Assembly: GCA_963806355.1 (NCBI GenBank)
Contig: CAWDXN010000002.1
Coordinates: 51,326 to 115,325, forward strand
Reading direction: 5' to 3'
From: Methanomassiliicoccaceae archaeon
GTDB lineage: Archaea > Thermoplasmatota > Thermoplasmata > Methanomassiliicoccales > UBA472
DNA length: 64,000 nucleotides
The notes beneath the pieces were generated by a model. It made no database searches, was not told the DNA's origin, and was given only the letters and a program-made list of their open reading frames with translations. The translations under genes were made by a program, and so were the position numbers. Within the stretch, counting starts at the first letter, position 1. The number at the start of each line of letters is the position of its first letter. Below, piece after piece: positions 1-64,000 of the stretch.

Positions 1-963
1 AGGAGGCCAAGGACGGCATCCTGGTGAACCGGGTGAGGACCAGGAGATTCGATTCCAAATTCGGGCTGGCCTTCAACTATCCATTTTTCATCATAGCGCT
101 CCTGAGCTCCTCCAGAGGCCGTCGTTTCGATGTGGTGCACGCCCATGACCTGGACACGCTTTTGGCGGGTACGCTGATCTCTCGCCTGAGGGGCGCGCCC
201 CTCGTCTATGACGCCCATGAGCATTATGCCGACATGGTGTCCCAGGACCTGCCTCGTGGCGTAGCGAGGATGTTCGACCTTTTCGAGAAGGTACTGGTCA
301 GGAACGCGGACCGAGTGGTCGCCGCCAATCAGAGGATAGCCGAATATCTCAATGACTGGACCACCCGGCCACCGGTGGTGGTGATGAACTGCATCGAGCC
401 GCCACAGGGGATGGAGACCAGACAACGGCGCGAAAAGATGGTGGTGTTCTACGGTGGCAGCCTGGAGCCGCTGCGCTTCATAGAGGAGGCGTTGGCGGCG
501 GTGCGGGGGGGCGATGGCACCCTCCTCCGCGTGGCCGGGGACGGGTCGCTGCGAAAGCTCGTGGAGGATGCCGCAGGCTCCGGTCGCAAACGTGCAGTAC
601 ATAGGGTATGTGGACCATGCCACCTTGTTGAAGGAGATGGCGCAGGCCGATGTGATCATCGCCATGCTTGACCCGAGCAACCATAACAACCGCATCGGAA
701 CCCCGAACCGCATGTTCGAGGCCATGGCGGTAGGGACCCCGGTCCTTGTCTCCAAGGGCACCTTGAGCGGGGAGATCGTCGAGAGCGCAGGGGCTGGACT
801 GGCCATCGAGTGGAGCGTATCCTCGTTCCAAGAGGCGTTGCTACGTTTGGCCGACCCGGAGCTAAGGGCGAGGCTCGGTGAAAATGGCAAGGATGCGGTC
901 AAGAGAGAATACAACTGGGGCGCCATGCGGGCCAGGCTCCTCGACCTTTACCGATCGCTGTGA
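1..963 (+). CDS. GT4-family glycosyltransferase; 5' end lies outside the window; frame broken once near 585
   Basis: The frame is open from base 3. ORF 24-671 carries the N-terminal GT4 region (DVVHAHDLDT, VYDAHEHYADM). ORF 514-963 in the +1 frame carries the C-terminal GT1 region (NRMFEAMAVGTPVLVS). Stop is TGA at 961-963. Confidence 0.8.
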
Positions 964-975
964 TGATGGTCGGTC

Positions 976-2565
976 CTACTTTCCTTTCAGCTCGGAACGG
1001 ATGTAGGTCATCATCTCCCCGACGTTGACCACATCCAGGAAGTAGTCCAGGTCCCGCTTCTGCAGCTCCTTCAGCAAGAACAGCATCAAGGCAAAGACGC
1101 AGTAGCTGACGATGCTGACCAACACCAGGTCGTACCATCGCTCCACCGGGACCAAGAGGCTCAGACCATAGGCGGCCATGGCAGCCGCCGCTATCGCCGC
1201 CAGATACTTCAAGGGGCGGTGGTCCAGCTTGACCGGGATCTGTCGGCTGGCATAATAGATGGAGAGGCCGAACACCACGACATATGTGATGAGGTTGGCG
1301 ATGGCCGCGCCCACATAGGAAAGCCCGAGGAGCTCCACTCCGAGGATCTCGTGGGGGACCAGGATGAAGAGCAGGACCGCGTCCACCAGCATGGCGGTCA
1401 CATAGATGCGCGCCACCTTCTTCGGCTCGTTTATGGCGTAGAGCTGGGTGATGAAGATGGTGGCGATGGCGCTCAGGAATATGGAGACCGATAGGATGTT
1501 CAACGTCTTGCCCGAATCGGCGAAGGTGCCCCCGAAGATGATGACCGCCGTCTCCACCGGGAACAGGAGGATCACCACCACCATGGGCAGGATGATCATG
1601 CTGATGTAGCGGATGGCCTCGGTGGACTTGGAACGGATCTCGTTATGCCGGCCCTCCTTGTCCAGCATGGAGAAGGCCGGGAAGGCGAGGGCGGCCACGG
1701 CGCCGCTCACCACCAGGAACATGGACAGCAGGTTCTGGCTGGAGCTATAGAAGCGCACCGAGTCCTCGGAGATGAAGGTGCCGATGACCAGCTTGTCCAG
1801 GGTGGAGATAACGGTGCTGGCGATGACTATGGCGAGCACCGGGGTGGCATATCTCATATAGGAACGGAACAGGGTGGGCTTGGTCCAGTGCACCTTATCG
1901 CGGAACAGGTAGAACAGAGCCACGCAGACCGTGGCCAGACCGCCCAGCACATACGCCCAGGCAACCTCGGTCACCCCCTGCCGGTCCATGAGCAGGAAGA
2001 CCACCAGGGGCACCCTTATCAGAGGGTCCACCAGCACCGAGAGCTGGGTCTTGGTGGTCTGCAGGCGGGCGTCGAAGGTGAGCGTGGCTATCCCTGCCAA
2101 CCCATAGAACACGTAATAGGCCAGGAGGATGTAGACCAGCTCCTTGACCGTCGGTTCCATGGGCGTGGGGAAGATGAGGTCATAGCTGAACAGCAGCGCT
2201 AGCGTCACTGCCACCGCTCCGGCCAGGGTGCAGAGCTTTACCGTCGCATAGGTGCTGACGCAATCATTGAGGTCATTGCCCTCCGAGACCCGTTTGATGT
2301 GCGCCTGGGCGAAACCGAGGTCCGCCACCCCGAAAATGATGGCCAGGAAGGCGAGCGAATAGCTGAGCTGCCCATAGGCCTCGTCCAAATACCTGGTCAT
2401 GAAGGTAAGGGCGACCAGGCTGAGGGCGGCGCTGAGGAACCGCGAGATCATTATCAGGAAGGAGCGACGGCCTATCAACGGGCTCTCGTAGCCATTGTCA
2501 TTATTTAACGGTAATCGGCCCGATACCGGGCAGGATAAATAGAGCCAAAGAGCGCTCGGACCCAC
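976..2565 (-). CDS. MOP/Wzx-type polysaccharide (lipid-linked oligosaccharide) flippase
   Basis: Intact 529-aa ORF that is highly hydrophobic and multi-helical, with the pattern typical of the polysaccharide biosynthesis protein family. It ends in TAG. The true start may be internal (for example Met at 2451). Confidence 0.7.
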   Translation of the reverse strand: MGPSALWLYLSCPVSGRLPLNNDNGYESPLIGRRSFLIMISRFLSAALSLVALTFMTRYLDEAYGQLSYSLAFLAIIFGVADLGFAQAHIKRVSEGNDLNDCVSTYATVKLCTLAGAVAVTLALLFSYDLIFPTPMEPTVKELVYILLAYYVFYGLAGIATLTFDARLQTTKTQLSVLVDPLIRVPLVVFLLMDRQGVTEVAWAYVLGGLATVCVALFYLFRDKVHWTKPTLFRSYMRYATPVLAIVIASTVISTLDKLVIGTFISEDSVRFYSSSQNLLSMFLVVSGAVAALAFPAFSMLDKEGRHNEIRSKSTEAIRYISMIILPMVVVILLFPVETAVIIFGGTFADSGKTLNILSVSIFLSAIATIFITQLYAINEPKKVARIYVTAMLVDAVLLFILVPHEILGVELLGLSYVGAAIANLITYVVVFGLSIYYASRQIPVKLDHRPLKYLAAIAAAAMAAYGLSLLVPVERWYDLVLVSIVSYCVFALMLFLLKELQKRDLDYFLDVVNVGEMMTYIRSELKGK

Positions 2566-2587
2566 AGGCCAAAGAATTTATTGGAGC

Positions 2588-2640
2588 GAGATAAATAAAA
2601 TATAAATAATTCAAAAGGCATTCGTTAAATATCGTCCGAC
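2588..2640. promoter_or_regulatory. AT-rich divergent promoter region between the flippase gene and smc
   Basis: This is the only AT-rich stretch (gataaataaaatataaataattcaaaagg) in the 164-bp spacer between divergent genes, and it resembles a TATA box. Confidence 0.35.
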
Positions 2641-2728
2641 AGTCGTCGGACTCGATGGATGGGATGCACTTGGAGCTTGAGCTTTATCAGAGCGTATGCT
2701 CAAGGGCCCTTGGCCGAGGAGGGCTGGA

Positions 2729-5700
2729 ATGTACCTGAAGCAGATCGAAGTGGAGAACTTCAAGTCCTTCGGCAAGCGGATGACGATCCCCATGCTGAAC
2801 GGCTTCACCGCCGTCACTGGCCCGAACGGCTCTGGCAAGTCCAACATCTCCGACGCCATCCTTTTCGTCCTCGGCCCGAAGAGTTCCAAGGCCATCCGTG
2901 CCGGTCGGCTCACCGACCTCATCTTCAACGGCGGGCCGTCCAAGCAACCGTCCTCCTATACCAAGGTCTCCCTGGTGTTCGACAACAAGGACCGTCTCAT
3001 CCCCATCGATGACGACATCGTCAGGCTCACCAGGCACGTCAAGCTCTCCGAGAGCGAGACCGGCTACAACTCATATTTCTACGTGAACGACAGGAAGTCG
3101 TCGCTGAACGAGTTCGATTATCTGTTGGCCTCGGCAAGGATCAGCGCCGACGGCTACAACCTGGTGCAGCAGGGCGACGTCACCCGCATCGTGGAGATGT
3201 CGCCATTGGAACGACGCAGATTGATGGACGACATCTCTGGCATCAGCAAGTTCGACGAGGACATCGTCAAGGCCGAGGGCGAGCGCAAGGGCGCCGAGGA
3301 GAACATGGACCGCATCGGCATCATCATGAACGAGCTGGAGAAGCAACTGCATCAGCTGGAGGTGGAGAAGGCGGCGGCATTGCGCTTCATGGAGGCGAGG
3401 GACCGTCTCGCCCTGTCCAGGTCACGCATGGCGCACAAGAAGAAGGAGGCGGCGGAGTCCGAGGTCAACGCCACCCGCGCCCAGATCGATGCCTATAACA
3501 AAGACATGGAGGCCTTGCGCCTGCGTAAGGCCGAGATCGGCAGGTCCATCGCCGAAGCCGAAAGAAGGATCATCGAGCTGGAGGCCCAGATCGTCGAGAA
3601 GGGCGGCCAGGAGTTCAAGGACCTGAAGGAGCGCATGGACGCCGCCAAGATCGAGATCGCCCGGGCGACCGACGCGGCCCAACGCTCGGACGAGGAGGGC
3701 AAGGAGCTGCAGGAGACCCTGCGCCACCACCGTGAGGAGCGCAACAAGCTCCAGCACGAGGTCCGCTCCATCGATGACAAGCACAAGGTCACAGAGGAGA
3801 CCCTGCTGGACAAGCAACGCCTTCTCGAAGAGAGGCGCAAGCAGCAGGCGGAGGTGCAGTCCAAGATATCCGCCTCCGACTCCGAGCTGTCCGCCCTGGA
3901 GAGGCGACTGCTCGATCTGGACGCCCAGGTAAGTGAAGGCGAGGAGAAGGTCCACTCCCTCACCATGGACAAGGACCGCCAGGAGGACCGACTGAACCGT
4001 CTCAAGGCCGAGCTGGCCGAGAACGAGGAGAGCAAGGGCAACCTGGAGTTCCAGATCAAGGACGCGGAGTGGCGCCTGCGCGAGATCCAAAAGACGGAAA
4101 AGAGCTCCACGGGCGAGCTCAGCGCCTTGCAGGACCCAGTTCTTCGCCAAGACGTTCACAGGAGGCGAAGATGGCGGCGCAGCTGGACGAGCTGGAGCAG
4201 GCCATCAAGACCCTCACCCGGGAATACAATCACATCTCCGGCGGAGAAGGAGGCGGTGGAGAACCTTGCCAAGGGCTACAACCGTGCCGTCCGTTCCCTG
4301 TTGGAGGCGAGGGACAAGCACGAGATCAGAGGCATCCATGGCACGGTGGCCGAGCTGGCCAAGGTCGACCCCAAGTACGAGATCGCCCTCAACGTCGCCG
4401 CCGGCGCGAGGATGCAGTCGGTCATCGTGGACGATGACGAGGTGGCCTCCGAGCGCCATCCAGTTCCTGAAGCGGAACAACCTGGGCCGCGCCACATTCC
4501 TACCTCTCAACAAGATGCTGGACGGCAAGCCCCGGGGCAAGGCCCAGCTCGTCGTCAAAGAGGCGGTCGGATACGCCATCGACCTCATCGACTTCGAGGA
4601 ACGTATCGCCCCGCCTTCTGGTACGTTTTCGGCGACACCGTGGTGGTCCAGGACCTGGACAAGGCCCGAAAGCTGATGGGCGGGGTGCGCCTGGTGACCG
4701 GCGGGCGGTGAGCTCATCGAGGCCTCCGGGGCCATGGTCGGCGGCACGGTGGACACGAACACCCTCAAGTTCGGCCAGAGCTCGAAGGGCAAGCTGGAGG
4801 AGATCGCCGAGGAGCTGCGCAAGAGCGTGGAGCACTCGGAGAAACTGACCGCCCAGCTCAAGGCGTTGCGCTTGGAGCTGCAACAGGTGGAGTCGCGCAT
4901 GCGCGAGCTCAGCGGCTCGGAGAGCAACAACGAGATCAAGATCAGCGGCCTGGAGGCCACCTTGAAGGACCTGAAGGGCCGGATGGCCAAGGGACGCGAG
5001 GAGGCGACGACCAAGGCCAAGGAATCGGAGGAGCTGCGTCAGGCCATCGAGAGGTTGTCCAAGGAGGTAGCTTCCGCCGCATCCAAGGTGGAGCAGACCA
5101 AGTCACAGCGCGAGCAGGCCCGGCAGAAGGCAGATGGAGATCGCCCCCAAGGACCTCACCACCAAGCTGCGCGCGTTGCAATCCGAGGTGGTGGAGCTCA
5201 CCGCCTCGGTGGCGGAGCTGAACTCGGAGAAGGCCACCGGCAAGACCCAGATGGACCTGCTCCGTAAACGCCTGGAGGAGATGGACCAGTTCGAGGCCGG
5301 TTCCAAGGAGAAGTCGGTCAAGCTGCGCTCCGAGGGCGAGGAGGCCCGGGCCAAGGAGGCGAAGCTCCGCGTCGAGCTGAACGGCCTGAGGAAGATCGAG
5401 GACTCGATGGGCAACGAGATGAACGACCTCCGCGCCAAGAAGGAAGCCGCGTTCAGGGAAAGACCAAGCTGGAGTCCGACCGGGACAAGGTCCAGACCAA
5501 GGCCGAGACCTCGCAGGACTTCGTCATCAGGCTGCAAGACCAAGCCGCCAGCCGCCGATGGAGCGCCTCAAGGAGCTGGAGGTCGAGATCGCAGCAGATC
5601 AAGGTGCCGGTCACATACCCGCTGCCGCACCATGGACGAGATCAAGGACGAGATCACCCGCTGCGAGGCCACCCTGGCCAACATGGGCAACGTCAACCTG

Positions 5701-6337
5701 CGGTCCATCGAGGACTACGAGGAGAAGAACGCCCGGCACGTCGAGCTGCGCAACGAGATCAAACGCCTGGACGACCAGACGCCACGACCTCATCAAGCTC
5801 ACGAACGAGCTGAACGAGAAGAAGAAGGTCGCCCTGCTCAAGGTGTTCGACGCGGTCAACGAGAACTTCCAGCACCGTCTACGCCGAGCTATCGCGGGAG
5901 GCGAGGCCGAGCTGCTGCTGGAGAACCCGGAGTGGCCGTTCGAGGGCGGTCTGATCATGAAGTGCAGGCCCAGGCACGGCAAGGTGCTGCGGCTGGAGGC
6001 GCTAAGCGGAGGCGAGAAGTCGCTGGCGGCGCTGGCTTCATCTTCGCCATGCAGGAGTGGCAGCCGTCGCCCTTCTACCTGCTGGACGAGGTGGACATGT
6101 TCCTGGACGCGGTCAACGCGGACATGGTGGCGCAGCGCGTCAAGAAGAGCTCGCAGACCGCCCAGTTCGTCATGATCTCGTTGAGGAAGGTCACGCTGAA
6201 CAAGGCCGACCACATCATCGGGGTGACGAAGCCAGAGGGCGGGATCAGCAATGTCATAATGAAGCCCGAACATGGGCGACATCAAGGACCTCCAGGACGA
6301 GCTCAAGGTGCTGGAGGAGAAGGGGGATGGGGTATAA
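2729..6337 (+). CDS. smc: Chromosome segregation ATPase SMC; about 14 frame breaks in this sequence
   Basis: Starts MYLKQIEVENFKSF with Walker A motif TGPNGSGKSN. Long E/K/L/R-rich coiled coils follow. The hinge reads GIHGTVAELAKVDPKYEIALNVAAGARMQSVIVDDD. The C-terminal part has LSGGEKSLAALA and Walker B FYLLDEVD. The pieces are spread over ORFs 2696-4711, 4069-4437, 4266-4676, 4734-5267, 5134-6552, 5558-6175 and 5604-5813. The TAA stop at 6335-6337 overlaps the scpA ATG. Confidence 0.9.
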
Positions 6338-7251
6338 TGGAGACCAACGCTAGAGGCCATCTACGGCCATTTGCTGTTCCACACGCGCCATCATCGACGA
6401 GGGGGACCGCAGCGAGAAGATCGAACGCTACCTGGAACTGCTCAAGCAGGCCGAGGCGGGGGAGGGCATGGTCCCGCTCGACCCAGTGGACAGGGCGGTG
6501 CAGCTGGTGTTCGAGCTGGTCCTCTCCAACAACTTCGACCCTTGGGACATGAACCTCATGGAGTTCGTCCGCATGTACACCAAGAAGATGCACGCCGACG
6601 AGGTGAACTTCATCGTGGCAGGCAAGCTGGTGCACATGGCCTGGAGCATCCTGCAGCATGCAGAGCCAGGAGGTGCTGCTGCTGCACGAGCGCCCCGAGC
6701 AGTTCGAGCTGATCTGCGCCGACTGGGACTTGGATGCGTGCGGCCATGTCCGAGGAACCGTTCCATTCCGATATCGTCACCGACGTCCCGGACGGGGTGG
6801 ACCTGTCCGAGGCGGTCCGCCACCACACCAGCCGACCGGTCTCGTTGGTCGAGCTGCTGGACGCCTTCGACGAGGCCAAGCGCGAGGTCGAGGTGCAACT
6901 GGCCACGGCAGAAGGCCCGGGAGGTGCTCAAGGTCAGCGCAGGAACGCTTCGACGGCAAGGCCCACTCCGAGGACCTGGAGAAGGACGTGGAGATGACCT
7001 GGGACCGCATCCTCCGATGCGGCAACGGGCCGATCGCGCTCGAGGACATCATTGAAGGCGGCAAGGAGGACGCGGTCACGGTCTTGGTCTCGTTGCTGTT
7101 CCTGGCCCGCGAGGGCAAGATCGCCCTGTGGCAGGACGAACTTCCCTATGGCCAGATATTCCTGGAGATCAAGATCCCGTGGGACATCGGCACCCTCGAG
7201 GAAAGGCCGGCGCCGCTGGTGCCCACCCCTGAGAAGAGAGCGGTGATCTGA
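6337..7251 (+). CDS. scpA: Segregation and condensation protein A (kleisin ScpA); six frame breaks
   Basis: Reconstructed as METNA / LEAIYGHLLFHTR / AIIDEGDRSEKIERYL...DPWDMNLMEFVRMY...AWSILQ / MQSQEVLLLHERPEQFE / ...SRPVSLVELLDAFDEAKREVEVQLA / RQKAREVLKVSA / ...AVTVLVSLLFLAREGKIALWQDELPYGQIFLEI. It sits between smc and scpB. Confidence 0.85.
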
Positions 7252-7252
7252 G

Positions 7253-7750
7253 TTGGAATCGGAGCGAGCAGTGGAGGCGGTGCTGTTCTCTTCCGGCCGG
7301 CCGATGAAGGCCTCGGAGCTATGCGAGGCCACCGGGCTCGGCCCTGACACGGTACGAAGGGCGCTGAAGAAGTTGGAGGAGGAGTACGACCAGAGAGGCT
7401 CCGCCATCCAGGTGGTCAAGATCGGCCTGAAGTACTCCATGCAGCTCCGTCCGGAGGCGGCGCGCTATTCCACCACCTTCGCGGAGAAGGAGCTGCCCGA
7501 CAAGGTCCTCCGCCTGGCGGCCATCATCGCCTACAACCAGCCCATACTGCAGAGCGAACTGGCCAAGCTCATGGGGTCTGACGTTTACGACGAGGTGCGC
7601 ACCCTGCGCCACGCCGGTCTCGTCACCGGCAAGAAGCAAGGGCAGACGTTGTTGCTGTCCACGACGCAGAAGTTCTCCGAGTACTTCGGCATCGGCAGCA
7701 ACCGCAAAGAGGACATCAAGAGGTGGTTGGAATCACAGTCAAAGAAGTAG
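7253..7750 (+). CDS. scpB: Segregation and condensation protein B (ScpB)
   Basis: Intact 165-aa ORF with ScpB-like winged-helix repeats (AVEAVLFSSGRPMKASEL; LRLAAIIAYNQPILQSELAKLMG). Apparent TTG start 2 nt after the scpA stop. It ends TAG followed directly by TGA. Confidence 0.85.
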   Translation: MESERAVEAVLFSSGRPMKASELCEATGLGPDTVRRALKKLEEEYDQRGSAIQVVKIGLKYSMQLRPEAARYSTTFAEKELPDKVLRLAAIIAYNQPILQSELAKLMGSDVYDEVRTLRHAGLVTGKKQGQTLLLSTTQKFSEYFGIGSNRKEDIKRWLESQSKK

Positions 7751-8040
7751 TGAGAGTGAAGGAAGATCAGAAGACTACCATCGGGCGCATACCTATCATG
7801 GTCTCCGAGTCGAGGCGTTTGCCTGGCTCCGACCCCTGCGTCACCATCACGGAGCTAAGCGTGGAGCGGAGGGACGAGGACGCCCCGCCCCTGCGCACCT
7901 GGTCCGGATACCCCTTCGTATCTCTGAAGGGCTCGCACGGCAAGTGATGGTCCCAAGGCCTCGACCGTCCATGGTACTAGGGATGGATGTGACTGGCCGG
8001 CCTTGGAACGGCCATGGGTGGACGCGCCCTCATAGAAAAC

Positions 8041-8048
8041 CTTTATAT
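8041..8048 (+). promoter_or_regulatory. TATA-box-like element for the Sm gene
   Basis: The sequence ctttatat lies about 35-45 nt upstream of the first ATGs (8083 and 8089) of the Sm gene. Confidence 0.4.
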
Positions 8049-8082
8049 CCAGCGGTCCTAATGCGTCAAAGTAGTGGTTTTA

Positions 8083-8298
8083 ATGGTCATGCCTCTTGCG
8101 CTGCTCGAGAAATCGATGAACAAGAAGATCTCCCTACTGCTCAAGGACAACCGTGTGCTAGAGGGAAAGCTGACCGGATACGATGAGTACATGAACATGG
8201 TCCTCGAGGAGACCGAGGAGCGCACCGCTGAGCAGACCAGGCGCCTGGGGGTCGTCATCCTTCGCGGCAACAACGTGGTGAGCATTTCACCGCTCTGA
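8083..8298 (+). CDS. Sm-like (LSm / SmAP) RNA-binding protein
   Basis: Sm1 and Sm2 motifs are present: ISLLLKDNRVLEGKLTGYDEYMNMVLEE ... GVVILRGNNVVSISP. The ORF-track start at 8074 is probably too early. Confidence 0.9.
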   Translation: MVMPLALLEKSMNKKISLLLKDNRVLEGKLTGYDEYMNMVLEETEERTAEQTRRLGVVILRGNNVVSISPL

Positions 8299-8328
8299 AA
8301 TCCGTTCCTATTACCGGTGAAATAACGG

Positions 8329-9295
8329 ATGAAGGCGGTAATTCTCGCAGGCGGTCTGGGCACCCGCCTAAGGCCACTCACCTACCGAACTCCCAAACCC
8401 CTCGTACCTCTGGTGGGCAAGCCATTGGTCCGCCACATCATCGATTCCCTGCCCTCCCGCGTGGACACGGTGGTGCTGGCCGTCAGCTACATGAAGGAGG
8501 CGTTGGAGGATTACTTCCGGGTCAACGACTGCGGCCGAAAGGTCATCCTGGTCAATGAGACCCAGCCGCTCGGGACCGGGGGGGCGCTCAAGAACGTCGA
8601 GGAGCACCTCGACGACACCTTCATCGCCTTCAACGGCGACGTGATCTGCTCCTTGGACCTCAATGCCATGGTGCGATCGGCACCGCGAGAAGGGTGGCAT
8701 CGGCACGATGGCGCTCTGGGAGGTGGAGGACCCAAGCCCCTTCGGCGTGGTGGCCCTCGACCGGACCGGGCGGATAACCCGTTTCCAGGAGAAGCCAGTC
8801 GGGCGGAGGCGGTGTCGAACCTGATCAACGCCGGCATCTACGTCTTCGAACCGGAGATACTGGACTACATCGGCCAGGGGTGGTGTCGATCGAACGGGAG
8901 GTGTTCCCCAAGGTCCTGGAGGATGGGCTGTTCGGGCACGAGTTCGAGGGTTACTGGGTGGACTGCGGGACGAGGGAGAGCTACCTCAAGGCCCAGGAGA
9001 CCATCATGCGGGTCCAAGGGGACAGGGTCTTCGACCTCGAGCTCCGCGGCAAGGTGGCGATGGAAGGGCCCTATCATCTGGACGGTGCCTACCTGGAGGA
9101 CTGCCATGTCGGTCCCAACGTCTATGTCTATCCCGGGGCCGAGATAATGTCTGGCGCCATGGTGAGCAACAGCGCTCATCATGGCCGGGGCCCGAGTGTC
9201 GCGCCGGGGCCCAGGTGAGGGACTCCCTCATCGGTCCAGGGCAAGTGGTGACGCAGGGCGCGTCGATCATAGGGCAGATCATAGCGGAAAGATGA
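8329..9295 (+). CDS. NDP-sugar pyrophosphorylase (sugar-1-phosphate nucleotidyltransferase) with a C-terminal left-handed beta-helix; about 5 frame breaks
   Basis: N-terminus MKAVILAGGLGTRLRPLTYRTPKPLVPLVGKPL. Further pieces are GTMALWEVEDPSPFGVVALD, SNLINAGIYVFEPEIL, FEGYWVDCGTRESYLKA and a hexapeptide-like tail ending QIIAER with stop at 9293-9295. Confidence 0.8.
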
Positions 9296-9376
9296 GTCCG
9301 TATCTGACCATATACAGGACCCTCGATTGTTAGTTATGTATATATTCCTGGATAATTTTCCGGTAGGCTATAGAGG

Positions 9377-11051
9377 TGGTGGGCCACTGGCGGAGAAGCC
9401 TCAGCAAGGATTCCAAATTGGATCAACAGCCGTAGACTTCCGTAACGGCTGGCTCGGCTTCGTCATCATTTTCTTCCTCGGCTTCATCATCCTGCCCACC
9501 ATATGGATATTGAGCTACACGTTCACGGACTGGGACCTCATCCAGAAATACGTCTTCGACGACCCGGCGACGGTCCAGCTGATACAGGATGCCATCGTGG
9601 CCTCGTTCGAGATCGCCGCCATCGTCGTCGTCATCGACATCCTGACCGGCCTGCCCATGGCCTGGATCCTGGTGCGCAAGCAGTTCCGGGGCAAGCAGTT
9701 CCTCGACACCCTGATCGACATGCCCTTGGCCGTGCCCACCGCCGCCCTCGGGTTCTCCGCGGCCATCTTCTGGGCCGTGTCCAAACCATCGGCGGAGGCC
9801 CCTTGGTTCGCCGTGGGCGAGATATCCAGCCCTTCATCCTGGTGCTACTGCTCCACGTCGTCTTCTCCTACCCCTACATGGTCCGCTCGCTGGCCGCCAT
9901 CCTGGAGCAGATCGACCAGACCTATGAGACGGCCGGCCAGACCCTGGGGGCGAGCAAGCTCACCGCGGCCCGCACCATCACCCTGCCGCTGTTCCGCGCC
10001 GGCCTGGTCACCGGCATCATCCTCTGCCTTGGCCCGCAGCCTGAGCGAGACCGGCGGAACGATGATCGCGCTCGCCACCATGGCCAACTCCCAAGGCTTC
10101 CAGACCGGGCCGACCCTCATCGGCACCCTGGAAGGCGGGTCTCAGACCTCAATCCCGACCTCGCCGCCCCCCTGGCCTTCGTCAGCATCCTGCTGATCGT
10201 CCTCTCCTTGGTGCTCCTGGTGGTGCTCAAGCTGGTGGTCATGAAGGTCAGATTGCCCGCGGGAAAGGTCTGGCCCAAATGGGAGAAGATACTCTCCCGC
10301 GGCATCGCCCCCAAGTTGAAGGACGGTTTCAGTGGCGCCTTCCTCATCATCATCGTGCTCATACCCTCCTTCTTCATCTTCGCATATGTGTTCACTGCCA
10401 CCGCCTCCCAAGGCGATTGGCAGACCTTCTGGGAGAGCCTCGCCTACTCCTTCATCATCGCCGGCGTGGTCACCTTGGTGGACATATTCCTCGGCATACC
10501 CCTGGCGCTTTACATCGCCCGGCAACAAGAAGGGCCGCCTCCCGCAGTTCCTGGACGTGCTGGTCAACATTCCGTTGATCGTCCCCACCGCCGCTCTGGG
10601 GTATTCCCTCGGCATCTTCTGGGGCGGGGCTCCGTTCATCTCGGCCATCCCGTTCCTCCTGGTCATCTTCGCCCATATCGCCTTCACCTATCCCCTGGTG
10701 GTCAGGAACGTCGACGGGGCGGTGGAGGAGGTCGACGCGGCCTATGAGGAGACGGCCCGCACCCTGGGGGCCAGACGCCGTCCAGACCTTCCGCAGGGTG
10801 CTGTTCCCGATGATCAAGGCCTCGGTCCTGGCCGGCGCGATCATGGCCTTCACCAGGAGCCTGGGCGAGACCGGCGCCACCATCGCGGTGGCGGGCACAT
10901 CCGTCAACACCGCCCCGGTCTACATCGTCGATCTGATCAACAGCGGAGCAGCTTCTACATGGCGGCCTTGACCTGCATCGTGCTGATCGTGGTCTCCTTC
11001 GTCTTCATGCTCGGCCTGCGGTACATCACCAGGAAGAGGAGGGCAGGCTGA
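9377..11051 (+). CDS. Fused two-domain ABC importer permease (COG1178-like, Fe3+/thiamine-type); about 9 frame breaks; start uncertain
   Basis: Two permease halves each carry an EAA-type loop (ETAGQTLGASKLTAARTITLPLF ... ARSLSETGGT; EETARTLGA..VQTFRRVLFPMIKAS ... TRSLGETGAT) and a PL(A/I)VPTAALG motif. A GGTG Shine-Dalgarno-like sequence and GTG lie near 9375-9380. Stop is at 11049-11051. Confidence 0.75.
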
Positions 11052-12152
11052 TGCCGTCCATCGACCCTGAAGCAGGTCAGGAAGTCCTATGGCGACATCA
11101 AGGCGGCCGACGGCCTGGACCTGGAGGTGCTGGATGGGGAGTACCTCTGCATCCTCGGCCCGACCGGGGCGGGCAAGACCACCACGCTGCGCATGATCTG
11201 CGGCCTCACCCTCCCCGATTCGGGAGCGGTCTTCCTCGACGGCAAGGACATCACCAGATGGGAGCCGGAGGACCGGGGGGCGGTCCTGCTGTCCCAGACC
11301 TATTCGCTCTTCCCGCAGCTGACCGTGGCGGAGAACATGCTCTTCGGACCGGAGCATCAGAGGGATGCCGGAGGAGGAACAGAAGCATCCTCTGGCCGAT
11401 ATGCTGGACATGGTCCGGCTCACCACCCGGGCGGACGCCCTTCCCAGGGAGCTGAGCGGCGGCATGATGCAGCGCACCGCCTTGGCCCGGGCCTTGGCCT
11501 CCGGCACCGAGATCGCTCCTGTTGGACGAGCCGCTGCGTGCCCTGGATGCCCGGCTGCGCATCAACCTCCGTCATGAGCTCCGCTCCTTGGCCAAGACGC
11601 TCGGGCTCACGACCGTGCACGTCACCCACGACCAGGAGGAGGCGTTGGTCATGGCCGACCGCATCGCCGTCCTGAGACAGGGCAGGATCGTGCAGGTGGG
11701 CACCCCTGGCGAGGTATTCGACAATCCGAACTCACCGTTCGTGGCCAACTTCGTCGGCCAATCCAATTTCTTCACCGGGAAGGTGGAGGCCAAGGCCGGG
11801 AATCGACCACGGTCCGCTCTCGGACGGTCGGGCAGGTGCACGCCCGGCCATGCCAGTTCCCGATCGGGCGAGGAGGTGGTGGTCGGCGTCAAGGTGGGCA
11901 ACACCGAGATCAGCAAGGAGGAGCCAGGCCCTCTTCACGGGAACGGATCGAGCGGATCCTGTTCGAAGGCAAGTTCCTGTTCATCGATGTCCAGGTGCCA
12001 GGGGTGGGGCTGATTACTCGCCAAGGTGCCCTCCTGGCGCATGGGCAAGTTGGCGGTGGGGGACGAGGTGAACGTGCAGCTGGGCCTGGGAGAAGGCCAC
12101 GGTGTTCCCGATGCCCGAGAACGGACTCGCAGAGGAGCTGAGGGTGGACTGA
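11051..12152 (+). CDS. ABC transporter ATPase 1 (PotA/CysA/FbpC-like with a C-terminal TOBE-like domain); about 9 frame breaks
   Basis: The ATG overlaps the permease stop. Motifs: Walker [11 protein letters not shown]-loop [12 protein letters not shown], signature [15 protein letters not shown], Walker [13 protein letters not shown]-loop HVTHDQ. Tail ends ...[17 protein letters not shown]. Confidence 0.85.
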
Positions 12153-13243
12153 TGCCGGCGGTACGAGCTTGGAAGGGTTGGGCAAGACCTACGGCAAAGT
12201 GGTGGCCGTGGACGAGGTGGACCTGGTGATCGAGGACAGGGAGTACGTCACCATCCTCGGCCCCTCGGGCTGCGGCAAGACCACCCTCATCCGCATGATC
12301 GCCGGCATCATCGAACCCACCGAGGGCAAGGTATTCCATCGGCGGAAAGGACATGAAGGGCGTCCCCATCGAGGACCGGGACATCGGTTACGTGTTCCAG
12401 AACATCGCGCTGTTCCCCAACCTGAACGCCGCCCAGAACGTCGCCTACAGCAGCCGGGCGAGAGGGGCAGGAGAAGGAGGAGCAGGAAAAGATCGCCCAG
12501 GAGTATCTGGAGCTGGTCAAGCTCCTGGACAGGATGGACATGTTCCCCGACGAGCTGTGCGGCGGGGAGCAGCAGAAGGTGTCCTTGGCCCGAGCCCTGG
12601 CCAGCGGGTCGAGACCTATTGCTCCTGGACGAGCCACTTTCCGCGCTGGACGCCCGGGTGAGGGTGGACCTGCGCTACGAGCTGCGCCGATTGACCAAGG
12701 CGCTCGGCCTCACCGTCGTCCACGTCACCCATGACCAGGAGGAGGCGATGACGGTCTCCGACCGCATCGTGCTCATGAGGGCAGGATCGATCGTGGAGAC
12801 CGGCACCCCCGAGGAGCTTTACTCCCAGCCCAAGCATCTGTTCACCGCCAACTTCATCGGCGAGATCGAACTTCTTGGAGGGCTGGGTGAGGGAGAAGGT
12901 GGACGGCCTGACCAGGATCGAGCTCCGGGACGGTTCCATCATAGAGGTCTGGGCGTCGACCCTGGAGCTAGGCGATCCGGTGGTGGTCTCGGTCCGGCCG
13001 GAGTTCGTCTACCCGTTCACCACCGGACTGAGGTCCAAGGTCACCAGCTCCATCTACATGGGCACGTACTGGCGCATCAAGGCGATGACAGAGAGCGATG
13101 ATGAAATGAACTTCGATGTTCCGATAACCGATGGACATCTCTATCAAATAGGGCAAGAGATTTATCTGATGGTCAACAAGAGAGCGGCAGTGCTGTTCCC
13201 CCGTCCGCGGGAAGGGGTCGCGGAGGCGATCAGACTTGAGTGA
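12152..13243 (+). CDS. ABC transporter ATPase 2 (paralogue of ATPase 1); about 6 frame breaks
   Basis: The ATG overlaps the previous stop. Reads MPA/RYEL/EGLGKTYGK, then Walker A GPSGCGKTT, FQNIALFPNLN, signature CGGEQQKVSLARAL, Walker B LLLLDEPLSALD and [11 protein letters not shown]-terminal beta-domain ends AEAIRLE. Confidence 0.85.
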
Positions 13244-13253
13244 AAAAGGTTCT

Positions 13254-13904
13254 ATGACAGATTGGTTCGGCAAGCGACAGGGAATCGGTCATAGCCAAAG
13301 GCATAAGGGACCATGCGGAGAAGGTGTGCGACACCGTCTCCGAGCTCAACCGTGCCTTCGGGGCGATGGCCAACAACGACCACATCAAGGCGTTGGAGGC
13401 CATGAAGCGGATGATCTTCTCGGAGAAGGAAGCGGACAACGTCGAGGAACGCATGTCCGAGGAGCTGGCCAAGGGCGACCTGGCGCCCAAGGAGCGCGAG
13501 GACCTCATGCACCTGGTCCGGCGCATGGAGGACGTGGCCGATTGGGCCAAGGAGGCCGGCATCGGAACCTGCAGCTGGTCATCGAGGCGAACGTGAACGT
13601 GCCCGCGCATCTGTGGAAACGCTTCTTCGAGCTGACCACCGAACTGGAGAAGGCGGCCAAGGCCATGCGCCAGAGCGTGGATGCACTGGGCGTCAACGCT
13701 GAGATGGTGATGAGCCAGGAGAAGGCGGTGGGCGTCCTGGAGCACATCATCGATGACATGTACTTCAACATCAAGAAGGAGATATTGCTGACCGAGCTGG
13801 ACCCCAAGGGCGTCTATCTCCTCATGGACATGCTGCGTTGCATGGAGGAATCCTCCGATTCCAGCAAGGACGCCGTGGACATGTATGCACATCTTGGTCA
13901 TTAG
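13254..13904 (+). CDS. DUF47 / PhoU-like helical protein (TIGR00153-type); frame detour between about 13280 and 13565
   Basis: Reads MTDWFGKR..., then ESVIAKGIRDHAEKVCDTVSELNRAFG...EADNVEERMSEEL...REDLMHLVRRMEDVADWAKEAG, then NLQLVIEANVNV...LEHIIDDMYFNIKKEIL. All-helical repeat pattern typical of DUF47. Confidence 0.55.
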   Translation: MTDWFGKRQGIGHSQRHKGPCGEGVRHRLRAQPCLRGDGQQRPHQGVGGHEADDLLGEGSGQRRGTHVRGAGQGRPGAQGARGPHAPGPAHGGRGRLGQGGRHRNLQLVIEANVNVPAHLWKRFFELTTELEKAAKAMRQSVDALGVNAEMVMSQEKAVGVLEHIIDDMYFNIKKEILLTELDPKGVYLLMDMLRCMEESSDSSKDAVDMYAHLGH

Positions 13905-13936
13905 CGACCAGTTCCATTCAAGATGAGGCGTTTGCG

Positions 13937-15302
13937 ATGAGCGAGAGGTTGTTCGGTACCAACGGGGTACGGGGAGTGGTGAACGAGGACATGAACGTCC
14001 AGCTCGCCTTGGACGTCGGTAAGGCCATCGGCACGTTCATGGGCGGGAAGGTGGCCATCGCTACCGACACCCGCACCTCGGCCCACATGATCAAGAACGC
14101 CGTCTCCGCCGGCCTGATGGCCTCCGGCGTGGAGGTGCTGGACCTGGGCATGCTGCCCACCCCGGCGCTGCAGTACTATGTGAAGGGCTCCGCCGTGAAG
14201 GGCGGGGTGATGATCACCGCCTCGCACAACCCTCCCGAGTTCAACGGCATCAAGTGCGTCGACTATGACGGCACGGAGATGCCCCGCGACAAGGAGGAGA
14301 TGATCGAGGCCATATACTTCAACCAGAGCTTCGCCCAGAAGAGCTGGCGCACGGTCGGTTCGATGCGGCCGATCACCGGCGTGGGACAGACCTACATCTC
14401 GGTGGTGAGGCGACAGGTGGACCATGCGGCCATCGAGGACGCCAAGCTGAAGGTGGTGCTGGACTGCGCCAATGGGGCAGGGTCGGCGACCTCCCCCCAG
14501 CTCCTGGAGTCCTTGGGGGTGAAGGCGATCACCCTGAACGCCAACCCGCAAGGGACATTCCCTGGCCACGAGAGCGAGCCCACCCCTGAGAACCTCCGGG
14601 ACCTGGTGGAGATGGTCAAGGTGACCGGTGCCGACCTGGGCATCGCCCACGACGGCGATGCGGACCGCTGCATCTTCGTCGACGACAAGGGCAACTACCT
14701 TTACGGGGACCGATCCCTGGCCATCGTGGCCGCGCTATGTCGTCGCCGAGAAGGGCGGCGGCACGGTGGTCACGCCGGTGAGCACATCCTCCTGCGTGGA
14801 GGACGTGGTCAGGTCCGCTGGAGGCGAGGTCATCTATACCAGGGTCGGCTCGCCGGTGGTGGCGCGCAAGATGATCGAGGTCAAGGCCATCTTCGGCGGC
14901 GAGGAGAACGGCGGGCTCATCTTCCCGGAGCACCAGTATTGCCGTGACGCGGCCATGACCATGGCCAAGGTCCTGGAGATAATAGCCAAGGACGGCCCCC
15001 TCTCCCGGTTGGCCGCATCGATACCCGGTTACGCGCTGGACAAGCGCAAGATGCACACCCCGCCCGGCGTCAAGGACCAGGTGGTCGAGGAGCTCCTCAT
15101 GCGCTTCGACGGCATGAGGGTGGACACCACCGATGGCATCAAGGTCTACTTCGACGAGGGCTGGGCATTGATCAGGCCTTCAGGCACGGAACCGATATTC
15201 CGCATCTATTCCGAGGCCCGCTCCGACCAGGCGGCCAAGCGCATCGGGGACGAGTGCGAGAAGGCCCTCAAGGAAGCGGTCAAGGAATGCGAGGGTGATT
15301 GA
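13937..15302 (+). CDS. Phosphohexose mutase (archaeal phosphomannomutase / phosphoglucosamine mutase family); one frame break near 14735
   Basis: Motifs: FGTNGVRG, active-site loop TASHNPPEFNGIK, metal loop HDGDADRC, GEENGG, and C-terminal IRPSGTEPIFRIY. Confidence 0.85.
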
Positions 15303-15332
15303 ACCCCCGCACCCCTTACTTTTCATCTTCCT

Positions 15333-16856
15333 TCAATACCCATAGATGGCAGAGAACTTCGCATCCAGGTACTTCAGGAACGGCCCGATGTCCAGGTCCT
15401 TCCCGGTCACGGTCTTGACCAGGTCGGCCGGGTCGTAGAGGTTGCCCCTGCGGTGCACGTTCTCCACCAGCCAGTTCTTCACCGGGGCGAAGTCTCCTGC
15501 CTCGACGCCCCTCTTCCAGTCCGGCAGGGTCCGCTCCATCTTGTCCAGGAACATCCCTCCGTAGATGTTGCCCAGGGCATAGCTGGGGAAGTAGCCGAAG
15601 TAGCCGGAGGCCCAGTGCGTGTCCTGCATCACGCCTTCCGAGTCGTGACGGACCTCGACCCCGAGATAGTCCTTGTACTTCTGGTTCCAGACCTGGGGCA
15701 GCTCGTCCACTCCGATCCTGCCGGAGAAGAGGTCCCTCTCGATCTCGAACCTTATGATGACATGCATGCCGTAGGTGACCTCGTCCGCCTCGATGCGGAT
15801 GCGGCTCGGCTCCACCAGGTTCACCGCCGCCACGAACTGTTCCAACCCGACCCCTTCCAGCGCCCCGTTGGTGACGGAGCGCAATCGGGGCAGCATGTAA
15901 CGCAGGAACTCCGGGCTTCGGCCCACGATGTTCTCCACGAACCGGCTCTGGGACTCATGAATGCCGTAGCTGGCGGCCGCGCCGATGGGTTGGTACTTCC
16001 AAGCCGGGGGCTGGTTCTGTTCGTAAAGGGCATGCCCCGCCTCATGGAGCACGCTGAACAGGCTGGAGGTGTACCGGTCCTCGAAGTAATGGGTGGTGAT
16101 CCTGACATCGTCATAATAACCGGTGGAGAAGGGGTGCTCGGTCTCGTCCAGACGTCCTCCTTCGGGCCCGTAACCGACGAACTCCATGGCCAGGTCGCTG
16201 ATCCGCCTCTGGGCGTCGATGGGCACCTTGCGCTCGGTTATGGACACGTCCGGCTCGAATCCCGAGCCCTCGATCTTGTCCAAGACCTTCTTCAATCCCC
16301 GCCTCATGCCGTCGAACACCTCCGTGACGCGATCGGCGGTCATGCCAGGCTCGTAGGAGTCGAGCAAGGCGTCGTATGGCGTCCTGGTGCCCTTCACCTG
16401 CATCATGATGTCCGCCGCCTGGGCCCTCAGCTCGATCATGCGCGCCAGCTCGGAGCGGTACAGATTGAAGTCCTGGGCCCCCTTGGCCTTCTTCCATGCC
16501 CCGACGGTCAGGGCGGACTGTTTGGACAGGTCGGCCACCAGGCTCTCCGGCAACCGGGCCGATTCGTCGTAGGCCTTGCGGAAGAGGTGAACGTTGCGGC
16601 GCTGCGCCTGGTCCAGCGAGCCGAGGTCCTTGTGCGCCTCGATGGCGTCCAACATCCTTGCCACCTCCGGGCCGACCAGTTCCTGATGCGCGATGACGTC
16701 CAGGACGGCCAGTTGCTCGCTCCTTTGCTCCAGGCCGCGCTCTGGCATCTTCGTCTCCATGTCCCAGTGCAGTATCCCTATGGCGGACGAGAGCAGGACG
16801 AGCTTCTTGGAACGGGTAAGGAGGTCCTCATAGACCTCCAGGATGGGTGCGGTCAT
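15333..16856 (-). CDS. Carboxypeptidase Taq-type metallopeptidase (M32 family)
   Basis: Intact 507-aa ORF with HEAGHALYE (HEXXH), HPF, IRIEADEVTY, DTHWASGYFGYFPSYALGN. Confidence 0.9.
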   Translation of the reverse strand: MTAPILEVYEDLLTRSKKLVLLSSAIGILHWDMETKMPERGLEQRSEQLAVLDVIAHQELVGPEVARMLDAIEAHKDLGSLDQAQRRNVHLFRKAYDESARLPESLVADLSKQSALTVGAWKKAKGAQDFNLYRSELARMIELRAQAADIMMQVKGTRTPYDALLDSYEPGMTADRVTEVFDGMRRGLKKVLDKIEGSGFEPDVSITERKVPIDAQRRISDLAMEFVGYGPEGGRLDETEHPFSTGYYDDVRITTHYFEDRYTSSLFSVLHEAGHALYEQNQPPAWKYQPIGAAASYGIHESQSRFVENIVGRSPEFLRYMLPRLRSVTNGALEGVGLEQFVAAVNLVEPSRIRIEADEVTYGMHVIIRFEIERDLFSGRIGVDELPQVWNQKYKDYLGVEVRHDSEGVMQDTHWASGYFGYFPSYALGNIYGGMFLDKMERTLPDWKRGVEAGDFAPVKNWLVENVHRRGNLYDPADLVKTVTGKDLDIGPFLKYLDAKFSAIYGY

Positions 16857-16990
16857 GTGATATCGGCCGAGGATGGGCGGAACGATGCTTTAGCCTTTAC
16901 CAAAGACAAGTCGTAGCACGCTGCTTTCGGAGAACAGGTTGAAAAATTATGGAAGGGGAAATCGTTTTTCGATGCTCCGATCGACAGGTC

Positions 16991-17377
16991 TCAGACCTTG
17001 GTGATCATGCGGCGCTCCATGGCGACCAGGTACATGATCTCCTCTCCAGAGTGGAGCTGTCCCTGGAACTCCTCCGGAACGGCCAGGGAGAAGTTCTCGA
17101 AGGTCTCCAGGTCCATCAGCTGGACCTCGTTGCCCCCGACCGCCAGGATCTGCGCCTTGCGCTTGTCGATCATAGGGACCTGCACCCTGTGCTTCACCGG
17201 GAACACCACGCTGCGCTTCTTCTTGTCGAAGATGCCAACGGCGTCGATGTTGGCCTTGGCCTCGCCATGTTTACCGGGTTTGGATGTGGATATGGAGATG
17301 ATCTTGCAGGGCTCCTCATCGATGAGCATGTAACGGCCCTCTTTCAGCTCACGGACCTCTTGCTGCGTCCACGACAT
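16991..17377 (-). CDS. eif5a: Translation initiation factor 5A (aIF5A)
   Basis: 128-aa ORF with the hypusination loop STSKPGKHGEAKA. Confidence 0.95.
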   Translation of the reverse strand: MSWTQQEVRELKEGRYMLIDEEPCKIISISTSKPGKHGEAKANIDAVGIFDKKKRSVVFPVKHRVQVPMIDKRKAQILAVGGNEVQLMDLETFENFSLAVPEEFQGQLHSGEEIMYLVAMERRMITKV

Positions 17378-17396
17378 AACAATCTACCCGTCAATC

Positions 17397-18485
17397 CTAC
17401 CTTGATTTATAAATCTTGCCTCTTTTAACCGGCCGCTGCGGCACCCTTGGCTGGCTCTGCGGGCTTGACGCCCGGCGCGGAGGCTCGGGGTACTTCTCCT
17501 TCACCTCGACCACCCTCGCCTCCATGTCGGCCAGGAGCTTGTCGCCGATGAAGTCGCCCTTGTAGAAGTCGACCTTGGCGGCTATGCTGGCCTTGGCCGC
17601 CAGGCTGCGGGCCACCTTGCCCCTCTGCCAGTATGGCGCCCGGTTCACCATGGGGTGTTGGAAGATCACACCGTGCTTGGGGGGCCGCTTGCCGGTCTTC
17701 AGGTGCAAGAACAGGGCCTTCTCCGCCCCCAGCAACTGCACGGTGCTGGAAGGGAAACGCGCCAATCGCCCCAGTCCTCCAGAGATCGAGATCATGCGCG
17801 CCGCCAGGTTGGCGGACAGCAAGTGGGTCAGGTTGGGGGCCACCTTCTGCATGCTCTCCAGGATGTATCGGTCCAACGCCTCCTTGCGCCGGTACATGGC
17901 CTCCAGACCGGAGGCGAAGGAGCGGATGGTCTCCAGGTCGTCCTCGAGCATCTCCGATCCGACCGACTCGATCTCGACGCCCAGCTCCACCAGTATCCTG
18001 TCCCGAGAGCCGTGCTTGGCGATGAGCTCCGCATAGCGCAGGTCCTGGGCATAGTCGGCCAGCTCGGGGAAGTGCAGCCCATACCACTCGTGCAATCGCT
18101 CGCTCATGAGGTTGATGGTCTCGATCAGGTCGTCGGTGGCGCGGATGGCCTGGGCCACGCACCGGTCCTCCCCCAACGGCTCCCGCGTCCTGACCTTGCC
18201 CAGCTCGACCATGACCTTCTGCATGAACTGCGGCTCGAGGCCGTAGTCCTGGGGTTTGATGAACGAGGAGTCGAACAGCACGGGCTTCCCAAGCTTGGAG
18301 AGCCGGGGCTCGGCCACCTTCATGCGCTTCTGGGCCAGCCTCCGCTCCTCTGGCAGTATCTCGCCCCGCTGCACGGCCGCCAGCTTCTTGGCGATGGCCT
18401 TGGCGTCCTTCTCGAACAGCTCATGTCGCTTCACGCTCTGCTCGTCGCAGAGGAACACTCCGAACCACTTGGTGACCAGTATCAT
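17397..18485 (-). CDS. nop5: C/D box snoRNP protein Nop5 (Nop56/58)
   Basis: 362-aa ORF with the Nop domain (LHEWYGLHFPEL, VAPNLTHLLSANLAARMISISGGLGRLARFPSSTVQLLGAEKALF, PKHGVIFQHP). Ends in TAG. Confidence 0.92.
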   Translation of the reverse strand: MILVTKWFGVFLCDEQSVKRHELFEKDAKAIAKKLAAVQRGEILPEERRLAQKRMKVAEPRLSKLGKPVLFDSSFIKPQDYGLEPQFMQKVMVELGKVRTREPLGEDRCVAQAIRATDDLIETINLMSERLHEWYGLHFPELADYAQDLRYAELIAKHGSRDRILVELGVEIESVGSEMLEDDLETIRSFASGLEAMYRRKEALDRYILESMQKVAPNLTHLLSANLAARMISISGGLGRLARFPSSTVQLLGAEKALFLHLKTGKRPPKHGVIFQHPMVNRAPYWQRGKVARSLAAKASIAAKVDFYKGDFIGDKLLADMEARVVEVKEKYPEPPRRASSPQSQPRVPQRPVKRGKIYKSR

Positions 18486-18506
18486 TTCGATGCCCTTCCT
18501 TTATGC

Positions 18507-19133
18507 TCACTTCGACCTCATGATGCGGGCCACCTCTTCTGGGGGAAGGTCGGCCGCCCCCCCGATGACATTGACCCGATACTGCAACTTGGCCAGGAAC
18601 TCCATGGCCTCCATGCGATGGAACGCCTCCCGCACGTCGCGGCCCACCGTGATGGCGCCATGCTTCTCCAGCAGGTACGCGTTGCTCCAGGACATCGGCT
18701 CACCGATGGAGCGGGCCAGGTCCTCCGTCCCCGGGGTGGTGTATGGGATCAAAGGTATCTCCTTTCCCAAGTACAGCAGCGATTCCGGCGTCAGCGCCGG
18801 GCGCAATCGCTCGCTGGCCAAGGCAAGGACGGTGCAGAACTCCGGATGGGTATGCACCACCGCGCCGACGTCCGGCCTTCCCCGATAGAAGGCCAGATGG
18901 AACGGCGTCTCTATGCTGGGCCTGCCTCCGCCTGCCACCTCCCCGGTGGCGATGTCTATCTCCACCAGCTTCTCCGCCTCCAGCATGCCCTTGCACACGC
19001 CCGAGGGGGTGATGAGCATACGGCCTCCCTCCATCCTCAGGCTGATGTTGCCCGCCAATCCGCTCACGAGCCCTTTCTCGTAGAGCAGCTTCCCATAATG
19101 GACCAGCTCCTTCCTCGCCTTCTCGTCCTTCAT
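18507..19133 (-). CDS. Class II aldolase/adducin-family protein (fuculose-1-P aldolase / MtnB-like)
   Basis: 208-aa ORF with GLAGNISLR, PSG, VHTHPEF, LLEKHGAITVG. There is a 4-nt overlap with the upstream isomerase gene. Confidence 0.8.
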   Translation of the reverse strand: MKDEKARKELVHYGKLLYEKGLVSGLAGNISLRMEGGRMLITPSGVCKGMLEAEKLVEIDIATGEVAGGGRPSIETPFHLAFYRGRPDVGAVVHTHPEFCTVLALASERLRPALTPESLLYLGKEIPLIPYTTPGTEDLARSIGEPMSWSNAYLLEKHGAITVGRDVREAFHRMEAMEFLAKLQYRVNVIGGAADLPPEEVARIMRSK

Positions 19134-20141
19134 GACATCCGCGCCCCCTTGACCTTATGGACCTCGGATGGTTTGAGGACGCCTATCTCGGTGATGATGC
19201 CGGTGACGTACTTGTGCGGCGTGACGTCGAACGATGGGTTCAATGCTGCCGACCCTTTCGGCGCGATGAGACGCCCATCCACCTCCGTGACCTCCGTGGG
19301 CGATCGGTTCTCGATGGGGATGTCCTTGCCGCTCTCCATCTTCAAGTCGAAGGTGGAGATGGGCGCCGCAGTGTAGAATGGCACGCCCAGCTCATGGGCC
19401 AGGACGGCCTTCTCGAAGGTGCCGATCTTGTTCGCGAAGTCCCCGTTGGCGGCGATGCGGTCCGCCCCGACGATGACGATGTCGGTGCCAAGGCGCAGGA
19501 AATGACCAGACGCCCCATCTGGGATGATGGCATGGGGTATGCCCTCCTCCACCATCTCGAAGGCGGTGAGCTTCATGCCCTGCCAGCGCGGTCTGGTCTC
19601 GGAGACGTAGACGAACAGGGGCTTGCCCTTCCTCCAGGCCGCGCGGATCGGTGCAAGCGCCGTGCCATGGTCCAAGGTCGCCAACGCCCCGGCGTTGCAA
19701 TGGGTCATCACCCTCGCCCCGTTGGCGATCAGACCCTCCCCGTGCTCGCCGATCAGACGGCACTTCTCCACGATGGTGTCGGCGTAACGGTCGGCCGCCT
19801 CCTTGGCGTCCTCGCCCTTGGCCATCGTCTCGATCATGAAGTCCACGGCGAAGAAGAGGTCGTGGGCGGTGGGCCTCGTGGACTTGAGCAGCTTGGCCGC
19901 CTCCTGCAGGTCCATGCCCTGGTTCTTGGCCAAGCACCATGCCATAGGCCGCCGCCGCGCCGATGGCGGGGGCGCCCCGAACGGTCATGTTGCGTATGGC
20001 CTCCGCCATGTCCTCGCAGTTGTAGATGTCCAAAAGCACCACTTGGTGAGGGAGCAGCCGCTGGTCGATCATGCGCACCTTGTCGCCCTCGATCCATAGC
20101 GCCCGGCGGTCCTGGACCTTGCCATCTAACCTTATCTTCAT
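19130..20141 (-). CDS. mtnA: eIF-2B alpha/beta/delta-family sugar-phosphate isomerase (MtnA / ribose-1,5-bisphosphate isomerase-like); one frame break near 19940
   Basis: N-terminus is in ORF 19392-20141 (LWIEGDKVRMIDQRLLPHQ...VRGAPAIGAAAAYGM). The rest is in ORF 19130-19945 (TRPTAHDLFFAV, MTHCNAGALAT, VYVSETRPRWQG, IVGADRIAANGDFANKIGT, FYTAAP). Confidence 0.85.
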
Positions 20142-20271
20142 CTTCTCATGCGAGTGAGGGCGGAGGGATTAGAAAATTGTTCTTACTGCATGGGAGGGCA
20201 GATTTCCGATAATTCGTCTCACAACAATATGTTTATTAACTGGCTTCATTAATCAGAACGTTGACTAGGAG

Positions 20272-21018
20272 ATGAATAAGAAACCATCGGATTTTGACGT
20301 ATATTCGACCTCGACGGGGTTGCGCCAGATATCCAATCCGGTAAGGCAGAAGATATTGGCCGAGCTGCAACGCCGGGACCTTAGCCTGAGCGAGATCGCC
20401 ACGCTCACCGGGAAGGCGCAGTCCACCCTGTCCGTGCACCTTGACAAGATGGTGGAGGAAGGATTGATCGGATACCGGGACGACCCGCACGACAATCGAC
20501 GCAAGATATTCTACCTCATATCAAGGCCGGTCGGTTCTTCGGTGGTGCCACGGGAGGAGCTGAAGAAGGCGGTCAGCAACACCATCGCCCGCAGCATCGG
20601 CACCCCGTCCACCTTCTTGAAGGGCATGATCCGTTCCATCGTCATCGGGATGGAGGCCATCGGCTTCAACATGGACCCGGTGCTGAAGGACATCGGCCGG
20701 CAGATCGGGACCGAGGTGGCGAAGCGGTTCAAGTCCACCAATGTGGAAGGCCTCATCCAGGAGGTCAAGGAGTTCTACAAGGAGCACGAGCTGGGCGAGG
20801 TCGTGGTCTATTCCGTGCATCCGGTCACGCTCATCATCAAGGACGAGTACGACTGCTCCAAGGCGCCCGACGTCGGACGCACCCTCTGCCTGCTGAACGA
20901 GGGCATGCTGGAGGCCATGTTCGAGTCGAAGCTGAACATGCCGTTGCGCGTGGTGGAGAAGGAGACCTTCGGTTCCAACTTCAACATGTGCAAGTACGTC
21001 ATCGAGCCGTCCCTCTGA
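20272..21018 (+). CDS. ArsR-type winged-helix regulator with a C-terminal V4R-like ligand-binding domain
   Basis: N-terminus ISNPVRQKILAELQRRDLSLSEIATLTGKAQSTLSVHLDKMVEEGLI. The C-terminal part is cysteine-containing (DCSKAP..GRTLCLLNEGMLEAMF ... NMCKYVIE). Confidence 0.6.
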   Translation: MNKKPSDFDVYSTSTGLRQISNPVRQKILAELQRRDLSLSEIATLTGKAQSTLSVHLDKMVEEGLIGYRDDPHDNRRKIFYLISRPVGSSVVPREELKKAVSNTIARSIGTPSTFLKGMIRSIVIGMEAIGFNMDPVLKDIGRQIGTEVAKRFKSTNVEGLIQEVKEFYKEHELGEVVVYSVHPVTLIIKDEYDCSKAPDVGRTLCLLNEGMLEAMFESKLNMPLRVVEKETFGSNFNMCKYVIEPSL

Positions 21019-21168
21019 GGCAGTGAGGCTTTCTAGGTCCAGATGGTCAGGTGAGGTCATGGATCTATTTTCTCGGGATCCCCAGTACATGTATAGCCAA
21101 CCATGATCATCGTTCTCGAACTCCTTGGCATGAATCCGTGAAGAAGAAAAAGTAGTAGATTCCTTTCG

Positions 21169-22045
21169 TCACGGGACGTCCACAGTGCCGTTGGCACGGA
21201 TCATTGACAGAGTGGAGTTGTAATGGAACAAACCACTGTCTTCGATTTCATTCACGTCGTTCATCGAGAACATGTACATGGTCCCGTTCATCCCCTCGAT
21301 TCGATATTTCAGGGACTGGTTGGCGTGCCGACCTCGACCAAACCCCAGGCCACCATCTATACTCCAGGGAACGTGCCAGTAGGACAAGTGACATCCCTTA
21401 ACGACGTTCAGGGCCTCAACGTGGTTTTCCCAATACCGTTCATCGCAATCCAAGATGCCAGGGCTGTTGGTCTCGTTCATGAAGATCGCGTAATGGTAGG
21501 CTTGGTTGACCACAATCATGCGGTATACAAGGGACGATTGTAAACCGGCGTTGATTACTACCGTGGAATTGCCACACGGACCGATCATCGTCCTCACTGC
21601 CTTTTCACCGAACGGGGTCGATATCCACTCATTCCCGATGATAGTAGTAGAGATTGCTCGTAATCCTTTGCGAGAATCGGTTTCACATCCAGCTTATCGG
21701 TAGGACTGGCACGGCGCCAAAGTTTGATTAAACTCCGGCGGAACATGCCGCTAAACGTGGACCTTGAATACCCATTGTAAGGCAATGATGTGGAAAGAGC
21801 CGCTGACAAGGGAATCGTCCGTGAACTGGCCAGTGATGGAATAGTTAACATATTCATCGACTCTGGAATTCATAAGGCCCCTCACCATCGCTCTGCCAAT
21901 CTACCAGGAGCATCGAGGCGAATCCAATGACACCGACTAGGGTCAGGGCCACCAAAACCACTATCCATTTCTTTCTCCTTGAGGAAGGGCCTATGATCGA
22001 TTGTTGTTCTGTCACTTTGGTATTCTCCCCCTCCAACCCAACCAC
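21169..22045 (-). CDS. Hypothetical membrane-anchored extracytoplasmic protein rich in N-glycosylation sequons; probably one gene broken about 4 times
   Basis: N-terminal anchor KKWIVVLVALTLVGVIGFASMLLV is in ORF 21854-22045. The C-terminal 142-aa piece is ORF 21169-21597. The middle is readable only by frame hopping (EYVNYSITGQFTDDSLVSGSF..., ...GNEWISTPFGEKAV). Several NxS/T sites are present. The region is visibly more AT-rich than its surroundings. Confidence 0.45.
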
Positions 22046-22168
22046 CAGAAAACAACTATTTTGCTGACTTTAAATACTTTATTCATTCTTTTTTGACGAT
22101 GATTGTTATTGGAATAGTTCTTGCTTTTTCAACAACCTTGAAATCCTTTTCGGTCGTTGCCATCGAAT

Positions 22169-22981
22169 ATGTCTCTGAAGGTCATCGCGGTCTTGGGCAG
22201 CCCTCGCCGTCACGGCGGCGGTCATGGCGTGGTCAAGAACCTGGAGGGCAAGCTCAAAGCGCTTGGCGATGTCGAGGTGGAATATGTCCATCTCGTCGAT
22301 GTCGGGCTACTGCCATGCAAGGGCTGCTTCACCTGCATCTCCAAAGGCGAGTCCCATTGTCCGCTCAAGGACGGCAGGGAGGATCTGGAGCGAAGGATGC
22401 TTGCGGCGGACGGGCTGATCCTGGTCTCCCCCGGGTATGTGCAGAACGTGAGCGGTCTGTTCAAGAACTTCATGGACCGGTTCGCCTATACCAACCACCG
22501 GCCCCGCTTCTTCCACCAGAGCACCCTGGTGGTCGCCAATGGCGGTGCGGGCCTGAAGCATACCCTGCGCGCCTTGAGCATGTCATTGGGCGGGGCCAGG
22601 GTCGTCGACCGTTTGTCAGTGGCGATACCGCCTTGGCCCATCAACGAAAAAATGCAGGCCAAGAACGAAAGGGCGATCGAAAGGGCGGCCCAAGCTCTGT
22701 ACAAGGACATGACCACCAAGGGACCTTCCCCGAGCCCCGATTTCCAAGAGTACATGCGTTTCCGTTTCTTCTCAAGGATCGCACCGGACATGAAGGAGCA
22801 CCTCCCAGCCGACTTCGAGTTCTACCGAGACAAGAGGAAGTTCTATTACGAGACCAAGATCTCGTTGGGAAAGAGGGTGGCCGCCGACATACTGGTACCG
22901 CTCGGGCTGTTCATGGCCAAAGGAATGGCCCCGGCTCCGACCAAAACATCGGTCGATGCGCCAGGTAAGGAAAAGACATAA
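22169..22981 (+). CDS. Flavodoxin-fold NAD(P)H-dependent FMN reductase / iron-sulfur flavoprotein-like protein
   Basis: Reads MSLKVIAVLGSPRRHG, then LPCKGCFTCISKGESHCPLKD, then AADGLILVSPGYVQNVSGLFKNFMDR. The ORF is intact. Confidence 0.65.
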   Translation: MSLKVIAVLGSPRRHGGGHGVVKNLEGKLKALGDVEVEYVHLVDVGLLPCKGCFTCISKGESHCPLKDGREDLERRMLAADGLILVSPGYVQNVSGLFKNFMDRFAYTNHRPRFFHQSTLVVANGGAGLKHTLRALSMSLGGARVVDRLSVAIPPWPINEKMQAKNERAIERAAQALYKDMTTKGPSPSPDFQEYMRFRFFSRIAPDMKEHLPADFEFYRDKRKFYYETKISLGKRVAADILVPLGLFMAKGMAPAPTKTSVDAPGKEKT

Positions 22982-23028
22982 AGGTCCCATCGGCCAAGAT
23001 TAAATATCACCTAGCCAATCGCAACGGC

Positions 23029-23541
23029 ATGGCCCGGCAGCGGAAACCATATGACCTGATCTATCTCATGACGGTCGAGTTCCTCATCTCCATCCTCACG
23101 TTCTATAGCTCGGTCATCATGATCGTGGCGGTCGCCACTGGGTCGGATTCGGATAGATTGGAGCTCATCGGCCCCGATGCTCCGGCCTGGGTATTGGACG
23201 ACCCATCTCAAGTGCTGACCATCTTCAGCATGGCCTTCATGGTCCTGGCATTGCTGTCGTTCCTTTTACTATGGGGCTTCCTGCGCGCCCAGTCCTTCTC
23301 ATGGATGACCGGCATTCTAGCCTCGGTCGCAACGATGGTGGTGGGCATGGCAGCCATCCTCACCATAGGGTACGAGGACACGCAGACCTTCTTCCGCTAT
23401 GTGATCCTGGTCATAGCCCCCATGTTCGTGATCTATCTTACTCATCCGCCAGGACATCAAGGCCTACCTGCTCAGGTAGGATGGACCATCGATCATGACC
23501 CTCTTCCCGCTAGGTCCGATATCGATGGCGTTCCGAGGTAA
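23029..23541 (+). CDS. Hypothetical integral membrane protein (4 predicted helices)
   Basis: Four hydrophobic helices. Its tail may be frame-broken near 23440; the +1 frame gives LLIRQDIKAYLLR with a stop at 23477-23479. Confidence 0.45.
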   Translation: MARQRKPYDLIYLMTVEFLISILTFYSSVIMIVAVATGSDSDRLELIGPDAPAWVLDDPSQVLTIFSMAFMVLALLSFLLLWGFLRAQSFSWMTGILASVATMVVGMAAILTIGYEDTQTFFRYVILVIAPMFVIYLTHPPGHQGLPAQVGWTIDHDPLPARSDIDGVPR

Positions 23542-23652
23542 TAGCGAAAGATTTATTCAAAATGAGGAATTCCTCGGCTCTACTCTATCCCCTTGCTCTC
23601 AAAGGCAATTTGGGGTGAGATATCTGACCCATGAAAATGGGAGGGATGAACA

Positions 23653-24099
23653 ATGGGACTGTTTGACAAAGTGAAAGGAGTAAAGGAAGCAGAGAACACC
23701 AAACTGACCAAGGAGGAATCCTTCGCCGCCGTGGCCTTGGCCGCGGTCGCAGCGGATGGGATGATCACCGAGGAGGAGGCGAACGGCCTCGTCGTCAGCC
23801 TGGTGCGCATGAAGCTCTTCTCTGGTTACAACGGCAACCAGATGGGCGCCATGTTGAACAAGCTCGTTCAGATCATCAAGAAGCAGGGCGTCGACGAACT
23901 GGTCAACATGGCCAAGGAATCCTTGCCGAAGGACCTGAAGGAGACCGCGTTCGCGGTGGCCACCGACCTCGCATTGGCCGACGGGGAGCTGGGCGGGAAG
24001 GAGAAGGAGATCCTCACCAAGATCCAGCAGATCCTGGAGATCCCTGAGGACAAGGCGGTCACGATAATCGAGGTCATACTCATCAAGAACAAGGGTTGA
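23653..24099 (+). CDS. TerB-like (tellurite-resistance TerB family) protein
   Basis: 148-aa helical protein with the duplicated TerB pattern (AAVAADGMITEEEANGL ... ATDLALADGELGGKEKEIL). A GGAGG Shine-Dalgarno-like sequence lies upstream. Confidence 0.55.
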   Translation: MGLFDKVKGVKEAENTKLTKEESFAAVALAAVAADGMITEEEANGLVVSLVRMKLFSGYNGNQMGAMLNKLVQIIKKQGVDELVNMAKESLPKDLKETAFAVATDLALADGELGGKEKEILTKIQQILEIPEDKAVTIIEVILIKNKG

Positions 24100-24130
24100 A
24101 CCTTTTCAACAAATGGTCCATAGGACCAAC

Positions 24131-24144
24131 TTCTTTTTTATTTT
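24131..24144 (+). terminator. Oligo-T tract downstream of the TerB gene
   Basis: The tract ttcttttttatttt lies 30 nt after the TerB stop, at the junction of convergent genes. Confidence 0.3.
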
Positions 24145-25210
24145 CCGATCTCGGCATTGAGCCTGCGTATCTGCAGACAACGGAACAAGGATTCACATTC
24201 CAAGGCCTTCACCGAGCGCCTTTTTTCCTCCAATCCCATGCGCATCCCTAGGACCCAGACACCATTGTTGCTCTCTGGTAGGTCTGTGCGGGAGAAGTAT
24301 CTGACATGCCCCACCTCCAGTCGATCGTCCATTATCTTGACCGACCTTCTGTACCAATCGTGCATCGGTGCCTGTCTGGACAGTGCCTAGCAGCTCAAGG
24401 AGGAGGAGCATCCGGGCAAATTCCCTGCCCGTCACATATTCTCCCTGGTACCCTGGCAGATGGACGCTCCAACCCATCATGTAATATTGTCCATCGTGTC
24501 GAACGACGCCGTATCCTGGCCAGAGCGATTGGTATTCGGGACTTAGGACCAGTTCGATCACCGTCTCGACCTTCGATCTCAGGTCAGCATCGCCCATGAT
24601 GCTCTCGGAGTGGAGGAATGCGTACAGGTCATAGATCCAGGGCAGTTTAAGGTCCTCATCTGGGATAGAGTTCTGGATTGAGCAGAGGGGACCTTCGGAA
24701 GGCCTTTGGATATCCCGGGAATGTGTCCTGAGGGATGTACGCATGCTCGAGATCAGGCCTTCTCGCAAAATCGTAGACCGTGTCCAAGCGATGCCTGACC
24801 CAAGCATCGATGGCCCCTTCCTCATAACCCAACATGGTCAGGAACGCGGCGCAGATGGTCCTATGCAGGACCGGGAGGTATCCTTGGTGCGGGAGGTCTA
24901 TCTGCTCCTCCATCCATCGTTGGAAAGGAGCGACCCGATCGTCTAGGACCGGCACGCCCCTTCTCAATCCGAACTCGAACAATTTACCCATGACGTTCTC
25001 GAACGACTGAGGGATGGCCCCGTGCAGGGTATGGCGGTCGCACTCGCTTGGGATCCTTTCGAGCCAGGAACTCACCAGAGGGGAGGCCAACAGCTCGGTC
25101 AATTCCACGATCGACCCGTTCCCATCTTGATCGTGCCCTTTAGATAACCGATACCTGATCACAGGCCCAGCGTTCTCCATCAGCCATCGGGCGATATCTG
25201 CGTTCTCCAT
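24138..25210 (-). CDS. Hypothetical protein of about 357 aa with no motif I recognise; two frame breaks
   Basis: ORFs 24656-25210, 24193-24825 and 24138-24365 join in successive +1 steps (...SPLLNPE / IPDEDLKLPWIYDLYAF...GYGVVRHDGQYYMMGWSVHLPGYQGEY... / ...HDWYRRSVKIMDDRLEVGH...). Confidence 0.5.
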
Positions 25211-25335
25211 GTTCCCCGGACCGTTGGGATGTCACTGGGATGATTATAATCCTATCTCTCGCTCCCTTGGGCCACGGTCAGACCGGCGTCATCATCATTA
25301 CGATGCTTACATGGCCCGCAAGGATGGCGATCATA

Positions 25336-25935
25336 TCAGGAGATGGTCCCAGTCCCTCTCCAATCCTTCTTTAGGAGCGCGAAGTATACCTCATCAAAAT
25401 ATTGTCCATCGTAGAACACCCGCTCGCGAAGGACGCCTTCCTCCTTGAACCCATATTTATGTAACAGCGATCGCGACCCGACATTGATGGCCAACGGGAC
25501 CGCTTCCAACCTGTTCAGGCCCACCACCGTGAAACCATAGGTGATGATGGGCATAAGGACCTCGGTCATGATGCCCTGCCTCCAATGGTCCGGATCAAGC
25601 TCGTAGCCCAGCTCTGCGCAATGGTTTGAAAGATGGAAGTTCCAGAGACAGACCATGCCGATGACCCGGTCGTTTGGCATCAATTCTATGGTCCAGATCA
25701 TGGCTGAATGTTTTTCGGTGGCATCGATGCAATCCCGGACCCATTTCCTCGTATCCTCGATGGAACGATGAGGCGCTTCCCCATATAGGCAGGTCACCCG
25801 GGGGTTCGATTTGGTGGCAAACAAGGTCTCCGCGTCCTCGAGGACCATTTTTCGTAATCGTAACCTCTCCGTCGAAAAGGATGCTTGATGGGTGAATTCA
25901 TCAAATGGTTCCATCGGACGTTTGAACACCGTCAT
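25336..25935 (-). CDS. GNAT-family N-acetyltransferase (RimJ/RimL-like)
   Basis: 199-aa intact ORF with TERLRLRKMVLEDAE and the acetyl-CoA loop region WRQGIMTEVLMPIITYGF...LNRLEA. Confidence 0.8.
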   Translation of the reverse strand: MTVFKRPMEPFDEFTHQASFSTERLRLRKMVLEDAETLFATKSNPRVTCLYGEAPHRSIEDTRKWVRDCIDATEKHSAMIWTIELMPNDRVIGMVCLWNFHLSNHCAELGYELDPDHWRQGIMTEVLMPIITYGFTVVGLNRLEAVPLAINVGSRSLLHKYGFKEEGVLRERVFYDGQYFDEVYFALLKKDWRGTGTIS

Positions 25936-26305
25936 CGATAATTGAAATTTCGCATTCTCTGGTAGGAAGACCGCCCAAGTAGGTCATAGGGGGTGTAGGT
26001 GATGGAGTTTAAATGCACTGGACAAAATATTTCCCCCCGTTTCTCCTCCCTTGGCTATATCAAGCAACGCCTCTCTTCTTTGAAACGATCACGTCCAGAT
26101 AGTATCGGTTAAAATTCTGCGATCGGGAAAGATCGTGTAGTTCACAGAATCCAACAAAGATGATATCCCCTGAGTAAATCTCAGATCCCTGAAACATGCA
26201 ATATGGTCATGCTGGGGAACTCACTTCTTCTGCATCGATATAAATTAAACAATATGGTAATAAAATATTCAATGAAATCAATAAAAAATTGTAAAACATC
26301 TGAGA

Positions 26306-26437
26306 TCATTTCTTTTTCATCTTAGCCAGCTTCTTCTTCGCTGCCCCACTGCCCGATGCAGCTTTGCTCTCTAACGCTGCCATCTTTTCATTCTTTCCTG
26401 CCTTTTGCTTTTTTATATCATTCTTCGAAATGCTCAT
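26306..26437 (-). CDS. Candidate 43-aa lysine-rich small protein
   Basis: Hand translation gives MSISKNDIKKQKAGKNEKMAALESKAASGSGAAKKKLAKMKKK. A TATA-like element (reverse strand ataaatag) lies about 25-30 nt upstream of the ATG, which would suit a leaderless mRNA. It is below the ORF-track size cut-off. Confidence 0.3.
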   Translation of the reverse strand: MSISKNDIKKQKAGKNEKMAALESKAASGSGAAKKKLAKMKKK

Positions 26438-26645
26438 GCTCCCGTAAGCAGTAATTTTCTATTTATGTGATGAGCATCCACCACGGATAAGTGGGCAGAA
26501 ATAATCTGGAATCGCAAGAATAATGAGAAAGTCAAGAAAAAACCCTATGCATGTCGATTGGTTTTAAGGCTCTAGCTCAAGCCAGCCATCAGGACCGAAA
26601 AGGATTGAATTGAAATCAGAAAAATAAATGTCTGGATGAGAAGAA

Positions 26646-26721
26646 TGGTGGGCTCAGCCGGATTCGAACCGGCGACCTTCTCCGTGTCAGGGAAACGTCA
26701 TAGCCACTAGACCATGAGCCC
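26646..26721 (-). tRNA. tRNA-Val (anticodon GAC) with encoded CCA
   Basis: Hand-folded cloverleaf. Acceptor GGGCTCA/TGAGCCC, anticodon stem TTTCC/GGAGA, loop CTGACAC, T-arm GCCGG-TTCGAAT-CCGGC, discriminator A, then CCA. Confidence 0.9.
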
Positions 26722-26832
26722 GTGCGTTGTCGCAGTAAAGCGTTCTACTCTATATGTCTTTCGTTATCGTCCTGAAAGCACTGGCAGTCCCTACGTCACT
26801 TGTCCTGGTGAGAAGGAATAATTTTTTATTAG

Positions 26833-28119
<1,287 letters not shown>

Positions 28120-28155
28120 CCGTCCTGTGATCGCCGATCAGTTCTCTATCCATCA

Positions 28156-28971
28156 TCAAGCTTGGGGCGGTCTTCTCGAGAAGATGGTCTGAAGGAACAA
28201 GGCGGTCAGCAGGCTCAATATCAGGAAGCCTGCCAGGGCCTCGAATATCACCAGAACCTGACCGACACCGGTCGGTTGGGCGGTTGAGAAGCCCAGGGTG
28301 GTGAAGGCCTGACCGCTGACATAAAGGGCATCGAAGAATCCACCGGGACTTCCATCGTTGGTGACCACCAGACCGTTGATGAAGTAGATCGCCCCAAAGA
28401 CGTAGATGATCAGGAAATCAGTCACTAAGATCATTAGGAACGGGATCACAAGGCTCTTGTCCGATCGGATCTGGAATATCGATTCGGCCAGTATCATTAT
28501 CACTAATCCCAGGGGCATCACGATGCTGATCGAGATCATCATTTGTGTGAACCAGGCCGGCACCTCATCATGAAGCACCAACGTGATGAAGCTGGATATC
28601 GCAAGGAGGACCACCGGTAACGTCACGATCCAGAACGTTTTCTTCCCGATCGGTCGACAATCTTCCGAACAGGTTTGATTGAAACGATAGACACTGAACA
28701 CGAACAGAGCCTGGACCACAAATACCGCAAGTACGATGAATCCCCCGTTCCCAGCGAGGTCGATCGAGGTAGAGGTGACGCGATAAAGGGGAACGATTAG
28801 CATGATAGCGAAATATGCAACAAAGACGAGCCTTTGAACAGGGCCGACCGTCCTCAGGAAGGTCTGGAAATACTCAAGGAGGTTACTGTTCCTGGTCTTG
28901 TCTTGCATCATTCCCTTTCGAAAAGCCCGTTCACTGAATATAATGAGTTCGATGTAGGGGATGCAAACCAA
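28156..28971 (-). CDS. Ion-channel family membrane protein (K+ channel-like pore with a non-canonical filter)
   Basis: Multi-helix membrane protein. The C-terminal pore module reads FFDALYVSGQAFTTLGFSTAQPTGVGQVLVIFEALAGFLIL. The likely start is MMQDK near 28911. Confidence 0.55.
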   Translation of the reverse strand: MVCIPYIELIIFSERAFRKGMMQDKTRNSNLLEYFQTFLRTVGPVQRLVFVAYFAIMLIVPLYRVTSTSIDLAGNGGFIVLAVFVVQALFVFSVYRFNQTCSEDCRPIGKKTFWIVTLPVVLLAISSFITLVLHDEVPAWFTQMMISISIVMPLGLVIMILAESIFQIRSDKSLVIPFLMILVTDFLIIYVFGAIYFINGLVVTNDGSPGGFFDALYVSGQAFTTLGFSTAQPTGVGQVLVIFEALAGFLILSLLTALFLQTIFSRRPPQA

Positions 28972-28987
28972 AAGACCAATGGCCGAA

Positions 28988-30349
28988 CTATTTGCTCGAT
29001 GCCTTGCTAGCCTTCTGCTGGCCCACGATATTGTCCACCAATTGAAGGAACTCCTCCTCGCGGCCGCGAGGCACCCTGCCGCCGCTGGCGATGTTGTGCC
29101 CTCCGCCCACGCCCCCGACCTTGGCGGCCGCCTCCTTCATCGCGGAACCCAGGTCCACCCCGTGCTCGTCCACCATCTTGCGGTTGGCTCGCGAGGAGAC
29201 CTTGACCTCGCCGTTCTTATGGACCAGGCTGAGGGTGGGCTTCTCCCTGTCGCCGACCCATTGCATCATCACGCTGCACGCCTCCGAGGAGACGTCCGGG
29301 TTGGGGCAGATGAAATACTGGATGTTGGCGCCTTGGATGAGACCTTTTCGGCTCACCTCGACCGAGGCATGCAGCAGGCTCTCCCCGAACTCCACGCGCA
29401 TCCGCTCCGCGTCCTTGGCCGCCTCCGCCTCGCCGAGGAGCATCGCCACGCCCAACGCCTGCCTCTCGGACTTCCCGCAGGCGTTCAATGCGTTGGCCAG
29501 GTCTTGGGAGAACTGCTTCTGCTCGGGGAAGTAGTAGCGGTTGGCGAGCACCTCCTCGAAGTTGCCGATGGTGCTGCCCTGCCTCAGCAGGCGCAGCATG
29601 ATGAGGGAGTTGAGGCGCATGCGCTGCCCCTCGTCCAACGATTCGTATGGGAGGTTGTCGAGGACGTCCGCCTCGTCCAAAAGTCTCCTGACCCCCTCCC
29701 TGTCGCCGCTGACGCCCATGATGAAGGGGTCGGTGGTCTTGTTCAGGGCGTCCTTGAGGTTGCCGTCCACGATGAGCTGTCCGGGGCGCTCCTGGACGAG
29801 CTTCCGTTTGGCCCCGTTCTGGTAGAGCCAGATGTTGATCCCGCTCAGGCCGCGCAGGTGCTGCTTATCGCCGATGATGCCGCCGAAGGCCACCCAGAGC
29901 AGGTCCCAGTTCTTCTCCGAGACATGCACGGCAAGGAACATGGCAAGCGAGCTGGCACAACCGGAGATGGCGCCATCGATGCCGTACAGGTGGGGGTTGA
30001 GGTGCATCAACCTCTCACCGCCCTTCTCCGGCCGGTGATGGTCCAGCACGATCACCGGCATGCCCAACGACTCCAGCACGTCCAGGTTGTTGGACCCCAT
30101 GTCGGAGATGATGAGCAGGTCGACATCCTTGGCCGTCTCACGCACCAGCTTCTCATCGAAGCCCTTGGCCATGGTGCACTGGAACTGTTTGCACTCCCGC
30201 AGGAGCATGGCGCAGAGGACCCCGGCGGACGCTAGCCCATCGGCATCGTTGTGGGAAATGACCCGGACCGTGACGGCCCGACGGACGGCCTCCGCCGCCC
30301 TAGAAAAGTCAGTGAAGAGGTTTGGGGGAAGCTGGACGTTATCGTCCAT
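28988..30349 (-). CDS. DHH/DHHA1 phosphoesterase, archaeal RecJ/Cdc45-like (GAN-type) nuclease
   Basis: 453-aa intact ORF with DHH motifs VISHNDADGLAS, LLIISDMGS, VLDHH and the C-terminal GGGH motif. It lies immediately downstream of rps15, a neighbourhood known in Euryarchaeota. Confidence 0.8.
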   Translation of the reverse strand: MDDNVQLPPNLFTDFSRAAEAVRRAVTVRVISHNDADGLASAGVLCAMLLRECKQFQCTMAKGFDEKLVRETAKDVDLLIISDMGSNNLDVLESLGMPVIVLDHHRPEKGGERLMHLNPHLYGIDGAISGCASSLAMFLAVHVSEKNWDLLWVAFGGIIGDKQHLRGLSGINIWLYQNGAKRKLVQERPGQLIVDGNLKDALNKTTDPFIMGVSGDREGVRRLLDEADVLDNLPYESLDEGQRMRLNSLIMLRLLRQGSTIGNFEEVLANRYYFPEQKQFSQDLANALNACGKSERQALGVAMLLGEAEAAKDAERMRVEFGESLLHASVEVSRKGLIQGANIQYFICPNPDVSSEACSVMMQWVGDREKPTLSLVHKNGEVKVSSRANRKMVDEHGVDLGSAMKEAAAKVGGVGGGHNIASGGRVPRGREEEFLQLVDNIVGQQKASKASSK

Positions 30350-30355
30350 CCGCCC

Positions 30356-30811
30356 TCACTCGATGAGCAGCTCGGCGGTCTTGAGCGAGTACTGCCAATC
30401 CATGGGCAGGCCGCCCTCGCGCTTGTAGTACTTCACCAAGCGGCGGATCTTCGCCTCGATGAGCTGCAGGCCGCGGCGGTTCGCCACGTCCTTCTTGTTG
30501 GCCACCACATGTACGTTGAGGTCGATGGCCCGGCGCATCAGGGCGACCAGGTCCTCGGGGAGCTTGGGGGAGAGGTTGTTCTCATCCAGGATCTCCAGGA
30601 TGGTCTTGCCGGTGGCCAGCTTGACGTCGGGGACGGCGTACTGGTCGCGCAGCTTCATGCCGATCTTGGCCGTGGGCATGCCTTCCTTACCGAACTTCAC
30701 GACAAGCTGAACGATCTCCTCTTGGGGCACGGGGACCCACTCTGGGTTCTCCGTGACCATGGGATGGTGGGAACCTGACTTCCCCCTTCTTCTGGCGTGC
30801 ATCTTTGCCAT
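30356..30811 (-). CDS. rps15: 30S ribosomal protein S15 (uS15 / S13e type)
   Basis: Reads MAKMHARRRGKSGSHHP...RGLQLIEAKIRRLVKYYK. The ORF-track start at 30880 is upstream of the plausible Met. Confidence 0.92.
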   Translation of the reverse strand: MAKMHARRRGKSGSHHPMVTENPEWVPVPQEEIVQLVVKFGKEGMPTAKIGMKLRDQYAVPDVKLATGKTILEILDENNLSPKLPEDLVALMRRAIDLNVHVVANKKDVANRRGLQLIEAKIRRLVKYYKREGGLPMDWQYSLKTAELLIE

Positions 30812-30916
30812 ATTGTCATCTCTTTGAACTTCAATGTTAAACGGTTTAAGTACCTGTGGCGAGGCATCAGCCAATTCCACTACTAATATTTAAGACTTTG
30901 ATGTCAGGGAACGGGC

Positions 30917-31265
30917 TCAATCCCTAGGGCAAAGGCATGCCTCGGCCCACCGCAGTTGCTCGACATATTCCACCTCTGGAAAGGCCAGCTCGTCCGGCAA
31001 TGATATCGAACAGCCTCCAATCCATCTCCCCTTGGCCATCGACGAGCATCAGATCGCCCGCGAAGACATGCCCGTCGCGGAAAGGGACCTTGGTCCTGGG
31101 TCGGAAACCCTGTCCCGTCTCCTCCCGGAACTCCCGGACCACCGCCTGCTCCGGGGTCTCATCCGCCTCCATCCTTCCACCGGGCATCTCCCAACCATGA
31201 CGCCTGGGATTGTAGACCATGAGGAACCTGCGACCAGAGAAGGCGATGGCGTAGACGAAGCTCAT
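30917..31265 (-). CDS. NUDIX hydrolase; one frame break near 31015
   Basis: Nudix box GGRMEADETPEQAVVREFREETG. The +1 frame gives the tail LPDELAFPEVEYVEQLRWAEACLCPRD. There is a 4-nt overlap with the fibrillarin stop. Confidence 0.8.
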
Positions 31266-31936
31266 GTCCTTTGCACCACCACCATGGCATGGTCCTTCTC
31301 GTACGGTTCCAGGTCGACCACCTCCAGGACCTTGAACCCTGCCTTCTGGAACTGCGCCTCCACCGAGCGGAAGATGTCCCTCGGTTCCTTGGTGACGTCC
31401 TCAGAGCGTGCCTTCACCACCAGCATGCCTTGGTCGATGCCGAAGGCGCCGAGGTTGCGCAGGAAGATGCCCGCCTGGTCCTTCTGGGCCACATCCTGAT
31501 AGAGGACGTCCGGTCCTTCCACCACGAAACGGAAATCGTCCGGTCTGGTGGCGTCCCCCAGTATGGGCACCATGTTCGGCCTGGACTCGCACACGGTGAC
31601 CAGGTCGCGGAAGGAACGTTGGGAGATCTCCACGCAGAAGACCGAACCGTCGAGCACGATGTCGGAGACATGGCTGGAGGTGGTCCCGCTGGCCGCCCCC
31701 AAGTACAGGACCTTGGAGCGCCTGCCGATCGGACAGTGAGCACCGCCCCTCTTCATGTAAGCGGCCAGCTTGCTGCGGTTTGGTACCCATTCTCTGTATT
31801 CCACCCCTTCATGGTCGAAGAGGCGCTCCCCGTAGACCCTCACTCCGGGCACCATGTTCTGGGTGAAGAGGAGATTGCCGTCGCTGAAGACCCCCTCCCA
31901 TCGGGTGGGACGGATGGCATGTTTGGAGGTACCCAT
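31262..31936 (-). CDS. flpA: Fibrillarin (rRNA/tRNA 2'-O-methyltransferase)
   Basis: Starts MGTSKHAIRPTRWEGVF. Motifs: YREWVPNRSKLAA, VLYLGAASGTTSSHVSDI, VEISQRSFRDL, PILGDATRP, LYQDVAQKDQA. The N-terminal 43 codons of the ORF-track entry are unlikely to be coding. Confidence 0.92.
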   Translation of the reverse strand: MGTSKHAIRPTRWEGVFSDGNLLFTQNMVPGVRVYGERLFDHEGVEYREWVPNRSKLAAYMKRGGAHCPIGRRSKVLYLGAASGTTSSHVSDIVLDGSVFCVEISQRSFRDLVTVCESRPNMVPILGDATRPDDFRFVVEGPDVLYQDVAQKDQAGIFLRNLGAFGIDQGMLVVKARSEDVTKEPRDIFRSVEAQFQKAGFKVLEVVDLEPYEKDHAMVVVQRT

Positions 31937-31991
31937 ACGGTGGCATGGATGAGGGTTAAGGTTAAAAGCGTTTCTCGCCGCTATCCGGTCC

Positions 31992-32450
31992 GTGGCCGGT
32001 GAGGGGGACCAGGGCAAGAAGATCGACGAGCTCACCCAGAAGGTGGAGCAACTAGAGCAGGCCATGCGCGACGTGGCCCGCCCCTACTCCGAGCTGGTGG
32101 AGCAGTTGGCCCGGTTCCAGGAGACGGTGCAGAAATACTTCCGCCTCATGGACCTGTACCAGCGCTTTGGTTCCATCTCCATCGAGACCATCCTCCCCGA
32201 GGTCAAGGACCCCATCTCCAAGGACATCGTCAAGGTATTGCTGGACAAACCTGGACTGAACATATCGGAGATAACCGAGGAGCTCAGGGCCCGTCGGGGC
32301 AGCTCCTCTCGGCGCATCGTGCGCGACCGATTGGGGGAGCTGGTGGAGCAGAAGGTGCTGGTGGAGAAGGCTGGCCAAAAGGAGAAGACATACGATATCT
32401 CCGAGCCCGTGATCAAGAAATGGTCACAAGTGCTCGGGTTGAGCAAATAG
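31992..32450 (+). CDS. Hypothetical protein with an N-terminal coiled coil and a C-terminal winged-helix-like domain
   Basis: 152 aa with an apparent GTG start. N-terminal KKIDELTQKVEQLEQAMRDV, then KDIVKVLLDKPGLNISEITEELRARRGSSSRRIVRDRLGELVEQKVLVE. Confidence 0.5.
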   Translation: MAGEGDQGKKIDELTQKVEQLEQAMRDVARPYSELVEQLARFQETVQKYFRLMDLYQRFGSISIETILPEVKDPISKDIVKVLLDKPGLNISEITEELRARRGSSSRRIVRDRLGELVEQKVLVEKAGQKEKTYDISEPVIKKWSQVLGLSK

Positions 32451-32527
32451 GGTGACCATGCTTGACCTATCACGAAGGACGCAGGGAGACCGGGAACGAA
32501 CCGTACTGAGACGGACGAGGTGAAGAG

Positions 32528-32875
32528 ATGACAGAAAAGGAAGGATATAAGAGCGAAATGCCGGACGCGCAGGAGCTGAGGGAGATATTCGAGGTGCTGT
32601 CCGAGCATGTGCCGCGGTTGCTCGAAGCGGTGACCAAGGTACTGTACAACGCCCAGGAAGGGGAGAAGTTCGGTCAATCGGTGGCCGGGTTCTACAAATC
32701 CCTCAAGGCGGCGGGAATGAGCGGGCAGGAGGCCTTCGAGCTCACCAAGCAGTACATGGACACCATCAGCCTGGGCGGGCTTTTGAAGAACATGATCGGC
32801 GGCTATGGCGATGACGACGACATCGGGAGGGCCATCAAGAAGCGGGTGGCCAAGGAGATCGAAGAGGAGAAATGA
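32528..32875 (+). CDS. Hypothetical acidic helical protein (115 aa)
   Basis: Intact ORF with protein-like composition and no motif I recognise. There is a 4-nt overlap with the next ORF. Confidence 0.45.
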   Translation: MTEKEGYKSEMPDAQELREIFEVLSEHVPRLLEAVTKVLYNAQEGEKFGQSVAGFYKSLKAAGMSGQEAFELTKQYMDTISLGGLLKNMIGGYGDDDDIGRAIKKRVAKEIEEEK

Positions 32876-33144
32876 TGGACCCAGAGGATAAGGAGGCGGT
32901 CCTGGTGGTGACGGCGGCCTTCCCCAAGTTGATGATAACGCTCTTCATCTCCTATCTGCGCCTCAAGCGGGCAGCGGTGCGAGCGGAGAAGGACCTGCGG
33001 CGCTCCCTGCAGGCCAACGGTGTCCCGAAAAAGGAAGCGAAGGAGCTCGCCGCGGCATACACCGAATGGACCTCCCTGCGTTTTTGGCTGAGGAGGACGG
33101 CGTTCCCAGCCGCCCGGGAAGGGATCCGGTCCGCCGGCAAGTGA
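32872..33144 (+). CDS. Hypothetical small protein (90 aa) with one hydrophobic helix
   Basis: It overlaps the upstream ORF by 4 nt (ATGA). Contains AVLVVTAAFPKLMITLFISYL followed by a basic tail. Confidence 0.4.
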   Translation: MMDPEDKEAVLVVTAAFPKLMITLFISYLRLKRAAVRAEKDLRRSLQANGVPKKEAKELAAAYTEWTSLRFWLRRTAFPAAREGIRSAGK

Positions 33145-33148
33145 CCCG

Positions 33149-34066
33149 TCACTGCCGGATCAGATATTCGGCCACGCCGAAGCCGACCTCTTCGTCCATC
33201 TTGAACCGGGTGAGGGTCTCCCACATCACTGCGTGGTGCTTCTTGTCCTCGCCCTCGAAGTGCATCATGGCCTTGCGCTTGGTGACGCCCTTCACGCCGT
33301 ACACGTTGCCATCCTTGTCATAGAACGCCATGTACAGCTCGGTCGGACTGCCGTCCGCCTGGAACTCCTTGGCCACGTCCACCTTGACGATGGGGATCAT
33401 CTCGCCGTCCAAGTACAGGAAGCCGGCGTCGACATCGCCCTTGTCCATCTCCAGCTTGGTGATGTTGAAGGCGAACTTCTCGTTGAACTGGCAGGTGACC
33501 CAGAGCCACAGGCGGGGGGCGGTCCATTCCCTGACGCCCCAGGAGTGGTCCCTCTCGCCCAAGGCGCGGACCACGAACTCCCGGTCCTCGACCTTGACCG
33601 TGCCTATGAAATGTCCGACCTGCTCGATGTGCTCGGCCGCCACCTGCTGGGCTATCTTCTCCTTCTCCGGCGTCACGCAGCTGCGGTAGTCGAACTGGGG
33701 GGTGATGGCATCGAAGTCCAGGGCGAATGAGACCTTGACCGGCTTGACCTCGCCCTTGTCCATTTGCATGAGCTCTCCCTCAAAGGAGAGGTTCCACTTC
33801 TTCTCCGCCTCGACCGCGGTGAACTTGAGGCCCTTGGCGCTCAGCTCGTTGTCTTCCATCTCGACGTTCTCTTTGAGGCCCACGATGGAGCCGTCCGGCA
33901 TGAGGAAGAAGCAGAAGAGCGCCTTCTCCTTCTTGTTCGGCTTCATACCGATGCGCATGAAGCCACAAAGGTCGTTGCCGCGATCATAGAAATTGAAGTA
34001 AAAACTCTCGTTCCAGTCCTTTTGCTCTCCGACCTCATGAAGCATATCGTAATCCAAATCGATCAA
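33149..34066 (-). CDS. Hypothetical beta-rich protein, possibly CrtC/AttH-like (DH-x-WG motif)
   Basis: 305-aa intact ORF with WNESFYFNFYD, GFMRIGMKPN, GERDHSWGVREW. Its start (TTG 34066 or ATG 34045) abuts or overlaps the stop of the upstream kinase gene. Confidence 0.4.
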   Translation of the reverse strand: MIDLDYDMLHEVGEQKDWNESFYFNFYDRGNDLCGFMRIGMKPNKKEKALFCFFLMPDGSIVGLKENVEMEDNELSAKGLKFTAVEAEKKWNLSFEGELMQMDKGEVKPVKVSFALDFDAITPQFDYRSCVTPEKEKIAQQVAAEHIEQVGHFIGTVKVEDREFVVRALGERDHSWGVREWTAPRLWLWVTCQFNEKFAFNITKLEMDKGDVDAGFLYLDGEMIPIVKVDVAKEFQADGSPTELYMAFYDKDGNVYGVKGVTKRKAMMHFEGEDKKHHAVMWETLTRFKMDEEVGFGVAEYLIRQ

Positions 34067-36679
34067 CCTTCCAACACGTAAATCGTGCCTTCGTTGCCGT
34101 CAAGGGTTATCCTCTGCCCCGTCTTGAAGATTTTCGTTGCACCCTTGACCGCGGTGACCGCCGGGAGGCCGTATTCGCGCGAAACCACCGCTCCGTGCGA
34201 TAGCACCCCGCCGGTCTCGGTGATCAGTCCGCCGATCTTGCTGAACACCGCCGTCCATCCCGGGTCGGTGTTGGTCGTGACCAGGATCTCGTGGTCCCGC
34301 ACCTCCCCCAGCTGCTCGATGGAATCGACCACGCGAACGATGCCAGTGCACGTTCCAGGGCTGGCGGAGGTGCCGACGATCCGAAGGCCGTCCCCTTGCC
34401 AGATGACCGTGTCGTCGAACTCGGTGTTCCCGCGCAGGAATTTCGGAGGCAGTCGGTCCTTGTAACGCATGAACTCCCTTCGCCTCTGCTCCACCGTCCT
34501 CATCAGTTCCTCTGACGGCTGCCTCGGCATTTGGAATATCTCCTCCTTGCTCAGGAAGAAGATGTCATCGACGCTATCCAGCATCCCTCTCTCCCTGAAT
34601 CTGCGGCCATACTCCATGAAAAGGCGGCGCCAGCGATAGAGGATGTGGTCCAGGTAGAAGCGCTGGTTCTCCCGGAACATGAGATAGGTCTGGGCATACC
34701 CGAGGACGGTCTTGAACAGCTTGCGACGCAGGTAACCGTAACGCATCTTGCCGATCGCGGTCAATATCTCCCGCTCCGCCTCCATACGCTCCTTGACCTT
34801 GTTCCGCTCCATCTCTTCCAGGTCGATCTGCGGCGACCGTACCAGCGCCCTCAATATGTCCACCACCAGGGCGGGGTCGTCCGCCCAGCGGGGGAAGTAG
34901 ATCTCGCGGGTGTGGGACCGCTGGCCATAGGCATCGAGGAACTCGAGGAACTCGATGCGATAATCTGAATACATGGGCCGGGTCCAGAGCTCCTCAAGGA
35001 ACTCCTTGGACGGCAGCTCCTGCAGGCGTCTCGCCACGGCGGTCTCCGCCCTGGCCTTGTCGGCCAGCTTGGCCAAGGCCATGTTGGTCTCGATGGTCTT
35101 GTTGCCCTTCAGCCCGGAGATGACCTTGGAGTAGAGCACGCCCGACCTATCGTCCAGCCAGTCGGTCAACCAGCGCTTCACCATCAGGTTCGTTCCGATG
35201 GAGTGGGTCACCATGCCATAGCGGATCAGGCGGAAGTGCTTCAGGTAGGCCTCCTCCATGGCCAGGAACTCCTGGTGCAACCGCTCGTCATCCACCTTGG
35301 TCAGGTCCAGGGCGTCGAAGGGACCCACTGCCTCCATGTATCCCTCCGTCCACCGCTGGTAGGCCTTGTCGGTCCGGAATATGGTGCCGTCCCGGTCCAG
35401 CACCGCGATGCGGACCTCCGCCCACAGGCGTTTGCCCACCTTGGTCTTGACGTTGGCGATGCGTTCCTGGTCCTTCACCGGGAAGTAGTTGAGCAGCTCC
35501 TTGGTGCGTGAGAATCGGGGGTTGTAGGTGAAGACCTCCTCCAGCACCTCGGTGTTGAAGTAGATGTGGCCCTTGTGCACCCGGAGCAGCACCTTGTCGG
35601 TGAGGTCCTTGTAACCCATGATCTCGCTGCCCTCGTGGTTCACGTACTTGGTGAGGTACTCTCCTAGCAACGAGTAGAACAGCGGCGAGGTGACATCGGC
35701 CCAGTATTCGTCCCCATAGGCCCTGGTCCACAGGGTCCTGTCCTTGACCAGGGTGGTGATGGGACGGGACTGCAGGATGATATACTGACCTTCCGTCCAT
35801 GGCCCACTCGATGTCCTGGGGCGACCCGAAGTGTTCCTCCAGTCTCAGACCGGTGCGGGCCAGTTCCTCCGCCTGCCCCGGACCCAGGGTGGGTTTGGTC
35901 TGCAGTTCCTCCGGGAGGGCGGTCGCCTCGCCGGAGCTCAGATGGAAGGCCTTTTCCTTCCGGTTGATCTGGTGATGCTCCAGTTTGCAGTTCCGGCCGT
36001 CGCATATGTAGCGGTCCGGACTGACCATCCCGGAGGCTATGGCCTCTCCCAGGCCGAACGCCGCCTCGATGACGACCTTGTCATCGCCGGTCACAGGGTC
36101 CTTGGTGAACATGATCCCTGAACTTACCGCATCCACCATCCTCTGCACGATGACCGCCATGCCCGTGCGCAGGTGGGGCACCTCGTTGTTGTCGCGATAG
36201 GTCATGGCCCTCTCGTTCCAGTAGGAGGCCCAGCATCGTTTCACATGCTCCGCCACCGCCTCCTTCTCAATGCCCAGATAAGTGTCCTGCTGCCCTGCGA
36301 ACGACGCGTCGCCCAGGTCCTCCGCGATGGCGGACGATCGCACCGCCCAAAGACCATCCGAGGCGAGCCTATCTTGCAGGCCGGCTAATAGCTCAACGCG
36401 TAGAGGCCTCGCCATCATGGCCCCCTTGATCTCTCGGGAGGCCTTCTGCACCGCCAGGGCGTCATCGAAATCTGTGCCCTCAAGGACCTTGGCGATCTCC
36501 TCGGACAGCCCATTGGTCCGGAGGAAGGAATCATACTCCATTGCCGGGACCACCAACGCCCAAGGCACCGGAAAGCCCGCCGACAATAGGTTGGCCAGGT
36601 TCGCCGCCTTTGGCCCGACCAGCCCGATGTCCCCCTCCCCGACCTCCTCCAAGGACAGGACGGTCTTCGCAGCTGTCAT
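34063..36679 (-). CDS. PEP-utilising-enzyme family phosphotransferase with rifampicin-phosphotransferase-like domain order (not a canonical PEP synthase); one frame break near 35790
   Basis: N-terminal PPDK_N ATP-grasp domain (MTAAKTVLSLEEVGEGDIGLVGPKAANLANL, SFAGQQDTYL, IEWAMDGRQYIILQSRPIT). A central region of about 430 aa has no motif I recognise. The C-terminal swivel phosphohistidine domain reads TNTDPGWTAVFSKIGGLITETGGVLSHGAVVSREYGLPAV. There is no TIM-barrel domain. Confidence 0.8.
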
Positions 36680-36776
36680 GCCATTGATTTGGACCAGGCC
36701 CCCAGCCGGCTTAGACCTTCCATCAACAAAATGCTTTGCCCCTCCAATTATTTCTAAAGGAAGGGCCATTGAGGCC

Positions 36777-37553
36777 ATGATGCTCGATATCCTGAACGAC
36801 ATCGCCGACCGGGTGGCCGAGAAGGTCAGACCGAGATGGCGCGAGGCCTGCATGGGCGAGGAGCTGGAGATGGGGGCGGACGGCACCCCCACTTTGTTGA
36901 TCGACCGTCTGGCCGAGGAGATCATCATAGACCACGTCAAGCGCTCTGGACTGTCCTGGGACATACTGAGCGAGGAGGCGGGCCGCGTAGGGAATGGCGG
37001 GGATAGGACCTTGGTCATCGACCCGATCGACGGCACCTACAACGCGATCATGGGAATACCGTTCTACAGTGTGTCATTGGCCCTAGGCAGGGAGAGCATG
37101 TGCGACGTCGACACCGCGGTGGTGTTGAACCTGGTGACCGGCGACCGGTACACCGCCATCAAGGGCAAGGGCGCCTGGTTGAACGGATGTCGGATCCAGA
37201 CCAGGAGGCTGGACCTCAAGCAGGCGGTGTTCCTGGTCTACATGGGGCATTTCGCCACCGACAAGGACTTCCGCATTGCCCGCATGGGGCGGAGATGCCG
37301 CTCCCTCGGATGCAGCTCCCTGGAACTGGCATTGGTGGCTCAGGGCAGCGCCGACGGCTATTACCTTCACACGGACGTCTACGAAAAGGCCATCCGCGTG
37401 GTGGACATCGCCGCCGCGGCCTTGATACTGCGCGAGGCCGGCGGGGACCTCGTCGACCTTAAAGGAGGCAGGTTGGACATGCCCTTCGACCTGAGCACGA
37501 GAAGTAACTTCTTAGCCTATGGCGACGAATCTATGCGCGAGGTGCTGCGATGA
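36777..37553 (+). CDS. Inositol monophosphatase / FBPase-family phosphatase (possible NADP phosphatase)
   Basis: Motifs: ILSEEAG, VIDPIDGTYN, SLGCSSLELALVAQGSADGY. Starts MMLDIL at 36777. The upstream part of ORF 36282-37553 is antisense to the kinase gene. Confidence 0.85.
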   Translation: MMLDILNDIADRVAEKVRPRWREACMGEELEMGADGTPTLLIDRLAEEIIIDHVKRSGLSWDILSEEAGRVGNGGDRTLVIDPIDGTYNAIMGIPFYSVSLALGRESMCDVDTAVVLNLVTGDRYTAIKGKGAWLNGCRIQTRRLDLKQAVFLVYMGHFATDKDFRIARMGRRCRSLGCSSLELALVAQGSADGYYLHTDVYEKAIRVVDIAAAALILREAGGDLVDLKGGRLDMPFDLSTRSNFLAYGDESMREVLR

Positions 37554-38359
37554 GATTCGGCATGAGCGTCAACATGGACATACCGGACGCACCCCGTCTG
37601 GCCAAGAAGGTGCTGGGGCTATTGAAGGGGCACGAGGTGCTGCTGGAGAACGAGGTCGCGGCCCGGCTCAAGCGCCCCGGCATGAAATTGGACGACATGG
37701 ACGTGGACATGGTGGTGGCGGTGGGCGGGGACGGCACCATTCTCAGGGCCTTGCAGCACAACACCGCCCCGTTGTTCGGCATCAACGCCGGCGACCTCGG
37801 TTTCCTCACCACGGTCACGGAGGAGGAGATGGAGGAGGGCGTGGAGAACATCCTCAACGGCAATTACTCCTTGGAATCCCGCAGCAAGCTGCAGACGACC
37901 GTCGGCGGCAAGCGACTGCGCGACGCCGTGAACGAGGCGGTGGTGCACACCGCCCAGATCGCCAAGATCCGTCACTTCCAGGTCCACGTCGACAACGAGC
38001 TCGCCATCAATGTCCGGGCGGACGGCATCATCGTCTCCACCCCGACCGGTTCCACCTGCTACGCCATGAGCGTCGGTGCCCCGCTGGTCGACCCCCGGGT
38101 GGACGCGCTGGTCATCGTGCCCATGGCCCCTTTCAAGTTCGCCGCCAGGCCGGTGGTGGTGCCCTCGAGCAGCAAGATCACCCTGCGCGTGATGCGGCCG
38201 AAGGAGTGCCTGGTGGTCATCGACGGCCAGGACTCAGAGCTGATGGCCGGCAATGAGACGGTGGAGTTCACCGTGGCCTCGACCAAGGCGCGCTTCGTCA
38301 CCTTCGGCAAAGGCTTCTACACGCGTACCCGAGAGAAGCTGATGGGATCCCTATGCTGA
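37550..38359 (+). CDS. nadK: NAD kinase (PpnK-type)
   Basis: Motifs: VVAVGGDGTILRA, GINAGDLGFLT, NEAVV, ADGIIVSTPTGSTCYAMSVGAP. There is a 4-nt overlap with the IMPase gene. Confidence 0.92.
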   Translation: MRFGMSVNMDIPDAPRLAKKVLGLLKGHEVLLENEVAARLKRPGMKLDDMDVDMVVAVGGDGTILRALQHNTAPLFGINAGDLGFLTTVTEEEMEEGVENILNGNYSLESRSKLQTTVGGKRLRDAVNEAVVHTAQIAKIRHFQVHVDNELAINVRADGIIVSTPTGSTCYAMSVGAPLVDPRVDALVIVPMAPFKFAARPVVVPSSSKITLRVMRPKECLVVIDGQDSELMAGNETVEFTVASTKARFVTFGKGFYTRTREKLMGSLC

Positions 38360-38733
38360 AGAGACCCCACAGCATTTACCGCGAGGTGCTGGAGATGGTC
38401 ATCGACGTGGCCAAGAGCAGCCATCCCAAGGAGTTCGTGGCGCTGCTCCACCAGGAGGACGGGGTCATCGACGAGCTGCACTTCCTTCCCGGAACGACCT
38501 CCAACGAGGACAGCGCCTACCTCCTTTTGCACATGCGTCCCATCGACCTCAACATATGCGGCACGGTGCACTCCCATCCCGGTCCATCGTTCCGGCCCTC
38601 CGGCGCGGACCTGAGCCTGTTCAATCACTTCGGAAGCACCCACATCATCATGTGCATGCCTTACGAGATGAGGAGCTGGCAGGCATACGACCACGAGGGA
38701 AGGCGCATCTCCCTGCAGATCGTCGATGAGTGA
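38353..38733 (+). CDS. JAB1/MPN/Mov34 (JAMM) metalloprotease
   Basis: 126 aa with E...HSHPGPSFRPSGADL. It overlaps the nadK stop by 7 nt. Confidence 0.85.
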   Translation: MLKRPHSIYREVLEMVIDVAKSSHPKEFVALLHQEDGVIDELHFLPGTTSNEDSAYLLLHMRPIDLNICGTVHSHPGPSFRPSGADLSLFNHFGSTHIIMCMPYEMRSWQAYDHEGRRISLQIVDE

Positions 38734-39960
38734 TCAGAAGACGCGCGTGTCTGGACCGATGTTCCCCCGGGCCAGGGTGCCCATGCCGATGGTGCACCGT
38801 TCCCAGATGATGGTGCCCGGTTCGATCATGCTGTTGATGCCGGTCTTGACGTCATCGCCCATGATCACGCCCAGCTTCCTCAGTCCGGTGTCGATGAGCT
38901 CGTCGCGGAACGTGACCTTGATGCTGCGGTTGTCGAAACGGAGGTTGGCCACCTTGGTGCCCGCGCCGAAGTTGCACCGCTCCCCGATCACGCTGTCACC
39001 CACGTAGTTGTGGTGGGGGATGTGGGTCCCGGCCATGACGATGCTGTTCTTCACCTCGACGGACGCCCCGATCTTGACCTTCTCCGCCAGGCTGGTCGCC
39101 GGTCGGATATAGCAGTTCGGGCCGACCTCGCAGCCCTTGGATATGTACACCGGTCCTTGGACATAGGCACCGCTGCGCACCACCGCCCCCTCCTCCACCA
39201 CCACGTTCCCTTTCAGGACCGCCCCCTCCTCCACCTCGCCCCGGATGTCGCGCTGGACCTCCGACATCAGGATCTCGTTGGCCTTGAGCAGGTCCCAGGG
39301 CCGCCCCACATCCATCCAGTAGCCTTCCAGACGTTGGACCACCAGGTCGTTGGAGGCGGCGAACAGGTTGAGCGTGTCGGTTATCTCGAACTCCCCGCGG
39401 GGGGACCTCTCGGTCCTGCGGATGTAAGGGAAGATCTCTGGGGTGAGGATGAACATGCCCGCGTTGATCAGATCGCCCGGGGGGTCCTTGGGCTTCTCGA
39501 CGATGCGTGCCATGCGGCCCTCCCTCTCATCGATGACACCGAAGCGGGAAGGGTCCTGCACGCGGACGGCGCATATCATCGCCTTGCGCTCCCTGCGGTA
39601 GCGGTCCACCGCCGCCTTGATGTCCTGTCTCGATAGGAGCACGTCCCCGTTGAGGCATACGAACTCCTCATCGATGTGACCCTCGGCGATCCCGATGGCG
39701 TTCGCCGTCCCCAAGCGCTCCTTCTGCTCCAGGAAGTTGATGTTCAGGCCCAGGCTCGAGCCGTCGCCATAATGCTCCTTGATGCGGTTGGCCTTCCAGC
39801 CCACTAGGATGGTGATGTCCTCCACCCCGGCCGAGCGCAGCGATTCCATGAGGTGGGTCAGGTACGGTTTGCCTGCCAACGTCAGCAGTGGCTTCGGTAT
39901 GTTGGAGGTGAGCGGTCTGAGCCTGGTCCCCTCTCCCGCGGCAAGGATGAACGCCTTCAT
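38734..39960 (-). CDS. Bifunctional sugar-1-phosphate nucleotidyltransferase/acetyltransferase (archaeal GlmU-like)
   Basis: Reads MKAFILAAGEGTRLRPLTSNIPKPLL, then GTANAI, GYWMDVGRPWDLL, and a long C-terminal hexapeptide-repeat domain. Its ATG overlaps the glmM stop (ATGA). The first 104 codons of ORF 38734-40272 are discounted. Confidence 0.85.
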   Translation of the reverse strand: MKAFILAAGEGTRLRPLTSNIPKPLLTLAGKPYLTHLMESLRSAGVEDITILVGWKANRIKEHYGDGSSLGLNINFLEQKERLGTANAIGIAEGHIDEEFVCLNGDVLLSRQDIKAAVDRYRRERKAMICAVRVQDPSRFGVIDEREGRMARIVEKPKDPPGDLINAGMFILTPEIFPYIRRTERSPRGEFEITDTLNLFAASNDLVVQRLEGYWMDVGRPWDLLKANEILMSEVQRDIRGEVEEGAVLKGNVVVEEGAVVRSGAYVQGPVYISKGCEVGPNCYIRPATSLAEKVKIGASVEVKNSIVMAGTHIPHHNYVGDSVIGERCNFGAGTKVANLRFDNRSIKVTFRDELIDTGLRKLGVIMGDDVKTGINSMIEPGTIIWERCTIGMGTLARGNIGPDTRVF

Positions 39961-41264
39961 TTCAGGCACCTCTTCACGATGCCCCTGCCCAGGTTCATGA
40001 GGCGGTCCAGCTCCTCCTTGTTCCTGGCCTCGGCGTTGACGCGGACCTTGGGCTCGGTCCCGGAGAGCCTGACCAGGAACCAACCGTCCTGGTACTCCGC
40101 GCGCCAGCCGTCCACGGTGATGAGGCGGTTGCACTTGAGGTTGGCCATCTCGCCCCCGATCTTGCCGCGGACTATGTCCCTCTCCTGGGATTGGAACATG
40201 AAAGACTCCCGGGCGGAGGGATATGAAGGCAAGGCGTCGACCAGCTCGGAGAGGCGGTTCTCCGACACACATTTGGCCAGAAGGGCCGCGGCGTACACGC
40301 CGTCCGGACAGTAGGTCTGCCGGGGGAAGATGAAGGTGCCCGATGGCTCGCCTCCGAAGGGGAAGCTGCTCTTCTTGAGCGCCTCCGCCACGTAGACATC
40401 GCCCACCTTGGTGCGGACCACGTTGCCCTCGACCATGTCGTCCAATACCATCGAGGCGTCGATCGGCGCCACGATGCCGTCCGCCTCGACCAGCGAGGCG
40501 AACAAGGCCAGCAACCGGTCCCCGTCGATGAAGCGGCCGTTCTCGTCCATGGCCACCATGCGGTCGCCGTCGCCGTCGTGGGCGATGCCCAGGTCCGCGC
40601 TCTTGGCCAACACGGCGTGGCGCAGGTCGCCCAACTGTTCCTCGGTCGGTTCAGGCAGTCGACCGGGGAAGTATCCGTCGGGCTGGGCGTTCAGGCTGAG
40701 CACGCTGCAGCCCATCTCGCGCAGGAGGATGGGGGTGATGGTGGTGGTGGCCCCGCAGCCGCAGTCCACCACCACGTTGACATGGCATTGGCCCAGGGAC
40801 CGTATCACCTCTTGGATGTGGTCATGGATGGCGCCGGCGTAATGGCTCTGCTGCCCCACCTTCCTCCAGCCAGGCATGGTCTTGGAGGGTTCGGTGATGA
40901 GGCTCTCCACCTCGTCCATCTGTCGGCTGTCGAACGCGCTCCCGTCCGGGTTCCACATCTTCACGCCGTTGTATTCTGCTGGATTGTGAGAGGCGGTGAC
41001 CATCAGACCGCAGCTATGGCCGAAGGCGGCCCTGGCCAAGGTCGGCGTGGAGACCATGCCGGTCAGGTGCACGTCCGCTCCAGAGGCCATGGCCCCTGCT
41101 GCCAACGCGCTCTCCATCATATCGCTGCTGGTCCGGCAGTCCTTGCCGATGATGACGTCTTTGTAAAGCTGCCCCACCGCGATCCCGATCCTGAGGGCGA
41201 GGTCCGCTGTGATCTCGCGGCCCACCACCCCGCGGATCCCTGACGATCCGAACAACGAAGTCAT
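39957..41264 (-). CDS. glmM: Phosphoglucosamine mutase (phosphohexose mutase family)
   Basis: Motifs: MTSLFGSSGIRG, TASHNPAEYNGVK, HDGDGDRM, GGEPSG, RLSGTEPKVRV. A TATA-like element (forward catatattct at 41291-41300) argues for the Met at 41264 rather than the ORF-track start at 41351. Confidence 0.85.
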   Translation of the reverse strand: MTSLFGSSGIRGVVGREITADLALRIGIAVGQLYKDVIIGKDCRTSSDMMESALAAGAMASGADVHLTGMVSTPTLARAAFGHSCGLMVTASHNPAEYNGVKMWNPDGSAFDSRQMDEVESLITEPSKTMPGWRKVGQQSHYAGAIHDHIQEVIRSLGQCHVNVVVDCGCGATTTITPILLREMGCSVLSLNAQPDGYFPGRLPEPTEEQLGDLRHAVLAKSADLGIAHDGDGDRMVAMDENGRFIDGDRLLALFASLVEADGIVAPIDASMVLDDMVEGNVVRTKVGDVYVAEALKKSSFPFGGEPSGTFIFPRQTYCPDGVYAAALLAKCVSENRLSELVDALPSYPSARESFMFQSQERDIVRGKIGGEMANLKCNRLITVDGWRAEYQDGWFLVRLSGTEPKVRVNAEARNKEELDRLMNLGRGIVKRCLK

Positions 41265-41522
41265 TTCCAGCGCGGTCATTGACATCAGCCCATATATTCT
41301 TAGCGTGCCGGTATGGAGAAAAAATGTCTTAACTGGAGCATTATCCAGCATAAATTTCTATGGGGGTAAAAAATAAATTAAAAATCAATCGTTAATCCGA
41401 CAAAATCTGGCTCTCTTGACCGAAAAAATGGTTTATTTTATAAGTAAAATAAGTGCTGGTCAGTGAGCATTATCAGATAAATATTATATATTAGTAAAGT
41501 TCATTACAATCTGGACATAAGG

Positions 41523-41534
41523 CCAGTTAACTGG
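41523..41534. promoter_or_regulatory. Perfect 12-bp palindrome CCAGTTAACTGG just upstream of a small ORF
   Basis: Read directly from the sequence. It lies 25 nt before the ATG at 41559, at the end of a roughly 200-bp AT-rich spacer. Confidence 0.3.
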
Positions 41535-41558
41535 TCTATGAATGGATGGTGATAGCAC

Positions 41559-41786
41559 ATGGTGATGGAACAGATTAGCCTGGACAAGGCGAAGGAGATT
41601 GCCAAGAAGAAGGGCCTTAAGCCCGGACGCGTCAAGGGCACCAACGGTGTTCAATTCACAAAGGGAAACAACCCGAGGCTCGAGATCGTCGATTGGAACG
41701 AGTTCGAGAAGACCCTGAACAAGAGGTCCCTGGCCGTCTACGAGTCCGGCGGCTGGATGAAGATCATGAAGAAGGCCGGCAAGTAA
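41559..41786 (+). CDS. Hypothetical small basic protein (75 aa)
   Basis: Intact ORF MVMEQISLDKAKEIAKKKGLKPGRVKGTNGVQFTKGNNPRLEIVDWNEFEKTL... It is protein-like but has no motif I recognise. Confidence 0.45.
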   Translation: MVMEQISLDKAKEIAKKKGLKPGRVKGTNGVQFTKGNNPRLEIVDWNEFEKTLNKRSLAVYESGGWMKIMKKAGK

Positions 41787-41875
41787 GGCCCCCTACTCTC
41801 TTCGAACAAACGCCTTCCTTCCCTTTTTATTTCTAAATGGTCAGGCGGACGCCATGACCTATGGGATCATTGAGT

Positions 41876-43456
41876 CTACCATATGCCCTTATCGACCTCG
41901 ACGTCGGTGACCAAGGCCCTTCCGTATGCCTTCTGGAAGGCCTTGTCGTCCGCCTCGACCCCCCAGCACTCCAATTGGCACTCCCCCTTGGAAAGGATGC
42001 GGAGCACCGCCCGTTCCTTGGTGGCCCGAATGAAGCCAGTGCCCTCGACCATGCCCACGTGGCTGCGGTCCAGGCTCTCCGCGATGCGCAAAAGGGCGGA
42101 AAGCTTGGAGATGGTCTCCTGGGCGTTGCGGTCCAGTCCGTCCATCTCCGGGTCATTGTTCCTTGGGACCTTCTTGCGATGGAACTTGGCTATGTTGGCG
42201 ATCACCGAGGTCTCCTTCTGGTCGAAGCCCAACAGCTCGGAGTTGATTATGATGTAATAGGAGTGGAGGTGATGGTTGTTGAAGGAGATGAAATCGCCAA
42301 TGTCATGAAGGAAGGCAGCGTGCGAGAGCATCTCCCTCTCCCAACCGCCGAAGGCATGCAGCTTCACCATCCGGGCGGAATCGAAGAGCTGCAGCGCCAG
42401 GCGTTGCACGGTGCGAGCATGGTCCTCGTCCATGTCGCAGCTGCGGGCCAATTGCAGCACGCTTCTCTCCCTCACGTTGACCGTGTCCGAGTCCGGCAGC
42501 AGTCCGATCTCCCCCAGGTATTCCATGAAGAGCCCGTCCCTCAACCCTCGCTCGCTCACCACGACCTCATCGATGCCCAACTCGTCCATCAGCGTCTCCA
42601 GCGTGGCCGCGCCTCCGATGATGATGTCCGCCCTTTCCGGGTTCATCCCGGGAACGGCCCTTCGCTTCTCCAGGCTCAGTGAGCGGAGGTGGGCGGAGAG
42701 CTTCTTGAGGTGGGTGCGACGCAGACGGAGCGGTTGCATCTCTTCAAGGTCGAACATCAGGACGGCAATCTGGGCCAGGTTGATGGCGGTGCCTGAGGAT
42801 GCCACCGTGACCGAGATCTTGTGCTCGGCCACCTCCTTCTTGGTGCGGATGATGGCGGCCCTGACGTACTTGCGCATCTTGTCATACATGGCATCGGGTA
42901 TCGGTCCCGTGTGCCCCTCGGGGACGAAGAGGGTGGTCATGCGGATGGCGCCCAGCTTCAGGCTGTCGAGGTAGTGGTATTGCTTCTGGTCCCCGATGAC
43001 GACCTCGCAGCTGCCCCCGCCGATATCGACGAAGAGTCCCTTCTTCTTGCCCAGGTGCTGCCCGCTCGAGACGCCCATATAGATCAATCGGGCCTCCTCC
43101 CGACCGGAGATGACGCTCACATCCAGCCCCGCCCCCGATCTGATATGGTCGAGGAAATCCTGTTGGTTGGTGGCCTCACGCGCCGCCGAGGTGGCCACCG
43201 CGATGACGTGATCGGCCCGGAAGTTCTTGGCCAGCTCGGCGAACTTGCGGCACACCACCACCGCCCTGTCCATGGCGGCAGGCTTGAGCACGTTGTCCTT
43301 GAACTCCGATTCGCCGAGACGCACCACCTCCTTCTCTTGGCGCAGGACGGTGTAGGAGCCGTTGCTGTTGATGCGCACCACCAACAGGCGTATGGAGTTG
43401 GTCCCGATGTCAATGAACGCCGCCACGTGCGGCTTCCCATCCCAAGGCATCGTCAC
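41876..43456 (-). CDS. ppx: Exopolyphosphatase / GppA family (Ppx-GppA) with a C-terminal HD domain
   Basis: 526-aa intact ORF with AAFIDIGTNSIRLLVV, VIAVATSAAREA, FVDIGGGSCEV and C-terminal FLHDIGDFISFNNHHLHSYYII...KFHRK. The start (GTG 43456 or ATG 43450) overlaps the upstream stop. Confidence 0.9.
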   Translation of the reverse strand: MTMPWDGKPHVAAFIDIGTNSIRLLVVRINSNGSYTVLRQEKEVVRLGESEFKDNVLKPAAMDRAVVVCRKFAELAKNFRADHVIAVATSAAREATNQQDFLDHIRSGAGLDVSVISGREEARLIYMGVSSGQHLGKKKGLFVDIGGGSCEVVIGDQKQYHYLDSLKLGAIRMTTLFVPEGHTGPIPDAMYDKMRKYVRAAIIRTKKEVAEHKISVTVASSGTAINLAQIAVLMFDLEEMQPLRLRRTHLKKLSAHLRSLSLEKRRAVPGMNPERADIIIGGAATLETLMDELGIDEVVVSERGLRDGLFMEYLGEIGLLPDSDTVNVRERSVLQLARSCDMDEDHARTVQRLALQLFDSARMVKLHAFGGWEREMLSHAAFLHDIGDFISFNNHHLHSYYIIINSELLGFDQKETSVIANIAKFHRKKVPRNNDPEMDGLDRNAQETISKLSALLRIAESLDRSHVGMVEGTGFIRATKERAVLRILSKGECQLECWGVEADDKAFQKAYGRALVTDVEVDKGIW

Positions 43457-45717
43457 TGTATAGCCAATCGTCTATCAAAAGCCTTCTCCAGCAGTTTCCC
43501 TTTCTTCCTTCCCGCCTCGATCTCGTAGCGGTGGGACAGGGGGTCCTCGACCTCGATGATGATGACGTGGGGGTCGGCCCAACAACCGACGACCCGGACA
43601 TCGTGGGCATGCCTGACGTCCAATCCGTCCGCCACCCTCAATATGCCCGCCAGGACGTCGACCGTTCTGCGCTCCCTCTTGTTCAGGACCTTGTAGTTGC
43701 CATGGTCTTCCTTGGGCAGCCCCTTGCGATGGTAACGGGTCAGGCTGGCCACGATCAATCGCTCCCTCTCGTCCAAGGGCAGATGGTGGTCTGACATGAC
43801 CAGGTTGAAGGAGGCGAGGTTGTGGTCGATGCCGCTCTGGGACCAGCCGATGTCATGCAGCAACGCCCCGCATTCCAGCCAATAGCGCTCCTGGGCGCCA
43901 AGGCCGTGCTCCCCCTGGAGATGGTCGAAGAGCTGCAGCGCGGTGCCTCGCACGAAGAGCGAATGACCGTCCAGGTGGCCAAAGCGTCGGGCCTCCCCCT
44001 CCACCAGCTCCACTTTCTTGGCCATCTCGAGATCGGATTGGGCGTGGACCTTCTCCTCCGGCTCATCGGTCCCGCGGCCGGCCAGGTACATCTGGGCCAA
44101 CTTCTTAGGCAATCCCACGGCGACGATACGGTCCGCCACCTCCTTCAGGTCGTATTGGACGCGAACGAACTCGACCAGCAGGCTCTGCGCGTCCAACAGC
44201 ACGTAGGAGGCGCGCGGGTCACCTCCCACGGGTCGGCCCACGCTCCCCGGGTTGAGGAAGCGCATATCCCCCACGGCCAAGTCCATGCAGCGATGGGTGT
44301 GGCCCAGCACCACCACGTCGGCTTCGGCGACCTTGGCTAACGTTTCCAATCGTTCCGGGTCGGTGCTCTCGGTGACAGGTTCCAAGATCGAGGCCGGGCT
44401 GGCATGGGTGATGAGGAACCTCTTGCCCCCCATCTCGAAGCGGACCTCCTCAGGAAGGCCCAGCAGGAAGGAGATGGACGCGTCGTTGAGGTTTTGGAGC
44501 GCATGCGTCGCCACCTTCCGTTTCAGACGATCGCCCCCTTGGTTCGGCGGCGCCCCTCCCATCCTTGCCGCCAATATCCCTTGGTCATAATTGCCTAGGA
44601 CAGTGATGATACTTGGATCGCGGAGGAACTGGACCACCTCGTTGTCGAACGGACCCCAGCCTATGCAGTCCCCCGCGTTGATGAATACCTCCGCCCCCCG
44701 TTCCGCCGCGTCCTCCATCACCGCCTCCAAGGCGGGCAGGTTGCCGTGCACATCGGCGATCAACGCGATCTTCGCCGAAGGGGACAGGCCTGAGAGGTCG
44801 ATGCGCTTCGACCGTGGCCGTATGGCGGCGAGAAGGTCGGTCTCAAGCGCCCTCAGGAGACCGTTCCCTTCCCAATCCCTCCACATGGTCACCAACTGAC
44901 CGTACAACGACGATCGGGTCGTCTGGCGGTCCTGGAGCAACGCCGCCACCGCCGGCCCGCAACGCCACCGCAATCGTTCCAACAAGGCCTCGATCCAAAC
45001 ATCACAGTCGTGCATCTCCCCCAGGATATCCTGGAGCTTCTTGAGGCGGGAGATGTACTGCTTCAGACCATCCTCGTAGGCGGGGGCGAAGGTCTCCAAG
45101 GTATAACGTAGCCACTTGGCGGCTATGCGCATCTGGTGATGCCTCAGCACTGCCTTCTCGTCGGCCACACAATCTGAGAAGGCGAGCAGCTCCTTGCGGC
45201 GCACCACGACCTGGCCCAGGGCAGCGGTCCGCACATCCTGCCACATGAGCTCGTCCAGGGGCAAGGCCTTGGACTGAAGCAGGGCATGCCATCCAGGGAT
45301 GAGCCCCTCTTCCTCGAACTTCACCAGGGCCTCCTCCACATCGGGCTGGACGGCCGCCCTTCTCCCGACCAGCTCCTGGAGCAGGACGTCAAGCTCCGCT
45401 TTGGAGGCCTCGTCCTTGGAGGCCATGTACTTGCCCAGCAGCAGGATCTGCACGTCCAGGTCCCGGGCCGCGCCTAACGAGCGGGTCACGGCCTTCACCC
45501 TCTTCATCCAGAGCTTGGCTTGCTCCTTCTGGAAGCAACCGTCGAAGATGGTCAGCGCGGCGCGAAGGCGGCGGGAATAGACCCGGGACTGATGTATGAA
45601 CTCGACTGGACCTTCCCCAGAGGCACCCTGCAGTTGCTGATGCAGCGTCGTCAGATATTCATCGATGGCCTTGGCCCCGAAGGCCGTCATGCCGATGGTG
45701 CACTCACGGCTCGCCAT
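43453..45717 (-). CDS. Three-domain protein: CHAD + calcineurin-like metallophosphoesterase (YfcE/MJ0936-type) + HD domain
   Basis: 754-aa intact ORF. CHAD helices: FIHQSRVYSRRLRAAL, HHQMRIAAKWLRYTLETF, LQDILGEMHDCDVW. Metallophosphoesterase motifs: IALIADVHGN, NAGDCIGWG, LGNYDQ, LITHASP, VLGHTHR. HD domain: GALLHDIGW...RYHRKGLP, paralogous to the Ppx C-terminus. Confidence 0.8.
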   Translation of the reverse strand: MASRECTIGMTAFGAKAIDEYLTTLHQQLQGASGEGPVEFIHQSRVYSRRLRAALTIFDGCFQKEQAKLWMKRVKAVTRSLGAARDLDVQILLLGKYMASKDEASKAELDVLLQELVGRRAAVQPDVEEALVKFEEEGLIPGWHALLQSKALPLDELMWQDVRTAALGQVVVRRKELLAFSDCVADEKAVLRHHQMRIAAKWLRYTLETFAPAYEDGLKQYISRLKKLQDILGEMHDCDVWIEALLERLRWRCGPAVAALLQDRQTTRSSLYGQLVTMWRDWEGNGLLRALETDLLAAIRPRSKRIDLSGLSPSAKIALIADVHGNLPALEAVMEDAAERGAEVFINAGDCIGWGPFDNEVVQFLRDPSIITVLGNYDQGILAARMGGAPPNQGGDRLKRKVATHALQNLNDASISFLLGLPEEVRFEMGGKRFLITHASPASILEPVTESTDPERLETLAKVAEADVVVLGHTHRCMDLAVGDMRFLNPGSVGRPVGGDPRASYVLLDAQSLLVEFVRVQYDLKEVADRIVAVGLPKKLAQMYLAGRGTDEPEEKVHAQSDLEMAKKVELVEGEARRFGHLDGHSLFVRGTALQLFDHLQGEHGLGAQERYWLECGALLHDIGWSQSGIDHNLASFNLVMSDHHLPLDERERLIVASLTRYHRKGLPKEDHGNYKVLNKRERRTVDVLAGILRVADGLDVRHAHDVRVVGCWADPHVIIIEVEDPLSHRYEIEAGRKKGKLLEKAFDRRLAIQ

Positions 45718-47889
45718 GCCATTCCCCCCGGTGGTCTATCAGCCATTGCTGGGAATTCAATCTCTTGGCGCCTTCTTTCACTGGGACCGGACGATACGTG
45801 CCATCCGGCAACAGCTCCCTCGCCTTGGCATTGTCCTTGAAGTGGGTCTCCAACATCAGCTTCACAACGTTCTTCCGCAGTGTCGGGTCCGGTATGGGGA
45901 AGAGCACCTCCACCCGCTTGTTCAGGTTGCGGGGCATCATGTCGCTGCTGCCCAGGAGCACCTCCGGGTTGCCACCGTTGTTGAAGTAGTAGATGCGGGA
46001 GTGCTCCAGGAACCGGCCTACGATGGAGGAGACCTTGATGTTCTCGCTGATCCCCTTGAGCCCGGGACGAAGGGCGCACAGGCCGCGGACGTTGAGGTCG
46101 ACCTTGACGCCTGCCTGGGACGCCCGGTACAGGGCCTTGATGACCTCCTTGTCCAGCAGGGCGTTCAGCTTCCAGGCGATGTGGCCGTTCTTCTTGTCCT
46201 TGTGCCGCTCGATCTCGCGGTCGATGCGGCGGATGATCTCGCGGCGCAGCGAGTGCGGCGCCACGAGGAGCGTCTTGAAGTCCTCCTTGTGCGAATATCC
46301 GGTCAGAGCGTTGAAGAGGTCCTGCACGTCGGAGCCGATGTCCGGGTCGGCGGTGACGTAGCCGATGTCCCCGTACACCCGGGAGGTGACGGAGTTGTAG
46401 TTGCCGGAGCTGAGATGGGCGAATGCGCACGATGCCCTTCTGGGACCGCTTCACGATCAGGCACATCTTGGCGTGGACCTTCAGGTCCAACAGCCCGTAC
46501 ACCACATGCACGCCTGCCTGCTCCAGCATCTTCGCCCAGACGATGTTGTTCTCCTCGTCGAAGCGGGCCTTCAGCTCCACCAACGCCGCCACCTGCTTGT
46601 CGTTCTCCCGGGCCTGCATCAAGGCGTCGATTATGGGCGAATGCTTGTCGATGCGGTAGAGGGTGATCTTGATGGCCAGCACGTCCGGGTCCACCGCCGC
46701 TTGGCGCAGCATGTTCACCACGGTGCTGAAGTTGTCATAGGGATGATAGAGGACGTGGTCGCGCTGCTCCAGAGCGGTGAGCAACTTCTTCTCGTTGGCC
46801 AGCTCGCTGGGGATGAAGCCGGCGAAGGGCATGTCCTTGAGGTCGGGTCGGGCCAGGCCCAGCATCTACCAGAGGTCGACCAGCGCCAGAGGGCAGCTCT
46901 CCTCGTATACCAGGTATCCGGGCAACCCGAGCTTGTTGGCGAACATCTGCCTGAGCTTCTCGGGCATGGTGCTCTGCACCTCCAGACGGGAGGGCGCTCC
47001 GATGCGACGTTGTTCCACCCCCTCCTCGATGGCCGTGAGCAGGTCCTCTGCCTCGTCCAGCTCGATCTCGAAATCGGCGTCGCGGGTGATGCGGAAGGCA
47101 AAGGCCCCGGTGATGAGCATGCCAGGGAAGAGCAGGTCCAGGTTGGACATTATCACGTCCTCCAGGAACACCAAGTGGAAGGAAGTCGTCGACTTGTCCG
47201 GCTCAAATATCTCATTGGGTATGGTGATGAGGCGCTGCATGAGATTGACCGGTATCTTCACGCGGGCCAAGCGCTCCGCTCCCTGACCGTCCACCAACTG
47301 CACTGCCAGATTGATGCTCAGGTTGGATATGAACGGGAAGGGATGGGCCAGGTCCAAGGCCAAAGGGGTGAGGGCGGGGTAGATGGCGCTCTCGAAGTAG
47401 TCCCGCACCCATTGCTTCTGTTTGGGGGCGAGCTCCTTCACGTTGTGGATGTGGATGCCTGCTTGGGCCAGCTTGGGCAACGAGGTCGCTGAACCAGGTG
47501 GCGCAGTATTCCTCCAGGATGGGTTGCAGCTCGGACCGGATGGCCATGATCTGTTCCAGCGGCGTCATGCCGTCGGGAGGGGCTTCCAAAGCCCCGCGCA
47601 TCAGTTGACGCCTCAGACCGGACACGCGGATCATGAAGAACTCATCCAGGTTGCTGCCGCAGATGGCCAGGAACTTGACCCTTTCCAACAACGGATGGTT
47701 CACGTCCTGGGCCTCCTCGAAGATGCGTCGGTTGAAACGCACCCAGGCGATCTCCCGGTTGATGAAGTTGGTCGGGGCGTCAAGGAGCGAGCCATCATCA
47801 CCCGCGGGCCTCTTCTCCTTCTTCTCCTTCCTTACCTTCTTGTCCTTCTCCTTCCGGTCCTTAGGCGTCATTTGTTCTCCCCCGAACAA
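45704..47889 (-). CDS. ppk: Polyphosphate kinase 1; two frame breaks (about 47480 and 46424) and one in-frame TAG (46866-46868)
   Basis: Motifs: FINREIAWVRFNRRIFEEA, NLDEFFMIRV, LTPLALDLAHPFPFISNLS, RITRDADFEIE, LYHPYDNF, LVELKARFDEENNI, VHAKMCLIV, FAHLSSGNYN, FLEHSRIYYF. The start is TTG 47889 or ATG 47871. The stop overlaps the next gene by 14 nt. Confidence 0.9.
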
Positions 47890-48036
47890 TGGCAGTAACC
47901 ACTATGTCATTTTTATCATTTGATATGAAAAAGCAACACGATCGGGCCAGGAAAGAAATTTCGGAGCGGCTCTGGGAGGAAAAAGTCCATTTTCAATAGG
48001 TATTTGTACCACCAGGTTATTGTGTGGATTCCACAC

Positions 48037-48120
48037 GCAGGGATAGCCAAGCCTGGCCAACGGCGCTAGATTCAGGGTCTAGTCCTTAGTGGTCCAAGGG
48101 TTCAAATCCCTTTCCCTGCA
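48037..48120 (+). tRNA. tRNA-Leu (anticodon CAG), long variable arm, no encoded CCA
   Basis: Hand fold. Acceptor GCAGGGA/TCCCTGC, anticodon stem CTAGA/TCTAG, loop TTCAGGG, T-arm AAGGG-TTCAAAT-CCCTT, discriminator A. Confidence 0.88.
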
Positions 48121-48255
48121 CTCTCCTTTCTCCATCTCTAATGACAAAGGGCGACATTCGTTCCGATTTCCATACCCATCCGCTGTCATGATTCATCATA
48201 TATCCCTCTTACCGACATTCATACATGAGGATCGCCCAGGAAGGGAACAAGATAC

Positions 48256-48729
48256 ATGGAACTCAAGACCGTTGACCATGTGGACGTGCAAAGGTACATG
48301 GGTACCTGGTATGAGATCGCCAAGTTCCCACAAAGGTTCGAGAAAGGGATGGTCGGGATCACGGCCGAATATTCGCTGCTCCCGGACGGCAAGGTCCAGG
48401 TATTGAACCGCGGGTACAAAGGGGGCTTCAATGGCGAGTTGAAGACGATCAAAGGCAAGGCCTGGGTGGTCGATCCAAAGACGAACGCCAAATTGAAGGT
48501 GACCTTCTTCTGGCCTTTCGCGGGGAATTATTGGATACTGGAGCTGGGCAAGGATTACGAGTACGCCGTGGTGGGCGAGGCCTCCCGAAAATATCTATGG
48601 GTCCTTTCCCGGAGCCCTCAGATGGAGGGAGACGTTTACGATGGGATCATCGGACGCCTGAGGGAAAAGGGCTTTGATGTTTCCAAATTGGAAAAGAACC
48701 CTCAAAAGCCGGCAGAAAAGGCAACCTGA
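48256..48729 (+). CDS. blc: Bacterial-type lipocalin (Blc-like) without a signal peptide
   Basis: 157 aa with the lipocalin SCR1 motif YMGTWYEIAKFP, followed by EYAVVGEASRKYLWVLSR. It starts directly at the barrel. Confidence 0.85.
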   Translation: MELKTVDHVDVQRYMGTWYEIAKFPQRFEKGMVGITAEYSLLPDGKVQVLNRGYKGGFNGELKTIKGKAWVVDPKTNAKLKVTFFWPFAGNYWILELGKDYEYAVVGEASRKYLWVLSRSPQMEGDVYDGIIGRLREKGFDVSKLEKNPQKPAEKAT

Positions 48730-48750
48730 CGGGTCTCTGATGTCAATCCC

Positions 48751-49929
48751 TCAACTCTCCATATGGCCGGTCCCCTCGACACCCTTATCCATGAACAAAA
48801 CGGTCTTTGAGGCCAGCCTTCCTGCGTCAAGGAACATCAAGGTGCCTAGCAGGGCAAGTCCGAACCCCACGATCCAGCTCCCCGGGATATCGAAGATCAC
48901 CTCACCCCCCTCCTGAGTGGAGAATCCCCCGGCCGCCATGATCGGTATGAATGCCAAGAAGGTACGGTAGAAGATACGTCGGTCCGTCACGGCCCAGGCG
49001 GACAACAGGATGCAGGGCAGCACGTAATAGCCATTATGCATCTTGGGGTAAACCACCAGGAAGACGAGCACAACTAGTGTGACGCTCTGCCACACCCCGA
49101 GCCTCCGCTTGTGACAGAAGAGGTAGGCGATCAGCAGCGAAACGAGCACCAAAGCCAGCTCCACCTCCTTGGGCAGTCCGTAACCGCCCACTCGCAGGAA
49201 GTGCCACATGCTTACCCCCCCGCTCTCCCGGCCGCTCACCCCCATCGTGTAGAACTCCAGGAAGAAGACGAAATCATCATAGCACGTCAGAGCAAAGTAG
49301 CCGATGGCGACGACGGTGACCAATGCGACGATGAGGAGGAGCAATGTGCGGTCCTTCCAGTTCCTCCAACGCAAGAACTCGATCGGAAGCAAGAGCACCG
49401 AGAACATCTTGGTCCAGATGCCCACACCGATGGCGAGGGCCGCTGGCAATTTGTAATTATAGAGCATGAGCAGGACAGCCCCAAAGAAGACGAACGCGAC
49501 GATGGCCTCGTCCTCAATAGCCACCGATTCGATGAGCAGGAAGGGGGTGATGACGGTCGCAAAGCCCACTTGGAAGGCCTTAACCTCGTTCCATCGCCTC
49601 AAAGAGAGATAGAGCATGATGGCGGTGATGCCTGCGAAGAAGGAGAAATAGAGGCCCCAAACCCATTCATGCTCGCCCCCTCCCATGAGCTGCGCCGGCA
49701 CCAACATGTAGTTGATGATCGGGGGCGTCTCCGTGCCAGTATCGCGATAGAGCAGGCCCCCGTCGATGATGGTCTGGGCCCTGGCCTGGTAAAGCTCAAG
49801 GTCGGGATGATGGACCGCCCCCTGGATGGCCAGGTCGACGGAGCTGTTGATGATCACACCCCCTCCGTAGATCAAAATGGTCAGCAGTATGAGGATGAGA
49901 AGCTTCCTGCGCACGCTCATCCTCAGCAC
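48751..49929 (-). CDS. Multi-pass membrane glycosyltransferase, DUF2029/GT87-like (GT-C type), copy 1
   Basis: 392-aa intact ORF with about 10 helices. The first loop reads YQARAQTIIDGGLLYRD...TPPIINY. It sits in a cluster with a GT2 polyprenyl-phosphate glycosyltransferase. Confidence 0.5.
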   Translation of the reverse strand: MLRMSVRRKLLILILLTILIYGGGVIINSSVDLAIQGAVHHPDLELYQARAQTIIDGGLLYRDTGTETPPIINYMLVPAQLMGGGEHEWVWGLYFSFFAGITAIMLYLSLRRWNEVKAFQVGFATVITPFLLIESVAIEDEAIVAFVFFGAVLLMLYNYKLPAALAIGVGIWTKMFSVLLLPIEFLRWRNWKDRTLLLLIVALVTVVAIGYFALTCYDDFVFFLEFYTMGVSGRESGGVSMWHFLRVGGYGLPKEVELALVLVSLLIAYLFCHKRRLGVWQSVTLVVLVFLVVYPKMHNGYYVLPCILLSAWAVTDRRIFYRTFLAFIPIMAAGGFSTQEGGEVIFDIPGSWIVGFGLALLGTLMFLDAGRLASKTVLFMDKGVEGTGHMES

Positions 49930-49958
49930 CCGCTCGTTGCATGAATCGATCAGCTGGT

Positions 49959-51215
49959 CTAGGGACGTGTCTCCACCTCCAGGCCCTTATCTGAGGGCCC
50001 ACTCTCCAGGAAAGTTCTCTGCGGAAGGGACAACCAAGCGGCGAGGATGAACAGCAGCGTCCCAGCGAGCGATAGGAACAGACCGATGATCCAGCTATCC
50101 TCGAATAGGTTGGAGATGGTCGAGTCCACATCGGGCAGGAACCCGGACGTCAGGCTCAGCGGGATGAAGGCGAGGTATGGCAGGACGGCCACGCGCCAAT
50201 CCCTCGCCCCCCAGACAGTCAGGAGCACGGTGGGCAGGATGTAGTAGCCCATGTGCATCTTCGGGTAGAAGACGATGAAGACCACCACTACCAGGGTCAC
50301 GCTCTGCCACACCCCCATGCGCTTCCAGTAGGCGAAAAGGTAGGCCGCAAGGAGGGAGCCCAGGACCAGAGCCAGCTCCAACGCCTCCGGCAACCCGTAG
50401 CCACCGACGCTGCAGGAAGTTCCACACGCTCAGGCCCCCGCTGGACCGCTCCGGGTCGCCGAGGAAGTAGAACTCCAAGAATTCCAGGAACTCCTCGGGG
50501 CAGAGGATGAGGAAAGGTACCGTCACGATCAGGGTGACCGCGACGACGATGACCACCAGCTCCCACGTTCCCTCCAGGTGGGCAAGCGAAGGAACTGGGT
50601 GGGAAGAAGCAGGACCGACCACATCTTGGTCCAGATGCCCGATGACGATGGCGAGGGCGGCGTAGCGGTTCGAGCTTCAGCAGCATCAGCAGCACGCGCG
50701 GTGAAGAAGACGAAGGCCACCAACGCCCCATCTTCCCCGATGTGGGTCTCATCGATGAGGAAGGGGCACAACAAGGCCAGGAACGCGACCTGGAATGCGC
50801 GGACATCATCGTAACGGCGCAGCACCAAGTACAGCATCATGGAGAGGAGGAAGGCAAAGGCCGTCTGATAGGCGGCCCACACCCAGTAGTGCTCCGCCCC
50901 GCCCAGCACCTGGGCTGGCACCAGGAAGTAGTTGATCAGCGGCGGGGTCTCTGTGTGCACGTCGCGATAGAGCAGTTCCCCGTCCAAAATGGCCTGGGTG
51001 CGAGCTCGGTAGATGTCAATGTCATATGAGGCGGTCGGATCGGCGATCCAGGTATCGGCGATCATTACCCCGTAGACGATTATGGCGATGACCAGAAGGA
51101 ACAGGACCTTTCTCCGGGGGCTCCATCCGCGGACAGGCTTGAGGACATCATCGATCAACTTATCGATGCGACTCCGTGGACCATCCGGTTGGTCGGTCAT
51201 ATGCCCACTCTCCAA
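49959..51215 (-). CDS. Multi-pass membrane glycosyltransferase, DUF2029/GT87-like, copy 2 (tandem paralogue); about 6 frame breaks within 50390-50720
   Basis: It is collinear with copy 1 (YRARTQAILDGELLYRD...TPPLINY; GIWTKMWSVLLLPTQFL; FLEFLEFYFLG; VWQSVTLVVVVFIVFYPKMH). The pieces lie in ORFs 50529-51215, 50297-50809, 50095-50622 and 49959-50393. Confidence 0.5.
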
Positions 51216-51234
51216 TCATCCACCTCTGTGACCA

Positions 51235-51957
51235 TCACTTCCTCTTCCGCATCGCCTTGATCTCTTCCTTGTGGTCCCGTTTGAACTTGTTATAATCGCC
51301 CAGGGTGATGAAGGGCACGGTGTAGAACTTGATATAGGACTTACCACTGGGCCTGGCGTAGTGCACGATGGGTATCTCGGCGATCCTCATGCCCTTCAGC
51401 GAGGCCAAGGGGAGGATGAAGCGGTGCAGGCCCCGGTATCCCTCCGGGTCGAAGCCCATGGCCACGGCCTTGTCGCGACGGAAGGCCTTGAAACCGCTGT
51501 TCTGGTCCTTCACGTCCAGTCCGAACTTCCTCTGGATGATCCAACGGTTGTAGGTCCGGGAGATCAGCTTACGAACATAGGGATCGGTGCGCTGACTGCG
51601 CCACCCCGTGACGACATCATAGCCCTCGTCCATCTTGGTCAGGAATAGCGGGATCTCCTTCGGTTCGTACTGTCGGTCGCCGTCCATGATGATGGCGATG
51701 TCGCCTCGCGCCTCCTTGAACCCGGTGCGGATGGCGTAGGAACGCCCTAGGTTGGTGGGATGATGCACCGCCCGAACCTCTTGGTGTTGCTTGGCCAGTT
51801 CATCGCAGACCTGGGGGGAGCGGTCCTCAGAACCGTCGTCCACCAGGAGCACCTCGCCGTCGATGCGGTTGTCCTTATAGACGGCCAGGATGTCCTCGGT
51901 CAAAGGCGCGATGTTGTCTTGCTCGTTCTTTATCAGAAGGATGGTGGTGCATCTCAA
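51235..51957 (-). CDS. GT2 polyprenyl-phosphate glycosyltransferase (dolichyl-phosphate mannose/glucose synthase-like)
   Basis: 240-aa intact ORF with LLVDDGSEDRS, GRSYAIRTGFKEARGDIAIIMDGDRQYEP, YDVVTGWR. Confidence 0.8.
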   Translation of the reverse strand: MRCTTILLIKNEQDNIAPLTEDILAVYKDNRIDGEVLLVDDGSEDRSPQVCDELAKQHQEVRAVHHPTNLGRSYAIRTGFKEARGDIAIIMDGDRQYEPKEIPLFLTKMDEGYDVVTGWRSQRTDPYVRKLISRTYNRWIIQRKFGLDVKDQNSGFKAFRRDKAVAMGFDPEGYRGLHRFILPLASLKGMRIAEIPIVHYARPSGKSYIKFYTVPFITLGDYNKFKRDHKEEIKAMRKRK

Positions 51958-52000
51958 GGTAAGACCTCGTTATGATCACTTTTCAACGGGGGCGAGGGAC

Positions 52001-52999
52001 CTAGGAGGTCCTGCGCGCGCGTTCATAATAAGCCAAGGCGATCAAGCTTATGGGGACCGACAGCCAGATCGAGGTCATGGCGCTTAGCAGACCGGCGGTC
52101 GCCGCCACGGACGGGTCCAATCCGCTGGCCGTGAATATGGCCGATGATATCAGGATGTTGCTGCTGCCCGCCGAGAGCACGATGCTGCTCAGCGATACCA
52201 AGCTGACCGTGGCTATGACGGCCAGCAGGGTCACCTCCGCTCCCAGCGCGACGATGATGAGATAGAGGCGCGCTATCTCGATGGTCCAGATGACCAAGGT
52301 CAAAGCGCCGGCATAGGCCAGGTTACTCTTGCTGTTCCTCGACTGGGGGCTCAAGGCCTGCGCGAAGGAGGTGGTGAAACCGGTCATGTACTTGGCCAAC
52401 TTCTCCCCCTTGGCGCCCAGACCAAGTCTTTTCATAACATCCGCCCCCCAGTTGCCCAAACGCAGGGCCAGGGCAGGGTGGGCCAGGACGTAGATGAAGA
52501 CGATGTTGGCCACCACCATCGCCGCCACCACCAGCACCAGCTGGGTCCTCGTCTCGCCCACGAAATAGGTGAGGAGAGCGGCTAGGCTGGTCACGGCCAA
52601 GGCGGTGACCACCAGTAGGTCCATCACGCGCTCCGTGACCACCGTGGCCAGGCCACTGCCCACGCTCACCCCCTCGTTGTTCTTGATCTCGAATATGCGC
52701 GATGTCTCCCCCACCACCCGCCCCGGGATGATGTTGTTCAGCGCCTGGGAGAAGGTGAAGGCGGCAAATGTGGAGCGGAACGGCAACTTCTTGCCCGCAC
52801 CTTGGAGCAATACGCCCCACCGGTAGGCCTTCAGCACCAGACCGATGACGTAGAGGGCGATGACGACCAGGATCAGGGTGAGGTCCACCTGGTCCAACGT
52901 CTCCGCCACCTCGCTCGGACCGGCCAACCAAAGCACTGCCAGTATCAGGAATACTGAGATCCCCAATTTCACCTTGGTGCTGGTGCTCATCTTACGCAT
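52001..52999 (-). CDS. Flippase-like membrane protein (UPF0104 / LPG-synthase TM-region family)
   Basis: 332-aa intact ORF with 8 or more helices and the motif LKAYRWGVLL...FSQALNNIIPGRVGE-like segment. Confidence 0.6.
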   Translation of the reverse strand: MRKMSTSTKVKLGISVFLILAVLWLAGPSEVAETLDQVDLTLILVVIALYVIGLVLKAYRWGVLLQGAGKKLPFRSTFAAFTFSQALNNIIPGRVVGETSRIFEIKNNEGVSVGSGLATVVTERVMDLLVVTALAVTSLAALLTYFVGETRTQLVLVVAAMVVANIVFIYVLAHPALALRLGNWGADVMKRLGLGAKGEKLAKYMTGFTTSFAQALSPQSRNSKSNLAYAGALTLVIWTIEIARLYLIIVALGAEVTLLAVIATVSLVSLSSIVLSAGSSNILISSAIFTASGLDPSVAATAGLLSAMTSIWLSVPISLIALAYYERARRTS

Positions 53000-53245
53000 G
53001 CGAGCTGGCCCCCCGATCCTCCACCAATGAATGTACCATAGGTCTGGCCCAGATGGTTCTGATTGAATGATAGAGGAATATTACTAATTATCGATTTAGT
53101 TGGAAATGTCTATCCGATCGCGGAAATGACGCGCCATCCTCTGAGGCTTGGCCGAGAACCACAACCTCTCGATGTCCACCCATTCAACCCTCGAACCTCC
53201 AATGGCAATAATGGGTCGAAAGGCAAATTGAATTATAGTGGTCCT

Positions 53246-53262
53246 TCGAGTTTTAAACTCGA
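53246..53262. promoter_or_regulatory. Palindromic TATA-like element TCGAGTTTTAAACTCGA upstream of the sulfatase gene
   Basis: 8-bp arms flank a central T, and the core TTTTAAA resembles an archaeal TATA box. It lies 56 nt before the ATG at 53318. Confidence 0.35.
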
Positions 53263-53317
53263 CCTGTCCATCCCAATATCATGCACTGACAGGGATCACA
53301 TACAAGGGGATCCATTT

Positions 53318-55664
53318 ATGGGGAGATCGTTCAAAGGCAAGATCAACATCGATGTCAGGGATTCGGTCCCTGATTGGGAACCATTCAAAGAACCGGTCGC
53401 AAAGGACGGAGCGCCGAATGTGCTGTTCATCGTCTGGGACGACGTGGGATTCGGGGCGTTCAGCTCCTTCGGCGGACTGATAGACACGCCGAACATGGAC
53501 CGCTTGGCCAACAACGGCCTTCGTTACACCCAGTTCCACACCACCGCGCTCTGCTCGCCTACCCGGGCCACCTTGATCACGGGCCGGAACCATACCACGG
53601 TGGGTATGGCATGCATCACCGAGGGGACCACCGGTTTCCCGGGCTCGTGCGGGCGCATCCCGCCCGAAACCGCCACCCTGGCCGAGGTGCTCGTGGAAAG
53701 GGGATACAACACCTTTGCCGTGGGGAAGTGGCACCTCACCCCGGAGGAGGAGAGCACCACAGCCTCCTCGAAGAGGAACTGGCCCTTGAGCCGTGGCTTC
53801 GACAGGTTCTATGGGTTCATGGGAGGGGAGGCGTCCCAATGGTACCCCGACCTGGTCTATGACAACCATGTGGTGGAGCAACCCTACCTCCCCAAGGACG
53901 GATACCATCTGAGCAAGGACCTGGTGGACAAGGCCATCCGCTTCGTCAGGGATTCGAAGCAGATAGCCCCGTCGAAACCGTTCTTCCTCTACTTCTGTCC
54001 AGGGGCCGGGCACGCTCCCCACCATGTACCGAAGGAGTGGGCGGACCGTTACAAGGGCAAGTTCGACATGGGCTACGAGCTCTATCGGGAGATCACCGCT
54101 AAGAGACAGAAGGAGATGGGCATCCTACCGAAGGGCACAGAACTTGCCGCGATCAACACAATGGTCGATGAGGTCAGCGCCAAGGGGGTCAAATGGCCAG
54201 CGCTGGACGTGATCCCGGAATGGGGCTCGTTGTCCAAAGAGGAGAAGGAACTGTTCAACCGGATGGCCGAGGTGTATGCTGGCTTCGTAAGCTATACCGA
54301 CCATGAGATCGGACGGATGATCGACTATCTCGGAGGAATCCGGGGAGCTGGACAACACATTGGTGGTGGTGATCTCCGATAATGGGGCCAGCGGCGAGGG
54401 CGGTCCCAACGGCTCGGTCAATGAGAACCTGTTCTTCAATGGCATGCCGGACAAGCTGGAGGACAACCTGAGGATGTTGGACAAACTGGGCGGTGAGGAC
54501 ACCTACAACCACTACCCCGCCGGTTGGGCCGAGGCGTTCTGCGCGCCCTTCAAGATGTACAAGCGCTACGCGGCCTGGAGCGGTGGCACATGCGATCCCC
54601 TGATAATCTCCTGGCCAAAAGGCATCAAGGCGAGGGGGATAAGGCACCAGTACCATCACGTCGTCGACATAGTGCCTACCATACTGGAGTGTCTCTCTTT
54701 GGAGATGCCAGAACATGTGAAGGGTTTCTCCCAGAAGCCCTTGGAAGGGGTCAGCATAAAATACAGCTTTGAAAACGAGAAGGCCCCCACGCAGAAGACC
54801 ACCCAATACTACAACATGCTGGGGAGCAGAGGCATCTGGCATGATGGCTGGAAGGCATCGACCGTGCATCCGACCATCGCCGGATGGGGCAACTATGCCA
54901 AGGACCGATGGGAGCTTTTCCATGTGGACGAGGACCGGGCGGAGGTGAACGATCTGGCCGGGAAATATCCGGAAAAGCTGACCGAGCTGGTCCAACAATG
55001 GTTCGTGGAGGCGGGCAAGACCAACGGCCTCCCGCTCGACGATCGATTCCCGATGGAGATAATGATGTCGCCCCGTCCCCAACCCGCCAAGGACAGGACG
55101 CGGTATGTCTATTATCCAGATACGGAAGGTGTTCCGGAATCGGTCGCCCCGAACATGCGCAACCGTTCCTATAAGATCGGAGCCCTACTGGACATACCCG
55201 CCGGGGGTGCTAGCGGCATCATATTCCAGATGGGGTCGAAGTTCGGAGGCCACGCCCTTTACGTAAAGGACGGGAGGCTGAACTATGTCTACAACTTCCT
55301 GGGCATGAAGGTCCAGACCATCACCTCGACCGAGAGCTTGCACCCTGGAAAGAACATCATCGTCGCGGCCACCTTCGACAAGGACGACACCGGGCCAAAG
55401 GTAGGGATACCCCATGGTACCCTGACGCTATTCGTCAATGACAAGAAGGTCGGCGAGGGCAATATCCAGACCCAGCCGGGCAAGTTCGGGCTCGGGGGAT
55501 CCCTGGAGGTAGGTCGGGGGGCAGGCTCGGAGATAACGCCTGAGTTCCCTGGAGAGCGCCCTTGGAAGTTCACAGGGACCATAAGACGGGTGGTCATCGA
55601 CCTGAGCGGGGAATCATATCAGGACATCGAGAAGGAGGCGCAGAGGGCGCTACGGACCATGTGA
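53318..55664 (+). CDS. Cys-type arylsulfatase (formylglycine-dependent sulfatase family), about 780 aa, no signal peptide; one frame break near 54355
   Basis: Motifs: NVLFIVWDDVGFG, signature TTALCSPTRATLITGRNHT, GKWHL, then VVVISDNGASGEG and a long C-terminal beta-domain. ORFs 53063-54382 and 54360-55664 join by a +1 step. Confidence 0.88.
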
Positions 55665-55772
55665 TGGGAGGGTCCCCTCGAGAACATCGCCATAACGCGC
55701 TTTCGCCACGCATCAAACCCTCGTCCATAGCGATGAGGGCATCTCCTCCTTCCCAAAAAGAAGGTCATATGT

Positions 55773-56878
55773 TCAGCGGCATATCCTAGACATAGTCCCT
55801 ACGACCAATGCCATGACGATGTCATCCAGGAAGGGACCTAGCCGCTTGATGGAATCAGGCTTTCTCGGATTGAAACGTTCATGATCGACCGGTACCCCCT
55901 TGCCCGCCAGGTATTCCACCAGGGCGACCCCCAGCAACTTGTCGGCCACAAGGTTCACTGGGCCGTTGTTGAACTCCCCTGCCTTCAGTCCGCGGATATT
56001 GTCACGATATCCCTCGGCCTCCATGAGCACGGCCGCCTGAACCAGTGAGTTGACGTTGGCGTCCTCCTTGAGCGTATCCAGGCTTTCCACGAACCTTCGA
56101 TGTAGGTCCTCCAGGTCCCAGGAGGGATCGGGGCGGGAGCTTGATGGCCATGGCCCACAGGTCGTCGATCGTCACACCCTTGCGCTCCAGTAAGGAAAGG
56201 AAATCCATGGGCGGGTTGACCAGTTTCCACTTCCTGATCGATTCGGAGGTGGCCTTGCGCACGGCCCGGGCGATGGCGATGCCCACGTCCGTGGCGGTGC
56301 CAGCGTACTTGGTGCCTTTGCCCAGAGGGGATACGATGGCCACTGCATCGCTGGTGGTGCCCGTGCCGCGTATCCCTCGTTCGAACATGGCCGCGCTCTT
56401 GGCCTCGGTGGCGGTGATGATGGCATTGGCACATCCCTCTGGCTCCAATGGTGCGTCCACAGCGACCACGATGTTGATGGTCCCGGGCTTGGTCAGCTTC
56501 CGAACGGTGGAGTCCGGCAAAAGCTCACCCGCCATGACCGCGTTGACCACTCCCGCCGTGACCACCGCTATGGCATGGACCCCGTGGTAGCGTTCCTCCG
56601 CCACCGCTATCGCCTTGCGGATCTCTGCGGCGGTCATGAAGCCCACCGTATGCTCCTCAAGGCCCAGCAGAGGATAGCTTGGAGGCCATGTCGCTCTCCG
56701 GGTCGCGGTTGTCGTAACCACATTCGACCTGCATCATGAGGACCGTGTCCGTCTCCGTGAAGCCGCCATTGCGCATCGTGGAGGAGAGCACCTTCATCCT
56801 TTGGGGGAACCGGATGATGGCGAATGTGTTCTCGTCATTAGTTCGCAGTTCCACATCCACCTTGAGATCGATCTTCAT
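55773..56878 (-). CDS. cbiZ: Adenosylcobinamide amidohydrolase CbiZ with a C-terminal extension of about 130 aa; two frame breaks
   Basis: Motifs: VLSSTMRNGGF, VGFMTAAEI, AVVTAGVVNA, GTINIVVAVDAPL, ITATEAKSAA, GTGTTSDAVAIV. The extension ends ...NLVADKLLGVALVEYLAGKG...LGPFLDDIVMALVVG. The pieces are ORFs 56657-56878, 56002-56721 and 55773-56090. Confidence 0.75.
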
Positions 56879-57063
56879 CCATCATCACCCGCGGAGCCGA
56901 ATGAGCACACTCCTTATTTATTTCTGGATACGGGGTCGGATCAAAAGGAGAGTTCGAATTAGCGCCATAAGCATAGGAATGGGAGCTTAGCCCACGGGGT
57001 CGCTACCCCGGGTCCTACCCTCTTTGTAAATAATCCTGAAACGTTCTCACCCTGAGGTCGGGC

Positions 57064-57519
57064 ATGAGGGCGATAATCGTCTTTGACTCAAAACATGGCA
57101 ATACGGAAAGGATCGCCGAGGCCATTGCAAAAGGGCTGAGGGGATCTGGCGTGTCCTTTGTGACGGTCATATGGGTCAACAAGGCCTGCGAGGACGACTT
57201 CCACGACATCGACCTTTGGGTCGTGGGCAGCCCCACCCGTTGGGGCGGGCCCACCTTCAAGATCCGCGCCCTTTTGAGCAACGCCATCAGGTATGAGGGC
57301 AAAGGGAGGCGTTTCGCCGTCTTCGATACAAGGTTCGAGAAGGTGCACACCGGCGCCTCGGAGAAGCTGAGGGTGACACTTAAGAAAGGAGGCCTCGCCG
57401 AGGTCATCGAACCGGACCACTTCGTCGTCATGGGGGGGAACGGACCTCTGAAGGAAGGCGAGGAGTCCCGCGCCGAGGCCTATGGCAAGAGGATAGCGGA
57501 ACGCGCCCTGATCACGTGA
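57064..57519 (+). CDS. Flavodoxin-family protein
   Basis: 151 aa with MRAIIVFDSKHGNTERIAEAIAKGL and WVVGSPTRWGGP. Confidence 0.8.
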   Translation: MRAIIVFDSKHGNTERIAEAIAKGLRGSGVSFVTVIWVNKACEDDFHDIDLWVVGSPTRWGGPTFKIRALLSNAIRYEGKGRRFAVFDTRFEKVHTGASEKLRVTLKKGGLAEVIEPDHFVVMGGNGPLKEGEESRAEAYGKRIAERALIT

Positions 57520-58839
57520 CCACGGCCGGGCCGTCCCCTTCCGGTTCCTTGTCCACGTTCGTCAATGCCAAAAGCCCCAGCGCAGATGGCGATGAAGACA
57601 GAGGCCAGGAGGAACAAGGCCTCATAGCCGAGCATGCCGGCAACGAACCCGCCGAGCAACGAACCGATGATCGTCGCCGATCCTTGCACGGCGTTGTACA
57701 TGCCCAAGGACTGGGTGCGGAAGTTCTTATAGGCCAGCTTGCCCACGATGGCATGCCCGGCCACGCTCAGCCCGGCCCAGCACAGGCCTGCGCCGGCGTG
57801 GAGGACCAGCAGCAGTACGAAAAGCTCGGTGCTCCCCAGGCTGAGCATGGTCACCAGGAAGAAGGAGGGAAAGATCACGATGCGCGCCGCGAAGCAGGCC
57901 ATCTGTATCCTCTTCCCGCCCCGCTTCTCGATCTGCCTGCCCATGAACCCGTAGGTGAGGGCGGAGGCGATGGCGCTTGCCAGATACACGACGAAGACCT
58001 CCGGGTTGCTCAGACCGATGTATTGGCTGAGGAAGATGGGAAGTGCGACATAGAAGGAGAGGAACCCGCTGAAGGCCAGGAACATGATCGCATAATAACG
58101 CTGCAGGGCGGGGGAGAAGTTGCTCCATCGCAGGTTCTTGGAGCTCACCTCCACGGTGTACATGATCTTCTGGGGCAGATAGCGCGCCTTCTCGATGCGG
58201 GCGATGAAGATGTGGTCGATGTCCTTCGGGTCGATATCGTTACGATCGACCTTCTTATCCGGTTCGGGCACCCAGCGCAACGCCAGGAAGGTGGCGATGA
58301 GGCACAATCCCGCCGCGAGGAGGAACAGCGCCCGCATGGACATCTCCTGTTCGTTGCCGTCGAAGATCATCAGCCAGACTATGCCCAGGATGAGACCGAC
58401 GACCCAACCGATGCCGCTGACCTTGCTGAAATCGCCCAGACCGACGGCCCCATTCCGTCTTGGGGAACGTCTCCAGGACCAGCACCGTACCCACTGGGGC
58501 GACCGCGGCGGCCAGAAGGCCGAAGAGGAAGTTCGCCACGAAATATTCGAACAGCCCGACGGACAGGCCCATCATCGCCAAGGCCAGGCCCATGCCCAGG
58601 AAGCCCAACAGTATGTACGGCCTCCGGCGTTTGCTCATGTCCGACAGGTTGCCCCAAAGGATGTTGGCCGGAACGGAGGCGATGGAGGTGATGGCGCTGA
58701 TGATGCCTACCTCGGCCAGGCTGGCCTTGAGGGCCTGCGCCATGAACAGGGGGATGAGGTTCGAGGTGGAACCGCCCGCTATGTTGTACGGTAGGAAGGT
58801 GTAGTACCACCGCTCCTCATGCGCCTTCTTGTCAGTCAT
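57512..58839 (-). CDS. MFS transporter; two frame breaks
   Basis: 12-helix pattern spread over ORFs 58255-58839, 57480-58370 and 57512-57754. Contains the MFS loop GNLSDMSKRRRPYIL. Confidence 0.75.
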
Positions 58840-58891
58840 CCCATCCCGACTGGCGCAGAACGGCGGTCGATGCTATTAATAAATTCTCATA

Positions 58892-59227
58892 TTAGATATC
58901 AATTACCACGGCCAGGCTCACCATGCCCAGGACGAACAGGGCGATGAGGATGAAACGGTAGTCCCGTTCTGTGGTGAAGAGCACCAGGGCGGTGAGGATG
59001 CGCAGCAGCGGGGTGGCGATCAGGACCAGGAGCCCCAGCTCCACCAGGGCCACGGGCTCCAAGGCCAACAACGCGTCCCAGAGCGAGCCCAGTCCGATCC
59101 ATTCCTGCTCCGCGTCCGGAGTGGTCGCGGTCAAAAATAGGCCGACGCCGATGAGGGCCATGCTCACCACCACCCCGGCCAACAGGACCTTGTGGATGAC
59201 CTGGTTCATGCGCTCCTGCGAGGGCAT
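58892..59227 (-). CDS. DUF1634-like small membrane protein, the usual partner of TauE/DUF81 permeases
   Basis: Reads MPSQERMNQVIHKVLLAGVVVSMALIGVGLF... with 3-4 helices. Its ATG overlaps the stop of the upstream permease. It is the in-frame tail of ORF 58892-60073. Confidence 0.55.
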   Translation of the reverse strand: MPSQERMNQVIHKVLLAGVVVSMALIGVGLFLTATTPDAEQEWIGLGSLWDALLALEPVALVELGLLVLIATPLLRILTALVLFTTERDYRFILIALFVLGMVSLAVVIDI

Positions 59228-60073
59228 CACACCACCTCCAATATGCCCAGGCCCTTGAGGACCATGAGGACCGCCACCGCGAGGAGCAGGACCCCGAATA
59301 TGGTGCGGATGGAACCGCCATCCGCCACATTGGTCAACCTGGAGCCCACCACGGCGCCGCACAGCACGCCCATGGCGGTCAGCCCCGCCAGGATCGGGTC
59401 CAGATAGCCGTAGCGGACATAGATTATCGCCCCGGCCAGGGCGGTGACGCCGATCATGAAGTTGCTCGTCGCCGTGGCCGCCTTCATGGGCACGCACATG
59501 CAGGCGTTCATGACCGGCACCTTGATGACGCCGCCCGCCCACCCCGAGCAGCCCGGACAGGCCTCCCGCCGCCAAACTGGCCAGCAACCCGGTGCGATAG
59601 CGTTTGACGCCGTAGCAGACCTCCTCCCCGTTCTTTTGGTCGACGTAGGTGCAGGAGAGGTCGAGGAGCTGCGATTCCGCCTCCAGCTCCTCCGGGCGGT
59701 ACACCTTCTCCTTCCGGGTGAGCATGTGGTAGGCGCCATAGACCAGGACGATGGAGAACAGGATGGCCAGCAGGTCCTGGTCCAGGTAGACGGCCACCAG
59801 GGCGCCGATGATGGCCCCGGTGGTGGTGGCCGTCTCCAGCAGCATGCCCAGGCGGACGTTGACGTAGCCTTGCTTGACGTAGCGCACCGCCGCCCCGGTG
59901 GAGGAGGCGATCACCCCCATGAGGCTGGCGCCGATGGCCTCCTGCATGCCGAAGCCCAGGGCAAGGGTGAGCCCGGGTATGACGATGATGCCGCCCCCCA
60001 GGCCCAGGAGCGCGCCCAGCACCCCTGCCACCAAGGCCACCACCAGAATGCCCAGCGCCGTCATCGGGTCCAT
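59227..60073 (-). CDS. TauE/SafE (TSUP, DUF81) anion/sulfite exporter-family permease; one frame break near 59540
   Basis: Motifs: GALLGLGGGIIVIPGL and the second repeat SGLLGVGGGVIKVPVMN. The C-terminus is in ORF 59227-59739. Confidence 0.8.
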
Positions 60074-60151
60074 ATGAACGGGGCATTATGGCCGGGGCGG
60101 GTATTAACGCTTCTAGTGCGGGAAACATGAAATAGGGGCGGGGTTTAATCC

Positions 60152-61018
60152 GTGCCCATGGACGTCATACTGGTGCGTTACGCCGAGGTCGGCCTCAAGT
60201 CCCGGGGAGTGCGCACCAGGTTCGAGAAGGTCCTGATGGACAACATGCTCACGCTGCTGGCCCGCGACGGCATCGAGGCGTTGGTGCGCTGCGACCAAGG
60301 GCGCATCTATGTGGAGACGGGCCAGGTGGAGCGAGCTTGCGCCACGCTGCGCCGGGTCTTCGGCATCGCCTCGGTCAGCCCGGCCTGGTCCTCCGCCAGC
60401 GACATGGGCACCATGCGCGAGCGCGTGGCCGCCATCGCCTCCACCGCCCTGGCCGACGGCTCCACCTTCAAGATCGAGGCCAGACGCACCGGCACGCACC
60501 CTTATACCAGCATGGACGCCGCCCGCTCCCTGGGCGAGGCGGTCCTGATGGCCCACGAGGGCCGGGGGGTGAAGGTGGACATCCACCGTCCGGACCGCAT
60601 AATCTGGGTGGAGATCCGCGACGACAAGGCCTTCATGTTCACCGATTACCTGGAGGGGCCGGCCGGCCTGCCCATGGGCAGCCAAGGTCGGGTGCTGGCC
60701 CTGCTGGAGAGGGACCGGGACGCGGTCGCGGCCTGGCTCATCATGAAACGGGGCTGCAAGGTCATCGCCCTGGTGGGCGGCGAGAGCGAGGCCCTTCAAG
60801 CGGTCCGCCGCTGGGACCCGGAGATGAGGGCCGAGCCCAAAGGGGACCTGGAGCAGCAGCTGCGCTTCCACCGCGCCTCCGCGCTGGTGCTCGGATATGG
60901 CATCGAGGACATGGAGCTGATCAGGCAGGTGAAGGTCAACGCCCCGGTCTTCTATCCCATCGTGGGCATGTCCCCCGAGGAGATAGCGGAAAGGTTCGCC
61001 AAGATATCCAAGGCCTGA
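60152..61018 (+). CDS. ThiI-like THUMP-domain protein with a degenerate PP-loop
   Basis: N-terminus ILVRYAEVGLKSRGVRTRFEKVL, THUMP region FKIEARRTG. Where ThiI has LLSGGxDS, this protein reads LLERDRDAVAAWLIMKRG. It is only 288 aa. Confidence 0.65.
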   Translation: MPMDVILVRYAEVGLKSRGVRTRFEKVLMDNMLTLLARDGIEALVRCDQGRIYVETGQVERACATLRRVFGIASVSPAWSSASDMGTMRERVAAIASTALADGSTFKIEARRTGTHPYTSMDAARSLGEAVLMAHEGRGVKVDIHRPDRIIWVEIRDDKAFMFTDYLEGPAGLPMGSQGRVLALLERDRDAVAAWLIMKRGCKVIALVGGESEALQAVRRWDPEMRAEPKGDLEQQLRFHRASALVLGYGIEDMELIRQVKVNAPVFYPIVGMSPEEIAERFAKISKA

Positions 61019-61046
61019 ACCGCTGGTCGATCATTCGTTTTATATA

Positions 61047-61088
61047 GAAAAAACAAGGAAGGGACCTGCGCGGACGCAGGCCATTTTG
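61047..61088. terminator. Candidate bidirectional terminator between convergent genes
   Basis: The hairpin CCTGCG-CGGA-CGCAGG (61065-61080) is flanked by TTTT on the plus strand (61084-61087) and by a T6 run on the minus strand (61047-61054). Confidence 0.4.
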
Positions 61089-61111
61089 GTAAAGGAAAAG
61101 AGGTTTGCGCC

Positions 61112-61759
61112 TTACTTGTTGTGGTGCTTGTTCGCAGCGCCGGAGGGCCGGGCGTTCTCCGAGCCCTTGCCCTTCCAGAGCAGACCGCGCGCCCTCTGAC
61201 CGGCAGAGGTCTTGCCGCGGTAGACACGGCCCTTGTTGGCGTTGTTGCAGATCCAGTTGATGCGGGGGTCGGCCTTGATCACGGGGTGGTGCTTGTCCAC
61301 CATGATGATCTCGTACCAGACGTTCCTGCCGTCCTGTCCCACCCAGTAGGAGTTCAGGATCTCCAGGTTCGGGTAGCGCTTCGCCGCCCTCTCCTCGCAG
61401 ATCCACTGCAGGTTCTTGCCCATGGTGAGGCGGTTGATACCCTTACGCTTGGCGCGGCGACCTTTCCAGCGCATCTTGCGCCTCTGCAGGGAGCCCTTGC
61501 GCACATGGCCACGCACGATGACGTAGCCCTGCTTGGCCTTGTAGCCGAGGGAGCGGGCGCGGTCCAGGCGGGTGGGCCTCTCGACCCTCAGGAAGTTGGG
61601 CTCGCGGCGCCATTGGATCATGCGCTCGAACATAAGGTCGTCGACATAGGTCTTAGAAGGCTTGTTCCAGGCCTCGGCGATGTACTTGTACATGCTCTTG
61701 CCGGAAGGGTGCCTGACCTCCTCATCGGAGGTCTTGTCAGCTTGTGGTTTCTGGTCCAT
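61112..61759 (-). CDS. rpl15e: 50S ribosomal protein L15e
   Basis: Motifs: [47 protein letters not shown]. The true start may be the Met at 61693. Confidence 0.92.
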
Positions 61760-61909
61760 GTGTTATCACCGTCAGCCCTTGTTGCGGGGCGGGCAGGGAT
61801 TCACCCCTTGCGGGGCACATCTCCTACGAGACCGACCGTCTCGTCACGTTCCCTGCGCAGTAACAAGGCTCTATATAAAATCTGCTCAGGTCCGGGGCCT
61901 TCGCGGCGC

Positions 61910-64000
61910 TCAGAAATAATCGTCCAGGGTCTGCTTCTTGTCGGTCCTCTTCACTTCCTTCCGGACCGGGGGCGGGGGGCGTCCATCGCTCTGGAAGTTG
62001 CCGTCGAACAGGTTGGCCTGGGTGTTGCCGGCGATGAGGCTGCGCTCGTCCAGCCCATAGACCTCCGTCACTCGCGACACCGTCTGCGCCACCCGCTCCG
62101 CGTAGTAGCGCCAGTCCGGGGTCCCCTCGAACGGCCTCCCCTCTATCCAGGGCACCACCTCCTGCGGGGTCCGCTTGGAGTTGGTGACGATCCAGGAGAC
62201 CTTCATGCCCGGCACGAACTCGTAGCCCATGGCCATGAGCTTCCGCGCCGTCTGCACCGTCGCCTGGGAGTCGGGGTTGGCGTAGGTGTTGAACGGCTTG
62301 CAGCCCTTGGAGATGACCAGCTTCTCGATCGGCACCTTGCCCTGCAGCGTCTCCGCCACGGCGCTGCGGGCGATCTTGACCGCCTCGTCCCGTCTTCTCG
62401 TCCAGCACCTTGTCGAACACCGCCATCAGCGTCTCCGACTGCAGGTCGAAGGCGTCGGTGCGCCGGATCTCGTAGCCGCGGATGACCAGCTCCTGCTTCG
62501 GCCAGACCATGCGGCCGACGTAGCGCTTCTTCTTGCCGTGGGAGAACAGCGGCTCCATGATCTTCTCGAACTCCAGCTGCCGCCCTCCTTGGAGAATCGC
62601 TCCGCCAGGTCGGTGCCGAACTTCGCCGCCCTCCAGGTCCCGGTCGGGCGACTGCACGAATATCGAGTCCGTGTCGGAGTAGATGACCTTCTGGCCCTCC
62701 CCCTCCAAGCTGTGGATGATGCCCTTGGTCGTCTCCCTGGCGAAGGCGGTGATGGAGGAGCCGATGTTGCGGTCGGTGAACCGGTAGAACGAGGAGGCGA
62801 ACACCCCGTAGAAGGAGTTCATGAGGATCTTGATGGCCTGCTGCAGACCGTCGTAGTAGCGCCTGCTCGTCCGCGTCCTTGGCCTTCGTCTGCGCCTTGG
62901 TGTCGTCCCGCTCCTTCATCAGGTCGGACCAGGATGTTGGGGAGCAGGCCCTCGCGCTGCTCCTTGTCCAGGAAGTGGACGCCGGTCGGGGCTGACGATG
63001 GTGCCCTGTCGGGCTGAGCGTGGTGAAGCAGATGTTCTTGGCGATGATGAGCGAGGGGTACATCGACTTGAAGTCCAGCACGCAGACCCAGTGGTACAGG
63101 CCCGGCTCGATCTCGTGCACGTAGCCGCCCTCGATGGCCTCCTCGTCGTCCGAAGTTGCCGGTCATCGGCACGCCCACCCGCGGAACGGTCCGCCTCCCG
63201 GATCAGGATGGAGTCGATGAGCAGGGAGGAACGGCCCTTCAGGACGTCGTCCAGGGGCAGCTTGGACACGGTCGCCAGGTCCATGACCTTCCTCACCCGC
63301 TCCAGCTTGTTGAGGATGCGCAGCGCCAGCTCGGCGTCGCGCTTGCAGTAGTGCAGCACCTTGCCCTCGTCCTTGGCCCATTCCTCGTCCATGTGCCTCG
63401 GGTCGACGTCCAGCTTCGTCTCCTCGCCCAGCAGTAGCTTGGAGACGGCGTTCAGCGTCTCCTGCTTCGGCCGCAGGTCCATCTTCACCGCCCACCAGGT
63501 GTCCATGATCATCCGCCCGGTGACGTTCCAGATGGGCTTGTTGTACTTCTGGTCCCGCCTGCCCTCCAGCAGCGAACCGTCCCGCCCCCAGCTCAGCGGC
63601 ACCCGCAGCTCGTTGGCGCGCTTCTCCACCACCCGGAGGTCGTAGCCCTCGATGTTGTAGCCGGTGATGACGTCCGGGTCCTGCTCCTGGATGAACTGGG
63701 TGAAGTCCTCCAGGATCTTCCTCTCCCCGCCTTTGAAGGAGCCGCTGGCCACCATCCTGCCCTCGGCCTGGAGCACGTAGCAGATGGTGAGGATGCGCTT
63801 GTTGAAGAAGTCGTCGCTGGTGGCCTCGGTCTCCTCCTCCACATCGTCCACCAGGACCTCCTTTCCGCTGATGTCCTTGAGGCTGTTCTCAATGTCGAAG
63901 GAGAGGACGCGCAGGTCGGGGTTGAAGGCGTTCGATCCTCTCCCACCGCTCCAGATCGACCACGAGCTTGGTGCTGTAGTTGCCTTTCGCCTCCTTGCCA
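61910..64000 (-). CDS. polB: Family-B DNA polymerase (PolB); N-terminus lies beyond the window; about 9-10 frame breaks
   Basis: Exo I LSFDIEN, Exo II ITGYNIEGYDL, Exo III YCKRDAELA, motif A VLDFKSMYPSLI, motif B ILMNSFYG, motif C VIYSDTDS, KKKRY. C-terminus ends ...KQTLDDYF. The pieces are spread over ORFs 62919-63851, 62203-63120, 62819-63178, 61824-62822 and 61910-62359. Confidence 0.9.

Follow-up and report, generated by a model that had tools for sequence, protein, structure and literature searches.

Layout and conservation of the gene cluster

The analyzed window, a 64,000-nucleotide stretch of DNA from a Methanomassiliicoccaceae archaeon, contains three co-directional coding regions, all on the minus strand. 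The first-pass annotation had read them as a polyphosphate gene cluster with two overlapping junctions, and Pfam searches with PPK1, CHAD, Metallophos, HD and Ppx-GppA profiles matched the expected domains. The genes, their junctions and the adjoining region are the following:

48037-48121, plus strand: tRNA-Leu(CAG), identified by ARAGORN, divergent from the operon
47872..47960, minus strand: non-coding region preceding PPK1; the sequence shows an A+T-rich segment (catatcaaatgataaaaatg) and, ahead of the ATG, GGGGGAG
45704..47871, minus strand: PPK1 (polyphosphate kinase 1), 721 aa after removal of two extra bases; three frames as assembled
45704..45717, minus strand: 14-nt overlap of PPK1 (stop TGA at 45706-45704) and the middle gene (ATG at 45717)
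43453..45717, minus strand: middle gene, 754 aa, with CHAD, metallophosphoesterase and PPX-type C-terminal domains; intact
43453..43456, minus strand: 4-nt overlap, GTGA, of the middle gene (stop TGA at 43455-43453) and PPX (GTG at 43456)
41876..43456, minus strand: PPX/GppA-family exopolyphosphatase of 526 aa; intact, with TAG as its stop codon

Both overlaps lie exactly where they had first been placed. A GGGGGG run immediately precedes the 14-nt overlap on inspection of the sequence, and an alternative ATG for PPX is present at 43450, 2 nt past the stop of the middle gene. Relatives L001, L002 and L003 have both overlaps (-14 and -4), L006 retains the -14 and L005 the -4 overlap, with frame breaks obscuring the remaining junction in each, and the -4 overlap recurs in many relatives. 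Such conservation of overlapping or abutting stop and start codons, typical of a translationally coupled operon, fits co-translation of the three genes.

We then turned to gene neighborhoods, since a lack of conserved order in relatives had been named as counting against the first-pass reading. The order proved to be strongly conserved, which favors that reading: among 75 related loci, 69 have PPK1 immediately upstream of the middle gene and 58 have PPX immediately downstream of it. The loci come from Methanomassiliicoccales, other Thermoplasmatota, Bathyarchaeia and Methanolliviera, and in nearly all of them the distance from a stop to the point where the following gene begins to align is between -17 and +50 nt. 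Thus, gene order and tight packing are conserved across two archaeal phyla. A relative of the middle protein is encoded in at least 546 stretches of species-representative genomes. The homologues number at least 487; all of the 120 matches listed have CHAD, metallophosphoesterase and Ppx-GppA_III domains, and all but one of these are 720–850 aa long.

The last gene of the cluster encodes a protein with ASKHA domains I-II (Ppx-GppA, residues 26-314, E = 2e-62) and an HD-like domain III (7.2e-33), and its translation shows DIGTNS, SGREEA and DIGGGS, as expected for the phosphate loops and the catalytic Glu motif of ASKHA-type domains. Its score against TIGR03706 (287.1) is just below the cut-off of 307, and PPX versus GppA specificity is not readable from the sequence. 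Catalytic motifs are intact in all three cluster genes.

Upstream of PPK1, the region 47872..47960 probably represents the operon promoter together with a ribosome-binding site, judging from its base composition and the GGGGGAG; a sigma-70 scan is not applicable to an archaeal promoter region. The tRNA-Leu previously noted next to PPK1 is indeed there. It had raised the idea of a recent horizontal acquisition of the block at this tRNA gene, which, together with a Blc-type lipocalin gene, adjoins the block; moreover, archaeal PPK genes are thought to be of bacterial origin, having arrived in several ancient transfers (PMC12995831). However, the G+C content of the operon (0.60-0.63) shows no anomaly against the remainder of the window, and both the operon and the tRNA–PPK1 linkage are kept in relatives at only 79% DNA identity; L002 (94% identical) likewise has the tRNA-Leu beside PPK1. 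All named entries among the top 120 PPK1 relatives, down to 56% identity, belong to Methanomassiliicoccales or Thermoplasmatota/Euryarchaeota, and the segment that does vary between close relatives, a glycosyltransferase block at 48955-55779, is on the opposite side of the tRNA. Recent acquisition is therefore very unlikely.

PPK1 and its interrupted reading frame

PPK1 had been annotated as a single gene over 45704-47889, starting at TTG 47889. Neither part of this call held. The start is ATG 47871, as called in relatives, with GGGGGAG 6-12 nt upstream, and the assembled coding region runs through three frames and an in-frame TAG. Owing to these three interruptions, the first gene, as written, is not translatable through to its junction with the middle gene:

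47482, minus strand: lesion 1, one inserted C (GACCT[C]GTTGCC), +1 shift; absent from L001, L002, L003 and L005
46866..46868, minus strand: lesion 2, in-frame TAG; a sense codon in relatives
46423, minus strand: lesion 3, one inserted T (CGCA[T]TCGCC), +1 shift, just 5' of the conserved AHLSSGNYN; absent from L001, L002, L003 and L005

The identity of the gene is nonetheless clear. PP_kinase_N, PP_kinase, C_1 and C_2 (E = 9e-32, 2e-59, 4e-51 and 4e-67) were found on four successive ORF pieces, in the PPK1 order of N, middle (head), C1 and C2 domains (PF13089, PF02503, PF17941, PF13090). After repair, residues 35-711 align end to end with the PPK structures 2o8r, 1xdo and 9uuh (E = 1e-121 to 5e-124). 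The 97%-identical intact relative L001 scores 816.9 against TIGR03705, above the cut-off of 465.85. The repaired protein keeps KVHAK and LEHSRI, aligned to the same motifs of 2o8r. We take these to contain the counterparts of H435 and H592, the catalytic histidines of the two PLD-like C-terminal domains of E. coli PPK. The E. coli H435/H592 double mutant is catalytically impaired (PMC6537752).

We next considered whether the lesions reflect errors, decay or recoding. Each lesion is private to the window, and PPK1 is an intact 721-aa frame in six relatives (L001, L002, L003, L005, L006 and L077; 79-96% DNA identity). About 30 frameshift-like junctions were counted across the window, and for five of them, in the genes for Kae1/TsaD (a universal gene), DUF47, PGM/PMM, an ABC permease and an ABC ATPase, the frame break is proven by continuity of the Pfam match across the frame change. 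Indels private to the window comprise 12 insertions and one deletion. Long-read sister MAGs carry private frameshifts of their own (L001 in lipocalin and PGM, L005 in CHAD and PPX, L077 in CHAD), and the Illumina MAG L003 has no private frameshift in coding sequence. Because some 30 similar breaks occur in the window and the private PPK1 substitutions (13 synonymous, 7 non-synonymous; dN/dS 0.16) look selected, the two PPK1 insertions are most likely assembly errors rather than signs of a pseudogene or of recoding. The same explanation for the TAG is less certain, and relatives have TTG, TTG, CTG (Leu) or CAG at this codon, with Met at the aligned position of 2o8r. Among the errors seen in the window, a T-to-A substitution is atypical.

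A recent pseudogene would leave the organism with only the two hydrolases, for example for polyphosphate coming from another kinase or from outside. What might be expected of such a gene is in part observed: three independent lesions, one of them a substitution to TAG, fall within 2.2 kb, and none occurs in the following 3.9 kb, which comprise the middle gene and PPX. Such clustering is compatible with chance, having a probability of about 0.17 at the average rate of the window, and with real decay as well. The dN/dS of the window lineage is also modestly raised above that of sister lineages (0.03-0.05), but it is far below 1. Moreover, single-base insertions of the same type break Kae1/TsaD and at least four other window genes, other long-read MAGs have random breaks in any of the three cluster genes, and every relative has an intact PPK1. 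On balance, true inactivation appears unlikely, and the organism probably has a working PPK1.

Methanomassiliicoccales carry the pyrrolysine system. It is thus conceivable for this host lineage that the interruptions are decoded on purpose, with TAG read as pyrrolysine at residue 336 and the two shifts, both in the +1 direction, being programmed. Yet TAG is the stop codon of about 10 of the 44 confident window genes (about 23%), PPX included, and relatives encode Leu or Gln at the TAG position. No slippery motif was found at either shift site; the shifts occur in no relative, and dozens of unrelated genes have similar ones. We regard deliberate decoding as extremely improbable.

Taken together, we read the locus as this organism's version of a polyphosphate operon conserved in archaea and consisting of ppk1, a gene for a CHAD–metallophosphoesterase–PPX C-terminal domain protein, and ppx, with the PPK1 lesions most likely being consensus errors of an error-prone assembly. 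For this reading as a whole, including the working model of the three enzymes given below, we estimate a probability of roughly 60%. Given the many single-base insertions in the assembly of this window, claims resting on intact or broken frames need read-level support.

Domain architecture of the middle protein

The product of the middle gene matches the CHAD (E = 2.6e-45), Metallophos_2 (2.7e-24) and Ppx-GppA_III/HD profiles of Pfam, in line with its initial description as a CHAD, metallophosphoesterase and HD protein. Its AlphaFold2 model has a mean pLDDT of 89.5 and a pTM of 0.75. Three parts can be distinguished:

44821..45696, minus strand: CHAD domain (~aa 8-299), an all-helical predicted polyphosphate-binding module
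44119..44811, minus strand: metallophosphoesterase domain (~aa 303-533), of the YfcE/SapH-like branch
43456..44043, minus strand: PPX-type C-terminal module (~aa 559-754), an HD-like domain III and a small beta domain

The CHAD match (PF05235) covers profile positions 2-227 of 228. In the model this part is all-helical (pLDDT ~90), forming two bundles with the basic and His residues typical of the family. Sequence searches of PDB detected 3e0s and 6qv7, and fold comparison 6qv7 and 6qva, a CHAD domain bound to polyphosphate. Residues R45, R49, R50, R52, R85, H194, R197, K201 and R204 are invariant in 22 diverse members. Polyphosphate binding by CHAD domains has been proven in other proteins (PMC6537752).

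The metallophosphoesterase core retains the metal-binding motifs D322-x-H324, G349-D350, G375-N376-x-D378, H438 and G472-H473-x-H475, all invariant in the same 22 members, and the protein scores 69.8 against TIGR00040 (YfcE subfamily), above the cut-off of 56.25. The best matches to the core are SapH (Spr1479) of Streptococcus pneumoniae and archaeal metallophosphoesterases of the PF1291/PH1004 type (PDB 3qfm, 1nnw, 2gju and 3rqz), which share its two-metal motifs; E-values range from 1e-22 to 1e-39 and target-normalised TM-scores from 0.74 to 0.84, with identity of only 24-28%. The top sequence match is 3rqz (1.7e-39). SapH (3qfm) is matched at 5.8e-29 and 0.83 with only 25% identity, and TM-scores to SapH and 1nnw, normalised to target length, are 0.83-0.84. 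These proteins differ from the middle protein in being single-domain, about 250 aa long and devoid of polyphosphate-binding modules.

The last ~200 aa resemble C-terminal domains III-IV of bacterial PPX/GppA proteins (PDB 8jgo, 1u6z, 2flo, 3rf0 and 6pbz) in both sequence and fold. Pfam assigns this module to Ppx-GppA_III (1.1e-09), and the family profile matches residues 331-493 of Deinococcus radiodurans PPX (8jgo) at 1.1e-28, with RYHRK and LRVADGLD common to both. The fold matches the C-terminal fragment of Yersinia pestis PPX (3rf0; TM-score 0.72-0.74), and identity to the C-terminus of the neighboring PPX is ~30%. Hence the 'HD' module is specifically a PPX C-terminal domain, that is, domain III plus the small beta domain. 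In PPX it follows the ASKHA catalytic domains, whereas here it follows a metallophosphoesterase. The module is therefore not clearly a second hydrolase type of the cluster, as it corresponds to a known polyphosphate-binding part of PPX; the C-terminal part of E. coli PPX has been used as a polyphosphate-binding probe, according to a citation in PMC6537752. On the other hand, the H...HD...D residues are invariant in the 22 members, and at the position of HE in D. radiodurans PPX the middle family retains HD (LHDIG). With all four classical metal ligands kept, the HD-like domain could be a separate catalytic site.

Proposed activity and relation to known systems

A SapH-like core flanked by two polyphosphate-binding modules led us to propose that the middle protein is a polyphosphate-targeted polyphosphatase, a putative phosphoanhydride hydrolase for which polyphosphate is suggested as the substrate by domain logic and gene context. 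Ppn1 and Ppn2 belong to the calcineurin-like metallophosphoesterase superfamily, a fold thus able to cut polyphosphate internally. These yeast proteins are named endopolyphosphatases (PMC6537752). The likeness is at the level of the superfamily alone, since Ppn1 and Ppn2 represent other subfamilies and are vacuolar, eukaryotic and without CHAD or PPX-type domains.

Alternatively, the protein may sit on polyphosphate granules yet hydrolyze Ap4A or other nucleoside polyphosphates, ATP or phosphodiesters, polyphosphate being its address and not its substrate. The closest solved homologue of known activity, SapH, is an Ap4A/ATP hydrolase and phosphodiesterase that cleaves the phosphoanhydride bonds of Ap4A and ATP (title of the PDB entry); SapH-type enzymes act on nucleotides, and NCBIfam assigns the middle protein to the YfcE phosphodiesterase subfamily. 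Such a substrate is harder to reconcile with a core placed between two separate polyphosphate-binding modules, one of them borrowed from PPX, with a gene that 58-69 of the 75 loci place between ppk1 and ppx, and with loci L013, L014, L024 and L076, which have PPK1 and the middle gene and no adjacent PPX. We consider it rather unlikely.

If the middle protein is a polyphosphatase, the system might work as follows. PPK1 would make polyphosphate from ATP, and the middle protein would be anchored on the polymer by its N-terminal CHAD and C-terminal PPX-type domains. Its SapH/YfcE-like two-metal center would then cut phosphoanhydride bonds, either internally, creating new ends, or as a second exo-acting enzyme of a non-ASKHA type, and PPX would trim the ends to phosphate. 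A single transcript and coupled translation would hold the ratio of synthesis to breakdown fixed. Tentatively, then, the family might constitute a new class of prokaryotic polyphosphatase, perhaps even the endopolyphosphatase missing from archaea, clamping the polymer between two modules and cutting it with the SapH-like two-metal center at a fixed ratio to PPK1 and PPX.

The arrangement had initially been presented as one not known to be characterized. This stands for the fused enzyme, for which we found no characterization in the searchable literature, but not for CHAD proteins in polyphosphate operons, which are already known (PMC6537752, PMC12995831); the novelty is confined to the CHAD–metallophosphoesterase–PPX C-terminal fusion. 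CHAD proteins have been described at polyphosphate granules and in polyphosphate operons (Iyer and Aravind 2002; Tumlirsch and Jendrossek 2017; Lorenzo-Orts 2019; PMC6537752), and Sulfolobus has a ppx-sixA-PPK3-CHAD operon (PMC12995831). As in these systems, where CHAD binds polyphosphate and localizes to granules, CHAD is encoded here beside polyphosphate enzymes; however, known CHAD proteins are stand-alone or fused to CYTH/TTM, whereas this one is fused to a metallophosphoesterase and a PPX C-terminal domain. The E. coli ppk-ppx operon (Akiyama, Crooke and Kornberg 1993, as cited in PMC6537752) similarly joins a PPK1-type kinase and a PPX/GppA-family exopolyphosphatase in one co-directional unit. 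The present operon differs in its archaeal host, its overlapping stop and start codons and the 754-aa three-domain gene inserted between the two.

How archaea break down polyphosphate is poorly understood. A survey detected an endopolyphosphatase homologue in no archaeon (Paula et al. 2019; PMC6864096), and a 2026 study of a Mn/Co-dependent polyphosphate-degrading activity in Haloferax, due to an unidentified enzyme, argues for unknown enzymes (PMC13318637). The middle family is large and conserved, hundreds of archaeal genomes have it between ppk1 and ppx, and its metallophosphoesterase center is intact, making it a concrete, testable polyphosphatase candidate. Its hosts include groups that are abundant in soils and sediments, Bathyarchaeia and Methanomassiliicoccales among them.

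Layout and conservation of the polyphosphate gene cluster

The first-pass annotation had proposed three co-directional minus-strand genes at 41876-47889, encoding PPK1, a three-domain protein and PPX. Pfam searches returned the predicted domain content, including all of the CHAD, phosphoesterase and HD matches expected of the middle ORF, but PPK1 proved to be divided into four pieces (ORF list and three-frame translation) rather than forming a single ORF:

47871 to about 47483, minus strand: PPK1 piece in the first frame, PP_kinase_N
Ending at TAG 46868-46866, minus strand: PPK1 piece in the second frame, middle domain
Resuming past this TAG, minus strand: PPK1 piece in the second frame, domain C1
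About 46422 to 45704, minus strand: PPK1 piece in the third frame, remainder of C1 plus C2
43453-45717, minus strand: middle ORF, 754 aa; CHAD 2.6e-45, Metallophos_2 2.7e-24, Metallophos 2.2e-14, Ppx-GppA_III 1.1e-09, HD 4e-05 (Pfam)
41876-43456, minus strand: PPX ORF, 526 aa; Ppx-GppA 2e-62, Ppx-GppA_III 7e-33 (Pfam)

Both stop/start overlaps match the original description. PPK1 terminates 14 nt within the next gene (45704-45717); at 43453-43456 the middle gene's stop and a GTG share bases as GTGA, and another possible start, an ATG, follows 2 nt downstream. The PPK1 start had been placed at TTG 47889; the start in relatives corresponds instead to ATG 47871, which has GGGGGAG ahead of it. A promoter and terminator scan, using a sigma-70 model that is not applicable to archaea, gave nothing above shuffled expectation.

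We then asked how widely the gene order is kept. A protein search found at least 487 homologues of the 754-aa protein. All 120 that were listed have the same three domains, and 119 of them are 720-850 aa long, the other being a 571-aa fragment; named homologues belong to Methanomassiliicoccales, Thermoplasmata and Bathyarchaeia. In species-representative genomes, at least 546 stretches encode a relative of the protein, and 74 of the loci were retrieved. Of 75 loci analysed, 69 have PPK1 directly upstream of the fused gene and 58 have a close PPX directly downstream; most deviating loci are second paralogues or sit on short contigs. In Methanolliviera (L013/L014; L numbers denote loci or contigs of relatives) and at L024, L076 and L017, PPK1 and the fused gene occur without an adjacent PPX. 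In nearly all cases the first aligned residue of a gene is -17 to +50 nt from the stop before it, and since the alignments skip the first 8-12 residues of the protein, the true starts are at the preceding stop or overlap it. The refuting condition set in the first-pass annotation, an order not shared by relatives, therefore does not hold: the cluster is a unit common to two archaeal phyla, and we read it as a conserved polyphosphate operon of archaea.

In many Bathyarchaeia the fused gene has a second paralogue a few kb away that is not flanked by PPK1 (L007, L020, L021, L025, L032-L034, L041, L045, L063, L067). Archaeal-type cluster contigs were also present in bacterial or unrelated bins, namely Candidatus Acidoferrum, Limnocylindrales and Nanoarchaeia (L017, L034, L061), which probably reflects mis-binning and not transfer.

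Modules and putative function of the middle protein

Searches of solved structures by sequence and by fold resolved three modules in the fused protein, for which an AlphaFold2 model (alignment of 22 diverse members) reached pLDDT 89.5 and pTM 0.75. The CHAD module matches 3e0s, 6qv7 and the polyphosphate-bound CHAD domain 6qva. The metallophosphoesterase core is nearest to 3rqz (1.7e-39), followed by SapH 3qfm/3qfn (5.8e-29, TM-score 0.83) and archaeal 1nnw and 2gju. The last ~200 aa form a PPX-type module corresponding to PPX/GppA domain III (8jgo residues 331-493, 1.1e-28; fragment 3rf0, TM-score 0.72-0.74), with which it has RYHRK and LRVADGLD in common; its identity with the C-terminal end of the neighbouring PPX is ~30%. 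All metallophosphoesterase metal ligands and the set H585, H621-D622 and D697 are invariant across the family. NCBIfam offers only a YfcE subfamily match and no whole-length model, and a literature search combining CHAD with metallophosphoesterase or calcineurin-like found no paper on such a fusion. The middle gene defines a coherent, uncharacterised family of putative enzymes.

CHAD binds polyphosphate (PMC6537752), and stand-alone CHAD genes often belong to polyphosphate operons (PMC6537752, PMC12995831). A C-terminal portion of E. coli PPX serves as a polyphosphate-binding probe, as cited in PMC6537752. In the mechanism that we propose, the polymer would hold the fused protein by both ends of the protein, and the two-metal centre would hydrolyse phosphoanhydride bonds. 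The yeast endopolyphosphatases Ppn1 and Ppn2 have the same superfamily fold as the metallophosphoesterase core, which makes endo activity plausible. By this analogy the fused protein may cut polyphosphate internally, although internal and end cutting are not distinguishable from sequence. The main alternative is that polyphosphate serves only as an address and that the enzyme acts on a nucleotide, for instance Ap4A; the SapH entry is indeed titled as an asymmetric Ap4A hydrolase and phosphodiesterase. Set against the predicted polyphosphate-binding modules at both ends and the PPK1 and PPX neighbours, we consider this alternative unlikely.

Origin of the PPK1 interruptions

When the PPK1 region was aligned with relatives having an intact 721-aa PPK1 (L001/L004, L002, L003, L005, L006 and later L077), exactly three lesions private to the window emerged:

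Near 47482, minus strand: extra C, GACCT[C]GTTGCC
46868-46866, minus strand: TAG, where relatives have TTG, TTG, CTG or CAG
Near 46423, minus strand: extra T, CGCA[T]TCGCC

Deleting both extra bases yields a 721-aa PPK1 in which the KVHAK and LEHSRI motifs are preserved; its alignment with the solved PPK1 structures 2o8r (5.5e-124) and 1xdo (1.4e-121) runs from end to end. L077, which encodes a 96% identical PPK1 (P0121), has PPK1 intact and its own CHAD gene broken. We rejected it as a copy from the same population, its DNA being only 95-96% identical to the window, and for the same reason it cannot settle the lesions directly.

Frame breaks are not confined to PPK1. A codon-usage frame scan found ~30 sites in the window at which strongly coding same-strand segments abut in different frames, and Pfam continuity confirmed five frame-split single genes:

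10521-10941: ABC permease, by Pfam continuity
12175-13231: ABC ATPase with TOBE domain, divided among five adjoining segments whose frames alternate; three have Pfam matches (ABC_tran 2-42, ABC_tran 80-124, TOBE_2)
13288-13886: DUF47/PhoU_div, profile positions 12-98, then 103-206
13925-15293: phosphoglucomutase paralogue, domains I-II, then III-IV
27134-28055: Kae1/TsaD, positions 2-46, then 48-243

As Kae1/TsaD is universal, a real frameshift in its gene is implausible. Over 16 kb comparable with relatives, window-private indels comprised 12 insertions and one deletion, five of these indels falling within a 300-nt stretch of one GT87 gene. The window's assembly looks error-prone, with errors that are mostly single-base insertions. 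MAGs with Flye-style contig names also have private frameshifts, in the lipocalin and PGM genes (L001), the CHAD gene and PPX (L005), PPX (L006), the CHAD gene (L077) and PPK1 (L051, L055, L056, L066); L003, an Illumina MAG, has none in coding sequence.

An old pseudogene was rejected on the private PPK1 substitutions (13 synonymous, 7 non-synonymous; dN/dS 0.16), by which PPK1 still looks selected. Given how common single-base insertions are across the window, we think a real but recent pseudogene quite improbable. Recoding is very improbable. We rejected pyrrolysine at the TAG since this codon often serves as a stop here, ending ~10 of 44 confident window genes including PPX, and relatives encode Leu or Gln at this position; programmed frameshifting was rejected because the sites lack slippery sequences and the shifts are absent from relatives and resemble others found window-wide. 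The window-wide frame breaks, the one-sided error signature, the damaged sister assemblies and the apparent selection on PPK1 lead us to read the two insertions as artefacts, and we put the probability that the frameshifts are errors at roughly 0.8. The case is less clear for the TAG, since it is a substitution. Most likely, the apparent break-up of PPK1 is a property of the window's assembly.

The tRNA-Leu neighbourhood and other nearby genes

Acquisition of the operon by recent transfer at tRNA-Leu, raised in the first-pass annotation, was rejected on composition, synteny and taxonomy. G+C of the operon is 0.60-0.63, as elsewhere in the window, and drops below this, to 0.555, only in the interval with the tRNA and the lipocalin gene. 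The tRNA-Leu-PPK1 linkage is kept in relatives at 79% DNA identity, and named PPK1 relatives down to 56% identity are all Methanomassiliicoccales or Thermoplasmatota/Euryarchaeota. Ancient transfers of bacterial PPK genes into archaea have been described (PMC12995831).

Of the genes reported nearby, those for NAD kinase and inositol monophosphatase are present and conserved in L001; the DUF47 gene is also present, but frameshifted. A pstSCAB operon at 8.3-13.2 kb was not supported, the genes there being an NTP-transferase-like one and those of an ABC transporter of generic type that has a TOBE domain. A PGM and NTP-transferase pair (38734-41351) comes after the polyphosphate operon and is mirrored by a second NTP-transferase/hexapeptide-like gene (8410-9170) and the second phosphoglucomutase paralogue (13925-15293). 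Just past PPX, on the opposite strand, a 75-aa ORF (41556-41783, plus strand) without a Pfam or NCBIfam match is conserved at L001:11931-12158 and L002:11939-12166.

Beyond the tRNA, as seen from the operon, a variable island adjoins tRNA-Leu and the lipocalin gene. This ~6.8-kb glycosyltransferase/membrane-protein block (48955-55779; GT87, GT2, LPG_synthase_TM-type) is also found in L001, L002, L003 and L005 and is missing from the 95-96% identical L077, where its flanks are adjacent. The Blc-type lipocalin gene (48256-48729, plus strand; NCBIfam NF007786, 1.6e-41), within the lower-G+C interval, is present in close relatives (frameshifted in L001), but L002 lacks it in the stretch from the GT87 gene to the tRNA. 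Five private single-base indels at 50412-50696 divide one GT87-family membrane glycosyltransferase paralogue (49959-51215, minus strand) into four ORF fragments; the gene is intact in L001, L005 and L002. Another GT87 gene (48751-49929, minus strand) is 95% identical, without gaps, to L006:2215-3488, while the polyphosphate genes of L006 are only ~79% identical; this likeness may reflect recent exchange or gene conversion between lineages.

Follow-up and report, generated by a model that had tools for sequence, protein, structure and literature searches.

A CHAD-metallophosphoesterase-Ppx domain III protein family from archaeal ppk1-ppx operons, predicted to bind polyphosphate

CYTH-CHAD proteins of the YgiF type (E. 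coli YgiF, PDB 5A60), which are triphosphate tunnel metalloenzyme polyphosphatases, carry a C-terminal CHAD domain in the same polypeptide as a hydrolase that is metal dependent and acts on phosphoanhydrides. In YgiF, the attached CHAD domain raises the activity of the polyphosphatase on polyphosphate (polyP) (PMC6537752). Stand-alone CHAD phosins (R. eutropha PptA-type and S. solfataricus SsCHAD) possess polyP-binding residues, are encoded in polyP clusters, and lack a catalytic domain. Exopolyphosphatases of the Ppx/GppA type (E. coli PPX, 1u6z; D. radiodurans PPX, 8jgo) combine ASKHA domains I and II with a domain III. The C-terminal domains of E. coli PPX are a polyP-binding module (PPBD), which PMC13511156 covers together with CHAD as the two polyP probes based on proteins. 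For PPX, domain III is documented to bind polyP and to modulate activity (PMC11234463, PMC13511156). In the literature searched, no report of catalytic activity of PPX domain III was found. Among metallophosphoesterases (MPEs), SapH/Spr1479 of S. pneumoniae, described as an Ap4A hydrolase/phosphodiesterase, and the uncharacterized MJ0912-like phosphoesterases 3rqz, 1nnw, and 2gju each consist of a single domain, with a length of about 250 aa. The eukaryotic, vacuolar or secreted MPE-fold enzymes Ppn1 and Ppn2 of yeast and human ACP5/TRAP cleave polyP, including internal bonds (endopolyphosphatase activity) (PMC6973038, PMC3817253, PMC4350845).

The window, that is, the whole stretch of 64,000 nucleotides analyzed here, comes from a Methanomassiliicoccaceae archaeon and encodes a protein in which a CHAD domain, an MPE, and a homolog of Ppx/GppA domain III are fused (Table 1). 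The architecture is that of a PPX in which an MPE has taken the place of the ASKHA catalytic half and to which a CHAD domain has been added. Domain calls were made with Pfam and NCBIfam profiles at curated cut-offs, and all Pfam matches exceeded these; the three assignments of a preliminary description made from the sequence alone were borne out. AF2 models, in combination with Foldseek, back the CHAD and MPE folds (mean pLDDT, 91.1); the geometry between the domains is left undefined (pTM of 0.65 and 0.62 in two models).

Table 1. Positions of the fusion gene, its domains, and the adjoining genes in the window
Feature	Coordinates	Strand	Details or evidence
CHAD-MPE-Ppx domain III fusion protein gene	43453..45717	-	complete ORF, 754 aa plus TGA
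CHAD domain, predicted polyP-binding module, residues 17-245	44983..45669	-	PF05235
Helical extension/linker from CHAD to MPE, residues 246-315	44773..44982	-	AF2, conservation
YfcE/MJ0912-type binuclear MPE, predicted catalytic module, residues 316-547	44077..44772	-	PF12850, TIGR00040
Flexible linker from MPE to HD-like domain, residues 548-583	43969..44076	-	AF2
HD-like domain, Ppx/GppA domain III homolog, residues 584-700	43618..43968	-	PF21447, PF01966
Small C-terminal alpha/beta subdomain, residues 701-754	43456..43617	-	AF2
ppk1 (polyphosphate kinase 1), directly upstream	45704..47871	-	ORF fragments; L001 ortholog
ppx (Ppx/GppA exopolyphosphatase, 524 aa), directly downstream	41876..43450	-	PF02541, PF21447

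The window is error prone, with frameshifts in ppk1 and in a GT87 gene, which speaks for an artefact of assembly or frameshifting in which separate genes were joined. This explanation is refuted and retains practically no credence: more than 170 full-length proteins are known from independent assemblies, and the orthologs in three other MAGs (L002 to L004) are collinear and 92 to 95% identical. The ORF is intact, as had been claimed, and the same full-length architecture recurs in more than 120 diverse homologs. Compared with the closest relatives, the sole indel difference within it is a compensated deletion/insertion pair (44551/44555), 4 nt apart in a variable loop. The ppk1 gene is disrupted in the window by two 1-nt insertions (at about 47481 and 46423) and an in-frame TAG (46866-46868, where a relative has TTG); its ortholog at locus L001 is intact (721 aa, with PP_kinase domains).

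The preliminary description regarded the fusion as unusual. Conversely, with at least 170 full-length homologs, it is a real, common, and uncharacterized protein family, conserved in Bathyarchaeia and in Methanomassiliicoccales and other Thermoplasmatota and deposited under generic names. The accompanying claim that such an enzyme had not been described held for the searchable literature, where full-text searches found no publication describing the CHAD-MPE-PPX tail architecture. Among 75 reference-genome loci, 54 belong to Bathyarchaeia and about 15 to Methanomassiliicoccales or other Thermoplasmatota. The fusion gene lies immediately downstream of ppk1 in 68 of these loci and immediately upstream of ppx in 58; the order ppk1-fusion-ppx, with overlapping genes, is kept in 58 of the 75 and is conserved across two archaeal phyla. 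In the window, ppk1 with its stop codon extends 14 nt into the fusion ORF, and the ATG of ppx (43450) is 2 nt past the fusion stop codon, which an alternative GTG start overlaps. The neighboring Ppx matches PF02541 (E = 2e-62) and PF21447 (E = 7e-33) and falls just under the cut-off for TIGR03706 (287 versus 307 bits); its L001 ortholog is also 524 aa long.

CHAD and the C-terminal domains of PPX are each known to bind polyP. In the reading that on balance we favor from sequence comparison, the fusion protein is therefore probably a polyP-anchored phosphoanhydride hydrolase, encoded by the middle gene of an archaeal polyphosphate operon, ppk1-X-ppx. With CHAD and the PPX-type tail, it would grip a polyP chain or be anchored on a granule, and its MPE dimetal center would hydrolyze the phosphoanhydride bonds of the chain so held. 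The protein would act alongside, and not instead of, the coencoded ASKHA-type exopolyphosphatase, possibly where Ppx performs poorly, be it certain chain lengths, internal bonds, or polymer bound to granules. The conserved operon, the split versions of the family in polyP clusters, and the conserved CHAD contact residues support the idea of a polyP-targeted hydrolase put forward in the preliminary description. A second polyphosphatase nonetheless looks redundant, because a canonical Ppx is encoded next door.

The CHAD domain is predicted to be a polyP-binding module. The PF05235 match covers profile positions 2 to 227 of 228 (E = 2.6e-45; 155.6 bits versus a cut-off of 25.6), residues 8 to 251 are all helical in the AF2 model, and Foldseek matched 6qva, 3e0s, and 6qv5 at TM 0.6 to 0.74, with the C. 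tepidum CHAD-polyP complex 6qva at 0.69 to 0.74. H42, R45, R49, R85, R204, and Y205 align with H253, R256, R260, R296, R418, and Y419 of CtCHAD, for which polyP binding was demonstrated by mutagenesis (PMC6537752), and are 97 to 100% conserved in 203 CHAD-containing relatives. As in YgiF, CHAD shares a polypeptide with a metal-dependent hydrolase of phosphoanhydrides, here a predicted one. However, the catalytic fold is a binuclear MPE rather than CYTH, CHAD is N-terminal, and the PPX C-terminal domain is added as a third module; CYTH (PF01928) has no match in the protein and no homolog anywhere in the window. The phosins share the polyP-binding residues and the location in polyP clusters, but here CHAD is fused to a predicted hydrolase, and bacterial versions of the family have a CHAD gene immediately upstream of an MPE-HD gene. 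In the linker that follows CHAD, AF2 places helices at residues 255 to 285 and 287 to 299 (mean pLDDT of 84 to 98 in blocks of 10 across residues 251 to 310), and R268, Y272, F275, and W279 are conserved.

The HD-like domain is homologous to domain III of Ppx/GppA, including that of the neighboring Ppx, which is encoded in the same operon as ppk1. It matches PF21447 at residues 585 to 699 (E = 1.1e-9; 38.8 bits versus a cut-off of 27.3) and residues 339 to 485 of D. radiodurans PPX 8jgo (E = 3e-13). The paralogy to the C terminus of the neighboring Ppx, recognized in the preliminary description, was confirmed by BLAST (30% identity over 158 aa; E = 6e-20). No match to PF02541, which represents ASKHA domains I and II, was found in the fusion protein at E ≤ 0.1, and therefore the protein is not a Ppx; an MPE stands in place of these domains. 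The preliminary description had spoken of two different phosphohydrolase folds, and a second catalytic site in the HD-like domain is possible: this domain could be a second metal-dependent phosphohydrolase, for example with internal cuts at one site and end trimming at the other, an arrangement compatible with a polyP-anchored hydrolase. The H...HD...D metal-ligand signature (H585, H621-D622, and D697/D700) is present as part of a full H...HD...H...H...D set, with H632 and H663, that is 97 to 100% conserved in 381 relatives; R694 is a further marked residue. In addition, the Pfam HD cut-off is passed (PF01966; 24.2 versus 22 bits), and the dyad is HD in this family versus HE in solved bacterial PPXs. 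However, 59 genuine neighboring Ppx proteins all carry the same His/Asp/Arg residues in their domain III, so the His/Asp set is a general feature of domain III, and the homologous PPX domains bind polyP and modulate activity rather than being catalytic (PMC13511156, PMC11234463). The claim of two hydrolase folds was accordingly not upheld, and a dual-active-site enzyme seems unlikely.

The central part matches Metallophos_2 (PF12850) at residues 316 to 511 (E = 2.7e-24; 86.4 bits versus a cut-off of 27) and the YfcE subfamily TIGR00040 (69.8 versus 56.25 bits). The complete MPE motif set listed previously is present (D322-V-H324-G-N326, G349-D350, G375-N376-Y-D378, H438, and G472-H473-T-H475), and D322, H324, N326, D350, N376, D378, H438, H473, and H475 are 85 to 100% conserved across all architectures (376 relatives). 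The alpha/beta sandwich is similar to 3rqz, 1nnw, and 3qfm (Foldseek TM, 0.76 to 0.84), and the nearest structures are 3rqz, 1nnw, 2gju, and SapH (3qfm/3qfn), at TM of about 0.8. These proteins, matched in sequence at E = 1e-17 to 5e-15, share with the fusion MPE a helical insertion (at about residues 380 to 420) and a C-terminal NPGSVG...DGDPRA..Y region, but lack CHAD and the PPX tail. Ppn1, Ppn2, and ACP5 have the superfamily fold in common with the fusion MPE; they belong to other MPE subfamilies (Ppn1, ASM-like; Ppn2, PPP-like) and likewise lack CHAD and the PPX tail. Their cleavage of polyP speaks for the predicted activity of the fusion MPE, as does the attack of SapH on phosphoanhydrides in Ap4A. 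YfcE-type enzymes are phosphodiesterases as a rule, and the substrates of SapH are nucleotides and not polyP, a counterpoint to polyP hydrolysis. The linker that follows the MPE includes residues 556 to 558, with pLDDT below 50 in both AF2 models.

The MPE might instead hydrolyze nucleotide-linked oligophosphates (Ap4A/Ap5A, nucleoside tetra- or oligophosphates formed as PPK side products, or NTPs), with CHAD and the PPX tail serving only to bring it to the granule, the site at which such by-products form. SapH, the closest characterized structure (25% identity, TM of about 0.8), is an asymmetric Ap4A hydrolase/phosphodiesterase that cleaves phosphoanhydrides in Ap4A, going by its PDB titles; the putative diadenosine tetraphosphatase 2qjc was also matched; and PPKs can form oligophosphorylated nucleotides (PMC7595981). 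However, the sequence identity with SapH is low, the fusion protein showed no identifiable feature for nucleotide binding, and two separate polyP-binding modules with strict ppk/ppx linkage exceed what localization seems to need. A nucleotide substrate is thus quite unlikely, and SapH differs in its described activity from the polyP hydrolysis favored here.

The three modules also occur as adjacent split genes or as pairs (CHAD|MPE-HD, CHAD-MPE|HD, and CHAD-HD), and split CHAD|MPE-HD and bare MPE-HD forms are seen in bacteria. Each context inspected contains ppk1, ppk2, and/or ppx: CHAD|MPE-HD|ppx|ppk1 at three loci (L077, L078, and L080), ppk1|CHAD-MPE|HD|ppx at L079, ppk1|MPE-HD at L081, and PPK2...CHAD|MPE-HD at L082. 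At L077 and L078, domain III is missing from the adjacent Ppx but present in the MPE-HD protein, which hints at action in trans with Ppx. Furthermore, 33 CHAD-HD relatives lack any MPE (one of them in a locus syntenic with the window), so at least some of what the family does can proceed without hydrolysis. These forms, which occupy the same operon position, are consistent with a primarily nonhydrolytic granule organizer or regulator, a "phosin" that would bind polyP with both of its modules and dock PPK1 and/or Ppx, and whose MPE would be regulatory or directed at a protein substrate, for example phosphohistidine on PPK1 or polyphosphorylated residues. Crenarchaeal polyP operons have a phosphohistidine phosphatase (SixA) together with CHAD (PMC12995831), and the fusion protein matched lambda phosphatase in Foldseek and, weakly, PrpA/PrpB-type protein phosphatases of NCBIfam (E = 0.004 to 0.03). 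The latter matches are, however, far below the cut-off, and the MPE ligands are strongly conserved wherever the domain is present; a mainly organizing role accordingly appears distinctly improbable.

Within the favored reading of a polyP-anchored hydrolase, a more specific proposal, which we advance as doubtful, is that the long-missing endopolyphosphatase of prokaryotes is this family of CHAD, MPE, and PPX tail, whether fused or split. Its two independent polyP-binding modules would grip a long chain or the surface of a granule, and the MPE would cut internal phosphoanhydride bonds, making new chain ends for the cotranscribed processive exopolyphosphatase Ppx. If so, the ppk1-X-ppx operon would be a complete system to make, fragment, and trim polyP.

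Second copies of the fusion gene in Bathyarchaeia adjoin PPK2 and a ppx fragment. In the small C-terminal subdomain, AF2 predicts strands at residues 709 to 714, 718 to 723, and 750 to 753 and helices at 730 to 747, and the pattern KK.DLFEK.F is conserved. By eye only, this subdomain resembles the extreme C terminus of archaeal Ppx; the BLAST alignment stopped short of it.

The protein examined here joins a CHAD domain, a YfcE/MJ0912-type metallophosphoesterase (MPE) and an HD-like homolog of Ppx/GppA domain III, and is referred to below as the fusion. Its gene recurs as a conserved member of the polyphosphate (polyP) clusters of two archaeal phyla. A scan that took one genome from each GTDB species supplied 75 best loci; in 68 of these the gene immediately preceding the fusion on its strand is ppk1, in 58 the one immediately following it is ppx, and a second copy sits beside a PPK2 gene. 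This second copy is longer (823 aa) and lies away from ppk1 in some Bathyarchaeia genomes (loci L045, L051 and L057); in L045 its neighbors are PPK2 and the 3′ part of a ppx gene. Within the window, the stop codon of ppk1 falls 14 nt inside the fusion ORF, and the ppx ATG follows the fusion TGA by 2 nt, with an alternative GTG overlapping the fusion stop. This arrangement suggests translational coupling. No further CHAD, CYTH, PPK2 or PhoU homologs were found in the window by tblastn, and Rfam and tRNA scans yielded no RNA genes bearing on the fusion locus.

Features of the polyP gene cluster, its surroundings and related loci (L-numbers denote loci in genomes of relatives)
Locus	Position	Strand	Feature or gene order
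Window	43453-45717	-	fusion, 754 aa
Window	45704-47871	-	ppk1, disrupted; 1-nt insertions at ~47481 and ~46423 versus two close relatives
Window	46866-46868		in-frame TAG in ppk1; TTG (Leu) in close relative L001
Window	41876-43450	-	ppx
Window	39957-41351		phosphoglucosamine/phosphomannomutase (PGM), intact, 464 aa; 1-nt difference from L001 at 41041
L001	12365-13760		PGM, split, 112 + 348 aa
Window	37550-38359		conserved downstream of the polyP operon (also in the relatives L001 and the contig of P0169): NAD kinase, inositol-monophosphatase-family gene, JAB/MPN protein, sugar-nucleotidyltransferase, GlmM-like mutase
Window	48037-48121	+	tRNA-Leu(CAG), 85 nt, just upstream of the ppk1 promoter region (ARAGORN; absent from the Rfam gathering-threshold scan)
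Window	~49795-50700	-	first of two tandem GT87-family membrane glycosyltransferase genes, split into several ORFs
Window	51217-51258		lacks ~1.6 kb present in L001
L001	907-2509		the ~1.6-kb segment: two hypothetical genes (399 + 103 aa) between GT2 and GT87
Window	20001-28000		GC 0.53-0.55 (0.59-0.64 elsewhere)
Window	26646-26721		tRNA-Val(GAC)
L045	25-5033		second fusion copy and neighbors
L077	7386-8390		ppx, 334 aa, without domain III
L078	3411-4415		ppx, 334 aa, without domain III
L077/L078			phoU, CHAD, MPE-HD, short ppx without domain III, ppk1
L079			CYTH, ppk1, CHAD-MPE, stand-alone HD-III, ppx
L080 (Phycisphaerales chromosome)			CHAD, MPE-HD, ppx, ppk1
L081 (Anaerolineae MAG)			ppk1, MPE-HD
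L082 (Poribacteria MAG)	1209-11448		PPK2, two thymidylate-kinase-like genes, methyltransferase, CHAD, MPE-HD, glucokinase, another Metallophos protein, CYTH
Contig with downstream genes matching those of the window			ppk1, CHAD-HD, ppx; MPE absent

The preliminary description had read the three domains from the sequence, and profile searches bear out each assignment above the curated Pfam cut-offs: CHAD at residues 17 to 245 (E = 2.6e-45), Metallophos_2 at 316 to 511 (E = 2.7e-24) and Ppx-GppA_III at 585 to 699 (E = 1.1e-9), the last overlapping an HD match (24.2 bits against a cut-off of 22). The central part also matches the NCBIfam YfcE subfamily (TIGR00040, 69.8 bits against 56.25). All residues of the MPE motif set that had been listed as complete are in place (D322-x-H324-G-N326, G349-D350, G375-N376-Y-D378, H438 and G472-H473-T-H475), and the C-terminal part is indeed paralogous to the C terminus of the adjacent Ppx (30% identity over 158 aa, E = 6e-20). 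Structure prediction, which the same description had suggested, gave an AlphaFold2 model from 120 homologs in which each domain is confident (mean pLDDT, 91.1) and the mutual arrangement less so (pTM, 0.65); a second model, of residues 310 to 754 with 46 bacterial MPE-HD homologs and aimed at a possible rigid MPE-HD unit, reached a pLDDT of 93 and a pTM of 0.62, with a disordered linker. Foldseek searches of the PDB matched the N terminus to the C. tepidum CHAD-polyP complex (6qva; TM, 0.69 to 0.74), the C terminus to PPX/GppA structures, including a Y. pestis PPX C-terminal fragment (3rf0; TM, 0.72), and the center both to MJ0912-like phosphoesterases (3rqz, 1nnw and 2gju) and to the Ap4A hydrolase/phosphodiesterase SapH (3qfm/3qfn), each at a TM of ∼0.8.

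That the ORF is intact and the fusion no frameshift artifact, as had been argued from the sequence, holds up in comparison with relatives. Collinear orthologs with 92 to 95% identity are present in three other Methanomassiliicoccaceae metagenome-assembled genomes (MAGs; L002 to L004), and within the ORF only two indels separate the window from them; these compensate each other and are spaced by 4 nt, within a variable loop of lower model confidence. Because independent assemblies have the same three-domain architecture, a frameshift or chimeric origin was rejected, and the probability left to it is negligible. The neighboring fusion and ppx genes are intact. The lesions of the disrupted ppk1 could reflect either a pseudogene or assembly error; its 1-nt insertions lie outside long homopolymers. 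Sporadic assembly errors are plausible, because PGM is split in the assembly of the close relative L001 and intact in the window, which points to sporadic frameshifts in both assemblies. The densest frameshift cluster of the compared region is in the split GT87 gene, with ∼9 to 10 indels relative to a 94%-identical relative.

The architecture had been called unusual, but it proved to be common. A relative of the fusion was found in 391 genomes of the GTDB species scan, and a word-indexed search gave 487 matches, the best 120 of which are all 720 to 850 aa long, share the three domains and come from Methanomassiliicoccales, Thermoplasmata and Bathyarchaeia MAGs. Where these 120 are named at all, it is only as "CHAD domain-containing protein," "YfcE family phosphodiesterase" or "putative phosphoesterase." An exhaustive search of 1.84 billion representatives returned 512 proteins at E ≤ 1e-30, and cluster look-ups of hosts gave MAG or metagenome sources only, with no cultured carrier. 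The best 75 loci of the species scan include 54 labeled Bathyarchaeota/Bathyarchaeia, 11 Methanomassiliicocc-, 4 other Thermoplasmatota or "Methanobacteriota" and 3 labeled bacterial (Acidoferrum, Methylomirabilota and Limnocylindrales). The last three were treated as mis-binned contigs because their proteins are 70 to 80% identical to Bathyarchaeia ones.

CHAD is a specific polyP-binding module that boosts the activity of the polyphosphatase YgiF, to which it is fused, and mutagenesis of the C. tepidum domain assigned polyP binding to H253, R256, R260, R296, R418 and Y419 (PMC6537752). These residues align with H42, R45, R49, R85, R204 and Y205 of the fusion, where the CHAD residues are 97 to 100% conserved. 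The MPE metal ligands are 85 to 100% conserved in every architecture that has an MPE. The HD-like set (H585, H621-D622, H632, H663, R694, D697 and D700) is 97 to 100% conserved; domain III of 59 genuine neighboring Ppx proteins shows the same invariance, and the set is therefore a property of the domain family in these archaea rather than something peculiar to the fusion. The dyad is HE in solved bacterial PPXs versus HD here. The HD-like domain might also be catalytic and give the protein a second active site; this reading would be compatible with the main explanation and seems unlikely. In E. coli PPX, the two C-terminal domains mediate substrate binding and, as PPXΔ12/PPBD, serve as a probe for polyP of >35 residues (PMC13511156); a further role of the C-terminal domain of bacterial PPXs is to modulate the N-terminal half, which is the catalytic one (PMC11234463).

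By the features tested, the protein qualifies as CHAD, as YfcE/MJ0912-type MPE and as a carrier of the Ppx domain III/HD signature. It nevertheless belongs to neither known polyphosphatase family, because it lacks both the ASKHA domains I and II that define Ppx/GppA and the CYTH domain that defines CYTH-CHAD proteins. It resembles a PPX in which an MPE replaces the ASKHA catalytic half and a CHAD domain is added, and its layout parallels that of the CYTH-CHAD protein YgiF; it probably works like the members of both families. We propose that the X of the ppk1-X-ppx operon, the fusion, is a phosphohydrolase anchored to polyP, in which CHAD and the PPX-type tail would bind the polymer or granule and the dimetal site of the MPE would hydrolyze phosphoanhydride bonds. 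The domains, their conservation and the genomic linkage are direct observations; the substrate, the way it is cleaved and any part played by the HD-like site are inferred. It is highly probable that the protein has a function in polyP metabolism and binds the polymer; that polyP is the physiological substrate of its MPE is a narrower claim, toward which we lean slightly. The closest characterized relative of the center, SapH, cleaves a phosphoanhydride in Ap4A, according to PDB titles. A granule-localized hydrolase of nucleotide oligophosphates would be another reading, to which we assign a low probability.

The modules of the fusion also occur in other combinations. The 426 relatives collected fall into four architectures: CHAD-MPE-HD (171), MPE-HD (181), CHAD-HD (33) and CHAD-MPE (31). 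Six genomic contexts of non-triple forms were inspected; all contain ppk1, ppk2 and/or ppx, and in four an adjacent gene supplies the module that is missing. In L079, the stand-alone HD-III resembles the HD domain of the fusion (37% identity) more than it does Ppx domain III (28%). L082 is a polyP island, and its thymidylate-kinase-like genes are of a family that was recently reported, in Crenarchaeota, as PPK3. Two-domain MPE-HD proteins are widespread in bacteria (951 clusters at E ≤ 1e-20), and a split counterpart of the fusion, apparently unstudied, exists in Planctomycetota, Chloroflexota and Poribacteria. In L077 and L078, the short Ppx has no domain III and the preceding MPE-HD has one, which hints that this HD-like domain could serve Ppx in trans. 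These two loci, together with the CHAD-HD forms that lack an MPE, lend support to a mainly non-hydrolytic organizer or regulator, with an MPE that targets a protein or works in trans with Ppx; we nonetheless consider this improbable as a description of the fusion.

Archaeal polyP metabolism is poorly characterized; Bathyarchaeia and Methanomassiliicoccales/Thermoplasmatota are abundant archaea of soil, peat, sediment and gut. Sequences of the family are already plentiful in public databases, where they carry generic names, and the domain logic builds on known designs. What is new here is that the ppk1-ppx operon of these lineages has a third gene that is conserved. In line with the preliminary claim that the protein had not been described, the searchable full-text literature contained no description of CHAD-MPE(-HD) or the MPE-HD core, an early mention in the original CHAD/CYTH paper (Iyer and Aravind 2002) being possible, and surveys of archaeal polyP genes do not mention the architecture (PMC6864096, PMC12995831). 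A review lists two protein-based polyP probes, PPBD and CHAD (PMC13511156); the fusion naturally joins homologs of both to a hydrolase fold that is the source of endopolyphosphatases in eukaryotes, where polyP is cleaved by the MPE-fold enzymes Ppn1, Ppn2 and ACP5/TRAP (PMC6973038, PMC3817253, PMC4350845). Eukaryotic endopolyphosphatases had no archaeal homologs in a published survey (PMC6864096). The boldest reading, that the fusion family is the missing prokaryotic endopolyphosphatase, has a low probability. If the fusion is a polyphosphatase, it would represent a new catalytic fold for prokaryotic polyP turnover, explain a recurrent unannotated operon member and could be made into a tool, either a processing enzyme or a two-module binder with high affinity for polyP; if it is instead a regulator or nucleotide hydrolase, it would still add a new layer of polyP control.

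Several observations concern the surroundings. The genes conserved downstream of the polyP operon, from NAD kinase to the GlmM-like mutase, are retained also by the lineage whose CHAD-HD protein lacks the MPE. The second fusion copy is followed by an SRPBCC (Polyketide_cyc2) protein in L045 and L057, with a DDE transposase nearby in L057. The ∼1.6-kb segment of L001 represents an insertion/deletion polymorphism. Finally, the low-GC stretch of the window, within which the tRNA-Val gene lies, may be an island or a segment of different composition.
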